Assembly: GCA_038141865.1 (NCBI GenBank)
Contig: JAYQIX010000006.1
Location: 20,532-84,531 of the forward strand
DNA: 64,000 nt
Direction of reading: 5' to 3'
Source of the DNA: Gammaproteobacteria bacterium
GTDB taxonomy: Bacteria > Pseudomonadota > Gammaproteobacteria > Magnimaribacterales > D2472
The position numbers were made by a program, and so were the translations under genes. Below the pieces are notes generated by a model. That model was not told the origin of the DNA, did no database searches, and was given only the letters and a program-made list of their open reading frames with translations. Position 1 is the stretch's first letter; each line of letters starts with the position of its first letter. Shown here one piece after another: positions 1-64,000 of this stretch.

Positions 1-630
1 TTGACCAAAAAAGAAAAGTCTGAAGAAGATGGCTTATCTCCCAGCAAGAAAGGACTTATTGATAAATGCGCTTCCATTAACTGCAAAAACCTTTTATAGC
101 TTAAATCAATAAGTTCAGCAGTCTCATCATTTGAGCCAACAACCCACAATCTTTCTATCTGCCTATTAGCAAAAAATTCTTTATATTTAGCATGCAATGC
201 ATCTTGGAGTATTTATTCCCATTTCAACCAAAGGAAGAATTGTTCCGGCAACATCAGCATCTTCTTCAAAGTACCATCTATAGTGAAACATATATTTTGT
301 TACCCATTCATCTCCAAAATCTTCAAGCAAATAATTTATAAAAGCCAGAGCAGGATCCTCTGGGATTATTTTTCTATTTGGATATTCATTTTCTAACCTT
401 CTTATTATTGGAGTAGAGTCAGTAGTTGCAACAAGCTCATCGTTAGCATCCTTTAATAAGATTGTTGGTAGTAAAATGGGTTTTGGTGGTTCAATACCAA
501 GCTTGGCAATTTTTCTAGCTATATCGCCAAAATATACCGTATAGGGAATATGTCTATATCTAAATACTGACAACATTTTTTGTGTATATGGAGAAGGGGT
601 TCCGCCAAACACTTTAATTTTTTCAGTCAT
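1..630 (-). CDS. Glutathione S-transferase family protein (runs off left edge; apparent frameshift near 205)
   Basis: N-terminal SPY motif, cis-Pro region and DSTPII; an alternative frame continues DALHAKYKEFFANRQIERLWVVGSN...PFLLGDKPSSSDFSFFGQ (GST C-terminal domain) to position 1. Confidence 0.85.
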
Positions 631-641
631 AGTTTTAGTTC

Positions 642-1739
642 CTATATTTTTACAATTATCCCCTCATTAGGATTTATGTCTCCAGCAATAAATCTTTCAT
701 ACGTTGAGAGAAAATTATTTATTCCATCAATTTCTTTAATAACCATCCAGTCAAGACTTTGAAGAGATCTTGCTTTCATAAACTCATTGGTTCTTTGACT
801 ATAGCCTTCGTAGCCCCAATCTTTGAATCTTTTTTGAATATGAGCAGGGGCAAAGAAAAACTCTGTTCTATCCCTTAACATTGCCTGACCTAATGCATCT
901 TCTGCTATAACCTCATTATCCCAATGAGTCATCCCAACTGTAAGACACTTGAGCATGTTGTCTCCAAGAGAACCATGGAGAGTTCCAAGAACTTCACGAC
1001 TTCCAGCCATATCAACCATTACAGTGCTTAGATCATTTCTAACAGATGATAGATCATCGTAAGTAACAATTTGATCATAACAATTTAGCTTCTCTACAAA
1101 AGCTAAATTTTTATGTGAAGTAATACCAACAACACTAGGAGTATTTGAGCTCTCTTTAAGTCCTTGGGCGACACCAATTGCAGTTTTGCTTGAAGCACTA
1201 ATAACAAGAATTTGATCAGCGCCATAAAAAGATTGATCTTCCATTGCATCGCATAAGCAAAAGGAGGTTATGTGCAGTGGGAATAGTAGTGACCTAATAT
1301 TATCAGTAGCATCATCATAATCAGGATCCCCTGAAAGTCTTACATAATTGTTATATACAGCAGGCAATTCTTTGCGGTGATCTTTGCCATCAGTAAAACC
1401 TTGATCAGTTATTTTTATGGGATTTAATTGCAGGCGATCTGATGGAGGAAAGTAACCAAATAATCTTTCTCCAATACTTATCTCTCTTAAGTTAGACTCT
1501 ATAACTCTTGCAAAACCCCATACCGGAACAGATCCCCAATTATTCTCTGGGTCCTTGGTAGTTTTAAAGAATTGCCAATATCCAATGGTATCTCCAGCAA
1601 CAGCATAAGTCACATTATTGGTAGTAAATGCAAAATTCTCTATAGAGACAATAATTTCATTATTACCAATTTCTGGGTCTGACGACTCAACAATTCTAGT
1701 TGTAGTTATATCATTTTTTAGGGTTTGAAGTTGTTTCAA
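642..1739 (-). CDS. DUF2855 family protein (MDR/enoyl-reductase-like architecture)
   Basis: FAFTTNNVTYA, YWQFF, PVWGFA, SASSKTA, FFFAP motifs typical of DUF2855. Confidence 0.8.
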   Translation of the reverse strand: MKQLQTLKNDITTTRIVESSDPEIGNNEIIVSIENFAFTTNNVTYAVAGDTIGYWQFFKTTKDPENNWGSVPVWGFARVIESNLREISIGERLFGYFPPSDRLQLNPIKITDQGFTDGKDHRKELPAVYNNYVRLSGDPDYDDATDNIRSLLFPLHITSFCLCDAMEDQSFYGADQILVISASSKTAIGVAQGLKESSNTPSVVGITSHKNLAFVEKLNCYDQIVTYDDLSSVRNDLSTVMVDMAGSREVLGTLHGSLGDNMLKCLTVGMTHWDNEVIAEDALGQAMLRDRTEFFFAPAHIQKRFKDWGYEGYSQRTNEFMKARSLQSLDWMVIKEIDGINNFLSTYERFIAGDINPNEGIIVKI

Positions 1740-1741
1740 AG

Positions 1742-2164
1742 TTATTTTCCAGTTTCAATTGACTCAATGTTGAGTTGACCAGCAAGCCCAGCAACCCTAT
1801 GTTTATGACTTTCCATATATTCAGGACTTGTAATCATTTTAAGCATAGCTTTTTTACTTGGATATGTTGCTATAGCGACTGCATCCCATAACTCTTCAAT
1901 ATCACCAAGCATTAAGCGTGTAATTTCTGCACCAAAGATCCATTTACCTCCAACATTATTTAAGTGCTCTATCACTTCTTTGCCATATATTGCATATGCT
2001 TCTGCTCCAGTCAGACTAGTTTCTCTTCCATCTTCATATTCTGCTTTTTCTTTAAATTTCAGGAGGTTAATCATTGATATTGGCTTATCATCATTTCCTT
2101 CAAGAAATCCATCCATTTGTTCTTTTGTAGGGTGAACACTATTTTTAAATTTTTTATAGTCCAT
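1742..2164 (-). CDS. DUF1330 domain protein
   Basis: PISMINLLKF, G.EAY..Y, WDAVAIATYPS, Y.....HR.AGL motifs. Confidence 0.8.
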   Translation of the reverse strand: MDYKKFKNSVHPTKEQMDGFLEGNDDKPISMINLLKFKEKAEYEDGRETSLTGAEAYAIYGKEVIEHLNNVGGKWIFGAEITRLMLGDIEELWDAVAIATYPSKKAMLKMITSPEYMESHKHRVAGLAGQLNIESIETGK

Positions 2165-2166
2165 AA

Positions 2167-2781
2167 TTACTCTCCAAGAGTGATTGCTTTTTGAAATGCT
2201 GGCCTCGACTCAATATTACTTACATATTTTTTGATATGCTCCATTTCATTTGGAACACAGCCAAGTCTATTTGCCATAAAACATGAATGGCCCAGCATTA
2301 AATCTGCAGCAGAAAAGGCGCCTATCAAGTAATCTTTATCTGCAAGATTTTCATTAACAGGGGCCAAAGATTTAGTTAATAAATTTTGTGCTTGCTTTAA
2401 TACATTTTCATCCCTTCTATCTTGTGGCAACAAAATGGTCTGAACAACTATTTGATTCATTGGTGGCATAACCATTCCTTCACAATAATGAAACCATTGC
2501 AGATAGTAAGGAAAATTAATTGAACTTGATTCAGGTTTTAACCCGCCATCTTTGTAACGTTCAAGCACGTATTGAATAATAGCTCCAGATTCAAATATTG
2601 ATACATCTCCATCTTCTAACACTGGAACTCTGCCCAACGCATGTCTTGCTCTATGTTCTGGTGATTTAAGGCCTTCTTTTGTAAAGGGCATAATATTAAC
2701 TTCATACTCTAACCCCAATTCTTCTAGCAACCATATAATTCTCCCGGCTCTTGTGCCAGGAGTGAAATGAACCTTAAGCAT
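2167..2781 (-). CDS. Glutathione S-transferase (GTT1-like N-terminus)
   Basis: R..RIIWLLEELGL, LGRVPVLED, IFESGAI, YLIGAFSAAD. Confidence 0.92.
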   Translation of the reverse strand: MLKVHFTPGTRAGRIIWLLEELGLEYEVNIMPFTKEGLKSPEHRARHALGRVPVLEDGDVSIFESGAIIQYVLERYKDGGLKPESSSINFPYYLQWFHYCEGMVMPPMNQIVVQTILLPQDRRDENVLKQAQNLLTKSLAPVNENLADKDYLIGAFSAADLMLGHSCFMANRLGCVPNEMEHIKKYVSNIESRPAFQKAITLGE

Positions 2782-2794
2782 AAATTCCCCCTTT

Positions 2795-3478
2795 TTATTT
2801 TTTTACCATTTTTTGTGCATTTTTTATAAATTCTTTTTTATCCTTATCATTTTTTAAAATGCTCTCTCGATCAACTGGTACTTTAATGCCCTTGAGCATT
2901 CCAGGCTGTTCATACATTTTATTTTTCCAATTATCGAGATGTGTTAATCCCTCTATAGATACTCCTGACCAGTTATGTGTCCTAACCCAACACCAGTTTG
3001 CAATATCTGCAATTGAATACTCTCCTGCAATCCATTCATTAGTTGAAAGTTGTTTATCTAATACCTCAAAAAGCCTTCTAGATTCATTTTGATATCTATC
3101 AATTGCCGGTTGTATTTTTTCTGGGAAATATCTAAAAAAAACATTTGCTTGACCCATCATTGGCCCAATTCCTCCCATTTGAAACATTAGCCATTCAACA
3201 ACTTTAGCTCTTCCTTTCACATCATTTGGAATAAGTTTTCCAGCTTTTTCAGCAAGATAGAGCATAATTGCTCCTGATTCAAAAATTGATAGATCATCAT
3301 TATCTGTATCAACAATAGCCGGTATTCGACCATTAGGACTTATTTTAAGAAAATCTGATTTGAGCTGTTCGCCTTCAGCAAGATTAATTGCATGAACCTC
3401 ATATGGCATTTCTAATGCCTCAAGCAGACATGAAACCTTATGACCATTTGGAGTAGATGAAGTATATAGGTGAATCAT
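2795..3478 (-). CDS. Nu-class GST (YfcG/YghU-like glutathione-dependent oxidoreductase/lyase)
   Basis: [39 protein letters not shown]. Confidence 0.9.
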
Positions 3479-3482
3479 ATAG

Positions 3483-4576
3483 TTATTCTTTTATGAAGTT
3501 TATTAATATCTTAGAAAGTTGCTTGGGTTTAGTCCATTGAAAAAAATGACCTCCGCCAATATGCTCAGCGCTCTTTGCATTTGGTGCCATTTTAAGAACG
3601 TCTTTTTCAATCCCATTTGTTACAGGATCATCACCTGCAAAAACAGAAAGAAAAGGTTTGTCACTTGTCCTAAAGAATTCTCTTGCTTCTTTTTGTGCAT
3701 TTAATGATTGGTCAGGAATTGTTGGAACTTGGCTTGGCATAGCCCTTGGCCCCATTTTGTAGGACGCATCAGGAAAGGGGGCTTCATATGCTTTCATCAG
3801 ATCATTATAAAAAGGCGAAATTTTCTCTAAACCGAGTCTTTGTAAGAGATAATGAATAGAAGCAGCAAGATTTGATTTAAAAGGCCTTCTCCATCATTGT
3901 TGAGTTGAGCATACCAATTGGCAAATTTTTAGTATCCCATGTAAATTTCTGCCAATACATAAATTTTGTAGCCATATGATTTCTTCTATTTTTCTCGCCA
4001 CTTAGACTGTTATCATCCATTTTTTTAATAACTTTCATCATTGAAAATAGAGTAATTTTTTTGTTAGATGCTCTAAATGCTTTCACTTCATCAATTACTT
4101 CCTGAGGAGTATTTGGATTATAAGGAAGCCCAGTGTTACCCATAGCTACTTTAACAAACCTATTTGGATCTGCAGCAATCATTCTTAAACCAATTAATCC
4201 TCCCCAATCTTGACCAAAAAAAGTAAGATTTTGAAAATCATTTTTTTTCAACCATGCCCCCATCCAGTCAACTTGATTTTGATATGAGTAATCCTCCCTA
4301 GCTGCAGGCTTATCTGATTTTCCATAACCTATTAAATCAGGAGCAATGACTCTTATGCCTGCTTCATTTAAAATGGGGATCATTCTTGAGTACAAATAAC
4401 TCCATACAGGCTGTCCATGCATTGCTAAGAGAATTGGGCCGTCTTCTAGGACCCTCATCTATATGATGAACCCTTAATTCAGTTCCATCTTTGGCTGTTA
4501 TATTTGTATATACAGGTTCATATGGATAGCCATTTAGATTTTCGAATTGTGAATCTGGAGTTCTTAGTACTTTCAT
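3483..4576 (-). CDS. Haloalkane dehalogenase family alpha/beta hydrolase (HLD-I/DhlA-like), split by two apparent frameshifts
   Basis: Three ORF pieces join: LRTPD..F..L.GYPY...HHIDEGP; [16 protein letters not shown] nucleophile elbow; [12 protein letters not shown] acid, GGGHFFQ catalytic His. Confidence 0.85.
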
Positions 4577-5206
4577 TTATATATCTCCGTTTGATTTCAT
4601 GCGAATAATAAGATCATCAAATTTATCCTGCCCAAAAAAATACTCATCCTTATAAACACAAAGAGGCACGCCATGATGTCCGGCTCCTAATTGATCTTCT
4701 TGGTTTTGTTTGATTTGCTCAATTAATGCGCCTTCATTATTTTTTATACTCTCTCTAATCTCATAAAGCTCAATTCAAATTCAGATAAAATTTCAACTAG
4801 ATGCTCGTTGTATTCCAATTTTTTACTGACCAAATTTTTGTTGAAAGCTTGTATGCAAACTCTAACCCAAAACCTCGGTTAGACATTTCTTGGCCCATGT
4901 GACATATATCATAGATATAAGGCTGATCTTTTGAAATTTTTCCAGTAAAAATATTTGTTTAATTGGATCAGGCTTAATTGGCCAATTTAAAGGCATATTT
5001 AAGTTGAGCCTTTTTCTTGAAAAATCTGACATCATAGACAGAAAGAAAAAAATATTTTTCTTATCAAACCATTCAGGCATCCTAATGGCTATTGGATAAC
5101 CAATTTAAAATTTATATTAATATTTGATTCATTTTTAAAGTTTCAACATTCTAGGAAGAATCAAATACGAATAAGGGCTTCTGTAAGAAAAATATAAGTC
5201 AATCAT
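4577..5206 (-). CDS. Kappa-class GST / 2-hydroxychromene-2-carboxylate isomerase (DsbA family), multiply frameshifted
   Basis: Manual translation: MIDLYFSYRSPYSYL at the start with AAGGAG RBS; GHHGVPLCVYKDEYFFGQDKF at the end; stop abuts the dehalogenase ATG. Confidence 0.8.
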
Positions 5207-5224
5207 TTTTAGCTCCTTTACACA

Positions 5225-6868
5225 TTAATTTGGCCAGAAGACTAATTCATCGCCTTCTTCATATTCCGTTTGCGGCTTATCTATTACAACTGGCATAAAA
5301 ACTGATTGAGGCCATGATGGCTCTGGTAGTGAATTAATATGCGTATTAAGTTTTTCATGCAACAAACTTTTCATCGCAATCTCAGTCATCGCAAGATTAT
5401 TTGATTCATAAGGGTCAACCTTAAGGTTATATAAGTACTCTCGCTCTTCAGGATATTTTGATCTCATTAATTTCCAATCTTTATGAATGATTGCTTGATA
5501 AGTTGCATTTTTCCAATAGAGGGTTTCATGAGGTTCGCCAATAATCTCATTAGTTAAATATGGAATTAGGTTTACACCATCAATTTTGATGTCTTTTGGA
5601 GGTGCGATATTTGCTGCGCCTAAAATAGTACTAAAAATATCAGTGTGGTGTATTCTTTTTTCATATTGCATATTTTGTTTTATCTTTGCAGGCCATTTTG
5701 CAAAGAAGGGTATATGCATTCCACCCTCAAAATGAGTAAGCTTCCATCCGCGATAGGGTTTATTAATATTATCAAGCCCTATATATCCAGCACCACCATT
5801 ATCAGATGCAAATATTATTAAAGTATTTTCAGTCAAACCATTTTCTTCTAAGGCACTTACAATTCCTCCTACAGATCTATCTAAAGCCTCAATCATTCCC
5901 GCATATACCTGAAGGTCATGATTTTTCATATCATGATGTTTTTCATAGTCTTTTTTTAAAGATTGAAGAGGATTGTGAGGTGCAAAATGTCCAAGATATA
6001 AAAAGAAAGGCCTATCTTTATTGTTATTAATTACTTTTATAGCTTCCTCAGTGTAGTAATCAGTTATATATCCACCAGGTTCGAATGGCTCACTTCCATT
6101 GAAGCTAGCTGCAAACTGAGATGATGCCCAAATCATATCTTCTACAGAAGAATCAATTTTTGCATTAACAATATCAGGATGGTTTTTTGGAAAATATAAA
6201 CTGCTATTAAGCATAAGGCTATCATCAAAGCCTTGATCATTGGGCCTCATCCCATCTGAAAATCCACCCAGATGCCATTTTCCAATATGTGCGGTGTAGT
6301 AACCATTCTCTTGAAGCATTTCTGCAATAGTTATTTCTTTATTCGGAAGGCCTCCAACAGTCAAACCAACTTCATCCCATTGAGTATCTTCTAGATTAAT
6401 AGTTGCAAGCTTCCCATCTCTTCTTAGGAGATTCATAATTCTTGCAGCTTGAGCAGGATAAGGAGTAAATTCAAATCCATATCTACTTGAATATCTTCCA
6501 GTCATTATCGCTGCTCTCGAAGGAGAACAAACTGGGCTAGCGGCATACCCATTTAGAAATGCAACACCTTCTCTTGCTAGGCTATCTATGTTTGGTGTTA
6601 ATAATGAGCCATCAGCTGCGCCACCGTTATAATAGGAAACATCATTAAAACCCAAATCATCAGCTAATATTAAAATAATATTTGGCCTGTCACTATTTTC
6701 ATTCAGATCTGCAACTGGCCATATTATTTCTCTATTCTCTGCAATAGGATTATTTATATTTATTGCAATAGGAAGAAGAGTAAGAGCAACCTCTCTTTTA
6801 AAATTCCATAAAAATAATACAACTAGTAAGCAGATTACTAAAAAGATTCTTAGCTTTCTTATTTTCAC
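5225..6868 (-). CDS. Formylglycine-dependent sulfatase with N-terminal membrane anchor/signal
   Basis: RPNIILILADDLG, CSPSRAAIMTGRY, GKWHLG, SDNGG. Confidence 0.93.
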   Translation of the reverse strand: MKIRKLRIFLVICLLVVLFLWNFKREVALTLLPIAININNPIAENREIIWPVADLNENSDRPNIILILADDLGFNDVSYYNGGAADGSLLTPNIDSLAREGVAFLNGYAASPVCSPSRAAIMTGRYSSRYGFEFTPYPAQAARIMNLLRRDGKLATINLEDTQWDEVGLTVGGLPNKEITIAEMLQENGYYTAHIGKWHLGGFSDGMRPNDQGFDDSLMLNSSLYFPKNHPDIVNAKIDSSVEDMIWASSQFAASFNGSEPFEPGGYITDYYTEEAIKVINNNKDRPFFLYLGHFAPHNPLQSLKKDYEKHHDMKNHDLQVYAGMIEALDRSVGGIVSALEENGLTENTLIIFASDNGGAGYIGLDNINKPYRGWKLTHFEGGMHIPFFAKWPAKIKQNMQYEKRIHHTDIFSTILGAANIAPPKDIKIDGVNLIPYLTNEIIGEPHETLYWKNATYQAIIHKDWKLMRSKYPEEREYLYNLKVDPYESNNLAMTEIAMKSLLHEKLNTHINSLPEPSWPQSVFMPVVIDKPQTEYEEGDELVFWPN

Positions 6869-8080
6869 TTAGCTGACAAAGATCTCATAGTTAATTTTGC
6901 CAATTGAGACATATGCACCTCATCAGGTCCATCAGCAATTCTGCAGAATCTACTTGTTGTAAAAATATGAGCCAATGGGGTGTCTTGACATACTCCCATG
7001 CCACCAAATATCTGAATTGCTCGACTTGAAACATCCTCACACATTTTAGGAGCTACAATTTTTAGCATAGAGATATAATCTCTTGCAGCGTCTATTCCGT
7101 ATTTATCCATTTTTTCTGCAGAAGCAAGAACTAACAAACGGCACTGTTCAATATCACATCTACTTCTTGCTATTTCATGTTGAACACTGGTTTTTTTACT
7201 TAATGCCTCACCGAAAGCAACTCTATTTTGAGCTCTCTCACACATTAACTCCAATGCTCTCTGCGCCATACCCACAAACATCATTGCATATTGGAATCTA
7301 CCAGGGCCCAATCTGCCTTGGGCAATTTCAAAACCCTTTCCTTCACCCAATATCAAATTAGATGCTGGAACACGAACATTCTTAAAAACCACATCACCTT
7401 CACCGCCAGGGGAATGATATTCACCAAATGCTCTAAGAGCTCTAGTTATCTCATCCTTCAGCATCAGTTGGAACTATTATTGTAGAGTGCTGTTGGTGTC
7501 TTGAATTCTCTGGATTAGATTTCCCCATCACAAGCATAAACTTACATTTGGTAGTAATGACATTTGTAGTCCACCATTTTTTCCCATTCAAAATATATTC
7601 GTCACCATCTCTGGTAATTTCTAGTTCCATATTTGTTGCATCTGAAGATGCTACATCAGGCTCAGTCATTGCATAAGCTGATCTAATTTCTCCAGCAAGT
7701 AATGGTTCAAGCCATTCTTTTTGTTGTTCAGGTGTACCATATTTTGCTAAAACTTCCATATTGCCCCTATCAGGAGCATTGCAGTTAAATATTTGTTGAG
7801 ACCATGCAGCTTTTGACATAGTTTCAAATAAACCTGCGATTTCAAGATTATTAAGACCTGGGCTCCAGGGTTTATATTCTTCTGGTAAAAATAGATTCCA
7901 TAAACCTTGCTTTCTAGCTTCTTCTTTTAATCCTTCATACCATTCAGGATATTGCCAAAGATTATCTTGGTTGCTGGTGAATTCATCGTAATCATGTTCA
8001 CGTGGGTAGATATGTTCCTCCATGAACCTCTCAAGCTTTTCATTTAATTCCTTTGCTCTCTCACTTACCTCAAAGCCCAT
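6865..8080 (-). CDS. Acyl-CoA dehydrogenase, ACAD10/11-FadE2-LvaC type (apparent frameshift near 7455)
   Basis: GLWNLFLP, FNCNAPDRGNMEVL, AMTEPDVASSDATN, AQGRLGPGR, RIADGPDEVH. Confidence 0.88.
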
Positions 8081-8123
8081 TATTTCCCCCTAAATATACT
8101 TTTAATTTAGTTTAACTTTTAAA

Positions 8124-8197
8124 TAACCTTTTTAAAGGTTAATTTCTTATAAGCAACTTTGCAAAATTGCTTTTCTTTAGTATTTTAAAAAGCAATT
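8124..8197. promoter_or_regulatory. Inverted repeats in the divergent promoter between the acyl-CoA dehydrogenase operon and the SDR
   Basis: TAACCTTT-TT-AAAGGTTA (8124-8141) and AAGCAACTTTGCAAAATTGCTT (8151-8172). Confidence 0.4.
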
Positions 8198-8225
8198 CAT
8201 AATTTCAAAAATGTATAATTGATTT

Positions 8226-8940
8226 ATGAAAAATGTTGCAATAATAGGATCTTCAGGAGCAATAGGAAGAGCATTTCTTGATGCATATATTCAAGATAAA
8301 AATATTTCAAATATTTACTCAATCTCAAGAACTGAAGTTAAGTCAAAAGATGAGCGTATTACCAATATAAATATAGATATAACAGATGAGGCTAGTGTTA
8401 AGGCTGCTGCATCCAAGATAGGAGATAATAGCCTTGATAGGCTTATTGTTGCAACTGGAATACTGCATACTGAATTATTTGGCCCAGAAAAGAGTATCAG
8501 AGATATAAAGATTGAAAATTTTATTCAAATTTTCTCAGTAAATACATTTGGCCCAGCATTAATTGGAAAATATTTTCTTCCTCTTATGACAAAAAATAAG
8601 AAAAGCGTAATAGCCTTTTTAAGTGCCAGAGTTGGAAGTATTTCAGATAATAAACTTGGAGGCTGGTATTCTTACAGAGCAAGTAAAAGCGCTCTTAATC
8701 AAATTATTAAAAATTTCAGCATCGAGGCAAAAAGAACGAACTCCTAGCGGGATTATTATTGGCCTTCAGCCAGGTACAGTTAAAAGTAAATTAAGCGAGC
8801 CATTCCAAAAAAACGTTAAAAAGGGTAAATTATTTCTTCCTGAGGATAGCGTTACCAATCTAACAAAGGTTGTTGAAACTGTTATGCAAAACGATAGCGG
8901 CAAAATGTTTGACTGGGAAGGTAAGGAAATTCGACCATAA
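8226..8940 (+). CDS. CsgA (C-factor)-like short-chain dehydrogenase/reductase (apparent frameshift near 8740)
   Basis: GSSGAIG Rossmann motif, SARVGSISDN.LGGWYSYRASK, then GLQPGTVKSKLSEPF in the shifted frame. Confidence 0.88.
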
Positions 8941-8972
8941 AAAAACCCGGTATAAAACCGGGTTTATTTTTT
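8938..8972. terminator. Bidirectional intrinsic terminator between the SDR and proteorhodopsin
   Basis: AAACCCGGT-ATAAA-ACCGGGTTT stem flanked by A and T tracts. Confidence 0.85.
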
Positions 8973-8983
8973 AACTTAATAAA

Positions 8984-9724
8984 TTAAGTACCTTGTGATT
9001 CAGTCACAGCTGCATGCCATATGATTAAACCAAATAGAATTTTGTTAACAAAGTCAGCAAAATTGTAAATGATATTCAATGAAGCAGGGTTAGTATCACC
9101 TAACAAGTGACCAAATACATATCCTAATGGATAAACAGCCCAACCAACAATGATGATCCACATCATAGTGTTATAGGCAGTCTGAACAGCAGGGCTAGCT
9201 TGCTTAGCAGCAACTCCGCCTTCACCAGAATATAGGACTTGAATCATATATAGCCAAGCTAACATGGCAATGACAAATGCAACCATTGCATTCATATTTC
9301 CAGCTTCACCAAGGTAACCGAAGATAAGCATAACTAGCGAACCAACAAATAACTTAGTAAAGAGAGAGCTTGCTACATTTGTTACAGCTCTAAGAATTAG
9401 ATAGAACTCAACAATTAGCAATGGAACGGTTAATAACCAATCAATATATCTGTATACGATAGGTGATGGCTGAGTATCTACCCATACACCTCTCATGTAC
9501 ATGTAATGCCAGAAAGCAATACCTGTTACAAGACCTGATACAGTTAATGATGTTTTCCATTTGGAACTTACGTTATCTCTTTCAACGAAGAAGAAGACTG
9601 TTGCAGCCAATAGGGCGGCTGTTACTAGCCAAAAAGAAACGCCAGTCATGTCATCAGCTGCTAAGTCCCCCGCTGCAAAAGATGGCATAACCATAAGTCC
9701 GGTCAACATTAATAAATATTTCAT
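8984..9724 (-). CDS. Proteorhodopsin, green-absorbing, DTE proton pump
   Basis: Signal peptide; FWHY (H75), RYIDWLLTVPLLIVEF (D97, T101, L105, E108), ADFVNK (D227, retinal K231); GAGGAG RBS. Confidence 0.98.
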   Translation of the reverse strand: MKYLLMLTGLMVMPSFAAGDLAADDMTGVSFWLVTAALLAATVFFFVERDNVSSKWKTSLTVSGLVTGIAFWHYMYMRGVWVDTQPSPIVYRYIDWLLTVPLLIVEFYLILRAVTNVASSLFTKLFVGSLVMLIFGYLGEAGNMNAMVAFVIAMLAWLYMIQVLYSGEGGVAAKQASPAVQTAYNTMMWIIIVGWAVYPLGYVFGHLLGDTNPASLNIIYNFADFVNKILFGLIIWHAAVTESQGT

Positions 9725-9749
9725 ATATAACTCCTCATTTTATATATTA

Positions 9750-9815
9750 AGCCAATATTGGCTATTTATTTAATTACGATCCCTAATCATAACAAAAGTA
9801 AATTTATGTATGCAA
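9750..9815 (-). promoter_or_regulatory. Putative sigma70 promoter of proteorhodopsin with a palindrome in the leader
   Basis: Minus strand TTGCAT-N18-TATGAT with TGn extended -10; perfect palindrome AGCCAATATTGGCT at 9750-9763. Confidence 0.55.
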
Positions 9816-9845
9816 GGATATAGTCAAACTTTATGTGTACGTAAT

Positions 9846-10430
9846 TTAAGCAAAATCCCCAGATAATGATGAAGAAATATCAGCAGAAATTATAGTTTCA
9901 GGTGACTGGTAGTTTTCATGATCAATACCCATGATTACATTTGAATCATTTTTCCAATCATTAATCATTGATGAGGAAAACTCAAATCTAAGATAATGCA
10001 CAGCTGATGTTTTTGTTTCATCTTCTCTCTCAAGATCTTCGTCAGCAATTGCAAAGACTTTATTATGCCCACTTACTTTTATCCAAACTTTTCTTTCAAT
10101 TCCTTTGAGAATTTTTAGCTTTTCTTTTCTTTCACTAATATTAGGGAATTCAATTAACATGACTGCTTTGAGATTTGTTCCATCAGGAATTAATGGATTA
10201 TAAGCATCTAGTTCCTCCCTGATACCCTCAGCATCAAAAATTTTCTCAATTCTCAACATTTCTTGGATTTGATATTGAATGGTATTTTTATTTTCAAATA
10301 AAAGCACTACATTTTCGCCAATGTATACCTTTCTTGATTTTTTTTCTTCTAGAACTTTTGTCCTAAAAACATCTCTATTTTCTGAATACTCTTCAAGTGT
10401 ATATAAGTCTGATTTATGTAATTTTTCCAT
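9846..10430 (-). CDS. DUF3501 family protein (rubrerythrin-associated)
   Basis: LLFEN..TIQYQIQEMLRIE, ELDAYNPLIP, KTSAVHYLRF. Confidence 0.9.
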   Translation of the reverse strand: MEKLHKSDLYTLEEYSENRDVFRTKVLEEKKSRKVYIGENVVLLFENKNTIQYQIQEMLRIEKIFDAEGIREELDAYNPLIPDGTNLKAVMLIEFPNISERKEKLKILKGIERKVWIKVSGHNKVFAIADEDLEREDETKTSAVHYLRFEFSSSMINDWKNDSNVIMGIDHENYQSPETIISADISSSLSGDFA

Positions 10431-10450
10431 TTTTTATTTTTCCTTTTAAT

Positions 10451-11809
10451 TTATATGCCGTATGCTTTTTTTAATATTGTTACAGGGTGAAGGTTTATTT
10501 CAGTGCTTGGATCTAACGCCTCACCAATGTGTTGAGATGCCATAGGGCAATCAGATGTAAAAACCTGAGGCTCAAATCTTTTAGCTTTTGATACAACAGG
10601 TCGTCGAATTTTTATTGATTTTTCATGAGATTCTACTTTTACAGCATAAGTACCATCATGCCCAGAACACCTTTCAATCATGTCTATAGATGCGCCAGGA
10701 ATCATTGCTAAAATCTCTTTAGTTTTTGGACCAATATTTTGCACTCTCTGATGACAGGCTGCTTGATATGAAATCTTATCGAAGTTATTTTTAAAATTCT
10801 TATTAAAAAGACCCTCTTTTTCTCTTAATGATAGATATTCAAATGGATCAAAGATCTTGCTTTTAACAAGCTGCACATCTTCATCATTAGGAAACATAAG
10901 AGGCAATTCTTGTTTATACATTAAGACGCAAGATGGTATAGGGGCAATTATGTCGTATCCATCTTTAATTGCTTTTACCAGCTGAGGTATATTATATTTC
11001 TTTGCCTCTTCAACACTATCAAGGTCTCCAAGCTCAAGTTTTGGCATTCCACAGCATTTTTCTTTTTCAATGAGTTCAGTTTTAATGTCATTAAATCTCA
11101 ATACTTTAATAAGATCTTCGCCAATATCTGGGGTGTTATAGTTACAATAACATGTCCCAAAAATCATTACTTTTCCAGAAGTTCTATCAGTTGAAGTTTC
11201 TTTAGGGTTAAATTCATCGAGTTTTTTGTATCTTTTCTTAAGAGTATTTGAATCAAATTTTGGCAACGTTGCATTAGAGTGAATGCCTCCTATTTTTTCA
11301 ATTACTTTTCTTGCGGATTTTGATGATGTTACTGTATTAATAGTGACATCAATTAAAGGTATGGATCCATACTTAAAGTTATCGGTTGAGCTTAAAGATT
11401 TGTCTCTTATCCTTTTCTTAATTGGCTCATTATTTTTTTTGAAGTTTGCAGCCTTAGACCTTAGCATTAAATGAGGAAAGTCTAATGCCCATGGATGAGG
11501 CGGAACATATGGACATTTTGTTTGATAACACAGATCACACATATAGCACTCGTCAACTACTTTTTTATAATCTTTCTTATCAACACTATCTATATCATAG
11601 GTTTCAGATTCATCAATAAGATCAAAGAGAGTAGGGTATGCATCACATAGGCTTACACAACGCCTACAACCGTGACATATTTCAAATGTTCTGTAGAGCT
11701 CCTCATCAATTTTGCTTTGATCATAGAACTCAGGATTTTTCCAATCTAAATTATGTCTTGTAGGCGCGTCTACGCCACCTTCTCTTGAAGTATGTATTTT
11801 TTCAGCCAT
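10451..11809 (-). CDS. Rubrerythrin-associated Fe-S oxidoreductase (GlpC/HdrD-like, CCG domains)
   Basis: CHGCRRCVSLC, CYMCDLC..TKCPY, CCGMP, CSGHDG, SDCP; ATG at 11809 preferred over the TTG at 11836. Confidence 0.9.
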   Translation of the reverse strand: MAEKIHTSREGGVDAPTRHNLDWKNPEFYDQSKIDEELYRTFEICHGCRRCVSLCDAYPTLFDLIDESETYDIDSVDKKDYKKVVDECYMCDLCYQTKCPYVPPHPWALDFPHLMLRSKAANFKKNNEPIKKRIRDKSLSSTDNFKYGSIPLIDVTINTVTSSKSARKVIEKIGGIHSNATLPKFDSNTLKKRYKKLDEFNPKETSTDRTSGKVMIFGTCYCNYNTPDIGEDLIKVLRFNDIKTELIEKEKCCGMPKLELGDLDSVEEAKKYNIPQLVKAIKDGYDIIAPIPSCVLMYKQELPLMFPNDEDVQLVKSKIFDPFEYLSLREKEGLFNKNFKNNFDKISYQAACHQRVQNIGPKTKEILAMIPGASIDMIERCSGHDGTYAVKVESHEKSIKIRRPVVSKAKRFEPQVFTSDCPMASQHIGEALDPSTEINLHPVTILKKAYGI

Positions 11810-11816
11810 GGTATTA

Positions 11817-11846
11817 GAAAAGGAGGCTGTTACCAACCTCCTTTAA
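11817..11846 (-). terminator. Intergenic hairpin (partial terminator or mRNA stabiliser) after rubrerythrin
   Basis: mRNA AAAGGAGGUUG-GUAA-CAGCCUCCUUU then UCU; 11-bp stem, GNRA loop. Confidence 0.65.
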
Positions 11847-11853
11847 ATAGAAA

Positions 11854-12270
11854 TTAGACTACTTCGTCTAAAGCTTTTTGGAACCTATTGGCATGAGATC
11901 TTTCTGCTTTAGCAAGAGTCTCGAACCAATCAGCAATTTCATCAAATCCCTCATCTCTAGCATCTTTAGCCATGCCAGGATACATATCAGTATACTCATG
12001 AGTTTCACCAGCGATAGCAGACTTTAAGTTAGATAAAGTATCACCGAATGGTTCTCCAGTAGCAGGGTCGCCACACTCTTCAAGGTACTCTAGATGACCA
12101 TGAGCATGCCCAGTTTCACCCTCCGCTGTTGATCTAAATACTGCTGCTACATCATTATAGCCTTCAACATCAGCTTTTTGTGCAAAGTATAAATATCTTC
12201 TGTTTGCTTGTGATTCACCAGCAAACGCATCTTTTAAATGACCTTCTGTTTTTGATCCTTTCAAATCCAT
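11854..12270 (-). CDS. rbr: Rubrerythrin, aerobic type lacking the rubredoxin domain
   Basis: [39 protein letters not shown] diiron ligands; GGAGG RBS before ATG 12270. Confidence 0.93.
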
Positions 12271-12298
12271 AATTATTCCTCCTAGAATTAATACGTAA

Positions 12299-12363
12299 AT
12301 CATATTGGCAATTTGTATATTTTCAATATGTTTTTTTCTATAATACATATAGGCAATACCTAT
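12299..12363 (-). promoter_or_regulatory. rbr promoter with abutting OxyR-binding site
   Basis: Minus strand TTGAAA-N16-TATGAT (12326-12299); TATG-N7-CTAT-N7-ATAG-N7-CTAT at 12327-12363. Confidence 0.75.
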
Positions 12364-12395
12364 TAATATATATCTAAAATAAGTTATAGTAAATA

Positions 12396-12414
12396 AATGA
12401 TAATCATTCGCATT
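12396..12414. promoter_or_regulatory. Fur box immediately upstream of oxyR
   Basis: AATGATAAT-C-ATTCGCATT, 9-1-9 imperfect inverted repeat matching the Fur consensus. Confidence 0.7.
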
Positions 12415-12418
12415 AACA

Positions 12419-13339
12419 ATGAATCTTAGAGATCTCGCATATATAGTAGCTGTGGCAGACCAAGGTAGTTTTATTAAAGCAGCCAGGGTGTGTAACGTAT
12501 CTCAACCTACTTTAAGTGGACAAATTAAGAAGCTTGAAGATTATCTAGGCAATCAGATTTTTGAGAGGTCAACAAAAAGCCTCTCAGTTACAAAATTTGG
12601 AGAACAAGTGATTGAAAAGGCCAGAGCTATTACGGATGATGCTGATCAAATTACAAAACTTTCAAAAGAGAATTCTGATCCATGGTCATCGCCACTTAGG
12701 CTTGGAATAATACCTACCCTTGGGCCTTACTTAATTCCAAAATTTTTTTTAGAACTCAAACATAAGATTCCTGGATCAAAAGTTTTTTTTGATGAAAACA
12801 TAACTGAGAATCTTATCAATAAACTGAGTTCAGGCGAGCTTGATGCTGTTTTATTAGCAACTGATGTTGATAAGCAGAAATTTAATAATATTGATTTATT
12901 TGAAGAACCTTTTTGGGCAGCTTTTCACAAGGATAGTAAACTTAGAAATATTGATAATTTGAAATCTTCTGATTTAAAAAAAGAAAGAATGCTATTACTC
13001 CATGATGGCCATTGTTTAAGAGATCAAGCATTAAAAGTCTGCTCACCAAAAGATATTGATATAGAACAAAATCTTGACACTAGAGCAACTAGTCTTGAAA
13101 CATTAATTAATATAGTTGCCGCAGGAGAGGGTTTCACCTTAATACCTGCACTGGCACTGCAATCATCATGGACTACTGACATGGGGATATTTGTTGGCAA
13201 AATAAACGAAAAGCAAGCATCTCGAAAAATTAGCTTAATATATCGAAAAAAATTCTCCAAAGACAAGCTTTTAAAAGAGCTTGCATCAATGATTGTAGAG
13301 CAATCACCGAATACTGTTAAAATTTTGCTTAATAAATAA
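12419..13339 (+). CDS. oxyR: Hydrogen peroxide sensor OxyR (LysR family)
   Basis: LysR HTH VSQPTLSGQIKKLE, GIIPTLGPYL, DGHCLRDQALKVC (both redox Cys), RATSLETL. Confidence 0.93.
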   Translation: MNLRDLAYIVAVADQGSFIKAARVCNVSQPTLSGQIKKLEDYLGNQIFERSTKSLSVTKFGEQVIEKARAITDDADQITKLSKENSDPWSSPLRLGIIPTLGPYLIPKFFLELKHKIPGSKVFFDENITENLINKLSSGELDAVLLATDVDKQKFNNIDLFEEPFWAAFHKDSKLRNIDNLKSSDLKKERMLLLHDGHCLRDQALKVCSPKDIDIEQNLDTRATSLETLINIVAAGEGFTLIPALALQSSWTTDMGIFVGKINEKQASRKISLIYRKKFSKDKLLKELASMIVEQSPNTVKILLNK

Positions 13340-13358
13340 TGTTTAGTATTATTCACTT

Positions 13359-13844
13359 ATGAAAGTAGCAATATACCCAGGTTCTTTTGACCCAATAACT
13401 TTGGGGCATATGGATATTATCGATAGAGGCTCTGGGCTGTTTGACAAAATTGTTGTTGCAGTTGCTCAAAGTGAAGGTAAGAGACCATTATTTTCTCTAG
13501 ATGAGAGAGTTAGGCTAGTAAAACAGATATATAAAGACAATGAGCGCGTGCAAGTTCTTGGATTTCCAAGGCAACTGACTGTTGATTTAGCAAGAGAGCA
13601 TAATGCATGCGCAATAATAAGAGGCCTTAGAGCTGTAGCTGATTTTGAATATGAATTTCAATTAGCTACTATGAATAGAGCACTTGCTCCTGACATTGAG
13701 AGCATATTTTTAACACCTAAAGAAAGCCTAATATATGTTTCATCTAGCTTGATAAAAGAAATATCAGATCTTAAAGGCGATGTTTCTAAGTTTGTGCACC
13801 CGATTGTAGAGCAAGCACTTCAAGCAAAATTAGATAGAAGTTAA
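13359..13844 (+). CDS. coaD: Phosphopantetheine adenylyltransferase
   Basis: YPGSFDPITLGHMDII, RGLRAVADFEYE, VSSSLIKE. Confidence 0.97.
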   Translation: MKVAIYPGSFDPITLGHMDIIDRGSGLFDKIVVAVAQSEGKRPLFSLDERVRLVKQIYKDNERVQVLGFPRQLTVDLAREHNACAIIRGLRAVADFEYEFQLATMNRALAPDIESIFLTPKESLIYVSSSLIKEISDLKGDVSKFVHPIVEQALQAKLDRS

Positions 13845-13845
13845 G

Positions 13846-14655
13846 CTAGGACTGACATTTATTACAATAATATGTTGCTCTTTGATTTTGAATTATCTTA
13901 TTAACAAGCGCATTACATCTTTTGCATTTTTTATTCTCTCTGTCGTAAACCTTTAGCTTAATCTTAAAGTACCCAGCATTCCCATCTGCCGAATAGAAAT
14001 CTTTTAAAGTTGTTCCCCCTGCATTAATAGCATTTCTTAAAATAGCTTTAATGCTTTTTACTAATGCTTTGCATTCATCTGGTTCTAAGCTGCTTGCAGG
14101 TCGCAAAGGATTTATTTTTGCCCTAAATAAACTTTCTGAGGCATAGATATTTCCAACACCAACAACATTTTTTTGATTCATGATAAAACTCTTAATCGAA
14201 GTTTTAGAACTTGAGCGCAGATGATTTAAGTATTTACTATTAAACTTTTTGCTCAATGGCTCAGGGCCTAAATTGCTAAGTAAGAAATGAGAATCAAGAT
14301 CTTTAATTATGTGCATTGATCCAAATCGCCTTGGATCGTTATATATAATTTTTTTGCTTTTAAAGACCAATTCTACGTGGTCATGTTTTTTAAAATAATT
14401 GCTAGATTTGTTAGCAATTCTTATGCTTCCCGACATGCCTAAATGAAGAAGTAAACAAAACTCTTTAAAAGAAAAAATTATGTATTTTGCTCTTCTGTGA
14501 ATATCCTTAATTTGTATATTTCTGATTATAGAATAAAAATTCTTATCAATTTTCCACCTAAGATTTGGGTTATTAACCTTGGAGGATAAGATTTTCTTCC
14601 CAGAAAAACTTCCAATAGCTCTTAAAGTAGTCTCAACCTCAGGAAGCTCAGGCAT
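13846..14655 (-). CDS. mutM: Formamidopyrimidine-DNA glycosylase
   Basis: MPELPEVET, HLGMSG, GVGNIYASE, C-terminal zinc finger. Confidence 0.97.
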   Translation of the reverse strand: MPELPEVETTLRAIGSFSGKKILSSKVNNPNLRWKIDKNFYSIIRNIQIKDIHRRAKYIIFSFKEFCLLLHLGMSGSIRIANKSSNYFKKHDHVELVFKSKKIIYNDPRRFGSMHIIKDLDSHFLLSNLGPEPLSKKFNSKYLNHLRSSSKTSIKSFIMNQKNVVGVGNIYASESLFRAKINPLRPASSLEPDECKALVKSIKAILRNAINAGGTTLKDFYSADGNAGYFKIKLKVYDRENKKCKRCNALVNKIIQNQRATYYCNKCQS

Positions 14656-14658
14656 GAA

Positions 14659-16008
14659 CTACTTCAGAAGATTATTAATATTTACAATGTCTTTTGGAGC
14701 AATTGTTCCAGAGGCTAATGCAAGCCTCAGATTAGCAAGTATGTAATCATATTTTGCATTAGCTAAATTCTTCTCTGCACTATATAGATTTTTTTCTGCT
14801 TGCAATAAATCAACTACATTTCGTGTTCCAACTTTATAACCCACTTGAGTTGCCTCAAGTGCACTAGTCGCAGATATAACAGCTTGTTTTTGCGCAGTTA
14901 CATTAGCAACAAGAGTAATAACATTAGAATATTGAGATCTAACTTCTTGTATTACAGACCTCTCTGTAAATAATGTATTTTCAGTTGTTCTATCATACTG
15001 AGCGTATGCTTGTTTTCTTCTAGAGCTAACTGCTCCACCTTGATAAATAGGCATGCTTAATTGAATTGAGTAATTTCTTCTTCCAGTAACAGACGGAACA
15101 GGTATCCCTTGGCCATTAATGCTAAAACCTTCATAATTATATTGGTTTGTTTCAGACTCAGATTCTGTGCCTACAATGTTTATCTTTGGTAAATGGTTAG
15201 ATGCAGCGCTTCTTGCACCGCTTTTTGCAGCATCTTTTCTCAAATAGGCTGCCTTAAGTCTGAAATTCTTCTTTAGAGCAAGTTCTACCCATTGCTCTTT
15301 AGAAGTAGGCGTTGGAGCAACTATCTCTAAATTCTCTCCAAGTTCATCAATACTAAAAACCTCTCTTCCAATTAAGGCATTTAATGCTTCTCTAGCTGAA
15401 AATAAACTTCCTTCTGATCTAATTCTTGATGCTCTGCTTAAATCATATGCTAATTGTGCCTCTTGAACTCCGGTAATAGCAGACAGCCCAACTTCAAACC
15501 TTTGTTTTGCTTGATCAAGTTGTTGCTTTATTGCTTTTTCTTCTGAAATAGCAGCATTTAGATTATCAATTGCTCTTAAAACACCAAAATATAACTCAGC
15601 AGTTCTAACCAGCAGATTCTGTTGCTCATATGCAAAATCAGCTTCCGCTGCATCTGTTAGTGATTTTGATTGTTTATAATTAAACCAGTTATCTAATCTA
15701 AAGAGAGGTTGTGTAATAGAGGCAGATGAAGAAAAAGAATTATAATTTTGAGTTAACTCTTTATTTTGATAATACTCATTCCAATTTGTATTTCCGCTAA
15801 TTGAAACGCTTGGCAAAAGTGCAGCCCTTCCTTGAACTTTTATTTCTTTATCAGCTAAATATGAATACTCTGCAGCTTTAAATGTAGGGTCATTCTCAAG
15901 AGCTTCATTGTATATATCTAAAATATTTTCAGCACTTGTATGAACTGGAAATACTAAAACACACATCGTAATAACTCTAAGATGGTTTTTATATTTTTTC
16001 ATCAACAT
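14659..16008 (-). CDS. tolC: TolC family outer membrane channel
   Basis: Signal peptide, two OEP repeats, QRFEVGLSAIT, GYKVGTRNVVDLL; divergent from parE as in other gammaproteobacteria. Confidence 0.92.
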   Translation of the reverse strand: MLMKKYKNHLRVITMCVLVFPVHTSAENILDIYNEALENDPTFKAAEYSYLADKEIKVQGRAALLPSVSISGNTNWNEYYQNKELTQNYNSFSSSASITQPLFRLDNWFNYKQSKSLTDAAEADFAYEQQNLLVRTAELYFGVLRAIDNLNAAISEEKAIKQQLDQAKQRFEVGLSAITGVQEAQLAYDLSRASRIRSEGSLFSAREALNALIGREVFSIDELGENLEIVAPTPTSKEQWVELALKKNFRLKAAYLRKDAAKSGARSAASNHLPKINIVGTESESETNQYNYEGFSINGQGIPVPSVTGRRNYSIQLSMPIYQGGAVSSRRKQAYAQYDRTTENTLFTERSVIQEVRSQYSNVITLVANVTAQKQAVISATSALEATQVGYKVGTRNVVDLLQAEKNLYSAEKNLANAKYDYILANLRLALASGTIAPKDIVNINNLLK

Positions 16009-16178
16009 TTTATTATCTTAACTTAAATTCAATGTGTGCAGTGTAAACATTTTAATTATTTTTGCAATTGCCATAATTTTTTAAATTATATGTTTCCTAA
16101 CAAGTCTTTATTAATTTCTTAGAGTAGAATATATACAAATAGTTCAATGCTTAAATAAATAAGGTACTTATAAATAAA

Positions 16179-18070
16179 TTGGCTAATTCATACGACTCAA
16201 AGGCAATAGAAGTTTTATCTGGTTTAGATCCTGTCAAAAAAAGACCAGGAATGTATACAGATACTAATAATCCAAATCATCTTATCCAAGAAGTCCTTGA
16301 TAACTCAGTGGACGAGGCTCTGTCTGGGCATTGTTCAACTATTAAAGTAAGCATATTTAAAGACGGATTTATTCAAGTCATTGATGATGGCAGAGGGATG
16401 CCAGTAGACATTCATCCGGAGCATAAAGTTTCGGGAGTAGAGCTTATTATGTGCAAACTTCATGCTGGTGCAAAATTTTCAGGTGATGAGTATAATTTTT
16501 CTGGAGGCCTTCATGGGGTAGGAGTTTCAGTTGTTAATGCGCTGTCGAGTGAACTTGAAGTTAAGATAAGGAGAGATTCAAAAGAGCATAGCATTACTTT
16601 TAATGATGGAGAGAAAAAGGAAGAACTTCATCAAATAGGAGAAGTTGGAGCAAGAAATTCTGGGACAACAATCAGGTTTAAGCCTAATAGTTCCTATTTT
16701 GAGACAGCAGAAGTTCAAATAAAACATTTAAAACATCTATTAAAGGCCAAGGCCGTCCTTTGCCCAGGCCTAACAATAGATTTTTTTATGAAAAAAAATC
16801 AGAGCGAATCAAATGGTTTTATGAGGATGGTTTAAGAGGATATTTGGCAGAATCTGCAGAAGGTTTAGATTTAATTCTCGAAGAATCCATTCTTTGTACC
16901 AAGCCTAGTGATATTCAAGAAGTGGAATTTGTAATTAATTGGTCCTCAAAACCATACAAAGATAGGCTTGATGAGACATACGTCAATCTTATACCAACTG
17001 CTCAAGGCGGCTCTCATTTAAATGGCTTTAAATCTGGTTTATTAGATGCAGTTAAAGAATTTTGTGAATACAGAAATTTAATTCCAAAAGGCTTAAAGAT
17101 AAATGCAGAAGATGTCATAGCTAATGCAAGTTTTATCGTTTCATCTAAATTACAAAACCCGCAATTTGCAGGACAGACCAAAGAGCGGCTGGATTCTAAA
17201 GATCATGCATCTTTTGTTTCTAGTACAACAAAGGATGCGCTTAGTATTTGGTTTAATACCCATACCGAAGAGGGAGAAAAGATAGCTGACTTAGCAATTG
17301 CTTCAGCCCAAGTTAGAGCAAAATCATCAAAAGTAGTTGAAAGGAAGAAAACTTTTAAAGGTCCTGCACTTCCAGGCAAGCTCTCAGATTGCAATAGCCA
17401 AGACCTAAATGAGACAGAGTTATTTTTGGTAGAGGGTGACTCAGCAGGAGGTTCTGCTAAACAGGCAAGAGAGAGATCGTTCCAAGCTATCATGCCCCTC
17501 AGAGGAAAAATTCTTAACACTTGGGATTTAGAAAGTTCTGAAATAATTAAGTCCCAAGAGATAAAAAATTTATCAACTGCTATCGGTGTTATGCCTGGAA
17601 ACGATGATCTATCATCATTGAGATATGGAAAAATTTGTATACTGGCAGATGCTGATTCTGACGGTTTACATATTGCAACTCTTTTATGTGCATTATTTTT
17701 AAGACATTACAAAACTCTTGTACAAGAAGGGAGGATTTATGTATCTATGCCGCCTCTCTACAGAATTGATTGCGGAAAAGAAGTTGCCTATGCACTTGAT
17801 GATGCGCAAAAAGAAAGTATTGTAAAACAACTAAAATCTAAAAAAGGTAAGCCAAAAATTAATATTCAGAGGTTTAAGGGGCTTGGTGAAATGAACCCAT
17901 CTCAGCTTAGAGAAACTGTGATGGATCCTAGCTCTAGGCAGCTAGTTTGTCTTTCAATTAGTTCTTCAGATAATGCAAATTCAGTGATGGATTTACTACT
18001 AAGTAAAAAAAGAGCGCCTGACAGAAAAGATTGGTTAGAAAAAAAGGGCTCTCTTGCGGAAATAAATTAA
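16179..18070 (+). CDS. parE: DNA topoisomerase IV subunit B (apparent frameshift in homopolymers near 16781-16798)
   Basis: [59 protein letters not shown]. Confidence 0.95.
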
Positions 18071-18071
18071 T

Positions 18072-20327
18072 ATGAAAAAAGTTGAGTCAATAAGCCTAAA
18101 AAAATACGCAGAAGAGTCGTATTTAAACTATGCAATGTATGTAATTCTTGACAGAGCATTGCCTAATATTGGTGATGGTCTAAAGCCAGTTCAGAGAAGA
18201 ATACTATATGCAATGTCAGAACTTGGACTTGATGCAGGATCAAAATATAAAAAATCTGCAAGAACAGTTGGTGATGTAATTGGTAAATTTCATCCTCATG
18301 GTGATAGCGCCGCCTATGAAGCAATGGTATTGATGGCTCAGAATTTTTCTTTCAAATATCCATTTGTTGATGGCCAAGGCAATTGGGGATCACAAGATGA
18401 TCCAAAGTCATTTGCCGCTATGCGTTATACAGAATCAAAGCTTACAAAATTTGCTAATTTATTAATTGATGAATTAAAGTCTGGAACAGTTGATTGGCAG
18501 CCAAATTTTGATGGCTCACTTTTAGAGCCAGTAATTTTCCCAGCTAAATTACCATCAATTCTATTAAATGGAACATCTGGCATAGCAGTTGGTATGGCTA
18601 CAGACATACCCTCTCATAACATTAATGAAATAATAGATGCTACAGTTTTTCTTTTAGACAACCCAAGATCTGAGCTGAGTGAACTTTTAGAAATAATTAA
18701 AGGACCAGATTTTTCCAACAATGCCTCAATTATTGCAAGCGAAGAAGAGCTATTAGAAATATATTCAACTGGCAGAGGTGGGTTTAAGATTCAGGCTCAA
18801 TGGGCTCAAGAAAAGAATGACATCATCATAAATGCTTTGCCTTATCAGGCTTCTGGTTCAAAAATATTAGAACAAATTGCAGATCAGATGCTCAAAAAGA
18901 AAATACCAATGGTTGTAGATCTTGCTGATGAAGGCGATCATGAAGAGCCAGTCAGACTTGTTATAACTTTGAAATCAAATAGAGTAAATGCTGAAGATGT
19001 TATGAATCATCTGTTTGCATCAACTGATCTTCAAAAGAACTATAGAGCAAATATGAATTTGATTTCTTTGGCTGGGGGGCCAAAAGTCTTTGATTTACTC
19101 TCCCTTCTAAAAGAGTGGATAACATTCAGAAAGAATACTGTTATCAGGAGATTGGAGCATAGACTAGATCAAGTTAATGATAGGCTGCATATACTAGAAG
19201 GTCTCCTTGCAGTTTATTTAAATATTGATGAGGTTATTAAAATAATTAGAGAGTCTGATGAGCCAAAAAAAGAAATTATCAGGGAATTTAAACTAACAGA
19301 CATACAAGCTAATGCAATTTTAGAGATTAAGCTGAGACAACTAGCTAAACTTGAGCAAATTAAGCTTGAGGACGAGAGATCAAAGTTATCAGATGAACAA
19401 AAAGAAATTGAAACAATTTTGTCTTCAAAAGCCAGACTAAAAACTTTAATCAAAAAGGAACTTTTAGAAATAAAAGAAAATTTTGGTGGAGAGAGGATGT
19501 CTCCAATCAAGAGCGCTTCTAATGCAAAGGTTTTCTCTGAGGAAGAAACTCTGGTTACCGAACCTATAACTGTTGTGCTTTCAGAGGCTGGCTGGATAAG
19601 AAGTGGAAAAGGCCACGAAATTGATCCTTCAAGCTTGAGCTATCGAGGAGAAGATAAGTTACAAGATTATGCACGAGGGAAAAGTAACCAGACAGCAGTA
19701 TTTATTGACTCAAGCGGTAAGGTTTTTTCTATTCCCAGTCACTCACTTCCTTCAGCAAGAGGAATGGGTGAGCCAATATCTGGAAGAGTTAATGCTGAAT
19801 CTGGAGTTAATTTTATATCCGCACTTATTGGTGAGCCAGATGATAAATTTATTTTTACTAATACTGCAGGATATGGATATATTTCTGAATTTAGTAACAC
19901 AATATCGAATAAAAAAACCGGCAAGGCTTTTATGAAGATTCCTGAAGGAGCATCACTCATAAAATCCCAAAAGCTTAGATCAGATCATCAGTATATTGCA
20001 GCAGTTTCTAGCATTGGAAAGCTTTTAATATTTAGATTAGGTGAATTACCAATACTTCCTAAAGGTAAAGGAAACAAGATTATCAATATACCTACCGCTA
20101 AGTTTAAATCCAAAGAGGAAAAAATGCTTGATATTCAACTCTTAGCAGAGGATAGCAATCTTGTGGTTCACTATGGTACGAAGAGTCGCTCTCTTCCATT
20201 TAAAGATTGGCAGCACTATATATCTTCAAGAGCAAAGCGAGGCAATATACTAGCTGGGCATCTTAAAAGAGTAGAAAGTATTTCTGAAGAAGTGAAGATT
20301 AAAGATTCTGCAAAAGAGTCTTCTTAA
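18072..20327 (+). CDS. parC: DNA topoisomerase IV subunit A
   Basis: [26 protein letters not shown]; follows parE. Confidence 0.97.
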
Positions 20328-21494
20328 ATATATTCATTGATTTAATTATTGTATCTTTTTCTATCAATAAACTCGGAGAGAATCTAATGGTATTGATATT
20401 GGCTTTTAATATCATTAGCCCGTTGTTATGACATGCTTTTATTAAATCATCTATTTCAACAGAAGATTTTTCATTAAAAGTTACACTTATCCACAATCCT
20501 GCAGACTTAACCTCTTTAAATAATTTTAAATCTTTCTGAATTTTTTCTAGAGCTTGAATAAATATTTTTTCCTTGACCGTTACCTTTTTTAGGAATGCTT
20601 TTTTAGAAATTATGTCTATTACTTTTTCACCAACCGCGCATGCTATTGGATTACCTCCAAATGTACTCCCATGATGACCGGGACTCATGTATTTTGATAC
20701 TTTATTGTTTGTAATTATTCCTCCCAATGGTAAGCCATTTGCAATACCCTTAGCGAAACAAACAATATCTGGATTGATATTAAATTGCTCATAAGCAAAT
20801 AAGCTTCCCGTCCTTCCTATCCCTGATTGAACCTCATCAATAATTACGAGGGCATTATTCTTCTTGGCTTGCTTTATAATTTGTTTGATAAAATTCTTAT
20901 CAGCCTTAGTAATACCAGATTGCCATTGAATAAGCTCTAAAATTACCGCAGAGGTTTTTTCAGAAAAAACTTTATCTAAACCATTTGGGTTATTAAATTC
21001 ATGATTTTTAATTCCCCTAGGCAAAGGGCCAAAGCCATCATTCAAGTATTTTGAATGAGACAATGTGATACCCATTAATGTTCTTCCATGAAAAGAAGTG
21101 CTAAATGAAATAATCTCATTTTTGTTACCATTAAATTTTTGCGTTGAATACTTTCGAGCAGTTTTAATAGCTGCTTCTATTGCTTCACCGCCAGAGTTAG
21201 AAAAAAAGACTTTGTCACCAAAAGTTTTATTACACAGTTTTTTTGCTAGCCGAGTCGTGGGCTCATTAATATATAAATTTGAGAGGTGCCATACATCTTT
21301 GCTTTGGCTTTGTACTACTTTTATGAGATCTTTATTAGAATGACCAAGACTTGTTACGGCAATACCTGCAGTCAGATCAATATATTTTTTATTATTTGTA
21401 TCCCACACGTATGAACCTTTAGCCTTTTTAACAACAAAGTCAGCTGGTGAATAAAAGGCATAATATAATTAATATAATCTTTACTCATACTCAT
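20299..21494 (-). CDS. argD: Acetylornithine/succinylornithine aminotransferase (class III PLP); N-terminus frameshifted near 21455
   Basis: [48 protein letters not shown]; upstream [14 protein letters not shown] in the shifted frame. Confidence 0.85.
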
Positions 21495-21508
21495 AATTTT
21501 ATTGTAAC

Positions 21509-21985
21509 GTGGTTATTGTCAAAAAAATAAAAGCTGATAGATATTTAATAGATATCAAGCCAAATGGATCCTTGAATGGCATTGCAAGAATAATATTTAT
21601 CTTAAGCATTTCATTTATCTGTATTGGAATTGCAACAATATTTTTTTTATTGGGGGCTACTCTAATACTTCCATTTGCTGGCTTAGAAATACTAATTTTA
21701 GTTACTGCTTTTTATATGAACTTTAATTGGAGCAAGCAAAGGCAAAAAATATTTTTATCAGATGAGCTTGTTTTGATTCAGAAAGGCAGAACAAAAATAG
21801 AATATAGTTGGCAAGAATTTAGAACATTTACTTCATTTCAAGTTAATAAGAGCTCTGATGAAATTACTAAACTTTCTTTTAGATCAAAAGGACAAGATAT
21901 AGAGATAGGAGAATTTTTAAATCAAGAGGATAAAAAATTATTACAAAAAGAAATGAATATTTTAGTGGATGAATTAAATAATTAG
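21509..21985 (+). CDS. DUF2244 family membrane protein
   Basis: PNGSL, two TM helices, ILPFAGLE, IEIGEFL. Confidence 0.8.
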   Translation: MVIVKKIKADRYLIDIKPNGSLNGIARIIFILSISFICIGIATIFFLLGATLILPFAGLEILILVTAFYMNFNWSKQRQKIFLSDELVLIQKGRTKIEYSWQEFRTFTSFQVNKSSDEITKLSFRSKGQDIEIGEFLNQEDKKLLQKEMNILVDELNN

Positions 21986-23242
21986 CTATCCATCCCAACG
22001 ATCTAGCTTCTTCTTTTCAAGCTCTAGCTTTAGCTCTTTAATAAGAGGTATTCCATCTTTAAACTTTATTGGAGCCTCGCCATTAATGAGGGGCTGCAGA
22101 TAATCAATACCTTTTTTTGTAATACTAAAGCCATTTTTGCTTATAAAGCTTTTAGGCAGTTTCTTCTCAAGATTAGCTATTTTTGATACTGGTGCTGGCT
22201 CAACCACCCATTTATATTTTCTTCCTGCAAGTCTCTTAATTACAGGCATAGTTCCATTCATTCCTTTCAATGCATATTTTACAGCGTGAATGCCAACTGC
22301 CTGCGCGTGATCAAAGTCAGTTTTAGATGCTAAGTGTCTAGCGCTCCTTTGAAGGTAATCAGCAACAGCCCAGTGATTTTTATACTTTAATTTTGATGTG
22401 ATTAAATTCGCAATGAAGGGAGCCACTCCTCCAAGTTGAGTATGTCCAAAGGCATCTTTTGTATCAGTCTCTGCTAGAAACTTACCTCTAGAATTCCTTA
22501 CGCCCTCCGAAACTACTACAACACAATAACCATCTGAATTTACGTTTTTCTTCACTTCTGCAAGAAAGTTTTTTTGGTTAAAAGCAACTTCAGGTAATAA
22601 AATAATATGTGGTGCATTCTGATTATTTCTTTTTGCAAGTATGCTTGATGCAGCCATCCAGCCTGCATGTCTTCCCATAACCTCAAGAATAAACACTTTT
22701 GTTGATGTTTCTGACATAGATTGCACATCTAAAGATCCCTCTAGTGTTGAAGTAGCAATGTACTTAGCAGCGGAACCAAAGCCAGGGCACGAGTCAGTAA
22801 TAACAAGATCATTATCTACAGTTTTAGGAATTGCTATACATGTTAGATCATACCCAAGATCTTTACTTATTTTTGAGACTTTTAATGCAGTGTCAGCAGA
22901 GTCATTTCCGCCATTATAAAAAAAATAACCAATATTATGAGCCTTAAAAACTTCTATTAGTCTTTTATATTGGCGTGCATCAGATTCAAGATCTTTAAGT
23001 TTAAACCTGCACGAGCCAAATACTCCACCAGGTCGATATTTCAGTGATTCAATATTTGCAATGGACTCTTTAGATGTATCAATAAGATCTTCTTTTAATG
23101 CTCCAAGAATGCCATTTTTGCCAGCATATAATTTTCCTATCTTATTTTTATGCTTTCTAGTTTCAAGAATTAAAGAGCTCGCTGTGGCATTTATTACTGC
23201 TGTAACTCCGCCTGATTGTGCGTAAAATGCATTTTTTTTCAT
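21986..23242 (-). CDS. pfp: Phosphofructokinase, pyrophosphate-dependent type
   Basis: AQSGGVTAVIN, GGNDS, PKTVDND, EVMGRHAGW. Confidence 0.85.
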   Translation of the reverse strand: MKKNAFYAQSGGVTAVINATASSLILETRKHKNKIGKLYAGKNGILGALKEDLIDTSKESIANIESLKYRPGGVFGSCRFKLKDLESDARQYKRLIEVFKAHNIGYFFYNGGNDSADTALKVSKISKDLGYDLTCIAIPKTVDNDLVITDSCPGFGSAAKYIATSTLEGSLDVQSMSETSTKVFILEVMGRHAGWMAASSILAKRNNQNAPHIILLPEVAFNQKNFLAEVKKNVNSDGYCVVVVSEGVRNSRGKFLAETDTKDAFGHTQLGGVAPFIANLITSKLKYKNHWAVADYLQRSARHLASKTDFDHAQAVGIHAVKYALKGMNGTMPVIKRLAGRKYKWVVEPAPVSKIANLEKKLPKSFISKNGFSITKKGIDYLQPLINGEAPIKFKDGIPLIKELKLELEKKKLDRWDG

Positions 23243-23293
23243 ATTAGTGCCCTATATTTCTTTATTTAACTTTTACAAAGTATTATAACCACT

Positions 23294-24603
23294 ATGAGAA
23301 TACATATTCTAGGTATATGCGGGACCTTCATGGGGGGCATAGCACAGATACTTAAAGATTCAGGTCATGATGTTTCAGGTTCTGATATTCAATTTTATCC
23401 GCCTATGTCAGATCAGCTTAAAAGCTCTCATATAGACTTAGTTCAGGGTTACAAAGTAAATGATCTGCCAAAAGCAGATCTTTACATAATTGGAAATGCT
23501 ATGTCTCGAGGAAATGAGTCTGTTGAACATATCTTAGAAAACAACCTCCCATTTAAATCAGGGCCAGACATTCTTGGCGAAATGCTGACAAAAAAAAATG
23601 TCATTTCAATTTCTGGAACACATGGCAAAACAACAACCTCTTATATGCTGTGCCATATTTTTTTAAAACAGGATAGAGATATTGGATATTTGGTTGGTGG
23701 AGTTTCAAGCTCTACAGGTAAATCAGCTTGTCTAGGAAGTGATAATGTATTTATAGTCGAAGCAGATGAATATGATTCTGCTTTTTTTGATAAAAGATCA
23801 AAGTTCATTCACTACAAAACAAATACATTAATAATTAACAATATAGAATTTGATCATGCTGATATATTTAGGGATCTTGATGATATAAAAAAACAATTTC
23901 ATCATCTCATAAAAACAATACCAGGGTCTGGAAATATTATCTATTATGGAGATGATAAGAATTCATATGATGTAGTCAGACAAGGAGTATGGTCAAAAAC
24001 AATTTCTATTAATAAAGGCGATCACCATTTAGATTTTCAAAATAGATTATTAACAATTGATGAAAAAGAATATTCTTAAAAGACCTTCCATTGATTGGAG
24101 AGCATAATCTTAAAAATTATTGTTCTGCAATTCTTGCCGCAAATGTAAATGGTATATCTATAGAAGATTCAATTGAGAGTCTACTTGATTTTAATGGAGT
24201 TAAACGCAGATTAGAAAATAAAGGATCATATTCAGGCGTAAGTATCTATGATGATTTTGCCCATCATCCAACAGCAATTAGAATGACAGCTGACGCACTA
24301 TCTTCACAACATTCAGAGTCAAAAATTTTAGGCATAATAGAATTAGGGTCTAATACTATGTCAGGAGGGTTTCATGGTGATGAATTATTCAATGCTCCTG
24401 GCACCCTCGCAAAGACTATTTGGATAGATCATAAAAGTATTTTGGGGGAAGAGATAGATGAACGATTAGTTTTTAATTCAATTGACTCATCTTTAATTTT
24501 TATCAAAGAGAATATTTGTGATTATGATATTATTTTAATAATGACAAACAAAGACAGCTCTTTGATATATAACCCAATTATTAAACACCTTGAAAAAATC
24601 TAA
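23294..24603 (+). CDS. mpl: Murein peptide ligase (apparent frameshift near 24078)
   Basis: HILGICGTFMGG, GTHGKTTT, EADEYDSAFFDKRSKF, DDFAHHPTAI, SNTM. Confidence 0.93.
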
Positions 24604-25180
24604 CGTACCTATATTCCCATTAAAAATTGTTGCATTGCCTGGAAGCATTCAGTCATTACAAATTTTTGAGCCCAGATATGTAAGCATGGTTAAGAACTCT
24701 CTAAAAGATGATTCTGGTTTTGTTATTGCTTTTTTTGAAGAAGAAAACTCAGAGAGTAGCGTTGCTATCTCTAAGAAAGGTACTTACGTAAGAATAATAG
24801 ATTTCAATAATTTACCAAATGGATTGCTAGGCATAACCGTTAAAGCTGAGGATAAAGTTTCAATTAAGAACATATGTCAGCTTGAGGATGGTTTAAATAT
24901 TGGTGAGGTTGAGCCAATGATTGATCCTGAAGTTGATGATCAGGCAATACTTGCTGAGTATCCAGAATTTGTAAATATTCTAACTCAAATTATGAAGCAT
25001 CCAAAAGTAAGTGAGATGCCTATCAATGTTAATTTTAATTCTGCCGATTCAATTGCCTATCACCTTGGCGGCCTAATACCATTAACTCCTGAAGAAAAGC
25101 AAAGCCTACTTGATGCATTTGATGCATCACAGAGATTTATAATCCTATCAAAGTGTATAGAAAAGATGAAAAGCACATAA
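24590..25180 (+). CDS. LON peptidase substrate-binding domain protein
   Basis: PIFPL..V.LPG....LQIFEPRY..M, EKQSLL. Confidence 0.88.
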   Translation: MKKSNVPIFPLKIVALPGSIQSLQIFEPRYVSMVKNSLKDDSGFVIAFFEEENSESSVAISKKGTYVRIIDFNNLPNGLLGITVKAEDKVSIKNICQLEDGLNIGEVEPMIDPEVDDQAILAEYPEFVNILTQIMKHPKVSEMPINVNFNSADSIAYHLGGLIPLTPEEKQSLLDAFDASQRFIILSKCIEKMKST

Positions 25181-25187
25181 TTTAATT

Positions 25188-25619
25188 TTATTTAAACTCG
25201 ATTTCTTTAACGCCAGATTTTTTTCTCAACCAGTTGATGCCTCTTCTAACAGTTTTAATTGAAATGATTCTTCTCTCTAAATTTTGCTTGCCAGGATAGT
25301 CGCTCATAACCAATCCTATCAAAATCATTAGAATGCCTTGACCGGGGAGAACTAATGCAAGGATCCCAAGAATTATAAATATGTAACCAATTAAGTTCTT
25401 TGTAATCATATAAAATAACCACAACACGATAGAACTTTCTTTAAGTTTGGAAACTCTTTGATTATTTGTGAAGTAATCCTGAGGTATTTTTGCTGCAAAG
25501 TATTTAATTCCAAATATACTCATGAAGAAAATACAGAAGGAAAAAACACCCAGATATAAAAGTATATAACTATTTTTTTCTAGCCATTCATATATAAAAC
25601 TTAGGCCATAAATTTCCAT
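25188..25619 (-). CDS. Putative transmembrane protein (PGPGW-like)
   Basis: Hydrophobic helices, LVLPGQGIL, DYPGK, INWLR. Confidence 0.65.
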   Translation of the reverse strand: MEIYGLSFIYEWLEKNSYILLYLGVFSFCIFFMSIFGIKYFAAKIPQDYFTNNQRVSKLKESSIVLWLFYMITKNLIGYIFIILGILALVLPGQGILMILIGLVMSDYPGKQNLERRIISIKTVRRGINWLRKKSGVKEIEFK

Positions 25620-25689
25620 ATTTACTTATCTTTTTGCTTTAATATAATTTAGTATATCTTAAGCACCTAAAAATTAAATATATCGAATT

Positions 25690-26034
25690 TTGTCACAAGA
25701 AAAAATTAAAGAAATTTGTCTCAAATCATTAGAAGATAGCAAAGCAGAAGATATTCTTTCACTTGATATTGAGGGCATATCCTCTTTCGCTGATACGATA
25801 ATTATAGCGACAGCGACTTCAAACAGGCATGCAAAATCAATTTCTGAAAAATTGATTGAAGAGGTCAAAACTAACAATCTAGAAATTATTGGCAATGAAG
25901 GTACTGCTGACTCAGGCTGGATTCTTGTAGATTGTGGATCAGTTGTTATCAATCTTATGAAATCAGAAACAAGAGAATTTTATGATTTAGAAGGATTATG
26001 GGGTGAAAATACATTACTTCCAGTAAGCTCTTAG
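25690..26034 (+). CDS. rsfS: Ribosome silencing factor
   Basis: KAEDI, ATATSNRH, WILVDCG, REFYDLEGLW. Confidence 0.93.
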   Translation: MSQEKIKEICLKSLEDSKAEDILSLDIEGISSFADTIIIATATSNRHAKSISEKLIEEVKTNNLEIIGNEGTADSGWILVDCGSVVINLMKSETREFYDLEGLWGENTLLPVSS

Positions 26035-26499
26035 ATGCTTCTTAACTTTATCAGTGTAACCAACAAGCTATCTAAATGGGAAAGTGAAGGAGTTAATTAC
26101 TACTCTAAACAATTACCAAATTATGTTTCACTAAATTTTGAGGATATTAAAAGCCAACAACATCCAAAACGATCTGTCGATGAAGTAGTATCGCTTGAAT
26201 CAAAATCTATTTTATCCAAACTTAAAGATAGCGAATTCACAATTTCATTTGATATTAAAGGTGAGTCTGTAAGCAGTGAAAAGTTTAGTCAAATCATGAG
26301 GTCATGCATTGAAAATAATAAAAAAGCTAATTTTATAATTGGGGGCTCATTCGGGCTTTCAGATGAGATATTAAATTCATCTAATAAGATAATTTCAATC
26401 TCTGAAATGACTTTTCCGCATAGATTATTCAAAATAATCTTAATGGAACAAATATATAGAGCATTCTCAATTCTTAATAATTCTCCATATCACAAATGA
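26035..26499 (+). CDS. rlmH: 23S rRNA pseudouridine1915 N3-methyltransferase
   Basis: FIIGGSFGL, MTFPH, EQIYRA, PYHK. Confidence 0.95.
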   Translation: MLLNFISVTNKLSKWESEGVNYYSKQLPNYVSLNFEDIKSQQHPKRSVDEVVSLESKSILSKLKDSEFTISFDIKGESVSSEKFSQIMRSCIENNKKANFIIGGSFGLSDEILNSSNKIISISEMTFPHRLFKIILMEQIYRAFSILNNSPYHK

Positions 26500-28335
26500 T
26501 AGATATCGAAGATAGATTTATTGAGAAAAGAATATTTAAAAGTAGATTAATACTTATTTATTTATTCTTTGCATTACTCTTTGCCTTACTTATATATAGA
26601 ACATATTCTTTACAAGTTTATCAGCTTTTCAAGCTATGAGCTTGCTTCAATAGAAAATAAAACAAAGACCGTTTTGGTTCAGCCAACCAGGGGCATTATC
26701 TATGATCGTAATGGCAATATATTGATAAATAACGTTCCAAGTTATGACTTAATTATTCAACCTTCACAAATAACAGATATTCAAGCCTATTTAGATAGAT
26801 TGGGTTCAATAATCTCAATTTCAAATAGAGATAGAGAATATGTATATGAACAATACCCAATTAAATCATCATATAACAGAGAGCTAACAGTTAAGAGGGG
26901 GCTTAGTAATGAAGAAATAGCTAGGTTTGAAGTTAGAAATTATCTTTTTCCTGAAGCCATTATAGATGAAAGATATAGTCGAGAGAGTCAATATCCAGAT
27001 CTATTCTCTCATGTGCTTGGTTATGTTGGAGGAATCCAAAATGATAGGCTCGAAGATGTACTTAATTCGCAGAATAAAAGCCTTGGTGAGACCACTTTCA
27101 AATATGCTAATGGCTATCTAGTTGGTAAAACCGGCATCGAGAGCATCTATGATAATGAGTTAAGAGGCACTTTTGGAGAAAAGGTTTATGAAGTTGATGC
27201 AAGAGGTAAATTTCTTAAACAAATTGACCTAATTGATCCTATAAAAGGAAAGGACTTGGTGACATCTTTAGACCTAGATGCTCAAAAAACTGCTTACGAA
27301 GCAATGAAAGGAAGAAGAGGCGCAGTAGTAGTCGTAGAAATTGAATCTGGATCAATAATAACTTACTTAAGCTCTCCATCTTTTTCAATCAATGAAATCT
27401 CAAATGGAATTTCGAATTCAAATTTTCAGAAATTAGTGGATGATAAAAATAAACCTTTTTTTGATAGAGCCTCACAAGGAAGATATTCTCCAGCTTCAAC
27501 AATCAAACCAGCTATAGGACTTTATGGATTAGAAAATAAAATAATTGACTGGGATTATAAAATTCAAGATCCTGGATATTTTATTCTTCCGGAAGATCAA
27601 AGAGTTTATAGAGGATGGAAAGATGGTGGACATGGTGAAATTAATTTAGAAAGCGCAATAATTGAGAGCTCAAATACTTTCTTTTTTTCTTTAGCATATG
27701 AATCAGAGATAGATGATTTAATTCAACATCTAGCTAATTTTGGGTTTGGAAAAAATGTTTGTTTAGATTGTTTTAATCCAGACAAAGGTTTATTGCCAAG
27801 TCCAGAATGGAAAATGAATAATCTTAACTTTGGATGGTTCAAGGGTGACTCTGTGAATATGGGGGTTGGCCAAGGCTATCTAAGTGCTACTCCAATTCAG
27901 CTTGCATTTTACGGCGCTTTTCTAAGCAATAAAGGATCTCTTGAAAAGCTTTCAATATTGGATATATACAGCAATAAAGATTTTTTAGAGTTGCCTTCAA
28001 ATAATATTTCTGAAGAAGACTGGAATAGGCTTCATGATAGTATGATTGGAGTAATAGAGAGCCCCAAGGGAACTGCAAAGAGGCTAAAGAACCTAAAACC
28101 ATATACGATTGCTGCAAAATCAGGGACCGTAGAATTAGTAAGTCTAGATAGTAAAGAGGATTATGAGTTGGTAAGGCAAGATATTAATAAAAGAGATCAT
28201 GCAATAATGGTGGCGTTTGGGCCAATGCCAAATCCAAAATATGCTGTAAGTGTAGTTATTGAGAACGCAGAAAGCGGAGGATCAGTTGCTGGACCGGTCG
28301 CAGTAAAAGTACTTAACTCATTAATAGATAAATGA
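26496..28335 (+). CDS. mrdA: Penicillin-binding protein 2 (apparent frameshift near 26617)
   Basis: True start MIDIEDRF... with TM helix overlaps the rlmH stop (ATGA); RGIIYDRNG, PASTIKP (SxxK), SSN, KSGT. Confidence 0.93.
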
Positions 28336-29429
28336 AGCAGCTTTCTTTTAAAAGATTTACTGTTTACTTTGATCAGTACCTATTTATTTCCATAACATTG
28401 CTGTCAGTTATGGGTTTATTTTTTCTTTATAGCGCCTCTCAAGGTGATTTAAATGTTGTAATTAAGCAAGCAGTATTTGTTGGATTTGGTTTATGTCTCA
28501 TGTTTGCTCTAAGTCAGCCAGACCCTGATATATATAAAATTCTTTCGTTAATTTTCTTAATAATTTCTTTGCTGCTAGTTGTAATAACGATCCTATTTGC
28601 AAAAGAAATTAATGGTGCAAAAAGATGGCTTGATCTCGGGGTATTTACCCTTCAGCCATCTGAACTAGTGAAAATTGCTCTTCCATTATATTTAGCATCA
28701 TATCTTTTTGAGAAACCAATACCTATTGATTTAAAGAATACTTTTAAAAGTATAGCGATAATAGCAACATGTTTTTTATTAATTGCTAAGCAACCAGATC
28801 TAGGAACAAGCTTAGTTGTTTCTATGGCAGGAATTTATATTTTGTTTTTTGCTGGCTTAAGTTGGAAGTTTATTGGATCTTCTTTTTTGATTTTCATAAT
28901 TTCACTTCCTTTTTTATGGAATAATTTTCTACAACCATTTCAACAACAAAGGATTCAGACATTGCTTGATCCTGGGGCTGATCCTTATGGCAGCGGTTGG
29001 AATATAACACAATCTAAAATCGCAATAGGATCTGGAGGTATTTCAGGAAAAGGCTACACTGATGGATCTCAATCGCATTTAGATTTCCTTCCTGAAACAG
29101 AAACTGATTTCATATTTGCTGTAATCGCCGAAGAGTTTGGGTTTATAGGTATATGCGTTTTGCTATCAATCTACTTTTTTATTTTATTAAGGTGCCTTTA
29201 CTTGGCTTTTAATGCTAGAGATAGATTTTGCAGATTAACCATTGGAGGCCTAAGTTTAATATTTGCCTCAACTCTTTTTATTAATCTTGCTATGGTAACT
29301 GGACTAATTCCAGTTGTGGGCATGCCACTTCCATTAATTAGTAAAGGTGGATCATCGCTATTATCATTCTATATTGCTTTTGGCATTATAATATCCATGG
29401 CATCACATAAAAAATTAATGCAAAGATGA
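28332..29429 (+). CDS. rodA: Rod shape-determining protein RodA
   Basis: GAKRW, QPSELVK, QPDLGT, FLPETETDFIF, GMPLPLISKGGSS. Confidence 0.95.
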   Translation: MKQLSFKRFTVYFDQYLFISITLLSVMGLFFLYSASQGDLNVVIKQAVFVGFGLCLMFALSQPDPDIYKILSLIFLIISLLLVVITILFAKEINGAKRWLDLGVFTLQPSELVKIALPLYLASYLFEKPIPIDLKNTFKSIAIIATCFLLIAKQPDLGTSLVVSMAGIYILFFAGLSWKFIGSSFLIFIISLPFLWNNFLQPFQQQRIQTLLDPGADPYGSGWNITQSKIAIGSGGISGKGYTDGSQSHLDFLPETETDFIFAVIAEEFGFIGICVLLSIYFFILLRCLYLAFNARDRFCRLTIGGLSLIFASTLFINLAMVTGLIPVVGMPLPLISKGGSSLLSFYIAFGIIISMASHKKLMQR

Positions 29430-30466
29430 ACAGACTATACTTATTAATTACTATTCTTTTTTCAGCTGGTAGCTTTGCAGATTATTTAAATCATCCTGAT
29501 ATAGAAGATCTTATTGAAGAGCTTGTTAACATTCATAATTTTGATGAAAGCTATGTCTTAGAAGTAATTTCTGATGCTGAAAAGAAACAAAAAATACTCG
29601 ACGATATCTCAAGCCCTGCTGAATTTACCCTTACATGGGATAGGTATAAAGCAATATTCATTGAAGACAAAAGAATAACCAACGGCAAAAGTTTTATCAA
29701 AGATAACCTTAAAACACTTCAAAAGGCTGAGGATGAATTTGGAGTTCCAAAAGAGATAATCACTGCAATTATTGGAGTAGAGACTAGATATGGCAAAATT
29801 CAAGGATCTCATAGGGTTATTGATAGCCTTTTTACTTTAGGCCTCGACTACCCCAGGCGTTCTAAATTTTTCAGGAGTGAATTGATCAATTTTTTCCTTT
29901 TAACCAGAGAAAATAATCTTGATATTCTGCAAATTAAAGGATCATATGCAGGTGCTATGGGCTATGGTCAGTTCATTTCATCAAGTTACAGATCATATGC
30001 TATTGACTATGACAATGACGGGATTGCTGATTTATTCAATTCAGTTGATGACGCAATCGGAAGTGTTGCAAACTACCTTGTAAAAAGAGGAGGTTGGAAA
30101 AGAGATGGCAATATAATCCAAAAAGTTAAATTAAATAATCCTAGGCTTACTTACTCTCCTAACTCTGCTTCTAATAAATTCATTCCTCTGATGTTTTCTG
30201 AGGGCTTAGACGAATATTATATTATAAAGAAAGGAGACACCTTATCTGATATAGCTCTTAAAAATAATATATCTATTAAAGAATTAGCAAAATTGAATAA
30301 TATAAAAAACCAAAATGACATTTATTCTGGTCAAAAAATCTTAGTAAGAAATAAAAAAGATTTATATTTTATTGGAGATGACAATTTTATCGCAATAACA
30401 AAATATAATATAAGTCACTTTTATGCAATGGCAGTGTATTATCTATCTGAAGAGTTAAAAATATGA
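29426..30466 (+). CDS. MltB/SltB1 family lytic murein transglycosylase with inserted LysM domain
   Basis: IIGVETRYG (catalytic Glu), GSYAGAMGYGQF, DYDNDG EF-hand-like loop, LysM at 30215-30346, ITKYN.S..YAMAV. Confidence 0.9.
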   Translation: MNRLYLLITILFSAGSFADYLNHPDIEDLIEELVNIHNFDESYVLEVISDAEKKQKILDDISSPAEFTLTWDRYKAIFIEDKRITNGKSFIKDNLKTLQKAEDEFGVPKEIITAIIGVETRYGKIQGSHRVIDSLFTLGLDYPRRSKFFRSELINFFLLTRENNLDILQIKGSYAGAMGYGQFISSSYRSYAIDYDNDGIADLFNSVDDAIGSVANYLVKRGGWKRDGNIIQKVKLNNPRLTYSPNSASNKFIPLMFSEGLDEYYIIKKGDTLSDIALKNNISIKELAKLNNIKNQNDIYSGQKILVRNKKDLYFIGDDNFIAITKYNISHFYAMAVYYLSEELKI

Positions 30467-31625
30467 AAAATTTCTTAATAACAGTTCTACTTTCTTTTTC
30501 TATTGTTGCTGAATCTCAAAGCTTCGTTCCAAATTCTCCTCCATTAAATGTGAAGAGCTATATTTTGCTTGAGCCTAATACAGGAACTGTAATTGCTGAA
30601 TTTAATTCCGATGATGCTATTGAGCCAGCAAGCATGACAAAAATAATGACCAGTTATGTGGTTGCTGATCAAATTGATAATGGCCTTATTTCGCTTGATG
30701 ACGAGGTTTTAATTAGCGAAAAAGCATGGAGAATGCAAGGTTCAAAAACTTTTATAGAAGCTGGTAAAAAAGTAAAAGTTTCTGATTTATTAAAAGGTAT
30801 TATGATTCAGTCAGGGAATGATGCCTCTGTTGCAATTGCCGAGTATGCTGGAGGAACTGAAGATGGTTTCGTAGATTTGATGAATGCCTATGCAGAGTCT
30901 CTTGGTATGAAAAACACATCATTTAAAAACTCAACAGGACTTCCAGACTCTGATCACTACTCTTCAGCCAAAGATTTAGCAAACTTAACCTCAAACTATA
31001 TCAATAAATTCCCAGATGAATATGCACTATACAAAGAAAAACAATTTACATTCAATAATATAAAGCAGCTTAATAGAAATAAATTGCTATGGAGAGATGA
31101 ATCTGCTGATGGTGTAAAAACTGGCCATACCAGCTCAGCTGGATATTGTTTAGTTGGCTCAGCTCAAAGAGGCGGAATGCGACTAATTACGGTTGTAGCC
31201 GGAAGCAAATCAGATAAGGATAGATTCTCTGATACCCAAAGATTGCTAGAATATGGATTCAGATTTTTTGCAACTCAAAAGGTCTTATCTGCAGACCAAG
31301 AGCTAAAAGAAATATCAATATGGGGAGGCTTGGCAGATACTTTAAAGATAGGAGTTAATAGAGATATTTCTTTAACTTTGCCCAGGACTAGCTTTAAAGA
31401 TTTAAAAATAAATTATAAACACAAGAATAACTTACAAGCACCAATAAAAATGGGTGATGAGGTAGGGGGGAAATAGAAATAGTTAGTAATGGGGAGATTG
31501 TCTATACTGAAAAACTTGAAGCACTTGAAAGCATTGAATCAAAAGGCTTTTTTGGAAGAATTTGGTCTAAATTTGTTTTATGGATAATGAGTCTCTTTGG
31601 ATTTGGAGATAATGAATCAAGTTAA
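30463..31625 (+). CDS. dacA: D-alanyl-D-alanine carboxypeptidase PBP5/6 (apparent frameshift in G run near 31465-31471)
   Basis: PASMTK, SGN, KTG; C-terminus continues in the shifted frame to the amphipathic GFFGRIWSKFVLWIMSLFG. Confidence 0.9.
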
Positions 31626-32442
31626 AGCAGTCTTTCAGGGTGACTTTGATCTACTAGAAAACATAAAAATCTCACCTCTCAGCAGGGGTTATACATTCTC
31701 AGATGGCATATATGAAGTAGTGCCATTTCATAATAATATTCCAATTGCGTTTGATGAGCACATCATAAGATTTAAGAAAAGTGCAGATGCTATGAATATT
31801 GTATTCGATGAGACAAAAGTTATTGATGAAATGTCTCAATTGATAGATATGTGTGATGGAAACAATGGATATGTTTACTATCAGATCTCAAGAGGGATAG
31901 ATGAAATAAGGAGCCATATTCATAACTCAAATTTAGAACCTGAGTACTTTGGATACTCTTTAAATTATGATTTTGAAGATAAGAAATTTAAGGTTTTGCT
32001 TTGTGAAGATATTAGGTGGGGCAGATGCGACATTAAATCAACTTCTTTATTAGCAAATACCCTGATGATGAATAATGCCGCATTAAAAGGCTGTAATGAA
32101 ATTATTATGCACAAAGATGGCATTATCACAGAAGCAGGCGCATCAAATGTTTTTTTTATAATAGATAATGCTGTTTGCACACCAAGTCTAAATAATAATA
32201 TTTTGCCTGGTATAACAAGAGACATGTCTATAAAGATTTTTAGAAAAAATAATATTAACGTCTTTGAAGATAATTTTTCTATTGAACAACTGTTGTCCGC
32301 ATCAAAAGTCTGGTTAACAAGTTCTACAAAGGGAATGGCAGAGGTTACGGATGTTTATTCAGAAAATCATAGCATTGAAAGTGAAAACACTTTGTTCAAT
32401 AAATGTGAGGATATTTTTAGAACAGCCTTCTTTAACGACTAG
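31612..32442 (+). CDS. dat: Class IV aminotransferase, probably D-amino acid aminotransferase
   Basis: RGYTFSDGIYEV, RWGRCDIKSTSL, TEAGASN, ILPGITR; position after dacA; GGAG RBS. Confidence 0.78.
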   Translation: MNQVKAVFQGDFDLLENIKISPLSRGYTFSDGIYEVVPFHNNIPIAFDEHIIRFKKSADAMNIVFDETKVIDEMSQLIDMCDGNNGYVYYQISRGIDEIRSHIHNSNLEPEYFGYSLNYDFEDKKFKVLLCEDIRWGRCDIKSTSLLANTLMMNNAALKGCNEIIMHKDGIITEAGASNVFFIIDNAVCTPSLNNNILPGITRDMSIKIFRKNNINVFEDNFSIEQLLSASKVWLTSSTKGMAEVTDVYSENHSIESENTLFNKCEDIFRTAFFND

Positions 32443-33415
32443 AAAGCTCAAGAACAAGGTCGCTTAGCCTTTCCCAAAAATTTGTTTTGTTAATTCCTTT
32501 ATTAGATAAATCCAATTCAAATATTTTTTTTTGAAATCCAATTAATCTTTTTAACTTAAATGATTGCATTAGTTTTTTATAATCTGAGACTTTATTGCTC
32601 CAAACTCCAAGTTTCAAAAGAGCTGCATCTGGTCTCGAAGATTGCAAAGCAGCAACTGCATTGTTAATTATTTTTCCTATTACCCAAACAAGCAGAGCAG
32701 CATAATGATCATCATGCTCTTTAATAGATTGAATAATTCTTAAAGCTTCACTTGGATTCCTTTTTAAGATCATATCCTCGAGTTCAAATGGGACAAATTC
32801 AGCATTATCGTTAACATAATCAATTTGTATATCATGATTGTTGATACTAATGAGCTTTAAAAGATTTACTTCATTTTGTTGTGCAACAAGATTGCCCGAA
32901 TTTAGAGCAGATATTCTCTCAATGGCTTCTGGTCTTTTTTTATCATCTAAAAAATTTAGTTGTTTCTTTAACCAAATCTTCTCTTCAAAAGATTTTAGTT
33001 TTTGGCAGTCAATAATTAAGCCTACTTCGTCAATAGCTTTGAACCACTTTAATCTTTTATTAATCTTATCCAAACGAGAGTCAATAATTATTGCAATGTT
33101 TTCCATTGAGTTTATATTTGGAATCTCAATTAGTGATTGAATATAGTTATCGATTTTTCCCTTAGTGTGAGAAATCTCTATGAGGATCTTTGAGCCAAAC
33201 AAAGAACCTCCAGCATTTTCTAGGATTATTTGATGGATTTTATCTATCTCACTCTCTTGAATAATCCTTTTTTCTTCAAAGCCCTGATGTTGTTTTAAAT
33301 AACTTTTGATCTCATCTCTTGCATTATTTTTAAGAGCAATTTCTTGTCCAAATATAAAAAATATATTTATACCCTTATCAATATATTTCGAATATGAGCT
33401 CCCGTCACAAATCAA
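32432..33415 (-). CDS. holA: DNA polymerase III delta subunit
   Basis: FIFGQE, SLFG, GNLVA..NE, GVW; synteny with leuS-lptE. Confidence 0.8.
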   Translation of the reverse strand: MICDGSSYSKYIDKGINIFFIFGQEIALKNNARDEIKSYLKQHQGFEEKRIIQESEIDKIHQIILENAGGSLFGSKILIEISHTKGKIDNYIQSLIEIPNINSMENIAIIIDSRLDKINKRLKWFKAIDEVGLIIDCQKLKSFEEKIWLKKQLNFLDDKKRPEAIERISALNSGNLVAQQNEVNLLKLISINNHDIQIDYVNDNAEFVPFELEDMILKRNPSEALRIIQSIKEHDDHYAALLVWVIGKIINNAVAALQSSRPDAALLKLGVWSNKVSDYKKLMQSFKLKRLIGFQKKIFELDLSNKGINKTNFWERLSDLVLELSSR

Positions 33416-33857
33416 TTAGATTTACCTCAAGAATTATTTGCTGAATGAGCTCATCTTCCATTTCATTTCTGAGCATTGAAAGCATTTCATTTTGCGCCAA
33501 AGGATTTAATTCATTTGATTTATATCTTTTTAAAATCATGAATTGTTTTGTTTTCTCTTCATTGTTTCTTTCAATATTTATTATTAAAACTAACTTAAGC
33601 TCTGTTTCAAGAGATCGCAGAGCATTTCCTCCATAAACATTATATTTTTCAAATTTATATTCTCTAATATGAACTTTGCTAGTTGCAATATTATCGAATT
33701 TATTTATGTTAAAGATTTTATCTTTAAATTCATTTGGGAGGTTGTTATCAGCAGAGAACTCTATAGCTGAAGAATAGTTTAATGGAGAAAAACCACAGCC
33801 ATACACTGAGAGCACTAAAATTAAAATAGCAAAGGATTTTTTCATTTTTGAAAGCAT
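33405..33857 (-). CDS. lptE: LptE-like lipoprotein
   Basis: Lipobox VYGCGF, NPLA..E, position between leuS and holA. Confidence 0.7.
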   Translation of the reverse strand: MLSKMKKSFAILILVLSVYGCGFSPLNYSSAIEFSADNNLPNEFKDKIFNINKFDNIATSKVHIREYKFEKYNVYGGNALRSLETELKLVLIINIERNNEEKTKQFMILKRYKSNELNPLAQNEMLSMLRNEMEDELIQQIILEVNLIDL

Positions 33858-33872
33858 GATTAGTAATTTATT

Positions 33873-36282
33873 TTATAACACAAAATTAATAATTTTTTCT
33901 TTAATATAAATTACCTTTCTGATTTCTTTTCCTTCAATATTATTTCTTATATTCTCAATAGATTTTGCAGCTTCTTCAATTTCTTTCTGATCAAGACCTT
34001 TGTCTAGACTTATTTTTCCTCTTACTTTTCCATTTATTTGAACTACTAGCTGAAAGCTTGAAGCTTCCATTAGTTTGGAATCAAATTTAGGCCAGGATGA
34101 GTCAATATTTTCATTTAATATATTTTGAGCAAAGCCTTGCCAGAGATATTCTGAAATATGTGGAGCAATTGGATGAATTGCTTTAAGAATGAATATTATT
34201 GTTTCATTTAAGCAAAATACCTCTTCTTCAGTTGCTGAATCTTCTTTGAAGTTATCAGGTATAGCATTAAATAATTCCATGATTGCTGCGATTACAGTAT
34301 TGAAAGAATATCTTGAGTCATAATCATTCTGTATTTTTTGCAGGGTGCTATGCGATTTTTGTCTTAGATTTTTACCTTCATCACTAATAGAGGAGGGTTC
34401 TTGTATGCTCTCAAGTTTCCGTCCATCAACTAATTTCCAAAGTTTCTTTAAAAACCTAAATGAGCCCTCAACCGATGACTCTGACCATTCAAGGCTTTGT
34501 TCAGGTGGAGAGGTAAACATCATGTAAAGCCTCACTGTGTCAGCCCCATATTTGTCTATGTAAGCTTGAGGATCAACAGTATTTCCTTTTGATTTTGACA
34601 TTTTTGCACCGTCTTTAAGTACCATTCCTTGTGTAAGGAGTTTTTTAAACGGCTCATCGCCATCCACCATATCAAGATCTCTTAAAGCCTTATGAAAGAA
34701 CCTTGAATAGAGTAAATGCAATATTGCATGCTCAATACCTCCAATATAAAGATCGACTGGCAGCCAGTACCTAGAGTTTTCATCAAGCACATCTTTGTCA
34801 TTATCCGCTGATGGGAATCGTGCGTAATACCATGAAGAATCCATGAAAGTATCAAAAGTATCTGTTTCTCTTTTGTAGCCATCTTTAGAATTAATAAAAG
34901 CTTCATTTTGACTTAATGGTATTGGGCCGGAGCCTTCAGGTAATTCTGGTAGCTTTACTGGAAGCTCTGATTCTTCAACTACAGATGCTTCCCCATCTTT
35001 ATATACAACAGGTATAGGGCAGCCCCAATATCTTTGTCTGCTTATACCCCAGTCTCTTAATCTAAACTGCACAAGCCCCTCTCCAAGCTCTTTGCTTTGC
35101 AAATCCTTGATAATTGAGGTTATTGCCTCTTCTGAATGCATTCCATCATACTTATTCGAATCGAATAAGATGCCTTTCTCTAAGCATGGGAGCTCGGTGT
35201 TTTCTTTATTTATTACTTGTGTAATTTTTAGATTATATTTTGAAGCAAACTCAAAATCTCTTTGATCGTGTGCAGGCACTCCCATTACAACCCCTGTGCC
35301 ATAATCAAGCAAAACAAAATTTCCGATCCAAATTGGTACCTTTTTTCCCTGTAAGAGGGTGGATGGCATCTAAACCAGTAGGTATTCCTAATTTCTCAGC
35401 TTTTGCCATATCTGCTTCAGCTGCTTTCACCTCTTTGCATTTCTCAAGAAAATTCGATATCTCTATATTTTCTTTAGCCAGATCAATAGCCAGTTTATGC
35501 TGAGGTGAGATTGCTAAAAAACTTGCACCAAATATTGTATCTGGTCTAGTCGAAAAAATTGTAAGTTTTTCATTACTATTTTCTAGCTTGAAGTCTATGT
35601 GAGCACCCTCTGATTTGCCAATCCAATTTCTTTGCATTGTTTTCACATTTTCCGGCCAATCAAGCTCATCCAAAGATTCTAATAACTCATCAGCATAATC
35701 AGTAATTTTAATAAACCACTGATCTATTTCTTTAATCTCAACCTGTGCTCCAGATCTCCATCCTTTGCCATCAATTACCTGCTCATTAGCTAATACCGTC
35801 TCATCTACAGGATCCCAATTAACCATAGATTTTTTCTTATAAACAAGACCTTTGTCATAAAACTTTTTGAAGAGTAATTGCTCCCATTTATAATAATCCG
35901 AATCACATGTTCTCAGCTCTTTTGACCAATCGTAACCTAAACCAAGAGAGTTTAATTGGCCTTTCATGTATTCAATATTTTGCTTAGTCCATTCTGCTGG
36001 ACTAACTTTATTAGATATTGCAGCATTTTCTGCAGGTAATCCAAACGCGTCCCAGCCCATTGGTTGAAAGACATTAAAACCTTGCATCTTTTTATATCTA
36101 GAAATTACATCTCCTATTGTGTAGTTCCTAACATGACCCATGTGCAGTTTTCCTGAAGGGTATGGAAACATTGAAAGACAATAAAACTTTTCTCTTTCAT
36201 CAGACGTAGACTTAAATCTATTTTCGTCATTCCAAAGTTTTTGGATAGTGCTCTCTATCTCAGATGGATTGTATTCACTCAT
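33873..36282 (-). CDS. leuS: Leucine--tRNA ligase (apparent frameshift in T run near 35341-35346)
   Basis: [39 protein letters not shown]. Confidence 0.97.
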
Positions 36283-37627
36283 AATTATTTGGTAAAAATT
36301 CTTTTTCTAAATAGTTAATTGTGTGTTTATTTTTAATAAAAGTTTCATCATGCAAAACGTCCTGATGAAGTGAATGGTTCGTCTTAATGCCTTGAATAAA
36401 GAATTCATCTAATGCACTTAGCATTCTTTTGATTGCTGATTCTCTTGTATTAGCAAGAGTTATAACTTTTGATAAAAGTGAGTCGTAATATGGCGGAACT
36501 GTATAACCACCATATATATGAGAGTCATACCTTACTCCAAAGCCTCCCGGAATATGCATTTTGGTAATTAGTCCTGGAGATGGCTGAAAGGTTATTGGAT
36601 CTTCAGCATTTATCCTGCACTCAATAGCATGACCTTTAAAATCTATCTCGTCTTGATTAAGCTCAATATCCATTCCCAAAGCAATTCTAAGTTGTGCTTT
36701 AACAAGATCATATCCAGTAATCATTTCAGTAACAGGATGCTCAACCTGGATTCTTGTATTCATTTCTATAAAATAAAACTCATTATTCTCATATAAGAAC
36801 TCAATAGTTCCAACACCTTCATATTTAATTTTTTTACATAGGCTGATTGATGCATCTAAAGTCTTCTGTAAGGAGATTTCGTCAATATCAAGAGCCGGTG
36901 CTTCTTCTATAATTTTCTGATGTTTTCTTTGCATACTGCAATCACGAGTCCCTAAATGTATGGCTCCGCCTTTTCCATCGCCAACTACTTGCACTTCAAC
37001 ATGCCTTGGATTTTCAATAAATTTTTCAATATAAACTGTGCCATTTCCAAATGCACTCAGTGCTTCTTGAATAGTCACTTCGAGAGAGTTGAGCAAGTCT
37101 GATTCTTCTCTAACCATTCTCATGCCTCTGCCCCCTCCACCAGCAGTTGCTTTTATCATTATTGGATATCCAATGTTTCCTACAATTTCTTTAATTTTTT
37201 CATCTGAATCAGGAAGCTCCCCTTTATAACCTGGAACAATTTGAATACCTGCCTCTTCTGCTAAAGTCTTTGCAGTAATTTTATCTCCCATTTTCCTGAT
37301 AATTTCAGAGCTAGGACCAATAAATTTAAAACCACTTTTTTCACACATCTCTGCAAAATTTGGATCTTCTGCTAGAAATCCATAGCCAGGATAAATACCA
37401 TCTACTTCGGTTAATTCGGCTGCGGAAAGAATAGCTGCAGCATTAAGATAGCTTAATGTTGGTGATGCCGGTCCAATGCAAACAGACTCATCAGCAAACT
37501 TTAAATGCTTAAGATCTCTATCAGCAGTTGAATAAACCGCAACAGTTTTTATATTTAATTCTTTGCATGCTCGCATTGCACGCAAGGCAATTTCTCCTCT
37601 ATTAGCTATGAGAACTTTGTATGACAT
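36275..37627 (-). CDS. accC: Acetyl-CoA carboxylase biotin carboxylase
   Basis: [32 protein letters not shown]. Confidence 0.97.
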
Positions 37628-37628
37628 T

Positions 37629-38066
37629 TTAATCGATGGTTATAATGTGTTGATCAAATTCCACCGGTTGCCCATCTTCAACATTTATAGAAGTAATTTT
37701 TCCGCTGAATTCTGACTTAATTTCATTCATCATCTTCATAGCTTCTATAATGCAAAGCACATCTCCAACTTCGACAGTATCACCCACTCTTATGAATGGA
37801 TCTTTATCAGGCCCTGGCTTTCTATAAAATGTTCCAACTATCGGAGATCTTACTAAGTTGCCAGATACAGTCTCATCAACCTTCTCAGTTGATTCAATTA
37901 TTGGTTGCGGTACTGCTACTTGCTGAACTGAAGGGGTGTTTGGAATAATGTTTTGACTACCACCTCTTGTGATTCGAACAGACTCATCACCCTGACCAAC
38001 CTCTATTTCAGTTAGATCAGACTCTTGTAACATTTCAATTAATTTTTTTATTTTTCTTATATCCAT
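37629..38066 (-). CDS. accB: Biotin carboxyl carrier protein
   Basis: [24 protein letters not shown]. Confidence 0.97.
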
Positions 38067-38071
38067 AATAT

Positions 38072-38506
38072 TTACTTAAATTTTAAAATTGAATCTAGGA
38101 GAGCATATTCATAACCTGAAGCACCTAATCCGCATATTACTCCTGTTGCTATATCAGAAAAATATGAGTGATGCCTAAACTCCTCTCTGCCAAAAATATT
38201 AGATATATGCACTTCATAAAAAGGAACATTTACAGCGAGCAGAGCATCTCGTAATGCAATGCTTGTGTGTGTGAATGCACCTGGATTTATAATAATTGCA
38301 TCATAAGACTCTGAAATGCATGTCTGAATTTTATCAACAAGTTCATGCTCAGCGTTGCTTTGGAAAAAATCAACACTGCATTCATGCATCTTGGCAAGAT
38401 CTAATAAATTATTCTCTATCTTCTCAAGATTAACATCACCATAGTGATTATTTTCTCTTGCTCCAAGAAGATTTAAATTTGGTCCATTAATAACTAATAA
38501 TTTCAT
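38072..38506 (-). CDS. aroQ: Type II 3-dehydroquinate dehydratase
   Basis: [27 protein letters not shown]. Confidence 0.97.
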
Positions 38507-38547
38507 GTTGTAGGATTTTAGCTGAATTTAAAAGATTTTAAAAGATT

Positions 38548-38970
38548 TTAAAAGATTATTTGAGATATTTTTTGAGACTGGAGCGGATAACAGAAGCCTG
38601 AGTCTGAACAACCTTGAAAGTATATCAATAAATTATTGAGATTCTCAACTTTAGCAGTACTTATAAATAGTTTTCCTCTAAGTATTTGAGTTTTTCCAAA
38701 AAACTCATCTTCGTAGGTAGTTTCATTCGAATTAATAATTAAATATTCTAACTCATTATCACCATTTACAATTTTTACTGAATTTTTATAAAGATAATAT
38801 CCATTATTAATTTGCCAATTAATATACAAAAGATCGTTATCAATATAGCCCGAAGTAACAAAAGCATCAGAGGGTTTTAATATGTCACTTTTTTCGTCAA
38901 AAAGATTTTGAGCATTTAAAGAAATGGGTGCGACTAGTAAAAGGATGGATAATTTAAGTAACTTATACAT
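38548..38970 (-). CDS. Stand-alone DsbD N-terminal (alpha) domain protein
   Basis: Signal peptide from MYKLLK; W.I..GYYLY, DEFFG, QGCSDSGFCYP; sits at the usual dsbD position before aroQ. Confidence 0.82.
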   Translation of the reverse strand: MYKLLKLSILLLVAPISLNAQNLFDEKSDILKPSDAFVTSGYIDNDLLYINWQINNGYYLYKNSVKIVNGDNELEYLIINSNETTYEDEFFGKTQILRGKLFISTAKVENLNNLLIYFQGCSDSGFCYPLQSQKISQIIF

Positions 38971-39022
38971 TACAAAATGATAAACTCTGAAATATGGAAA
39001 TGAAAGATAACACACTCCATTA

Positions 39023-40024
39023 ATGTTTAAAAAATTTCTATTAAATATTTTCTTCAACATCCCTGATTTTATTTTTAAATTTTTTGGAATGTTTAATAGC
39101 ATAGTTTATAGAGGCCACGCATTAGATGATCAAACAAAGTTTTTTTTAAAATTAATACCTATTAAGAACTTGAAAGATGAGGATGAGAGCAAAATCAAAT
39201 CCATCAGACAAGCCTATGAAAACAGATCAAGCTTTATAAATACTGCTGCAAATCCCATTCAAGATGTTAGCTATAGTGACATTGAATTAATGGATGAACT
39301 AATTTTAAGAAAGTATTCACCTAGAAAAAAACATACCAAAAAATCAATTCTTTATTTCCATGGAGGGGGTTATGCATTCGGAAGTATAAATACCCATCAT
39401 AATATTGTTCAATACTATTCATCCTATTTGGGAGCAGATATTTATTCATTAAATTACTCGCTTTCACCAGAAAATAAATATCCTAAAGCGTTAAATGAAG
39501 CTGTTACAGCATACTCATGGATGCTAGATAATGTGTCTAATGAAATAAGTGTATGTGGAGATAGTGCAGGAGGTCATTTAGCTGCATCTTTAACAAACAA
39601 GCTAATAAAAGAATCCCTCACCCTTCCTTGCAGTCAATTATTAATATATCCAATGATAAGCCCTAAATGTAATTTTAATTCGTATGAAGATTTATCTTCT
39701 GGATTTTTCTTAACAGCATCTAATATGAGATGGATATGGAAAAAATTTGTCGACAATAAGATCAGTTTTGAGGACCCATCTTGTGATTTGCTAAAAACAA
39801 ATTCAATATCAACTGAGTTTCCAGAGACATTAATTATTACTGCTGGATTTGATGTTTTGTGTGATGAAGCAGAAAAATATGCCTACCTATTACATGAAAA
39901 AAGTATTAATATTCGTCAATTACATTATCCATCGCTTATTCATGGGTTCGCATCCATGAGTAGATTGCGTAAAGCAAAATTAGCTGTAGATAATTTTTTG
40001 GATGACTATAAAAAAATATTATGA
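39023..40024 (+). CDS. HSL-family esterase/lipase
   Basis: HGGG, GDSAGG, DVLCDE, HGF. Confidence 0.9.
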   Translation: MFKKFLLNIFFNIPDFIFKFFGMFNSIVYRGHALDDQTKFFLKLIPIKNLKDEDESKIKSIRQAYENRSSFINTAANPIQDVSYSDIELMDELILRKYSPRKKHTKKSILYFHGGGYAFGSINTHHNIVQYYSSYLGADIYSLNYSLSPENKYPKALNEAVTAYSWMLDNVSNEISVCGDSAGGHLAASLTNKLIKESLTLPCSQLLIYPMISPKCNFNSYEDLSSGFFLTASNMRWIWKKFVDNKISFEDPSCDLLKTNSISTEFPETLIITAGFDVLCDEAEKYAYLLHEKSINIRQLHYPSLIHGFASMSRLRKAKLAVDNFLDDYKKIL

Positions 40025-41619
40025 GTGAAATTTTAAAAGTAAGAGACTTGAGTATAAGTTTTGCTGTCCGCGATGATTCTTTTCTTGCTGTTGATAATAT
40101 TAGTTTTGATATTCAGAGAAATCAGACTATGGCATTAGTTGGAGAGTCTGGGTCTGGAAAATCCGTTACTGCAATGTCCATATTGCAACTTTTACCAAGA
40201 CCGCAAGCATCTTACTCTAATAATTCCTCCATCCTTTTTGATGGCAAAGAGGTTATAGATGCTCCAGCAAAAGAGCTAATTAAAATCAGAGGCAACATTA
40301 TTTCTATGGTTTTCCAGGAGCCAATGACGTCTCTTAATCCATATCACAGAGTTGGAGATCAGATAACAGAATCTATTATTCTTCATTCAAAAAAATCAAA
40401 AGCAGATGCTAACAAAGAAGCCAAAAAATTAATGACTTTGGTAGAAATAGATGATGTCGATAGAAGATTTTCTGCATACCCGCATGAATTATCAGGCGGA
40501 CAGAGACAGCGCATCATGATTGCTATGGCATTAGTTAATGAGCCTGATCTTCTTATTGCGGATGAGCCCACAACCGCATTAGATGTAACAATACAAGCTC
40601 AAATATTAGATTTAATGACAAAGTTACAGAAAGAGCTTGGAATGTCGATACTCTTTATAACTCATGATTTAGGCCTAGTTGAAAAATTCTCAGACCAAGT
40701 GTGTGTAATGAAAGATGGCAAAATTGTAGAAAAAGGTAACACCCTTGAGGTCTTCAAAGATCCTCAACATGATTACACTAAAAAGCTTTTAGATGCTGAA
40801 CCTCAGCCTAAGGATAAATTTTCTTCAAATGATAGTGTTTTGCTGGATATAAAGAATCTAAATGTTTTTTATAATATTCCATCATCAAATCCATTTAAAA
40901 AAGATAGGTTTCATGCTGTGAAAGATATATCTTTTTCTATAAAAGCAAATTCTACAATTGGCTTAGTAGGCGAATCTGGTTCAGGCAAATCTACTCTTGG
41001 AAGAGCAATTGCAAACCTCATCCCTTTTGATGGCAGCATCATATACGACGGGAAAGATATAAGTATAAATTCAGCACAAGAATCTAAAAACCTTAAAAAA
41101 GATATTCAAATAGTATTTCAAGATCCATATGGATCACTATCACCAAGAATGACTATCGGAGAGATTGTAGGAGAGGGCTTGGGAGTTCATTTTTCTTATT
41201 CAAAAGAAGAAAAAAATCAAAGGATCGACAAGGTATTAAATGATGTAGGAATTAATCCATCACAGAAGTCTAAATACCCTCATGAATTTTCAGGAGGTCA
41301 AAGGCAAAGAATTGCTATAGCAAGATCATTGATTATGAGTCCAGCATTTATGATACTTGACGAGCCTACATCTGCCCTAGATAGATCAATTCAAATTCAA
41401 GTAATTAAACTTCTAAAAGATTTGCAAGATGAATACTCTCTAACATATTTATTTATTAGTCATGATTTAAAAGTTATAAGATCCATGTCTGATGAAATTT
41501 TTGTTATGAAACAAGGAAGAATTGTAGAAGCAGGTTCGGCTAGTGAGGTTTTTGATAATCCTAAAGAGGAATATACAAGAAAACTTTTAAACGCAGCATT
41601 AAGTTATGCATCAGGTTAA
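40021..41619 (+). CDS. Double-domain peptide ABC transporter ATPase (YejF-like)
   Basis: Two GESGSGKS Walker A motifs, [12 protein letters not shown] and [12 protein letters not shown]. Confidence 0.9.
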
Positions 41620-41627
41620 TTAAAAAA

Positions 41628-43283
41628 ATGAATAGAAAATACTCTAAAGATTTAGTAGATGGCCCTAATCAATCTGCATCGAGATCAATGTTAAGAGGCG
41701 TAGGCTTTACTTCTGAAGATTTTAAAAAACCTCTTGTAGGAATAGCATCGACAGGTGCAAAAGTAACGCCATGCAATATGCATATTAATGAATTAGCTGA
41801 AGTTGTTGAGTCATCAATTAATAACAATAATGGGAAGGGTGTTCTTTTTAACACCATAACTGTTTCAGATGGAATATCCATGGGAACTCAGGGAATGAAA
41901 TATTCTTTGGTCTCAAGAGAAGTTATTGCTGATTCTATAGAAACTGTAGTTGGCTGCCTTGGTTATGACGGAGTAATATCTATTGGAGGATGCGATAAAA
42001 ATATGCCTGGTTGCATTATTGGCATGGCAAGACTAAATCGTCCATCAATATTTGTATATGGGGGATCAATCAAACCCAGTGAAGAAAATACAGATTATGT
42101 AACGGTTTGTGAAAAAACTGGCGAGTTTTCAAAAGGCGACCTTCCTGAACAAGAGCTAATTCACGTAGAAAAAATTTCAGTCAAAGGTCCTGGGTCATGT
42201 GGAGGTATGTATACAGCTAATACTATGGCCTCTGCAATTGAGGCTCTTGGAATGAGTCTCCCGGGTAGTAGTAGTCAAGATGCTGTTTCTAATGATAAGA
42301 AAAAAGATTGCGATGATGCTGGGAAAGCGGTTATGCACCTTTTAGAAAAAGATATTAAACCATCAGATATTATGACTAAATCAGCGTTTGAAAATGCTAT
42401 CGCTATAGTTATTGCATTAGGTGGTTCGACTAACGCAGTCCTTCATATTATTGCTATGGCTGATGCAATTGGAGTCAAAATTACATTAGATGATTTCACG
42501 AGAATAGGTAAAAAAACTCCAGTTTTAGCTGATTTAAAACCGTTTGGAAAACATTTTATGTCTGAGTTGAATGCATCAGGAGGAATACAGCCTTTAATGA
42601 AAACTATGTTAGAGAAGGGGTTGCTTAATGGGAATTGTCTCACAGTAACGGGAAAGACTTTAGCTGAAAACCTTAAAGATATAAAACCATATAAAGATAA
42701 CGAAATAATAAGATCTTTTGATAAGCCTATTAAAGAAAACAGCCATCTGAGAATCTTATATGGAAATCTAGCAAAAGAGGGAGCGGTTGCAAAAATTACT
42801 GGCAAAGAGGGCACTTCATTTACTGGTAGAGCAAGAGTTTTTAACTCCGAAGAAGATGGGGTGGCAGCAATCCTATCAAAGAAAATAACAGCTGGTGATG
42901 TTGTCGTTATTAGATATGAAGGACCAAAAGGTGGGCCTGGTATGAGAGAAATGCTGAAGCCAACCTCTGCAATTATGGGGCAAGGCTTAGGTGATAAAGT
43001 TGCTTTTATAACAGATGGAAGATTTTCTGGAGGAACTCATGGTTTTGTTGTTGGTCACATAACTCCAGAGGCAGCTGATGGTGGAGTAATAGCTATAATT
43101 GAAGATGGAGATGAAATTACTATCGATGCCAATAAAGACGAGTTGAGTCTTAACTTATCCGATGATGAGATAAATGATAGGTTTGCTAAATGGACATGCC
43201 CAAAACTTCCTCCCAAAAAGGGTGTTTTGTCTAAGTATGCAAAGAGTGTAAAATCTGCAAGCCTTGGAGCAGTTACAGATTAA
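41628..43283 (+). CDS. ilvD: Dihydroxy-acid dehydratase
   Basis: [47 protein letters not shown]. Confidence 0.97.
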
Positions 43284-43285
43284 AT

Positions 43286-44272
43286 ATGTTTGAAAGAAAA
43301 TACCCATCTACAAGACTTAGACGTTTAAGATCTAGTAAATACCTTAGAGACATAACAGCAGAAAGTAGATTGAGCAAAGATGATCTTATTCAACCCATCT
43401 TTATCAAAGACATTAATGGATATGAATCTGTTTCTACTATGCCAGGAATTTCTAGAGTAGGGTTGGATGTTTTACTTGATGAGATTAAAGAAATAGCTGA
43501 TTTAGGAATAAAATGCGTAGCTATTTTTCCAGTTGTTGATAAAGAGAAAAAAGATGAATTTGGCAAGGAATCATTCAATGAATCTAATTTAGCTTGTTCA
43601 GCCATTAAAATTATTAAGAAGAATTTTCCAGAGATAATTATAATTGCTGATGTTGCTCTTGATCCCTATACATCTCATGGTCACGATGGTTTAGTAAAAA
43701 ACAATTATGTTTTAAATGATGAAACTATTGAAGTTCTTGAAAAACAGGCTTTAGCTCTTGCAAAAGCAGGAGCAGACATACTTGCGCCGTCTGACATGAT
43801 GGATGGTAGAGTTGGAGCAATAAGAGAAGCCCTTGAAAAAAATAATTTTCAGAATACTGTCATACTTTCTTATGCAGCAAAATTCAGCTCTAATTTTTAT
43901 GGGCCTTTTAGAGATGCTGTGGGCTCCGCTTCAAATCTTGGAAAAGAATCCAAATCTTCTTATCAAATGCTAACAGCAAATTCTGATGAAGCTCTGCATG
44001 AGGTAGCTATGGATATAAATGAGGGTGCTGATATTGTGATGATTAAGCCAGGAATGCCTTATTTAGATGTAATCTCAAAAGTTAAAGAAACATTTAAATT
44101 ACCTACATTTGCATACCAAGTTAGCGGAGAATATTCAATGATCATGCTAGCCATTGACAATGGCTTGTTAGAAAAAAAAGTTATGCTAGAATCACTTTTA
44201 AGCTTTAAACGAGCAGGGGCTGATGCAATTCTTACATATGCAGCCAAAGAAATTTCCAAGGAGTTAAACTAA
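43286..44272 (+). CDS. hemB: Porphobilinogen synthase (Asp-rich, Zn-independent type)
   Basis: DVALDPYTSHGHDG, SDMMDGR, FYGPFRDA, MIKPG, AYQVSGEY. Confidence 0.97.
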   Translation: MFERKYPSTRLRRLRSSKYLRDITAESRLSKDDLIQPIFIKDINGYESVSTMPGISRVGLDVLLDEIKEIADLGIKCVAIFPVVDKEKKDEFGKESFNESNLACSAIKIIKKNFPEIIIIADVALDPYTSHGHDGLVKNNYVLNDETIEVLEKQALALAKAGADILAPSDMMDGRVGAIREALEKNNFQNTVILSYAAKFSSNFYGPFRDAVGSASNLGKESKSSYQMLTANSDEALHEVAMDINEGADIVMIKPGMPYLDVISKVKETFKLPTFAYQVSGEYSMIMLAIDNGLLEKKVMLESLLSFKRAGADAILTYAAKEISKELN

Positions 44273-44593
44273 ATGGGCAACGTTAACATAGTAAATCAAG
44301 ATAATTTTCAAACAGACGTTCTGAATTCTGATAAACCAGTCTTAGTGGACTTTTGGGCAGAATGGTGTGGGCCATGCAAGCAGCTAGCGCCAACAGTCCA
44401 AGAAATTGCTAATGAAAATCCCTCACTAACAGTATGTAAAATGGATGTAGATGCTAACAGAGATACCGCTGTTAAATATGGTATCAGATCAATCCCAACC
44501 TTAATGCTTTTTAAAGATGGTGAAGCCGTAGGTACTGAAATTGGAGCATTAACAAAACAACAACTACAAGAATTTATTAATCAAGTCCTTTAA
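44273..44593 (+). CDS. trxA: Thioredoxin
   Basis: [11 protein letters not shown]; precedes rho. Confidence 0.97.
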
Positions 44594-44606
44594 AACTTAA
44601 TTTATT

Positions 44607-44635
44607 TTGCATCTTTAACAAAAAACACTTATCAT
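44607..44635 (+). promoter_or_regulatory. Putative sigma70 promoter of rho
   Basis: TTGCAT-N17-TATCAT. Confidence 0.55.
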
Positions 44636-44714
44636 TTTTATAGTTCAGATTTTTTAATATCCAAACAACCCAATTTATCAAAACAGTTCATCATTATATT
44701 TATAGGGAAATCAA

Positions 44715-45992
44715 ATGAACCTTACTGAAATTAAAGTCAAGCCAATAAGCGAATTGGTTGAAATTGCCACAGAACTTGGTCTAGAGGATGTCGGCCGACT
44801 TAAAAAACAAGAAATAATATTTAAAATTTTTAAATTCAAAGCCTCTGAAGGGATTGATATTTATGGCGGAGGAGTTTTAGAAATATTGAATGATGGATTT
44901 GGCTTTTTAAGGTCACCAGAAGGTTCTTACTGTGCTGGAGAGGATGATATTTATGTTTCTCCAAGTCAAATTAGAAAATTTAATTTAAGAAAAGGGGACT
45001 CAGTAGCAGGAAAAATAAGAACTCCTAAAGACAAGGAAAGATACTTTGCTCTTATTCAAGTTGATACTATTAACGGAGAAGAGCCTAAGAGAACAAAAAA
45101 TAAAATTCTTTTTGAAAACTTAACACCATTATTTCCCAATGAGAGATTATTTCTTGAGCAAGGAAGCGGTTCAAATGAAGATCTTTCATCTCGTATTATT
45201 GATTTAATTGCACCAATTGGAAAAGGCCAAAGGGGATTAATTGTTTCTCCTCCTAAGGCAGGTAAAACTTTAATGCTCCAAAGCATTGCACACTCAATCA
45301 AAAGCAATAACCCAGAAGTAGAACTTATAGTTCTACTTATAGATGAGAGACCTGAAGAAGTTACCGAGATGTCCAGAACTGTAAAAGGAGAGGTCGTTGC
45401 AAGTACATTTGATGAGCCGCCAACTAGGCATGTTCAGGTTGCAAATATGGTTATTGAAAAAGCTAAACGCCTCGTTGAGCACAAAAAAGATGTTGTAATA
45501 CTCTTAGACTCAATTACCAGACTCGGAAGAGCATATAACTCAGTTCAACCAGCATCAGGAAAAATCTTAAGTGGAGGCGTAGATTCAAATGCATTAGAGC
45601 GCCCTAAAAGATTTTTTGGAGCTGCAAGAAACCTTGAAGAAGGTGGAAGCTTAACTATATTAGCAACCGCATTAGTTGATACTGGCTCCAAGATGGACGA
45701 AGTGATTTACGAGGAGTTCAAGGGAACTGGTAATATGGAAATTCATCTTGAAAGAAAAATTGCCGAAAAAAGAATATTCCCTGCAATCAACATTAGACGC
45801 TCAGGTACCAGAAGAGAAGATTTACTTACCTCGGATGAAGAGCTACAAAGAATGTGGGTGTTGAGAAAAATATTAGATGAGATGGAGGATGCTCAAGGCA
45901 TTCAGTTCTTAATTGATAGATTAAAATCATTCAAAACTAATGAAGAATTCTTTACTTCAATGAAGTCAGGTAACGGCAAGAAATCTAGATAA
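44715..45992 (+). CDS. rho: Transcription termination factor Rho
   Basis: [34 protein letters not shown]. Confidence 0.98.
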
Positions 45993-46689
45993 TCTTTTTT
46001 GCTGCGTCAATCATTGATTTGTCTGAGGCATCATTAGCAACAATTCCATTTATATTTTGAATATCTTTTCCAGCATCAAGAATACGCTGTGAAGACATAA
46101 CAAAAATTTTTTCTTTAATAATATCTTCGCCTATATTATTCAAAATAAATTCAAGTGTTTTTAAGTTATATATCAAAACCACTTCTTTTTCTTTATTAAA
46201 TGAGCCTAATTCAACTTTATTGTATGTAAGCTCATAACATTTTATTTCATCAATATTTTTAAGTTCATTTTGGAGATGGCCCCTGGTATTAGTGCCGCAA
46301 AAAATTAAGTTTCTGACATTTTTATCAGTATCAAGGTCTTTAGCAAGACCCTCTGAATTAGGGCTTGAAGCAATTATTGGCTTAACATTATGTTTAATCA
46401 ATTCGGATCCCGTTGCTGGCCCGATAGCATATATCTTTTTTGAAAAAAAAGTTTTTAATTTTTTTTCTGTCACAAGTTGCATGCCAAATATAACAGCCGA
46501 TCTACTCGTAAAGATTATATTTTTGTACATATCAATGTTTGCTAATAGGTTAGCCCACTTCTCTTGACTAACCTTATCTTGTACCTGTGATATTGAGGTC
46601 AGATGTATGTGTCTAATATCTATTTTTTCTTTTAATTCAATCTCTTTAATTGAATTAGATAATGCTAAGGGTCTCGTGTTAACAATCAT
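45985..46689 (-). CDS. hemD: Uroporphyrinogen-III synthase
   Basis: NTRP, IIFTS..AV, AIGPAT, SEGL; follows hemC. Confidence 0.85.
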
Positions 46690-47582
46690 AAAATAATTGA
46701 TCTTGCCCCTTCAGAAATAAATTGATCAGCAAGAGTCACTATATTCTTATCAAGCTCAGCTACGCTTGAAATAGAGTTTTTAGCAATTTGTCTTTTACCA
46801 TCAAGAGATATAACTTTTGCTTGTATTTGAACCTTTTCATCTACCAATGTGCAAAGAATACATATTGGTGAAGTACAAGAGCCATCAAGTTGAGCAACAA
46901 AAGATCTTTCAGCATTTGCTAGTATCATGTCAGTCTCAGAATTAACACTCTCTATGACTTTTGTTAGATCATTTTTAACATTTAGACATTGAACGCCGAT
47001 ATACCCTTGTGATGCTGATGGAAGCATTTCTGATATTTTAAATTTGGTGGAATATTCGCAAACTATTTCCAGTCTATTTAATGCAGCCTCAGCAACAATA
47101 ATGGCATCATAATCTTGAGTAGAAAGTTTTGATAGTCTGGTAGCTATATTTCCTCTTATAGGCTCAACTTTGAGATTTGGATTCATGTTAAGAATCTGAG
47201 CAGCTCGTCTTGGGCTAGAAGTTCCAATCTTTGCTCCATCAGGCATGTCTAATAAATCTACATTATTTTTCATAACTAAAATATCTGCATAGCTCTCCCG
47301 GGGCAATACAGCATTTATAATAAATTTATTACTAATTTTTGCCGGCACATCTTTAAGACTATGCACAGCACAATCAATTTCATCTTTTAATAGTGCCTCT
47401 TCAAGCTTATTAACAAATAGTCCTTTGCCACCAATTTCATGAAGAGGGCCAGTTTTTATATCTCCTTCAGAGACAATAGGAATAATTTCTACATCAACAC
47501 CTAATTGAGATAGCTTATTACTTACATAATTAGCTTGAAATAAAGCAAGCTCTGATTTCCTTGTTCCTAGTCTTAATTTCAT
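46686..47582 (-). CDS. hemC: Hydroxymethylbilane synthase
   Basis: GTRKSELAL, GGKGLF, AVHSLKD, GTSSPRR, GSC. Confidence 0.96.
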   Translation of the reverse strand: MKLRLGTRKSELALFQANYVSNKLSQLGVDVEIIPIVSEGDIKTGPLHEIGGKGLFVNKLEEALLKDEIDCAVHSLKDVPAKISNKFIINAVLPRESYADILVMKNNVDLLDMPDGAKIGTSSPRRAAQILNMNPNLKVEPIRGNIATRLSKLSTQDYDAIIVAEAALNRLEIVCEYSTKFKISEMLPSASQGYIGVQCLNVKNDLTKVIESVNSETDMILANAERSFVAQLDGSCTSPICILCTLVDEKVQIQAKVISLDGKRQIAKNSISSVAELDKNIVTLADQFISEGARSIIL

Positions 47583-48130
47583 ATTTCTAATAGCAGAGCT
47601 TTTACATCTCCAAGTTTTTTTTCTTTTAAAATTTTTAACCTACTAGGTACTTCAATTTCAGAGAATTTACTAAACTCTAAATATATTTTACAAGATTTTT
47701 TTAATTCATTTTTGGATATAATTTTTTTAAGAATCTTCTCCTCAAGTTGCATATTGAAAGGCGGATCAATAATTATTAGATCAAAATTTGATAAGTCATT
47801 TTTTGATATCCAAGAGAATGCATCTATAAAAAATATCTTTGAACAATCTTGAAGCCCTAGCTTTGAGATATTTTTCTTTATATTCAAGTAATGCTTTTTA
47901 TTTAATTCTATAAAAGTAACTTTATTTGCATTTCTAGAAATTGCTTCAAAGCCAAGAGCTCCGGTACCAGCAAATAGATCAAGGCATTCGAAACCTTGTT
48001 TAAAGTCAAAATGTATCCAATTAAATAAAATTTCTCTAAGTTTATTTGAGGTTGGTCTAAGGCTATCATTAAAATCAAAATAAACTTTTTTACCTTTTAA
48101 GTTGCCACCAGATATTCTTATACTATTCAT
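47579..48130 (-). CDS. rsmD: 16S rRNA m2G966 methyltransferase
   Basis: RISGG, LRPT, LDLFAGTGALG.EA.SR, DPPF. Confidence 0.93.
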   Translation of the reverse strand: MNSIRISGGNLKGKKVYFDFNDSLRPTSNKLREILFNWIHFDFKQGFECLDLFAGTGALGFEAISRNANKVTFIELNKKHYLNIKKNISKLGLQDCSKIFFIDAFSWISKNDLSNFDLIIIDPPFNMQLEEKILKKIISKNELKKSCKIYLEFSKFSEIEVPSRLKILKEKKLGDVKALLLEI

Positions 48131-48198
48131 GGATTATGTTGTATTGTGTGTGCATAATTAATCATAAATGAGAACTTTTACATAAGTATAATTTAATA

Positions 48199-48663
48199 AT
48201 GAGCATTCAAGATGATTTTAGATTGGCAATGAGGAGTTACATATACTCTGTGAGTGTTCTTTCTAATAAAAGCAGGGACGGCATTTGTAATGCTATTACT
48301 GTATCTTCGGTTACTTCAATTTCTATGGAGCCACCAAGTTTGCTGGTATGTATTAATAAAGACTCAAAAATTCATGATGAGCTTATAGTAGGGTCAGAGT
48401 TTTGTATAAATCTTCTTACAAAAGATCAGCAAGATATTTCTAATGTATGCTCAAGCGAATCAATGCATGATAAGAGGTTTGATGACCCTAATTGGGATGT
48501 ATCTTTGATTCCATATTTAAAAAACGCTCAAGCAAATATTTTTTGTAAAGTTGATGATCTTATTTCCTATCATACCCATACAATAGTTCTTGCTCATGTT
48601 ACTAAATCTGTAAATAAAGATAAGATAAATACTTTAACTTATGTGGATGGCTCATATGCGTAA
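48199..48663 (+). CDS. Flavin reductase family protein
   Basis: FRLAMR, SVTSISMEPPSLLVCI, FCINLL, THTI. Confidence 0.88.
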   Translation: MSIQDDFRLAMRSYIYSVSVLSNKSRDGICNAITVSSVTSISMEPPSLLVCINKDSKIHDELIVGSEFCINLLTKDQQDISNVCSSESMHDKRFDDPNWDVSLIPYLKNAQANIFCKVDDLISYHTHTIVLAHVTKSVNKDKINTLTYVDGSYA

Positions 48664-49195
48664 TTTTTTTTCTGTTGGGATTGCATGTTTATTTCTGAGT
48701 GGGTGCTTATTTGTCCCAGCTGCGGTTACTAATACTGTTATGGGAGCTGTTATTCTTTCAGCCGCAAATGAAACAGCTAATGATAGGGCAGAGTGCGGTG
48801 AAAAAAGACCAAGAGTTTTTATTGTTTCTCCCCAAGATGGATTTGTCTCAGAAAAAACTTCTGTAAAAGTTGTTTTTGGTTCAGAAAATGTTCAGATTGT
48901 TCCAGCAGGTGCTGTAAATGAAGCTAAGGAAGATAAGTGTTTTGCAGTAGGCCATCATCATCTTTTGGTAGATAACGAGGCCTATCCGACATCTTGGATT
49001 CCATTTGATGACAATCATCTTCATTTTGGGCAAGGTCAAACTGAAGCGATAATTGAACTTGAGCCAGGTGCTCATACCTTGCAATTAGTGCTTGGAAATT
49101 CAATTCATAATGCAAGTTTTACAATAAATAATTTTGCTGGGCAGGGACCTTTCGTTTCAGAAAAAATAACAATTGAAGTAGTTAGCTCTGAATAA
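48656..49195 (+). CDS. DUF4399 domain lipoprotein
   Basis: Lipobox LSGC; SPQDG, GHHHLLVD, HLHFGQGQTE, PGAHTLQL. Confidence 0.82.
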   Translation: MRNFFSVGIACLFLSGCLFVPAAVTNTVMGAVILSAANETANDRAECGEKRPRVFIVSPQDGFVSEKTSVKVVFGSENVQIVPAGAVNEAKEDKCFAVGHHHLLVDNEAYPTSWIPFDDNHLHFGQGQTEAIIELEPGAHTLQLVLGNSIHNASFTINNFAGQGPFVSEKITIEVVSSE

Positions 49196-49799
49196 TACCT
49201 GTTATCACTTTATCTAAATGGAAGTCTAGGTTGCCGCCAATTATGGAGGCGCTTGTTATTGGGCCTTTGGTTTGCTCTGGATCTAATTGATCAACAATAG
49301 CAACTTTTCTTAATATCCCAACTAGGCCATGCAACATTGACCATAAAGTTACACATTTATAAGCAATTACTTCTTCTGGATCATTTGAAAGCTTTGAGAA
49401 GCTTAATCGCATGTTTTCATATGTGTCATTGGCACAATCTAATAAATCAGGATAATTAGTGAAATCTCCAACAGCTGTCCCGAACATCAAGTCATAAGTA
49501 TTAGCATGTTCCAAGCCAAAGTTAATATAATTTACACCTTTCTCAACTAACTTTTTCTTAGTAACTTTTTTTGATGTATCTATGTTTGTGGCTTCACTTA
49601 ATTTTTTGAAACCTTCCATAGCAACAGATGCATACAAAGATTCCTTAGTATCAAAGTGTCTATATGGAGCTGTTTGTGAAACCCCGCTCTCTTTAGCAAT
49701 AGATCTCATGCTGAGAGTCTCATATCCATGTTTTTCACACAATCTAAATGCACAAGATATTAATTCTTGTTTTAGATTGCCGTGATGGTATGTTTTCAT
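49182..49799 (-). CDS. TetR/AcrR family regulator with WHG-type C-terminal domain
   Basis: YHHGNLK, LSMRSIA...GVS..APYRHF, YDLMF, WSMLHG. Confidence 0.92.
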   Translation of the reverse strand: MKTYHHGNLKQELISCAFRLCEKHGYETLSMRSIAKESGVSQTAPYRHFDTKESLYASVAMEGFKKLSEATNIDTSKKVTKKKLVEKGVNYINFGLEHANTYDLMFGTAVGDFTNYPDLLDCANDTYENMRLSFSKLSNDPEEVIAYKCVTLWSMLHGLVGILRKVAIVDQLDPEQTKGPITSASIIGGNLDFHLDKVITGIIQS

Positions 49800-49834
49800 A
49801 ACAGTTTATTGAAAAACATAAATCTTACACTTTA

Positions 49835-49882
49835 ATGTTGACACTGTAAACATATAGTTTAATATGTTGACACTGTAAACAT
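49835..49882. promoter_or_regulatory. Tandem palindromic operators (probable TetR sites) overlapping TTGACA -35 hexamers
   Basis: ATGTTGACACTGTAAACAT twice, at 49835-49853 and 49864-49882. Confidence 0.8.
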
Positions 49883-49894
49883 AAAATTAGAGCT

Positions 49895-50889
49895 ATGCAA
49901 AAAAAGATTACAAGCTTAAATAATTTTTTTATTATTTTATTTATAGCTTTCTCCAACCAAAATATAAATGCTCAATCAATAGAGATTCTTGAAGCACAAA
50001 TTCAGAGATTCCTATTTTGTAAAAAAAGCCTTCCCAGGAATTCTTGCACCCAAGCCAACAATCAAAAATATCTTTTGAAATACCAGGTAAAGTTTCCATT
50101 ATTAATGTTGATATTGGAGATGAGGTAACAAAAGGACAGATTTTAGCTCAATTAGATAGTAGGGAAATTAATGCTCAACTTAAACAGGCTAAAGCAAGAT
50201 TTGATCTTGCTAAAATAATTTTGCAGAGAGTTGAAGATTTGAGGGTAGATGGCCATGTTTCAGATCAGCAATTAGATGAAGCAAATTCTGAGTTTCTTTC
50301 AGCGCAATCTCAGCATGAGTTTTATCAAGTTAAATTAGATCAAACAAAATTAGTTGCGCCATTTAATGGAATAGTTCAAAGTCGATATTTAGACCCTGGT
50401 ACTGTAATCAGTGGAGGAGCTCCAATTTTGGATGTCATAGATTCTGAGTATGTTGAAGCTCATGTAACACTTCCAATAAAATTCATTGAAAGATTAATGA
50501 TAAATAGTCAATACGAATTTACAGTTGGTGAAGCTAGCCATAAAGGCACTCTTATGAGAGTTGCTCCAGTATCTAAAAGCGGGTCTAATTCAAAGATTAG
50601 CAATTTTTCAATTTAATGAATTTTAAGTCCAGGTTTAGTTACTAAGCTTCAACTAAAAATTAAAGAAAATGCAAAGGGTTTGTGGGTCCCATTAAAATCT
50701 CTTTCTCAGTCTGATCAGGGGCTATGGTCAATTTACACAATTAGAAATAATATTGTTACCAAAGATTTGGTTGAAATAATCTACTTTGATGATAACTATG
50801 CATATGTTAATGGGACTATTTCAAGTGGAGATCAAATAGTTCTTGGTGGAGCATCAAAAATAGTTCAAGGAAAAGTTCTAGGTAGCTAA
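49895..50889 (+). CDS. RND periplasmic adaptor (membrane fusion protein), several apparent frameshifts
   Basis: SFEIPGKV...VDIGDEV.KGQ.LA.LD, LVAPFNG, WVP...L; directly precedes the RND pump. Confidence 0.85.
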
Positions 50890-53800
50890 TGAAAATTCTA
50901 GATATATTTCTTGAAAGACCAAGAGTTTTATTTTTAACATTATCTTTTATTTTATTAGCAGGAGTATCTTCTGCACTTTCTTTGCCTGTTCAAGAGAATC
51001 CTGAATTGGCACAACGCTGGGGCTCAGTTACAACAAGTTTCCCAGGGGCATCTCCAGAAAGAATTGAAACACAGGTTCTTGAGCAGCTTGAATTAAAATT
51101 AAGAGAAGTAACTGAGATAGATGAGCTTGATTCAATTATTGTTCAGGGTTTCTCAACAACTGTTGTTGAATTTGATCAAAGCCTAGATCCGTTATTAATA
51201 GAGCAAACTTGGTCTCAAGTACAAGATAAAATTGATCAGGTTAAACCCTTGATACCCGAGGATGCAAATCTTAATTTAATAAGATCCAGTGGTCCACCCA
51301 TCACAGTTATGTATGCCATACAGTGGGAAGGTAACGGAGATACTCCATACGTAATGATCTCAAGGATAGCAGATCAATTAAGAACCCAGCTTAATACACT
51401 TAAAAATACAGAAAAATTGAAAGTATTTGGTGGAACTGATGAGGAAGTAATTATCGAGGTAGACTCTTCAAAGCTTTCATCTCTTGGTCTAACTTTCATG
51501 GACTTATCAAGAATTATTAAGGGGCTTGATTCAAAAAAACCAATTGGGGTTATATCAAATGATCAGTCTGAGTATTTATTCAAACTTAAAGATGGTCTTA
51601 ATAGTATTAGTAAAATTTCTGATATACCCATAAAAGTTTTTAATCAAAACGAGTTAGTAAGGCTTGGAGACATAGCCAATGTTTCAAAAAGACCAGTAAC
51701 CCCAGTGGAAGAAATAATGCTGATAGATGGCAAAAGAACAGTCATGGTTGCTATTTCTGGGACAATGTCGCAAAGAGTTAATGAGTATGTTTCAGGCGCA
51801 GATAAGATTGTAGAGAAGCTAAATAAAGAGTTACCAGATGAAATATTTATTAAAAAAATCTATGACGAATCTTCTTACACAGCCGCAAAATTTTCTGAGC
51901 TATATACTAGTTTCTCTTTAGCTATATTTTTTGTACTATCTTTTAGTTTATTCTTTTTAGGATTGCGATCAGCAATAGTTGTTACAGCCATCCTGCCTTT
52001 TTCAGTCTCTCTGGTTTTATTTGGTTGTAATTTAATTGGATTGCCTCTTCATATGACATCAATGAGTGGGATCATAATAGCCCTTGGGCTTCTTATTGAT
52101 AATGGCATCATTGTTGTTGAAGACTACAAGCATAGAAGATCTTTGGGACTCTCACCAAATGAAGCTATAAAAGTTAGCGTCAATCACTTAGTTGCTCCGC
52201 TTACTGCAGCAACAGCAACAACTGTTTTTGCTTTTTTACCAATCGTTACAGGGGAGGGATCAAGCATTGAATTTGTTGGAGGTCTTGCAAAAACAGTAAT
52301 CATGTCGATCGTCTCTTCTTTAATACTAGCTCTTATTGCAGTACCAGTAATGATGACCTACCTTGAAAAGGTTAAGTTTTTAAACAGAGGCGATATATCC
52401 AAAGAGGGCTATCATAATGAAAATATAGTCTCAAAGTATAGACAGTTTCTCAGTTGGGCTTATCAAAGACCAAGGAGGGCTATAAGCTTAGCATTGTTAT
52501 TTCCAGTAATAGGATTTATTTCATTTGGATCAATTCCTAAAGATTTTTTCCCTCCACAAGACAGAGATATGTTTGAAGTAATAATTGAGATGCCTCAAGG
52601 CACATCAGCTGAAAAAACATTAGAAAAAGCTATCGACGTAAGGAATCAAATAATTGAATCAAACCTAATACCTTTAAAAAGAGATATATGGTTTGTTGGT
52701 AGCCGGTTACCAAGAGTGCTTATGAATGTGGTTGGTGGAGATTCTAAAGAGGGAAATAACAATACAGCTGAGGCTGTTTTATACGCAGAAGATTTCTATC
52801 AGATGATGAAAAATCTGCCTAAGCTAAGTAGAAAACTAAGCGCTGACAATCCCGATGTAAAAATTTTGGTTGATAACTTCTTTTCAGGACCTCCGGTATT
52901 TGCGGATATTGAATATAAAATAATTGGAAATGATAGGGAGATCTTAGGAATACTTGGTGAGCAGTTAGAGCTAATTGTAAGCAATGCACCAAATATCATT
53001 TTAACAAAAAATGAATTATCTGATTTTGTTACAAATCTAGAATTTGAGATTGATACATCTAATGTATATTTTTCTGGCAGCGATCCAAATTTAATTACTA
53101 ATGAACTTTATTCAGTAAGCAATGGTATTAATGTTGGTACCATGCTTGATGGATCTAAAGAGATACCCATTAGGATTACAGGTGTCTCATCAAATGAGGC
53201 CATTGATGAAGCAAGATTTCTAACAATTCCTTCTGAAGATTCAATTGAATATATTGATAATTTTGGTGAAAGTAAGATTGTAAGAAAATCAGGAGTTATT
53301 GCTCGTTATCAAAGCCAAAAATTAAATCAAGTTCAAGGCTGGGTTGAAACAGGAACCCTTCCTTCTGAAACCGAAGCTTATTTGAAAGAACCTATAGAGG
53401 AATTTATAAGCTCATTGCCTAAAGGTTTTTATATTGAACAGTCTGGTCAGGCTGAGAGTAGAAACCAGTCTCAAGGTCAGATCTATTCTTCTGCACTTTT
53501 TTATCTTGTGCTGATAATTGGTGGATTAGTTTTTGCTTTGAATTCATTTAGGCAAACTATGTTGATATTATCAGTAGGCGGTCTTTGTATAGGTCTATCT
53601 TATCTTGGACTTACAATTGGAAATCAAAATTACGGTTTTATAGCAACTATTGGGGCAGTAGGTTTAGTTGGCCTATCTATCAATGATTCAATTATTGTTT
53701 TATCTCATATTAAAGAAGAGGCTAGTAAAAAAATTATATCCAAGGCAGAAATTATTGAAGTTGTCATTAGATCAACTAGACATATCATTACAACCTCGGT

Positions 53801-53954
53801 AACTACCATTGGAGGCTTTGCTCCGTTAATTTTTACCAGTGTATTTTTTAGGCCCCTTGCATGGGCTATGACTATTGGAGTTTTAGGAGCAACTTTACTT
53901 GCACTGCTTTACATTCCAGCTATGTTTATAGTAATGAATAAAATCAGGAATTAG
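50889..53954 (+). CDS. RND efflux transporter, AcrB/AcrD/AcrF family
   Basis: 1021 aa, PGASPERIE, GLLIDNGIIVVE, FFPPQDR, RHIITTS.TT..G..PL. Confidence 0.93.
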   Translation: MKILDIFLERPRVLFLTLSFILLAGVSSALSLPVQENPELAQRWGSVTTSFPGASPERIETQVLEQLELKLREVTEIDELDSIIVQGFSTTVVEFDQSLDPLLIEQTWSQVQDKIDQVKPLIPEDANLNLIRSSGPPITVMYAIQWEGNGDTPYVMISRIADQLRTQLNTLKNTEKLKVFGGTDEEVIIEVDSSKLSSLGLTFMDLSRIIKGLDSKKPIGVISNDQSEYLFKLKDGLNSISKISDIPIKVFNQNELVRLGDIANVSKRPVTPVEEIMLIDGKRTVMVAISGTMSQRVNEYVSGADKIVEKLNKELPDEIFIKKIYDESSYTAAKFSELYTSFSLAIFFVLSFSLFFLGLRSAIVVTAILPFSVSLVLFGCNLIGLPLHMTSMSGIIIALGLLIDNGIIVVEDYKHRRSLGLSPNEAIKVSVNHLVAPLTAATATTVFAFLPIVTGEGSSIEFVGGLAKTVIMSIVSSLILALIAVPVMMTYLEKVKFLNRGDISKEGYHNENIVSKYRQFLSWAYQRPRRAISLALLFPVIGFISFGSIPKDFFPPQDRDMFEVIIEMPQGTSAEKTLEKAIDVRNQIIESNLIPLKRDIWFVGSRLPRVLMNVVGGDSKEGNNNTAEAVLYAEDFYQMMKNLPKLSRKLSADNPDVKILVDNFFSGPPVFADIEYKIIGNDREILGILGEQLELIVSNAPNIILTKNELSDFVTNLEFEIDTSNVYFSGSDPNLITNELYSVSNGINVGTMLDGSKEIPIRITGVSSNEAIDEARFLTIPSEDSIEYIDNFGESKIVRKSGVIARYQSQKLNQVQGWVETGTLPSETEAYLKEPIEEFISSLPKGFYIEQSGQAESRNQSQGQIYSSALFYLVLIIGGLVFALNSFRQTMLILSVGGLCIGLSYLGLTIGNQNYGFIATIGAVGLVGLSINDSIIVLSHIKEEASKKIISKAEIIEVVIRSTRHIITTSVTTIGGFAPLIFTSVFFRPLAWAMTIGVLGATLLALLYIPAMFIVMNKIRN

Positions 53955-54165
53955 CGCAATTATCAGAACAGTAGATTTTTGAATTTTTTTTTAAAATCAA
54001 AGACTCGTGAACGCTTATTCCACAGGCATAACAAGTCATCATTTCGTTTGAAATTTCCTTCTTACCTTTTTTAATAAACAAGTTTCTTAGCGAAAATAAT
54101 ACAATTGTAAGAACTGATAAGATTATTACTGGAATTAATAATAAAACTAACTTTATTATTGTCAT
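53944..54165 (-). CDS. Small membrane-anchored Cys-motif protein (PP0621-like)
   Basis: N-terminal TM helix, M.TCYACG..V, YCSDNC; lies after bamD. Confidence 0.7.
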   Translation of the reverse strand: MTIIKLVLLLIPVIILSVLTIVLFSLRNLFIKKGKKEISNEMMTCYACGISVHESLILKKNSKIYCSDNCANS

Positions 54166-54173
54166 CGCTAAAA

Positions 54174-64000: not shown

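Follow-up and report, generated by a model that had tools for sequence, protein, structure and literature searches.

ACAD10 and ACAD11, together with LvaA and LvaC of Pseudomonas putida, act in 4-hydroxy acid catabolism via 4-phosphoacyl-CoA. isoGHIJ of Rhodococcus (isoprene) and styGHIJ of Gordonia (styrene) encode glutathione-dependent epoxide pathways, in which GSTs, a dehydrogenase of SDR type and CoA-linked steps jointly handle an electrophile. Among the lin genes for hexachlorocyclohexane in Sphingobium, the HLD LinB, the SDR LinC and the GST LinD serve one substrate series; these genes are dispersed, xenobiotic-directed and without a sulfatase, ACAD, DUF1330 or DUF2855 gene. Alkenal/prostaglandin double-bond reductases act on alpha,beta-unsaturated carbonyls, and the mammalian 4-HNE route is like the locus described here in the kinds of enzyme it employs.

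SAR86 is an abundant ocean bacterium. At positions 1-8080 of the window (the whole 64,000-nt stretch of SAR86 DNA analysed here, from assembly G000) lies a gene block whose members are all oriented on the (-) strand and run past the left edge; no published description of this cluster was found in the literature. The family identities of its genes were upheld by Pfam/NCBIfam, in good agreement with the earlier note, which had seen in the block one conserved, tightly packed unit and named most of the families correctly. The note had counted at least nine co-oriented genes; their order, co-orientation and continuation to the left stood, but only five (sulfatase, GST_A, GST_B, DUF1330 and DUF2855) are whole ORFs in the window. 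Similarly, the proposed gaps of under 20 bp apply to the intact cluster of a congener (G004), whereas the block in the window is broken by frameshifts and its DsbA-like gene, having no long ORF, shows as a 650-bp 'gap'.

The G004 cluster comprises 11 intact genes spaced by at most 18 bp, in the order ACAD, sulfatase, DsbA-like, HLD-I dehalogenase, GST_A, GST_B, DUF1330, DUF2855, 345-aa GST (GST_C), SDR and NMO/FabK-like, with a 4-bp overlap followed by spacings of 3-18, 0, 4, 12, 2, 2, 11, 1 and 5 bp. In G001 the same ten genes from ACAD through SDR are all whole. Packing alone is weak evidence, since short intergenic gaps are usual in this streamlined genome (e.g. the runs at 26569-31476). 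The sole sizeable non-coding gap at the block head is the 145-bp divergent intergenic region at 8081-8225 upstream of ACAD, which is likely to be the promoter region of the cluster. Its G004 equivalent contains one promoter-like site (L013 2533-2562); such sites were not enriched over shuffled sequences (37 observed, 47.3 expected). On the other side of this region, at 8226-8940 on the (+) strand, lies a divergent SDR gene (237 aa in G004; Pfam adh_short) that a 1-nt insertion at 8741 splits in two. Only loosely linked to the cluster, this neighbour turned up no more than 9 kb away in 5 of the 16 loci of relatives, as often as controls did.

The cluster resembles the iso and sty pathways in bringing together GSTs, an SDR-type dehydrogenase and CoA-linked steps, but the matches are weak: 26.6 bits to IsoI and, for the divergent SDR, 80 bits to IsoH, far below the respective equivalog cut-offs (300 and 350). 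Neither a monooxygenase nor a CoA-transferase of the IsoG/StyG type was seen among the cluster genes, and the HLD, sulfatase, DUF1330, DUF2855 and ACAD genes have no counterpart in those pathways.

The conservation of linkage was examined in 16 DUF2855-anchored loci of relatives from three SAR86 families, with eight flanking genes as controls. HLD and DUF1330 were each present in 14 loci, the sulfatase and GST_C in 13, GST_B in 12, NMO in 11, GST_A in 10, SDR in 9, ACAD in 6 and the DsbA-like gene in 4, whereas the control genes recurred in 1 to 6. The gene order is reshuffled across the three families, yet linkage is retained, and the arrangement exceeds chance. Anchoring on GST_C instead gave 58 SAR86 loci; 39 of these had HLD at a distance of up to 8 kb, and in 33 of the 39 the distance was no more than 3 kb. 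The persistent core is made up of the HLD-I-type hydrolase, GST_C, two ordinary GSTs, DUF1330, DUF2855, the sulfatase, the SDR and the NMO/FabK-like flavoenzyme; the DsbA/HCCA-isomerase-like gene and a special ACAD are added to this core in the genus studied here.

Neighbourhood analysis beyond SAR86, as recommended in the earlier note, revealed part of the cluster in 22 loci, most of which bear the labels Halieaceae, Porticoccaceae or Spongiibacteraceae. In six of them GST_C is followed, 93-1203 bp downstream and on the same strand, by an ACAD of the same 'FQYAMM' subtype (70-75 % identity); the sulfatase is present in 8, SDR in 6, DUF2855 in 4 and DUF1330 in 4. These loci also contain an AMP-ligase, an enoyl-CoA hydratase, an NMO-like gene and further long GSTs. 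Seven loci with DUF2855 in gammaproteobacteria of other families had none of the partner genes.

The cluster enzymes belong to broad-specificity families and could act independently. There is a real if minor chance that the locus is a detoxification 'island', a set of enzymes grouped only for joint expression with no common substrate or pathway. Every member comes from a promiscuous detoxification family, membership and order vary among genera (GST_A in 10 of the 16 loci, ACAD in only 6), and no regulator, transporter or CoA ligase was found within the SAR86 cluster; an elevated GST copy number throughout the SAR86 order, noted in PMC11582366, fits as well. Such an island is harder to reconcile with a linkage that outlasts one reshuffling after another and is seen again in distant lineages (52-55 % GC), or with the narrowly distributed ACAD subtype travelling with the set wherever the contig allows a check. 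The CoA-pathway enzymes added in the Halieaceae versions favour catabolism over simple detoxification.

Twelve frame-breaking indels, which the earlier note read through without remark, split the ACAD, DsbA-like, HLD and GST_C genes within 1-8080, and the one in the divergent SDR brings the number to 13. We read them as assembly errors and not as gene decay. After frame correction, dN/dS against G004 was 0.033 for ACAD, 0.080 for HLD, 0.075 for GST_C and 0.124 for the DsbA-like gene, in comparison to 0.048-0.107 for intact genes, and the DsbA-like product retained 95.6 % amino acid identity in spite of seven indels. Nine of the 13 indels, as read from their sequence contexts, are changes in the length of base runs. 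For 10 of these 13 sites, frame-restoring alleles were listed on contigs from two to four of the four metagenome runs (four studies), a comparison that speaks to the restoring alleles only and not to the natural occurrence of the window's alleles. Outside the cluster, 3 of the 45 flanking G004 ORFs have a split counterpart in G000, namely those for leucyl-tRNA synthetase, for a Mur ligase and for a topoisomerase subunit of the GyrB/ParE type, all indispensable for living cells. HLD is also split in G005 (2 contigs), the other highly contiguous assembly, but whole in fragmented assemblies.

If the frameshifts were genuine, the strain would be losing the cluster, with ACAD, the DsbA-like gene, HLD, GST_C, SDR and NMO turning into pseudogenes. 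We consider this unlikely, as the broken genes do not differ from intact ones in dN/dS or identity, and in view of the base-run signature, the split indispensable genes of the same assembly, the G005 pattern and the intact alleles in four metagenome studies. Genuine decay would nevertheless account for the crowding of indels into one 10-kb region, where their density (13 in ~10 kb) is ~20-fold that of the flanks (3 split ORFs in ~48 kb), with seven in one 630-bp gene and five interspersed genes (4.5 kb) spared. Random error does not explain this uneven spread. The SDR/NMO end to the left of the window is moreover rearranged and partly missing, as a decaying locus might be.

Error remains our preferred explanation of the indels, and we give a probability of about 0.5 to the overall reading that the locus is a copy of a cluster conserved across SAR86, forms a single transcription unit and is directed at a shared class of electrophilic substrates. 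What the data themselves establish is the gene content, the retained linkage, the family and fold identities, the altered motifs and the error signature; single transcription, a common substrate class and every chemical step are proposals. The divergent region (8081-8225) would probably be where transcription starts. The substrates, as we infer them, would be small or lipid-like electrophilic organic compounds with good leaving groups or activated double bonds, and each enzyme is assigned a putative step below.

The HLD-I haloalkane-dehalogenase-family hydrolase (3483-4576, (-) strand; 363 aa in G004) lies in three frames (4364-4576, 3877-4458 and 3483-3797) owing to 1-nt insertions at 4445 and 3884. 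The family call made earlier was confirmed: the protein passes the NCBIfam haloalkane-dehalogenase subfamily model PRK00870 (329.1 bits, cut-off 265), and the catalytic Asp-His-Asp plus Trp-Trp pentad shared with HLD-I dehalogenases (D123, W124, W208, D316, H343) is invariant in 14 of 14 sequences. Its best solved relatives are 5esr, 6f9o, 4mj3 and DhlA. Like DppA (2xt0), these are HLD-I haloalkane dehalogenases, 5esr being DccA, 4mj3 DmrA and 1edb DhlA. The core-domain alignment spans ~150 residues (200 bits). HLD-I dehalogenases are roughly 300 aa long, whereas the cluster protein has ~60 extra residues in an enlarged, pocket-shaping cap domain and differs in its GST/sulfatase setting; the predicted activity is hydrolytic halide removal.

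The sulfatase (5225-6868, (-) strand) is an intact S1 formylglycine-type protein of 547 aa with a hydrophobic N-terminal anchor, a CSPSR motif and a Pfam Sulfatase score of 191 bits, and is the only match to this family in each of G000, G004, G001 and G017. Two types, ~46-50 % identical, occur, and the position in the cluster differs between genera. An FGE maturase was not found in any of four family-f1 genomes searched (71-93 % complete). The exported enzyme would remove sulfate esters. Among solved chains it comes closest to S1_19 sulfatases of carrageenan (E 4e-70) and not to lipid sulfatases. The sulfated-lipid substrates proposed earlier find no support, and kinship with polysaccharide-acting enzymes counts, like the missing FGE maturase, against our overall reading.

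The DsbA-like gene (about 4577-5206, (-) strand; 210-215 aa in relatives), with indels at 4776, 4808, 4956, 5001, 5020, 5099 and 5139, is intact in G004, G005 and G001. On the Pfam DSBA model the G004 protein reaches 44.6 bits, and it resembles 2-hydroxychromene-2-carboxylate isomerases; its ESM Atlas neighbours (scores 0.95-0.97) carry the name HCCA isomerase, in line with the kappa/HCCA call of the earlier note. The proposed Nu-class GST likewise has a counterpart in the Nu-like GST_A (2795-3478, (-) strand; 227 aa, intact, Pfam GST_N/GST_C), which is closest to YfcG/YghU; its best NCBIfam matches, PRK13972 and PRK11752, score 182 and 173 bits against cut-offs of 332 and 325. GST_B (2167-2781, (-) strand; 204 aa, intact, Pfam GST_N/GST_C) is a generic cytosolic GST whose nearest solved chains (E ~2e-21) are labelled merely glutathione transferase. 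GST_C occupies 1-630 on the (-) strand with the first ~210 codons of an atypical 345-aa GST, ~407 bp more lying to the left of the window. Two indels, at 205 (+1) and 12 (-1), put the stretch between them out of frame, and a single-frame reading of the G000 gene contains 10 stops, whereas the G004 orthologue is a single ORF. The model predicts a GST fold with an extra C-terminal domain of ~100 additional residues, and StyI (9qd3) is near the top of its fold matches (TM 0.64-0.66 on target). Mean column identity is 71 % among 13 SAR86 sequences. The GSTs and the DsbA-like protein may catalyse thiol addition, elimination or isomerisation.

The intact DUF1330 protein (1742-2164, (-) strand; 140 aa) scores 22.6 bits on its Pfam model, slightly below the cut-off of 23, and has RPA0582 (3dca/3hhl) as a solved relative (E 1.8e-24). 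The DUF2855 protein (642-1739, (-) strand; 365 aa, intact, Pfam DUF2855 325 bits) had no solved relative in a sequence profile search. Its AlphaFold model (pLDDT 86.6) has the fold of medium-chain dehydrogenases/reductases, in the form typical of double-bond reductases: the top Foldseek matches (E 1e-12 to 7e-16, TM 0.57-0.71) were PA1648 and the alkenal/one reductases, namely plant double-bond reductases, PTGR1/LTB4 12-hydroxydehydrogenase and CurA, the latter group sharing 12-16 % identity with it. The invariant stretch A182-S-S-K-T186 takes the place in which the glycine-rich nucleotide loop would be expected, and cofactor use is putative. DUF2855, NMO and SDR would reduce or oxidise C=C and C=O bonds.

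The ACAD gene (6865-8080, (-) strand) belongs to the ACAD10/11 (FadE2-like) clade and lies in two frames, 7451-8080 and 6865-7464, caused by a 2-nt deletion at 7452/7453, with Pfam ACAD N/M/C domains spread over the two pieces; the G004 orthologue is a single 405-aa ORF. Its best solved relatives are the ACAD11 chains 8v3u, 8v3v and 2wbi (401-403 bits) and 4hr3 (374), the next scoring 137 bits. It aligns end to end with the ACAD domain of ACAD11 and keeps the catalytic Asp (ADGPDEVH) and R626/R631. However, the motif GRLGPGRFQYAMM stands where ...IHHCMR is canonical, so that YAMM replaces the phosphate-binding HCMR and H634 and R637 become Y and M, both invariant in 7 of 7 SAR86 loci holding the cluster ACAD. 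ACAD11 activity requires H634 and R637 (PMC12440821). The label 'ACAD10/11-like' therefore holds for clade membership but not for the motif needed by ACAD10/11/LvaC, and the enzyme may perform a CoA-thioester step with a pocket no longer phosphate-binding.

These substitutions bear on the route favoured earlier, in which 4-hydroxyalkenals and polyunsaturated aldehydes from oxylipins or lipid peroxidation would be conjugated or reduced and then pass through 4-hydroxyacyl-CoA to beta-oxidation by ACAD10/11/LvaC chemistry. The closeness of the ACAD to ACAD11 (403 bits), the several GSTs and the PTGR1-like fold of DUF2855 agree with it, although nothing ties the gene set to oxylipins in particular, and the enzyme kinds match those of the mammalian 4-HNE route, described in part in PMC12440821. 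An acyl-CoA ligase, absent at the left edge, is added together with enoyl-CoA hydratase in Halieaceae clusters, as a feed into beta-oxidation would predict. The route is nonetheless improbable. The ACAD lacks HCMR, no LvaA-like kinase is fused or adjacent to it, and the kinase adjoining the cluster past the left edge, where an LvaA-like one had been expected, is ThiK/choline-kinase-like and part of a convergent TonB-receptor/PnuC operon. HLD and the sulfatase would be left without a role, and the FQYAMM subtype is confined to 10 of 41 SAR86 genomes (orthologues of at least 84 % identity), lying within ~4 kb of HLD or the sulfatase wherever the contig allowed a check (a G002 fragment was unplaceable). 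Elsewhere in the genome, a paralogue with the canonical HCMR (G000:C2:75690-76937) and an APH kinase of 353 aa (C1:122294-123355) could carry out that chemistry.

All long ORFs in positions 1-8080 of the window lie on the minus strand, which bears out the co-oriented gene block described in the earlier note. According to Pfam, the block contains an ACAD10/11-like dehydrogenase gene (ACAD) in two pieces (7451-8080 and 6865-7464), a sulfatase gene (5225-6868), an alpha/beta hydrolase gene (HLD) in three pieces (4364-4576, 3877-4458 and 3483-3797), two ordinary GST genes, GST_A and GST_B (2795-3478 and 2167-2781), a DUF1330 gene (1742-2164), a DUF2855 gene (642-1739) and the N-terminal piece of an atypical GST gene, GST_C (187-630). 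A 650-bp stretch devoid of long ORFs is present at 4577-5224. The window corresponds to G000:C6:20532-84531 of the source genome, and to its left the block continues with the remainder of GST_C, an SDR gene and NMO-family remnants, followed by a convergent operon. The NMO/FabK-like gene (G000:C6:18864-19397 in the source genome) is reduced to residues 25-53 and 201-322 and the end of the adjoining SDR is garbled, probably owing to the same local assembly problem as in the window.

The DUF2855 gene was searched for in 41 related genomes and found in 20 of them, and approximately 19 kb was taken around 18 matches. The intact form of the cluster was provided by the congener G004, which shares 93.7 % DNA identity with the window over 49.6 kb. 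Its block comprises 11 whole genes encoding ACAD (405 aa), the sulfatase (547 aa), a DsbA-like protein (210-215 aa), HLD (363 aa), GST_A (227 aa), GST_B (204 aa), DUF1330 (140 aa), DUF2855 (365 aa), GST_C (345 aa), SDR (262 aa) and an NMO-like protein (322 aa). Common orientation and gaps of 18 bp or less are in keeping with an operon. In a second relative, G001, the ten genes running from ACAD to SDR are likewise whole, and tblastn revealed the G004 gene order in G003. In the two-contig assembly of G005, HLD is split (291 + 90 aa) and the N-terminus of the sulfatase is cut (L015 6170-7263 and 3933-5517), at sites different from those in the source genome. The scan for promoters and terminators detected fewer sites than in shuffled sequences; only two weak terminator-like sites were seen on the plus strand, both within coding sequence, and the total of 6 did not exceed the 8.0 expected. 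Transcription of the cluster most likely starts in the divergent region 8081-8225.

Base-level alignment to G004 localized 13 frame-breaking indels within genes in window 1-9000. Two map to GST_C (12 and 205), two are 1-nt insertions in HLD (3884 and 4445) that divide it between three frames so that no intact reading frame is left in the window, seven fall in the DsbA-like gene (4776, 4808, 4956, 5001, 5020, 5099 and 5139), one in ACAD (7453) and one in the divergent SDR gene (8741), with none in the sulfatase, GST_A, GST_B, DUF1330 and DUF2855 genes. Most of them lengthen or shorten a base run. Once their frames had been corrected, the broken genes resembled the intact ones in comparison with G004 (dN/dS of 0.03-0.12, amino acid identity of about 96-99 %), and the DsbA-like gene demonstrated no excess of substitutions despite its seven indels. 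Letters restoring the frame were found at 10 or more of the 13 sites, each in 2-4 runs, among contigs of four metagenome runs from four studies; sites 12, 5001 and 5099 are absent among the metagenome rows listed. Since the depth in this table counts contigs ending near a site, and the loose ends at 4444 and 7453 are soft-clipped, the table is silent on the natural occurrence of the window's own alleles.

Of 45 G004 ORFs in the flanks, three are split in the source genome. The leucyl-tRNA synthetase gene, a single 802-aa ORF in G004, is represented by overlapping ORFs 33873-35369 and 35305-36282 (indel at ~35349), a Mur ligase gene (436 aa in G004) is split in two at 23294-24603 (indel at ~24077), and so is the gene for a GyrB/ParE-type topoisomerase subunit (630 aa in G004) at 16179-18070 (indel at ~16787). 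The split of the leucyl-tRNA synthetase gene points to an assembly frame error, and since breaks in these three genes are incompatible with a living cell, it was argued that the indels are errors. The flank comparison scored GST_C and SDR as intact and found nothing with more than 70 % identity to the DsbA-like gene, so the breaks in these three were judged instead from the G004 alignment, the frame-corrected comparison and the stops in frame. The frame-corrected comparison, the metagenome contigs, the split flank genes and the changes in base-run length all speak for error, and the indels are very probably assembly errors. An indel density approximately 20-fold above that of the flanks, with a patchy distribution, speaks against error. 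Real decay of the cluster in this strain is unlikely, and given the dN/dS values and the split essential genes, pseudogenes were rejected as the main reading of the split genes. Gene callers run on this assembly will give the cluster as fragments or pseudogenes, and its frame errors reach some essential genes.

The linkage of the genes, which the earlier note proposed to follow across SAR86, was surveyed in 16 DUF2855-anchored loci of relatives from three SAR86 families, 13 of them outside this genus, with a match defined as 40 % identity or more, covering no less than half of the query, within about 9 kb. HLD and DUF1330 were each present in 14 loci, the sulfatase and GST_C in 13, GST_B in 12, the NMO-like gene in 11, GST_A in 10 and SDR in 9, while ACAD was present in 6 and the DsbA-like gene in 4; eight flanking genes of G004 used as controls occurred in 1 to 6 of the 16 loci, and since the surveyed genomes are akin, these counts are descriptive rather than a statistical test. 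Gene order varies between genera, hence the linkage has outlived rearrangement. These observations support a real conserved module. Every one of the 41 genomes has an HLD orthologue, and 36 of them have GST_C; among 58 GST_C-anchored SAR86 loci, 39 have HLD within 8 kb and 33 have it within 3 kb.

Beyond SAR86, the GST_C family (54-57 % identity) was present in 22 loci, labelled mostly as Halieaceae, Porticoccaceae or Spongiibacteraceae; two loci bear other labels and may be mis-binned. These were accompanied by ACAD in 6 loci (same strand, 93-1203 bp downstream of GST_C, 70-75 % identity), by the sulfatase in 8, SDR in 6, DUF2855 and DUF1330 in 4 each, GST_A in 3 and HLD in 1. Inspection of three non-SAR86 loci also revealed an AMP-dependent ligase, an enoyl-CoA hydratase, an NMO-like gene, an anchored metallo-beta-lactamase-fold protein, a DSBA-domain protein and more long GSTs. 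The loci L089, L092 and L100 from Halioglobus/Haliea MAGs encode two or three distinct long (347-390 aa) GST_C-like paralogues, and the anchored metallo-beta-lactamase-fold protein is encoded there alongside the genes for ACAD, the ligase and DUF2855. In a sample of 400 class-level genomes, 8 of which carry DUF2855, the cluster partners were not found at seven DUF2855 loci of other gammaproteobacterial families.

The intact HLD orthologue from G004, 94-96 % identical to the pieces in the window, scored 329.1 bits on NCBIfam PRK00870 (cut-off 265). Residues D123, W124, W208, D316 and H343 are invariant in all 14 aligned sequences and align with DccA (5esr); by comparison with DhlA we take them to be the nucleophile Asp with the adjacent Trp, the cap-domain Trp, the acid Asp and the His. 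On this basis HLD is a member of the HLD-I haloalkane-dehalogenase family that would be predicted to dehalogenate haloalkanes hydrolytically, its nearest HLD-I structures being 5esr, 6f9o, 4mj3 and DhlA, from which it differs by ~60 additional residues in the cap domain. The top NCBIfam matches of GST_A were YfcG and YghU (182 vs 332 and 173 vs 325 bits); since both scores lie below the equivalog cut-offs, GST_A is considered Nu-like but not an equivalog. The model of GST_C predicts a GST fold with an extra C-terminal domain and places StyI among the top matches; the sequence search against solved structures returned only matches with E > 0.1. The DsbA-like protein of G004 scored 44.6 bits on Pfam DSBA (cut-off 25.6) and its N-terminus reads YFSYRSPYSYL; a DSBA-family domain that lacks the redox CxxC and carries a Ser-Pro motif at its N-terminus is the pattern expected of kappa GST/HCCA isomerases. 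Its Atlas look-alikes carry the HCCA isomerase name (score 0.95), and the sequence search found no solved relative at E 0.01 or better.

The sulfatase (Pfam Sulfatase, 191 bits) contains the C-x-P-x-R motif in the form CSPSR, has carrageenan sulfatases as its nearest solved relatives and is the sole sulfatase in 4 of 5 genomes searched. The FGE maturase (PF03781) was not found in four genomes of SAR86 family f1 (71-93 % complete) and was present in the one f2 genome. The model of DUF2855 (pLDDT 86.6) has an MDR two-domain fold nearest to the PTGR1/DBR/CurA group: the top Foldseek matches were PA1648, plant double-bond reductases, PTGR1/LTB4 12-hydroxydehydrogenase and CurA (E 1e-12 to 7e-16, TM 0.57-0.71). 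Its invariant ASSKT motif (182-186) differs from the typical glycine-rich NADPH loop, and a profile search against solved structures gave no match. The NMO-like protein is FabK-like (259 bits, cut-off 453) and unusually conserved (85-96 % identity).

The cluster ACAD can be aligned with ACAD11 over its full length (403 bits, in comparison to 137 bits for the next ACAD class). It retains the catalytic Asp (D753; ADGPDEVH aligned) as well as R626 and R631, but FQYAMM replaces IHHCMR of ACAD11, so the HCMR residues H634 and R637 are missing. According to a study of ACAD10/11, the 4-phosphate is held by H634, R637 and R626, and their replacement abolishes activity of the ACAD domain (PMC12440821). 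FQYAMM is invariant in all seven SAR86 loci with a cluster ACAD; the GST_C-anchored set comprised FQYAMMF in 8 loci, FQYAMTL in 2 and FQYAMGL in 1, and FQYAM(M/G/T) was also present in Halieaceae and Porticoccaceae copies. Orthologues of this type (84 % identity or more) were found in only 10 of 41 SAR86 genomes, belonging to genera g1 and g5 plus G014, and adjoin the cluster wherever the contig permits checking. The identity of this ACAD to its Halieaceae counterparts (70-75 %, compared with 55 % for GST_C) might stem from transfer of the gene into three SAR86 genera. A canonical ACAD10/11-type paralogue with HCMR is encoded elsewhere in the source genome (G000:C2:75690-76937), and an SDR gene followed by a gene for a 353-aa APH-family kinase is located at G000:C1:121569-123355. 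The paralogue and the kinase are candidates for a true 4-hydroxyacyl-CoA route, unlinked to the cluster.

The LvaA-like kinase and the acyl-CoA ligase that the earlier note suggested looking for to the left of the window are both absent there. The only APH-fold gene nearby, beyond the left end of the cluster, encodes a 250-aa ThiK/choline-kinase-like protein. It forms the convergent operon together with genes for a PnuC-family transporter and a TonB-dependent receptor (G000:C6:15461-18851; L013 12908-16346 in G004), which resembles a unit for the salvage of a vitamin such as thiamine or nicotinamide riboside.

We give a probability of about one half to the cluster encoding a pathway whose enzymes act on a shared substrate. 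Such a pathway would remove halide and sulfate, carry out thiol-dependent addition, elimination or isomerisation, reduce or oxidise activated C=C and C=O bonds, and include a CoA-thioester step by an ACAD that would no longer bind phosphate. An island of independent detoxification enzymes is possible at clearly lower odds. The specific route proposed earlier, disposal of oxidised lipids or oxylipins into beta-oxidation, gains from the fold of DUF2855 and from the ligase and hydratase in the Halieaceae versions, but it has lost its central element, the ACAD10/11-type 4-hydroxy-acid chemistry, and appears improbable. A bolder reading is improbable as well: an undescribed glutathione/CoA-dependent catabolic route in SAR86 and related oligotrophic marine Gammaproteobacteria might strip halide, sulfate or thiol as leaving groups from aliphatic acids of algae that are halogenated, sulfated or epoxidised. 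The FQYAM form would then be a functionally new subtype within the ACAD10/11 clade, eliminating a group other than phosphate at C4 of an acyl-CoA.

SAR86 bacteria count among the most abundant surface-ocean heterotrophs, and their genome is very small. Despite this, a block of about ten genes has been retained in three of four SAR86 families sampled; should the genes share one substrate class, they would constitute a previously unnoticed sink for dissolved organic matter that is reactive, halogenated or sulfated. The ACAD variant would widen the range of reactions in the ACAD10/11 family. No published description of the cluster was found, and the main text of two SAR86 genome papers, whose supplementary tables may list the genes, mentions neither 'dehalogenase' nor 'sulfatase'. 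The literature search returned no mention of DUF2855 and no SAR86 work joining glutathione S-transferase with dehalogenase, and none of the SAR86 papers mentioning haloalkane dehalogenase is, by title or abstract, about the cluster. The question is testable since the core of the cluster is present in the cultured isolate HIMB1674 (locus L112).

On the other side, the divergent SDR gene of the cluster is adjoined by a proteorhodopsin gene (8984-9724, minus strand), followed by genes for DUF3501, a CCG/4Fe-4S protein and rubrerythrin (9846-12348, minus strand). Among the 16 loci of relatives, only 4 retain proteorhodopsin in linkage with the cluster.
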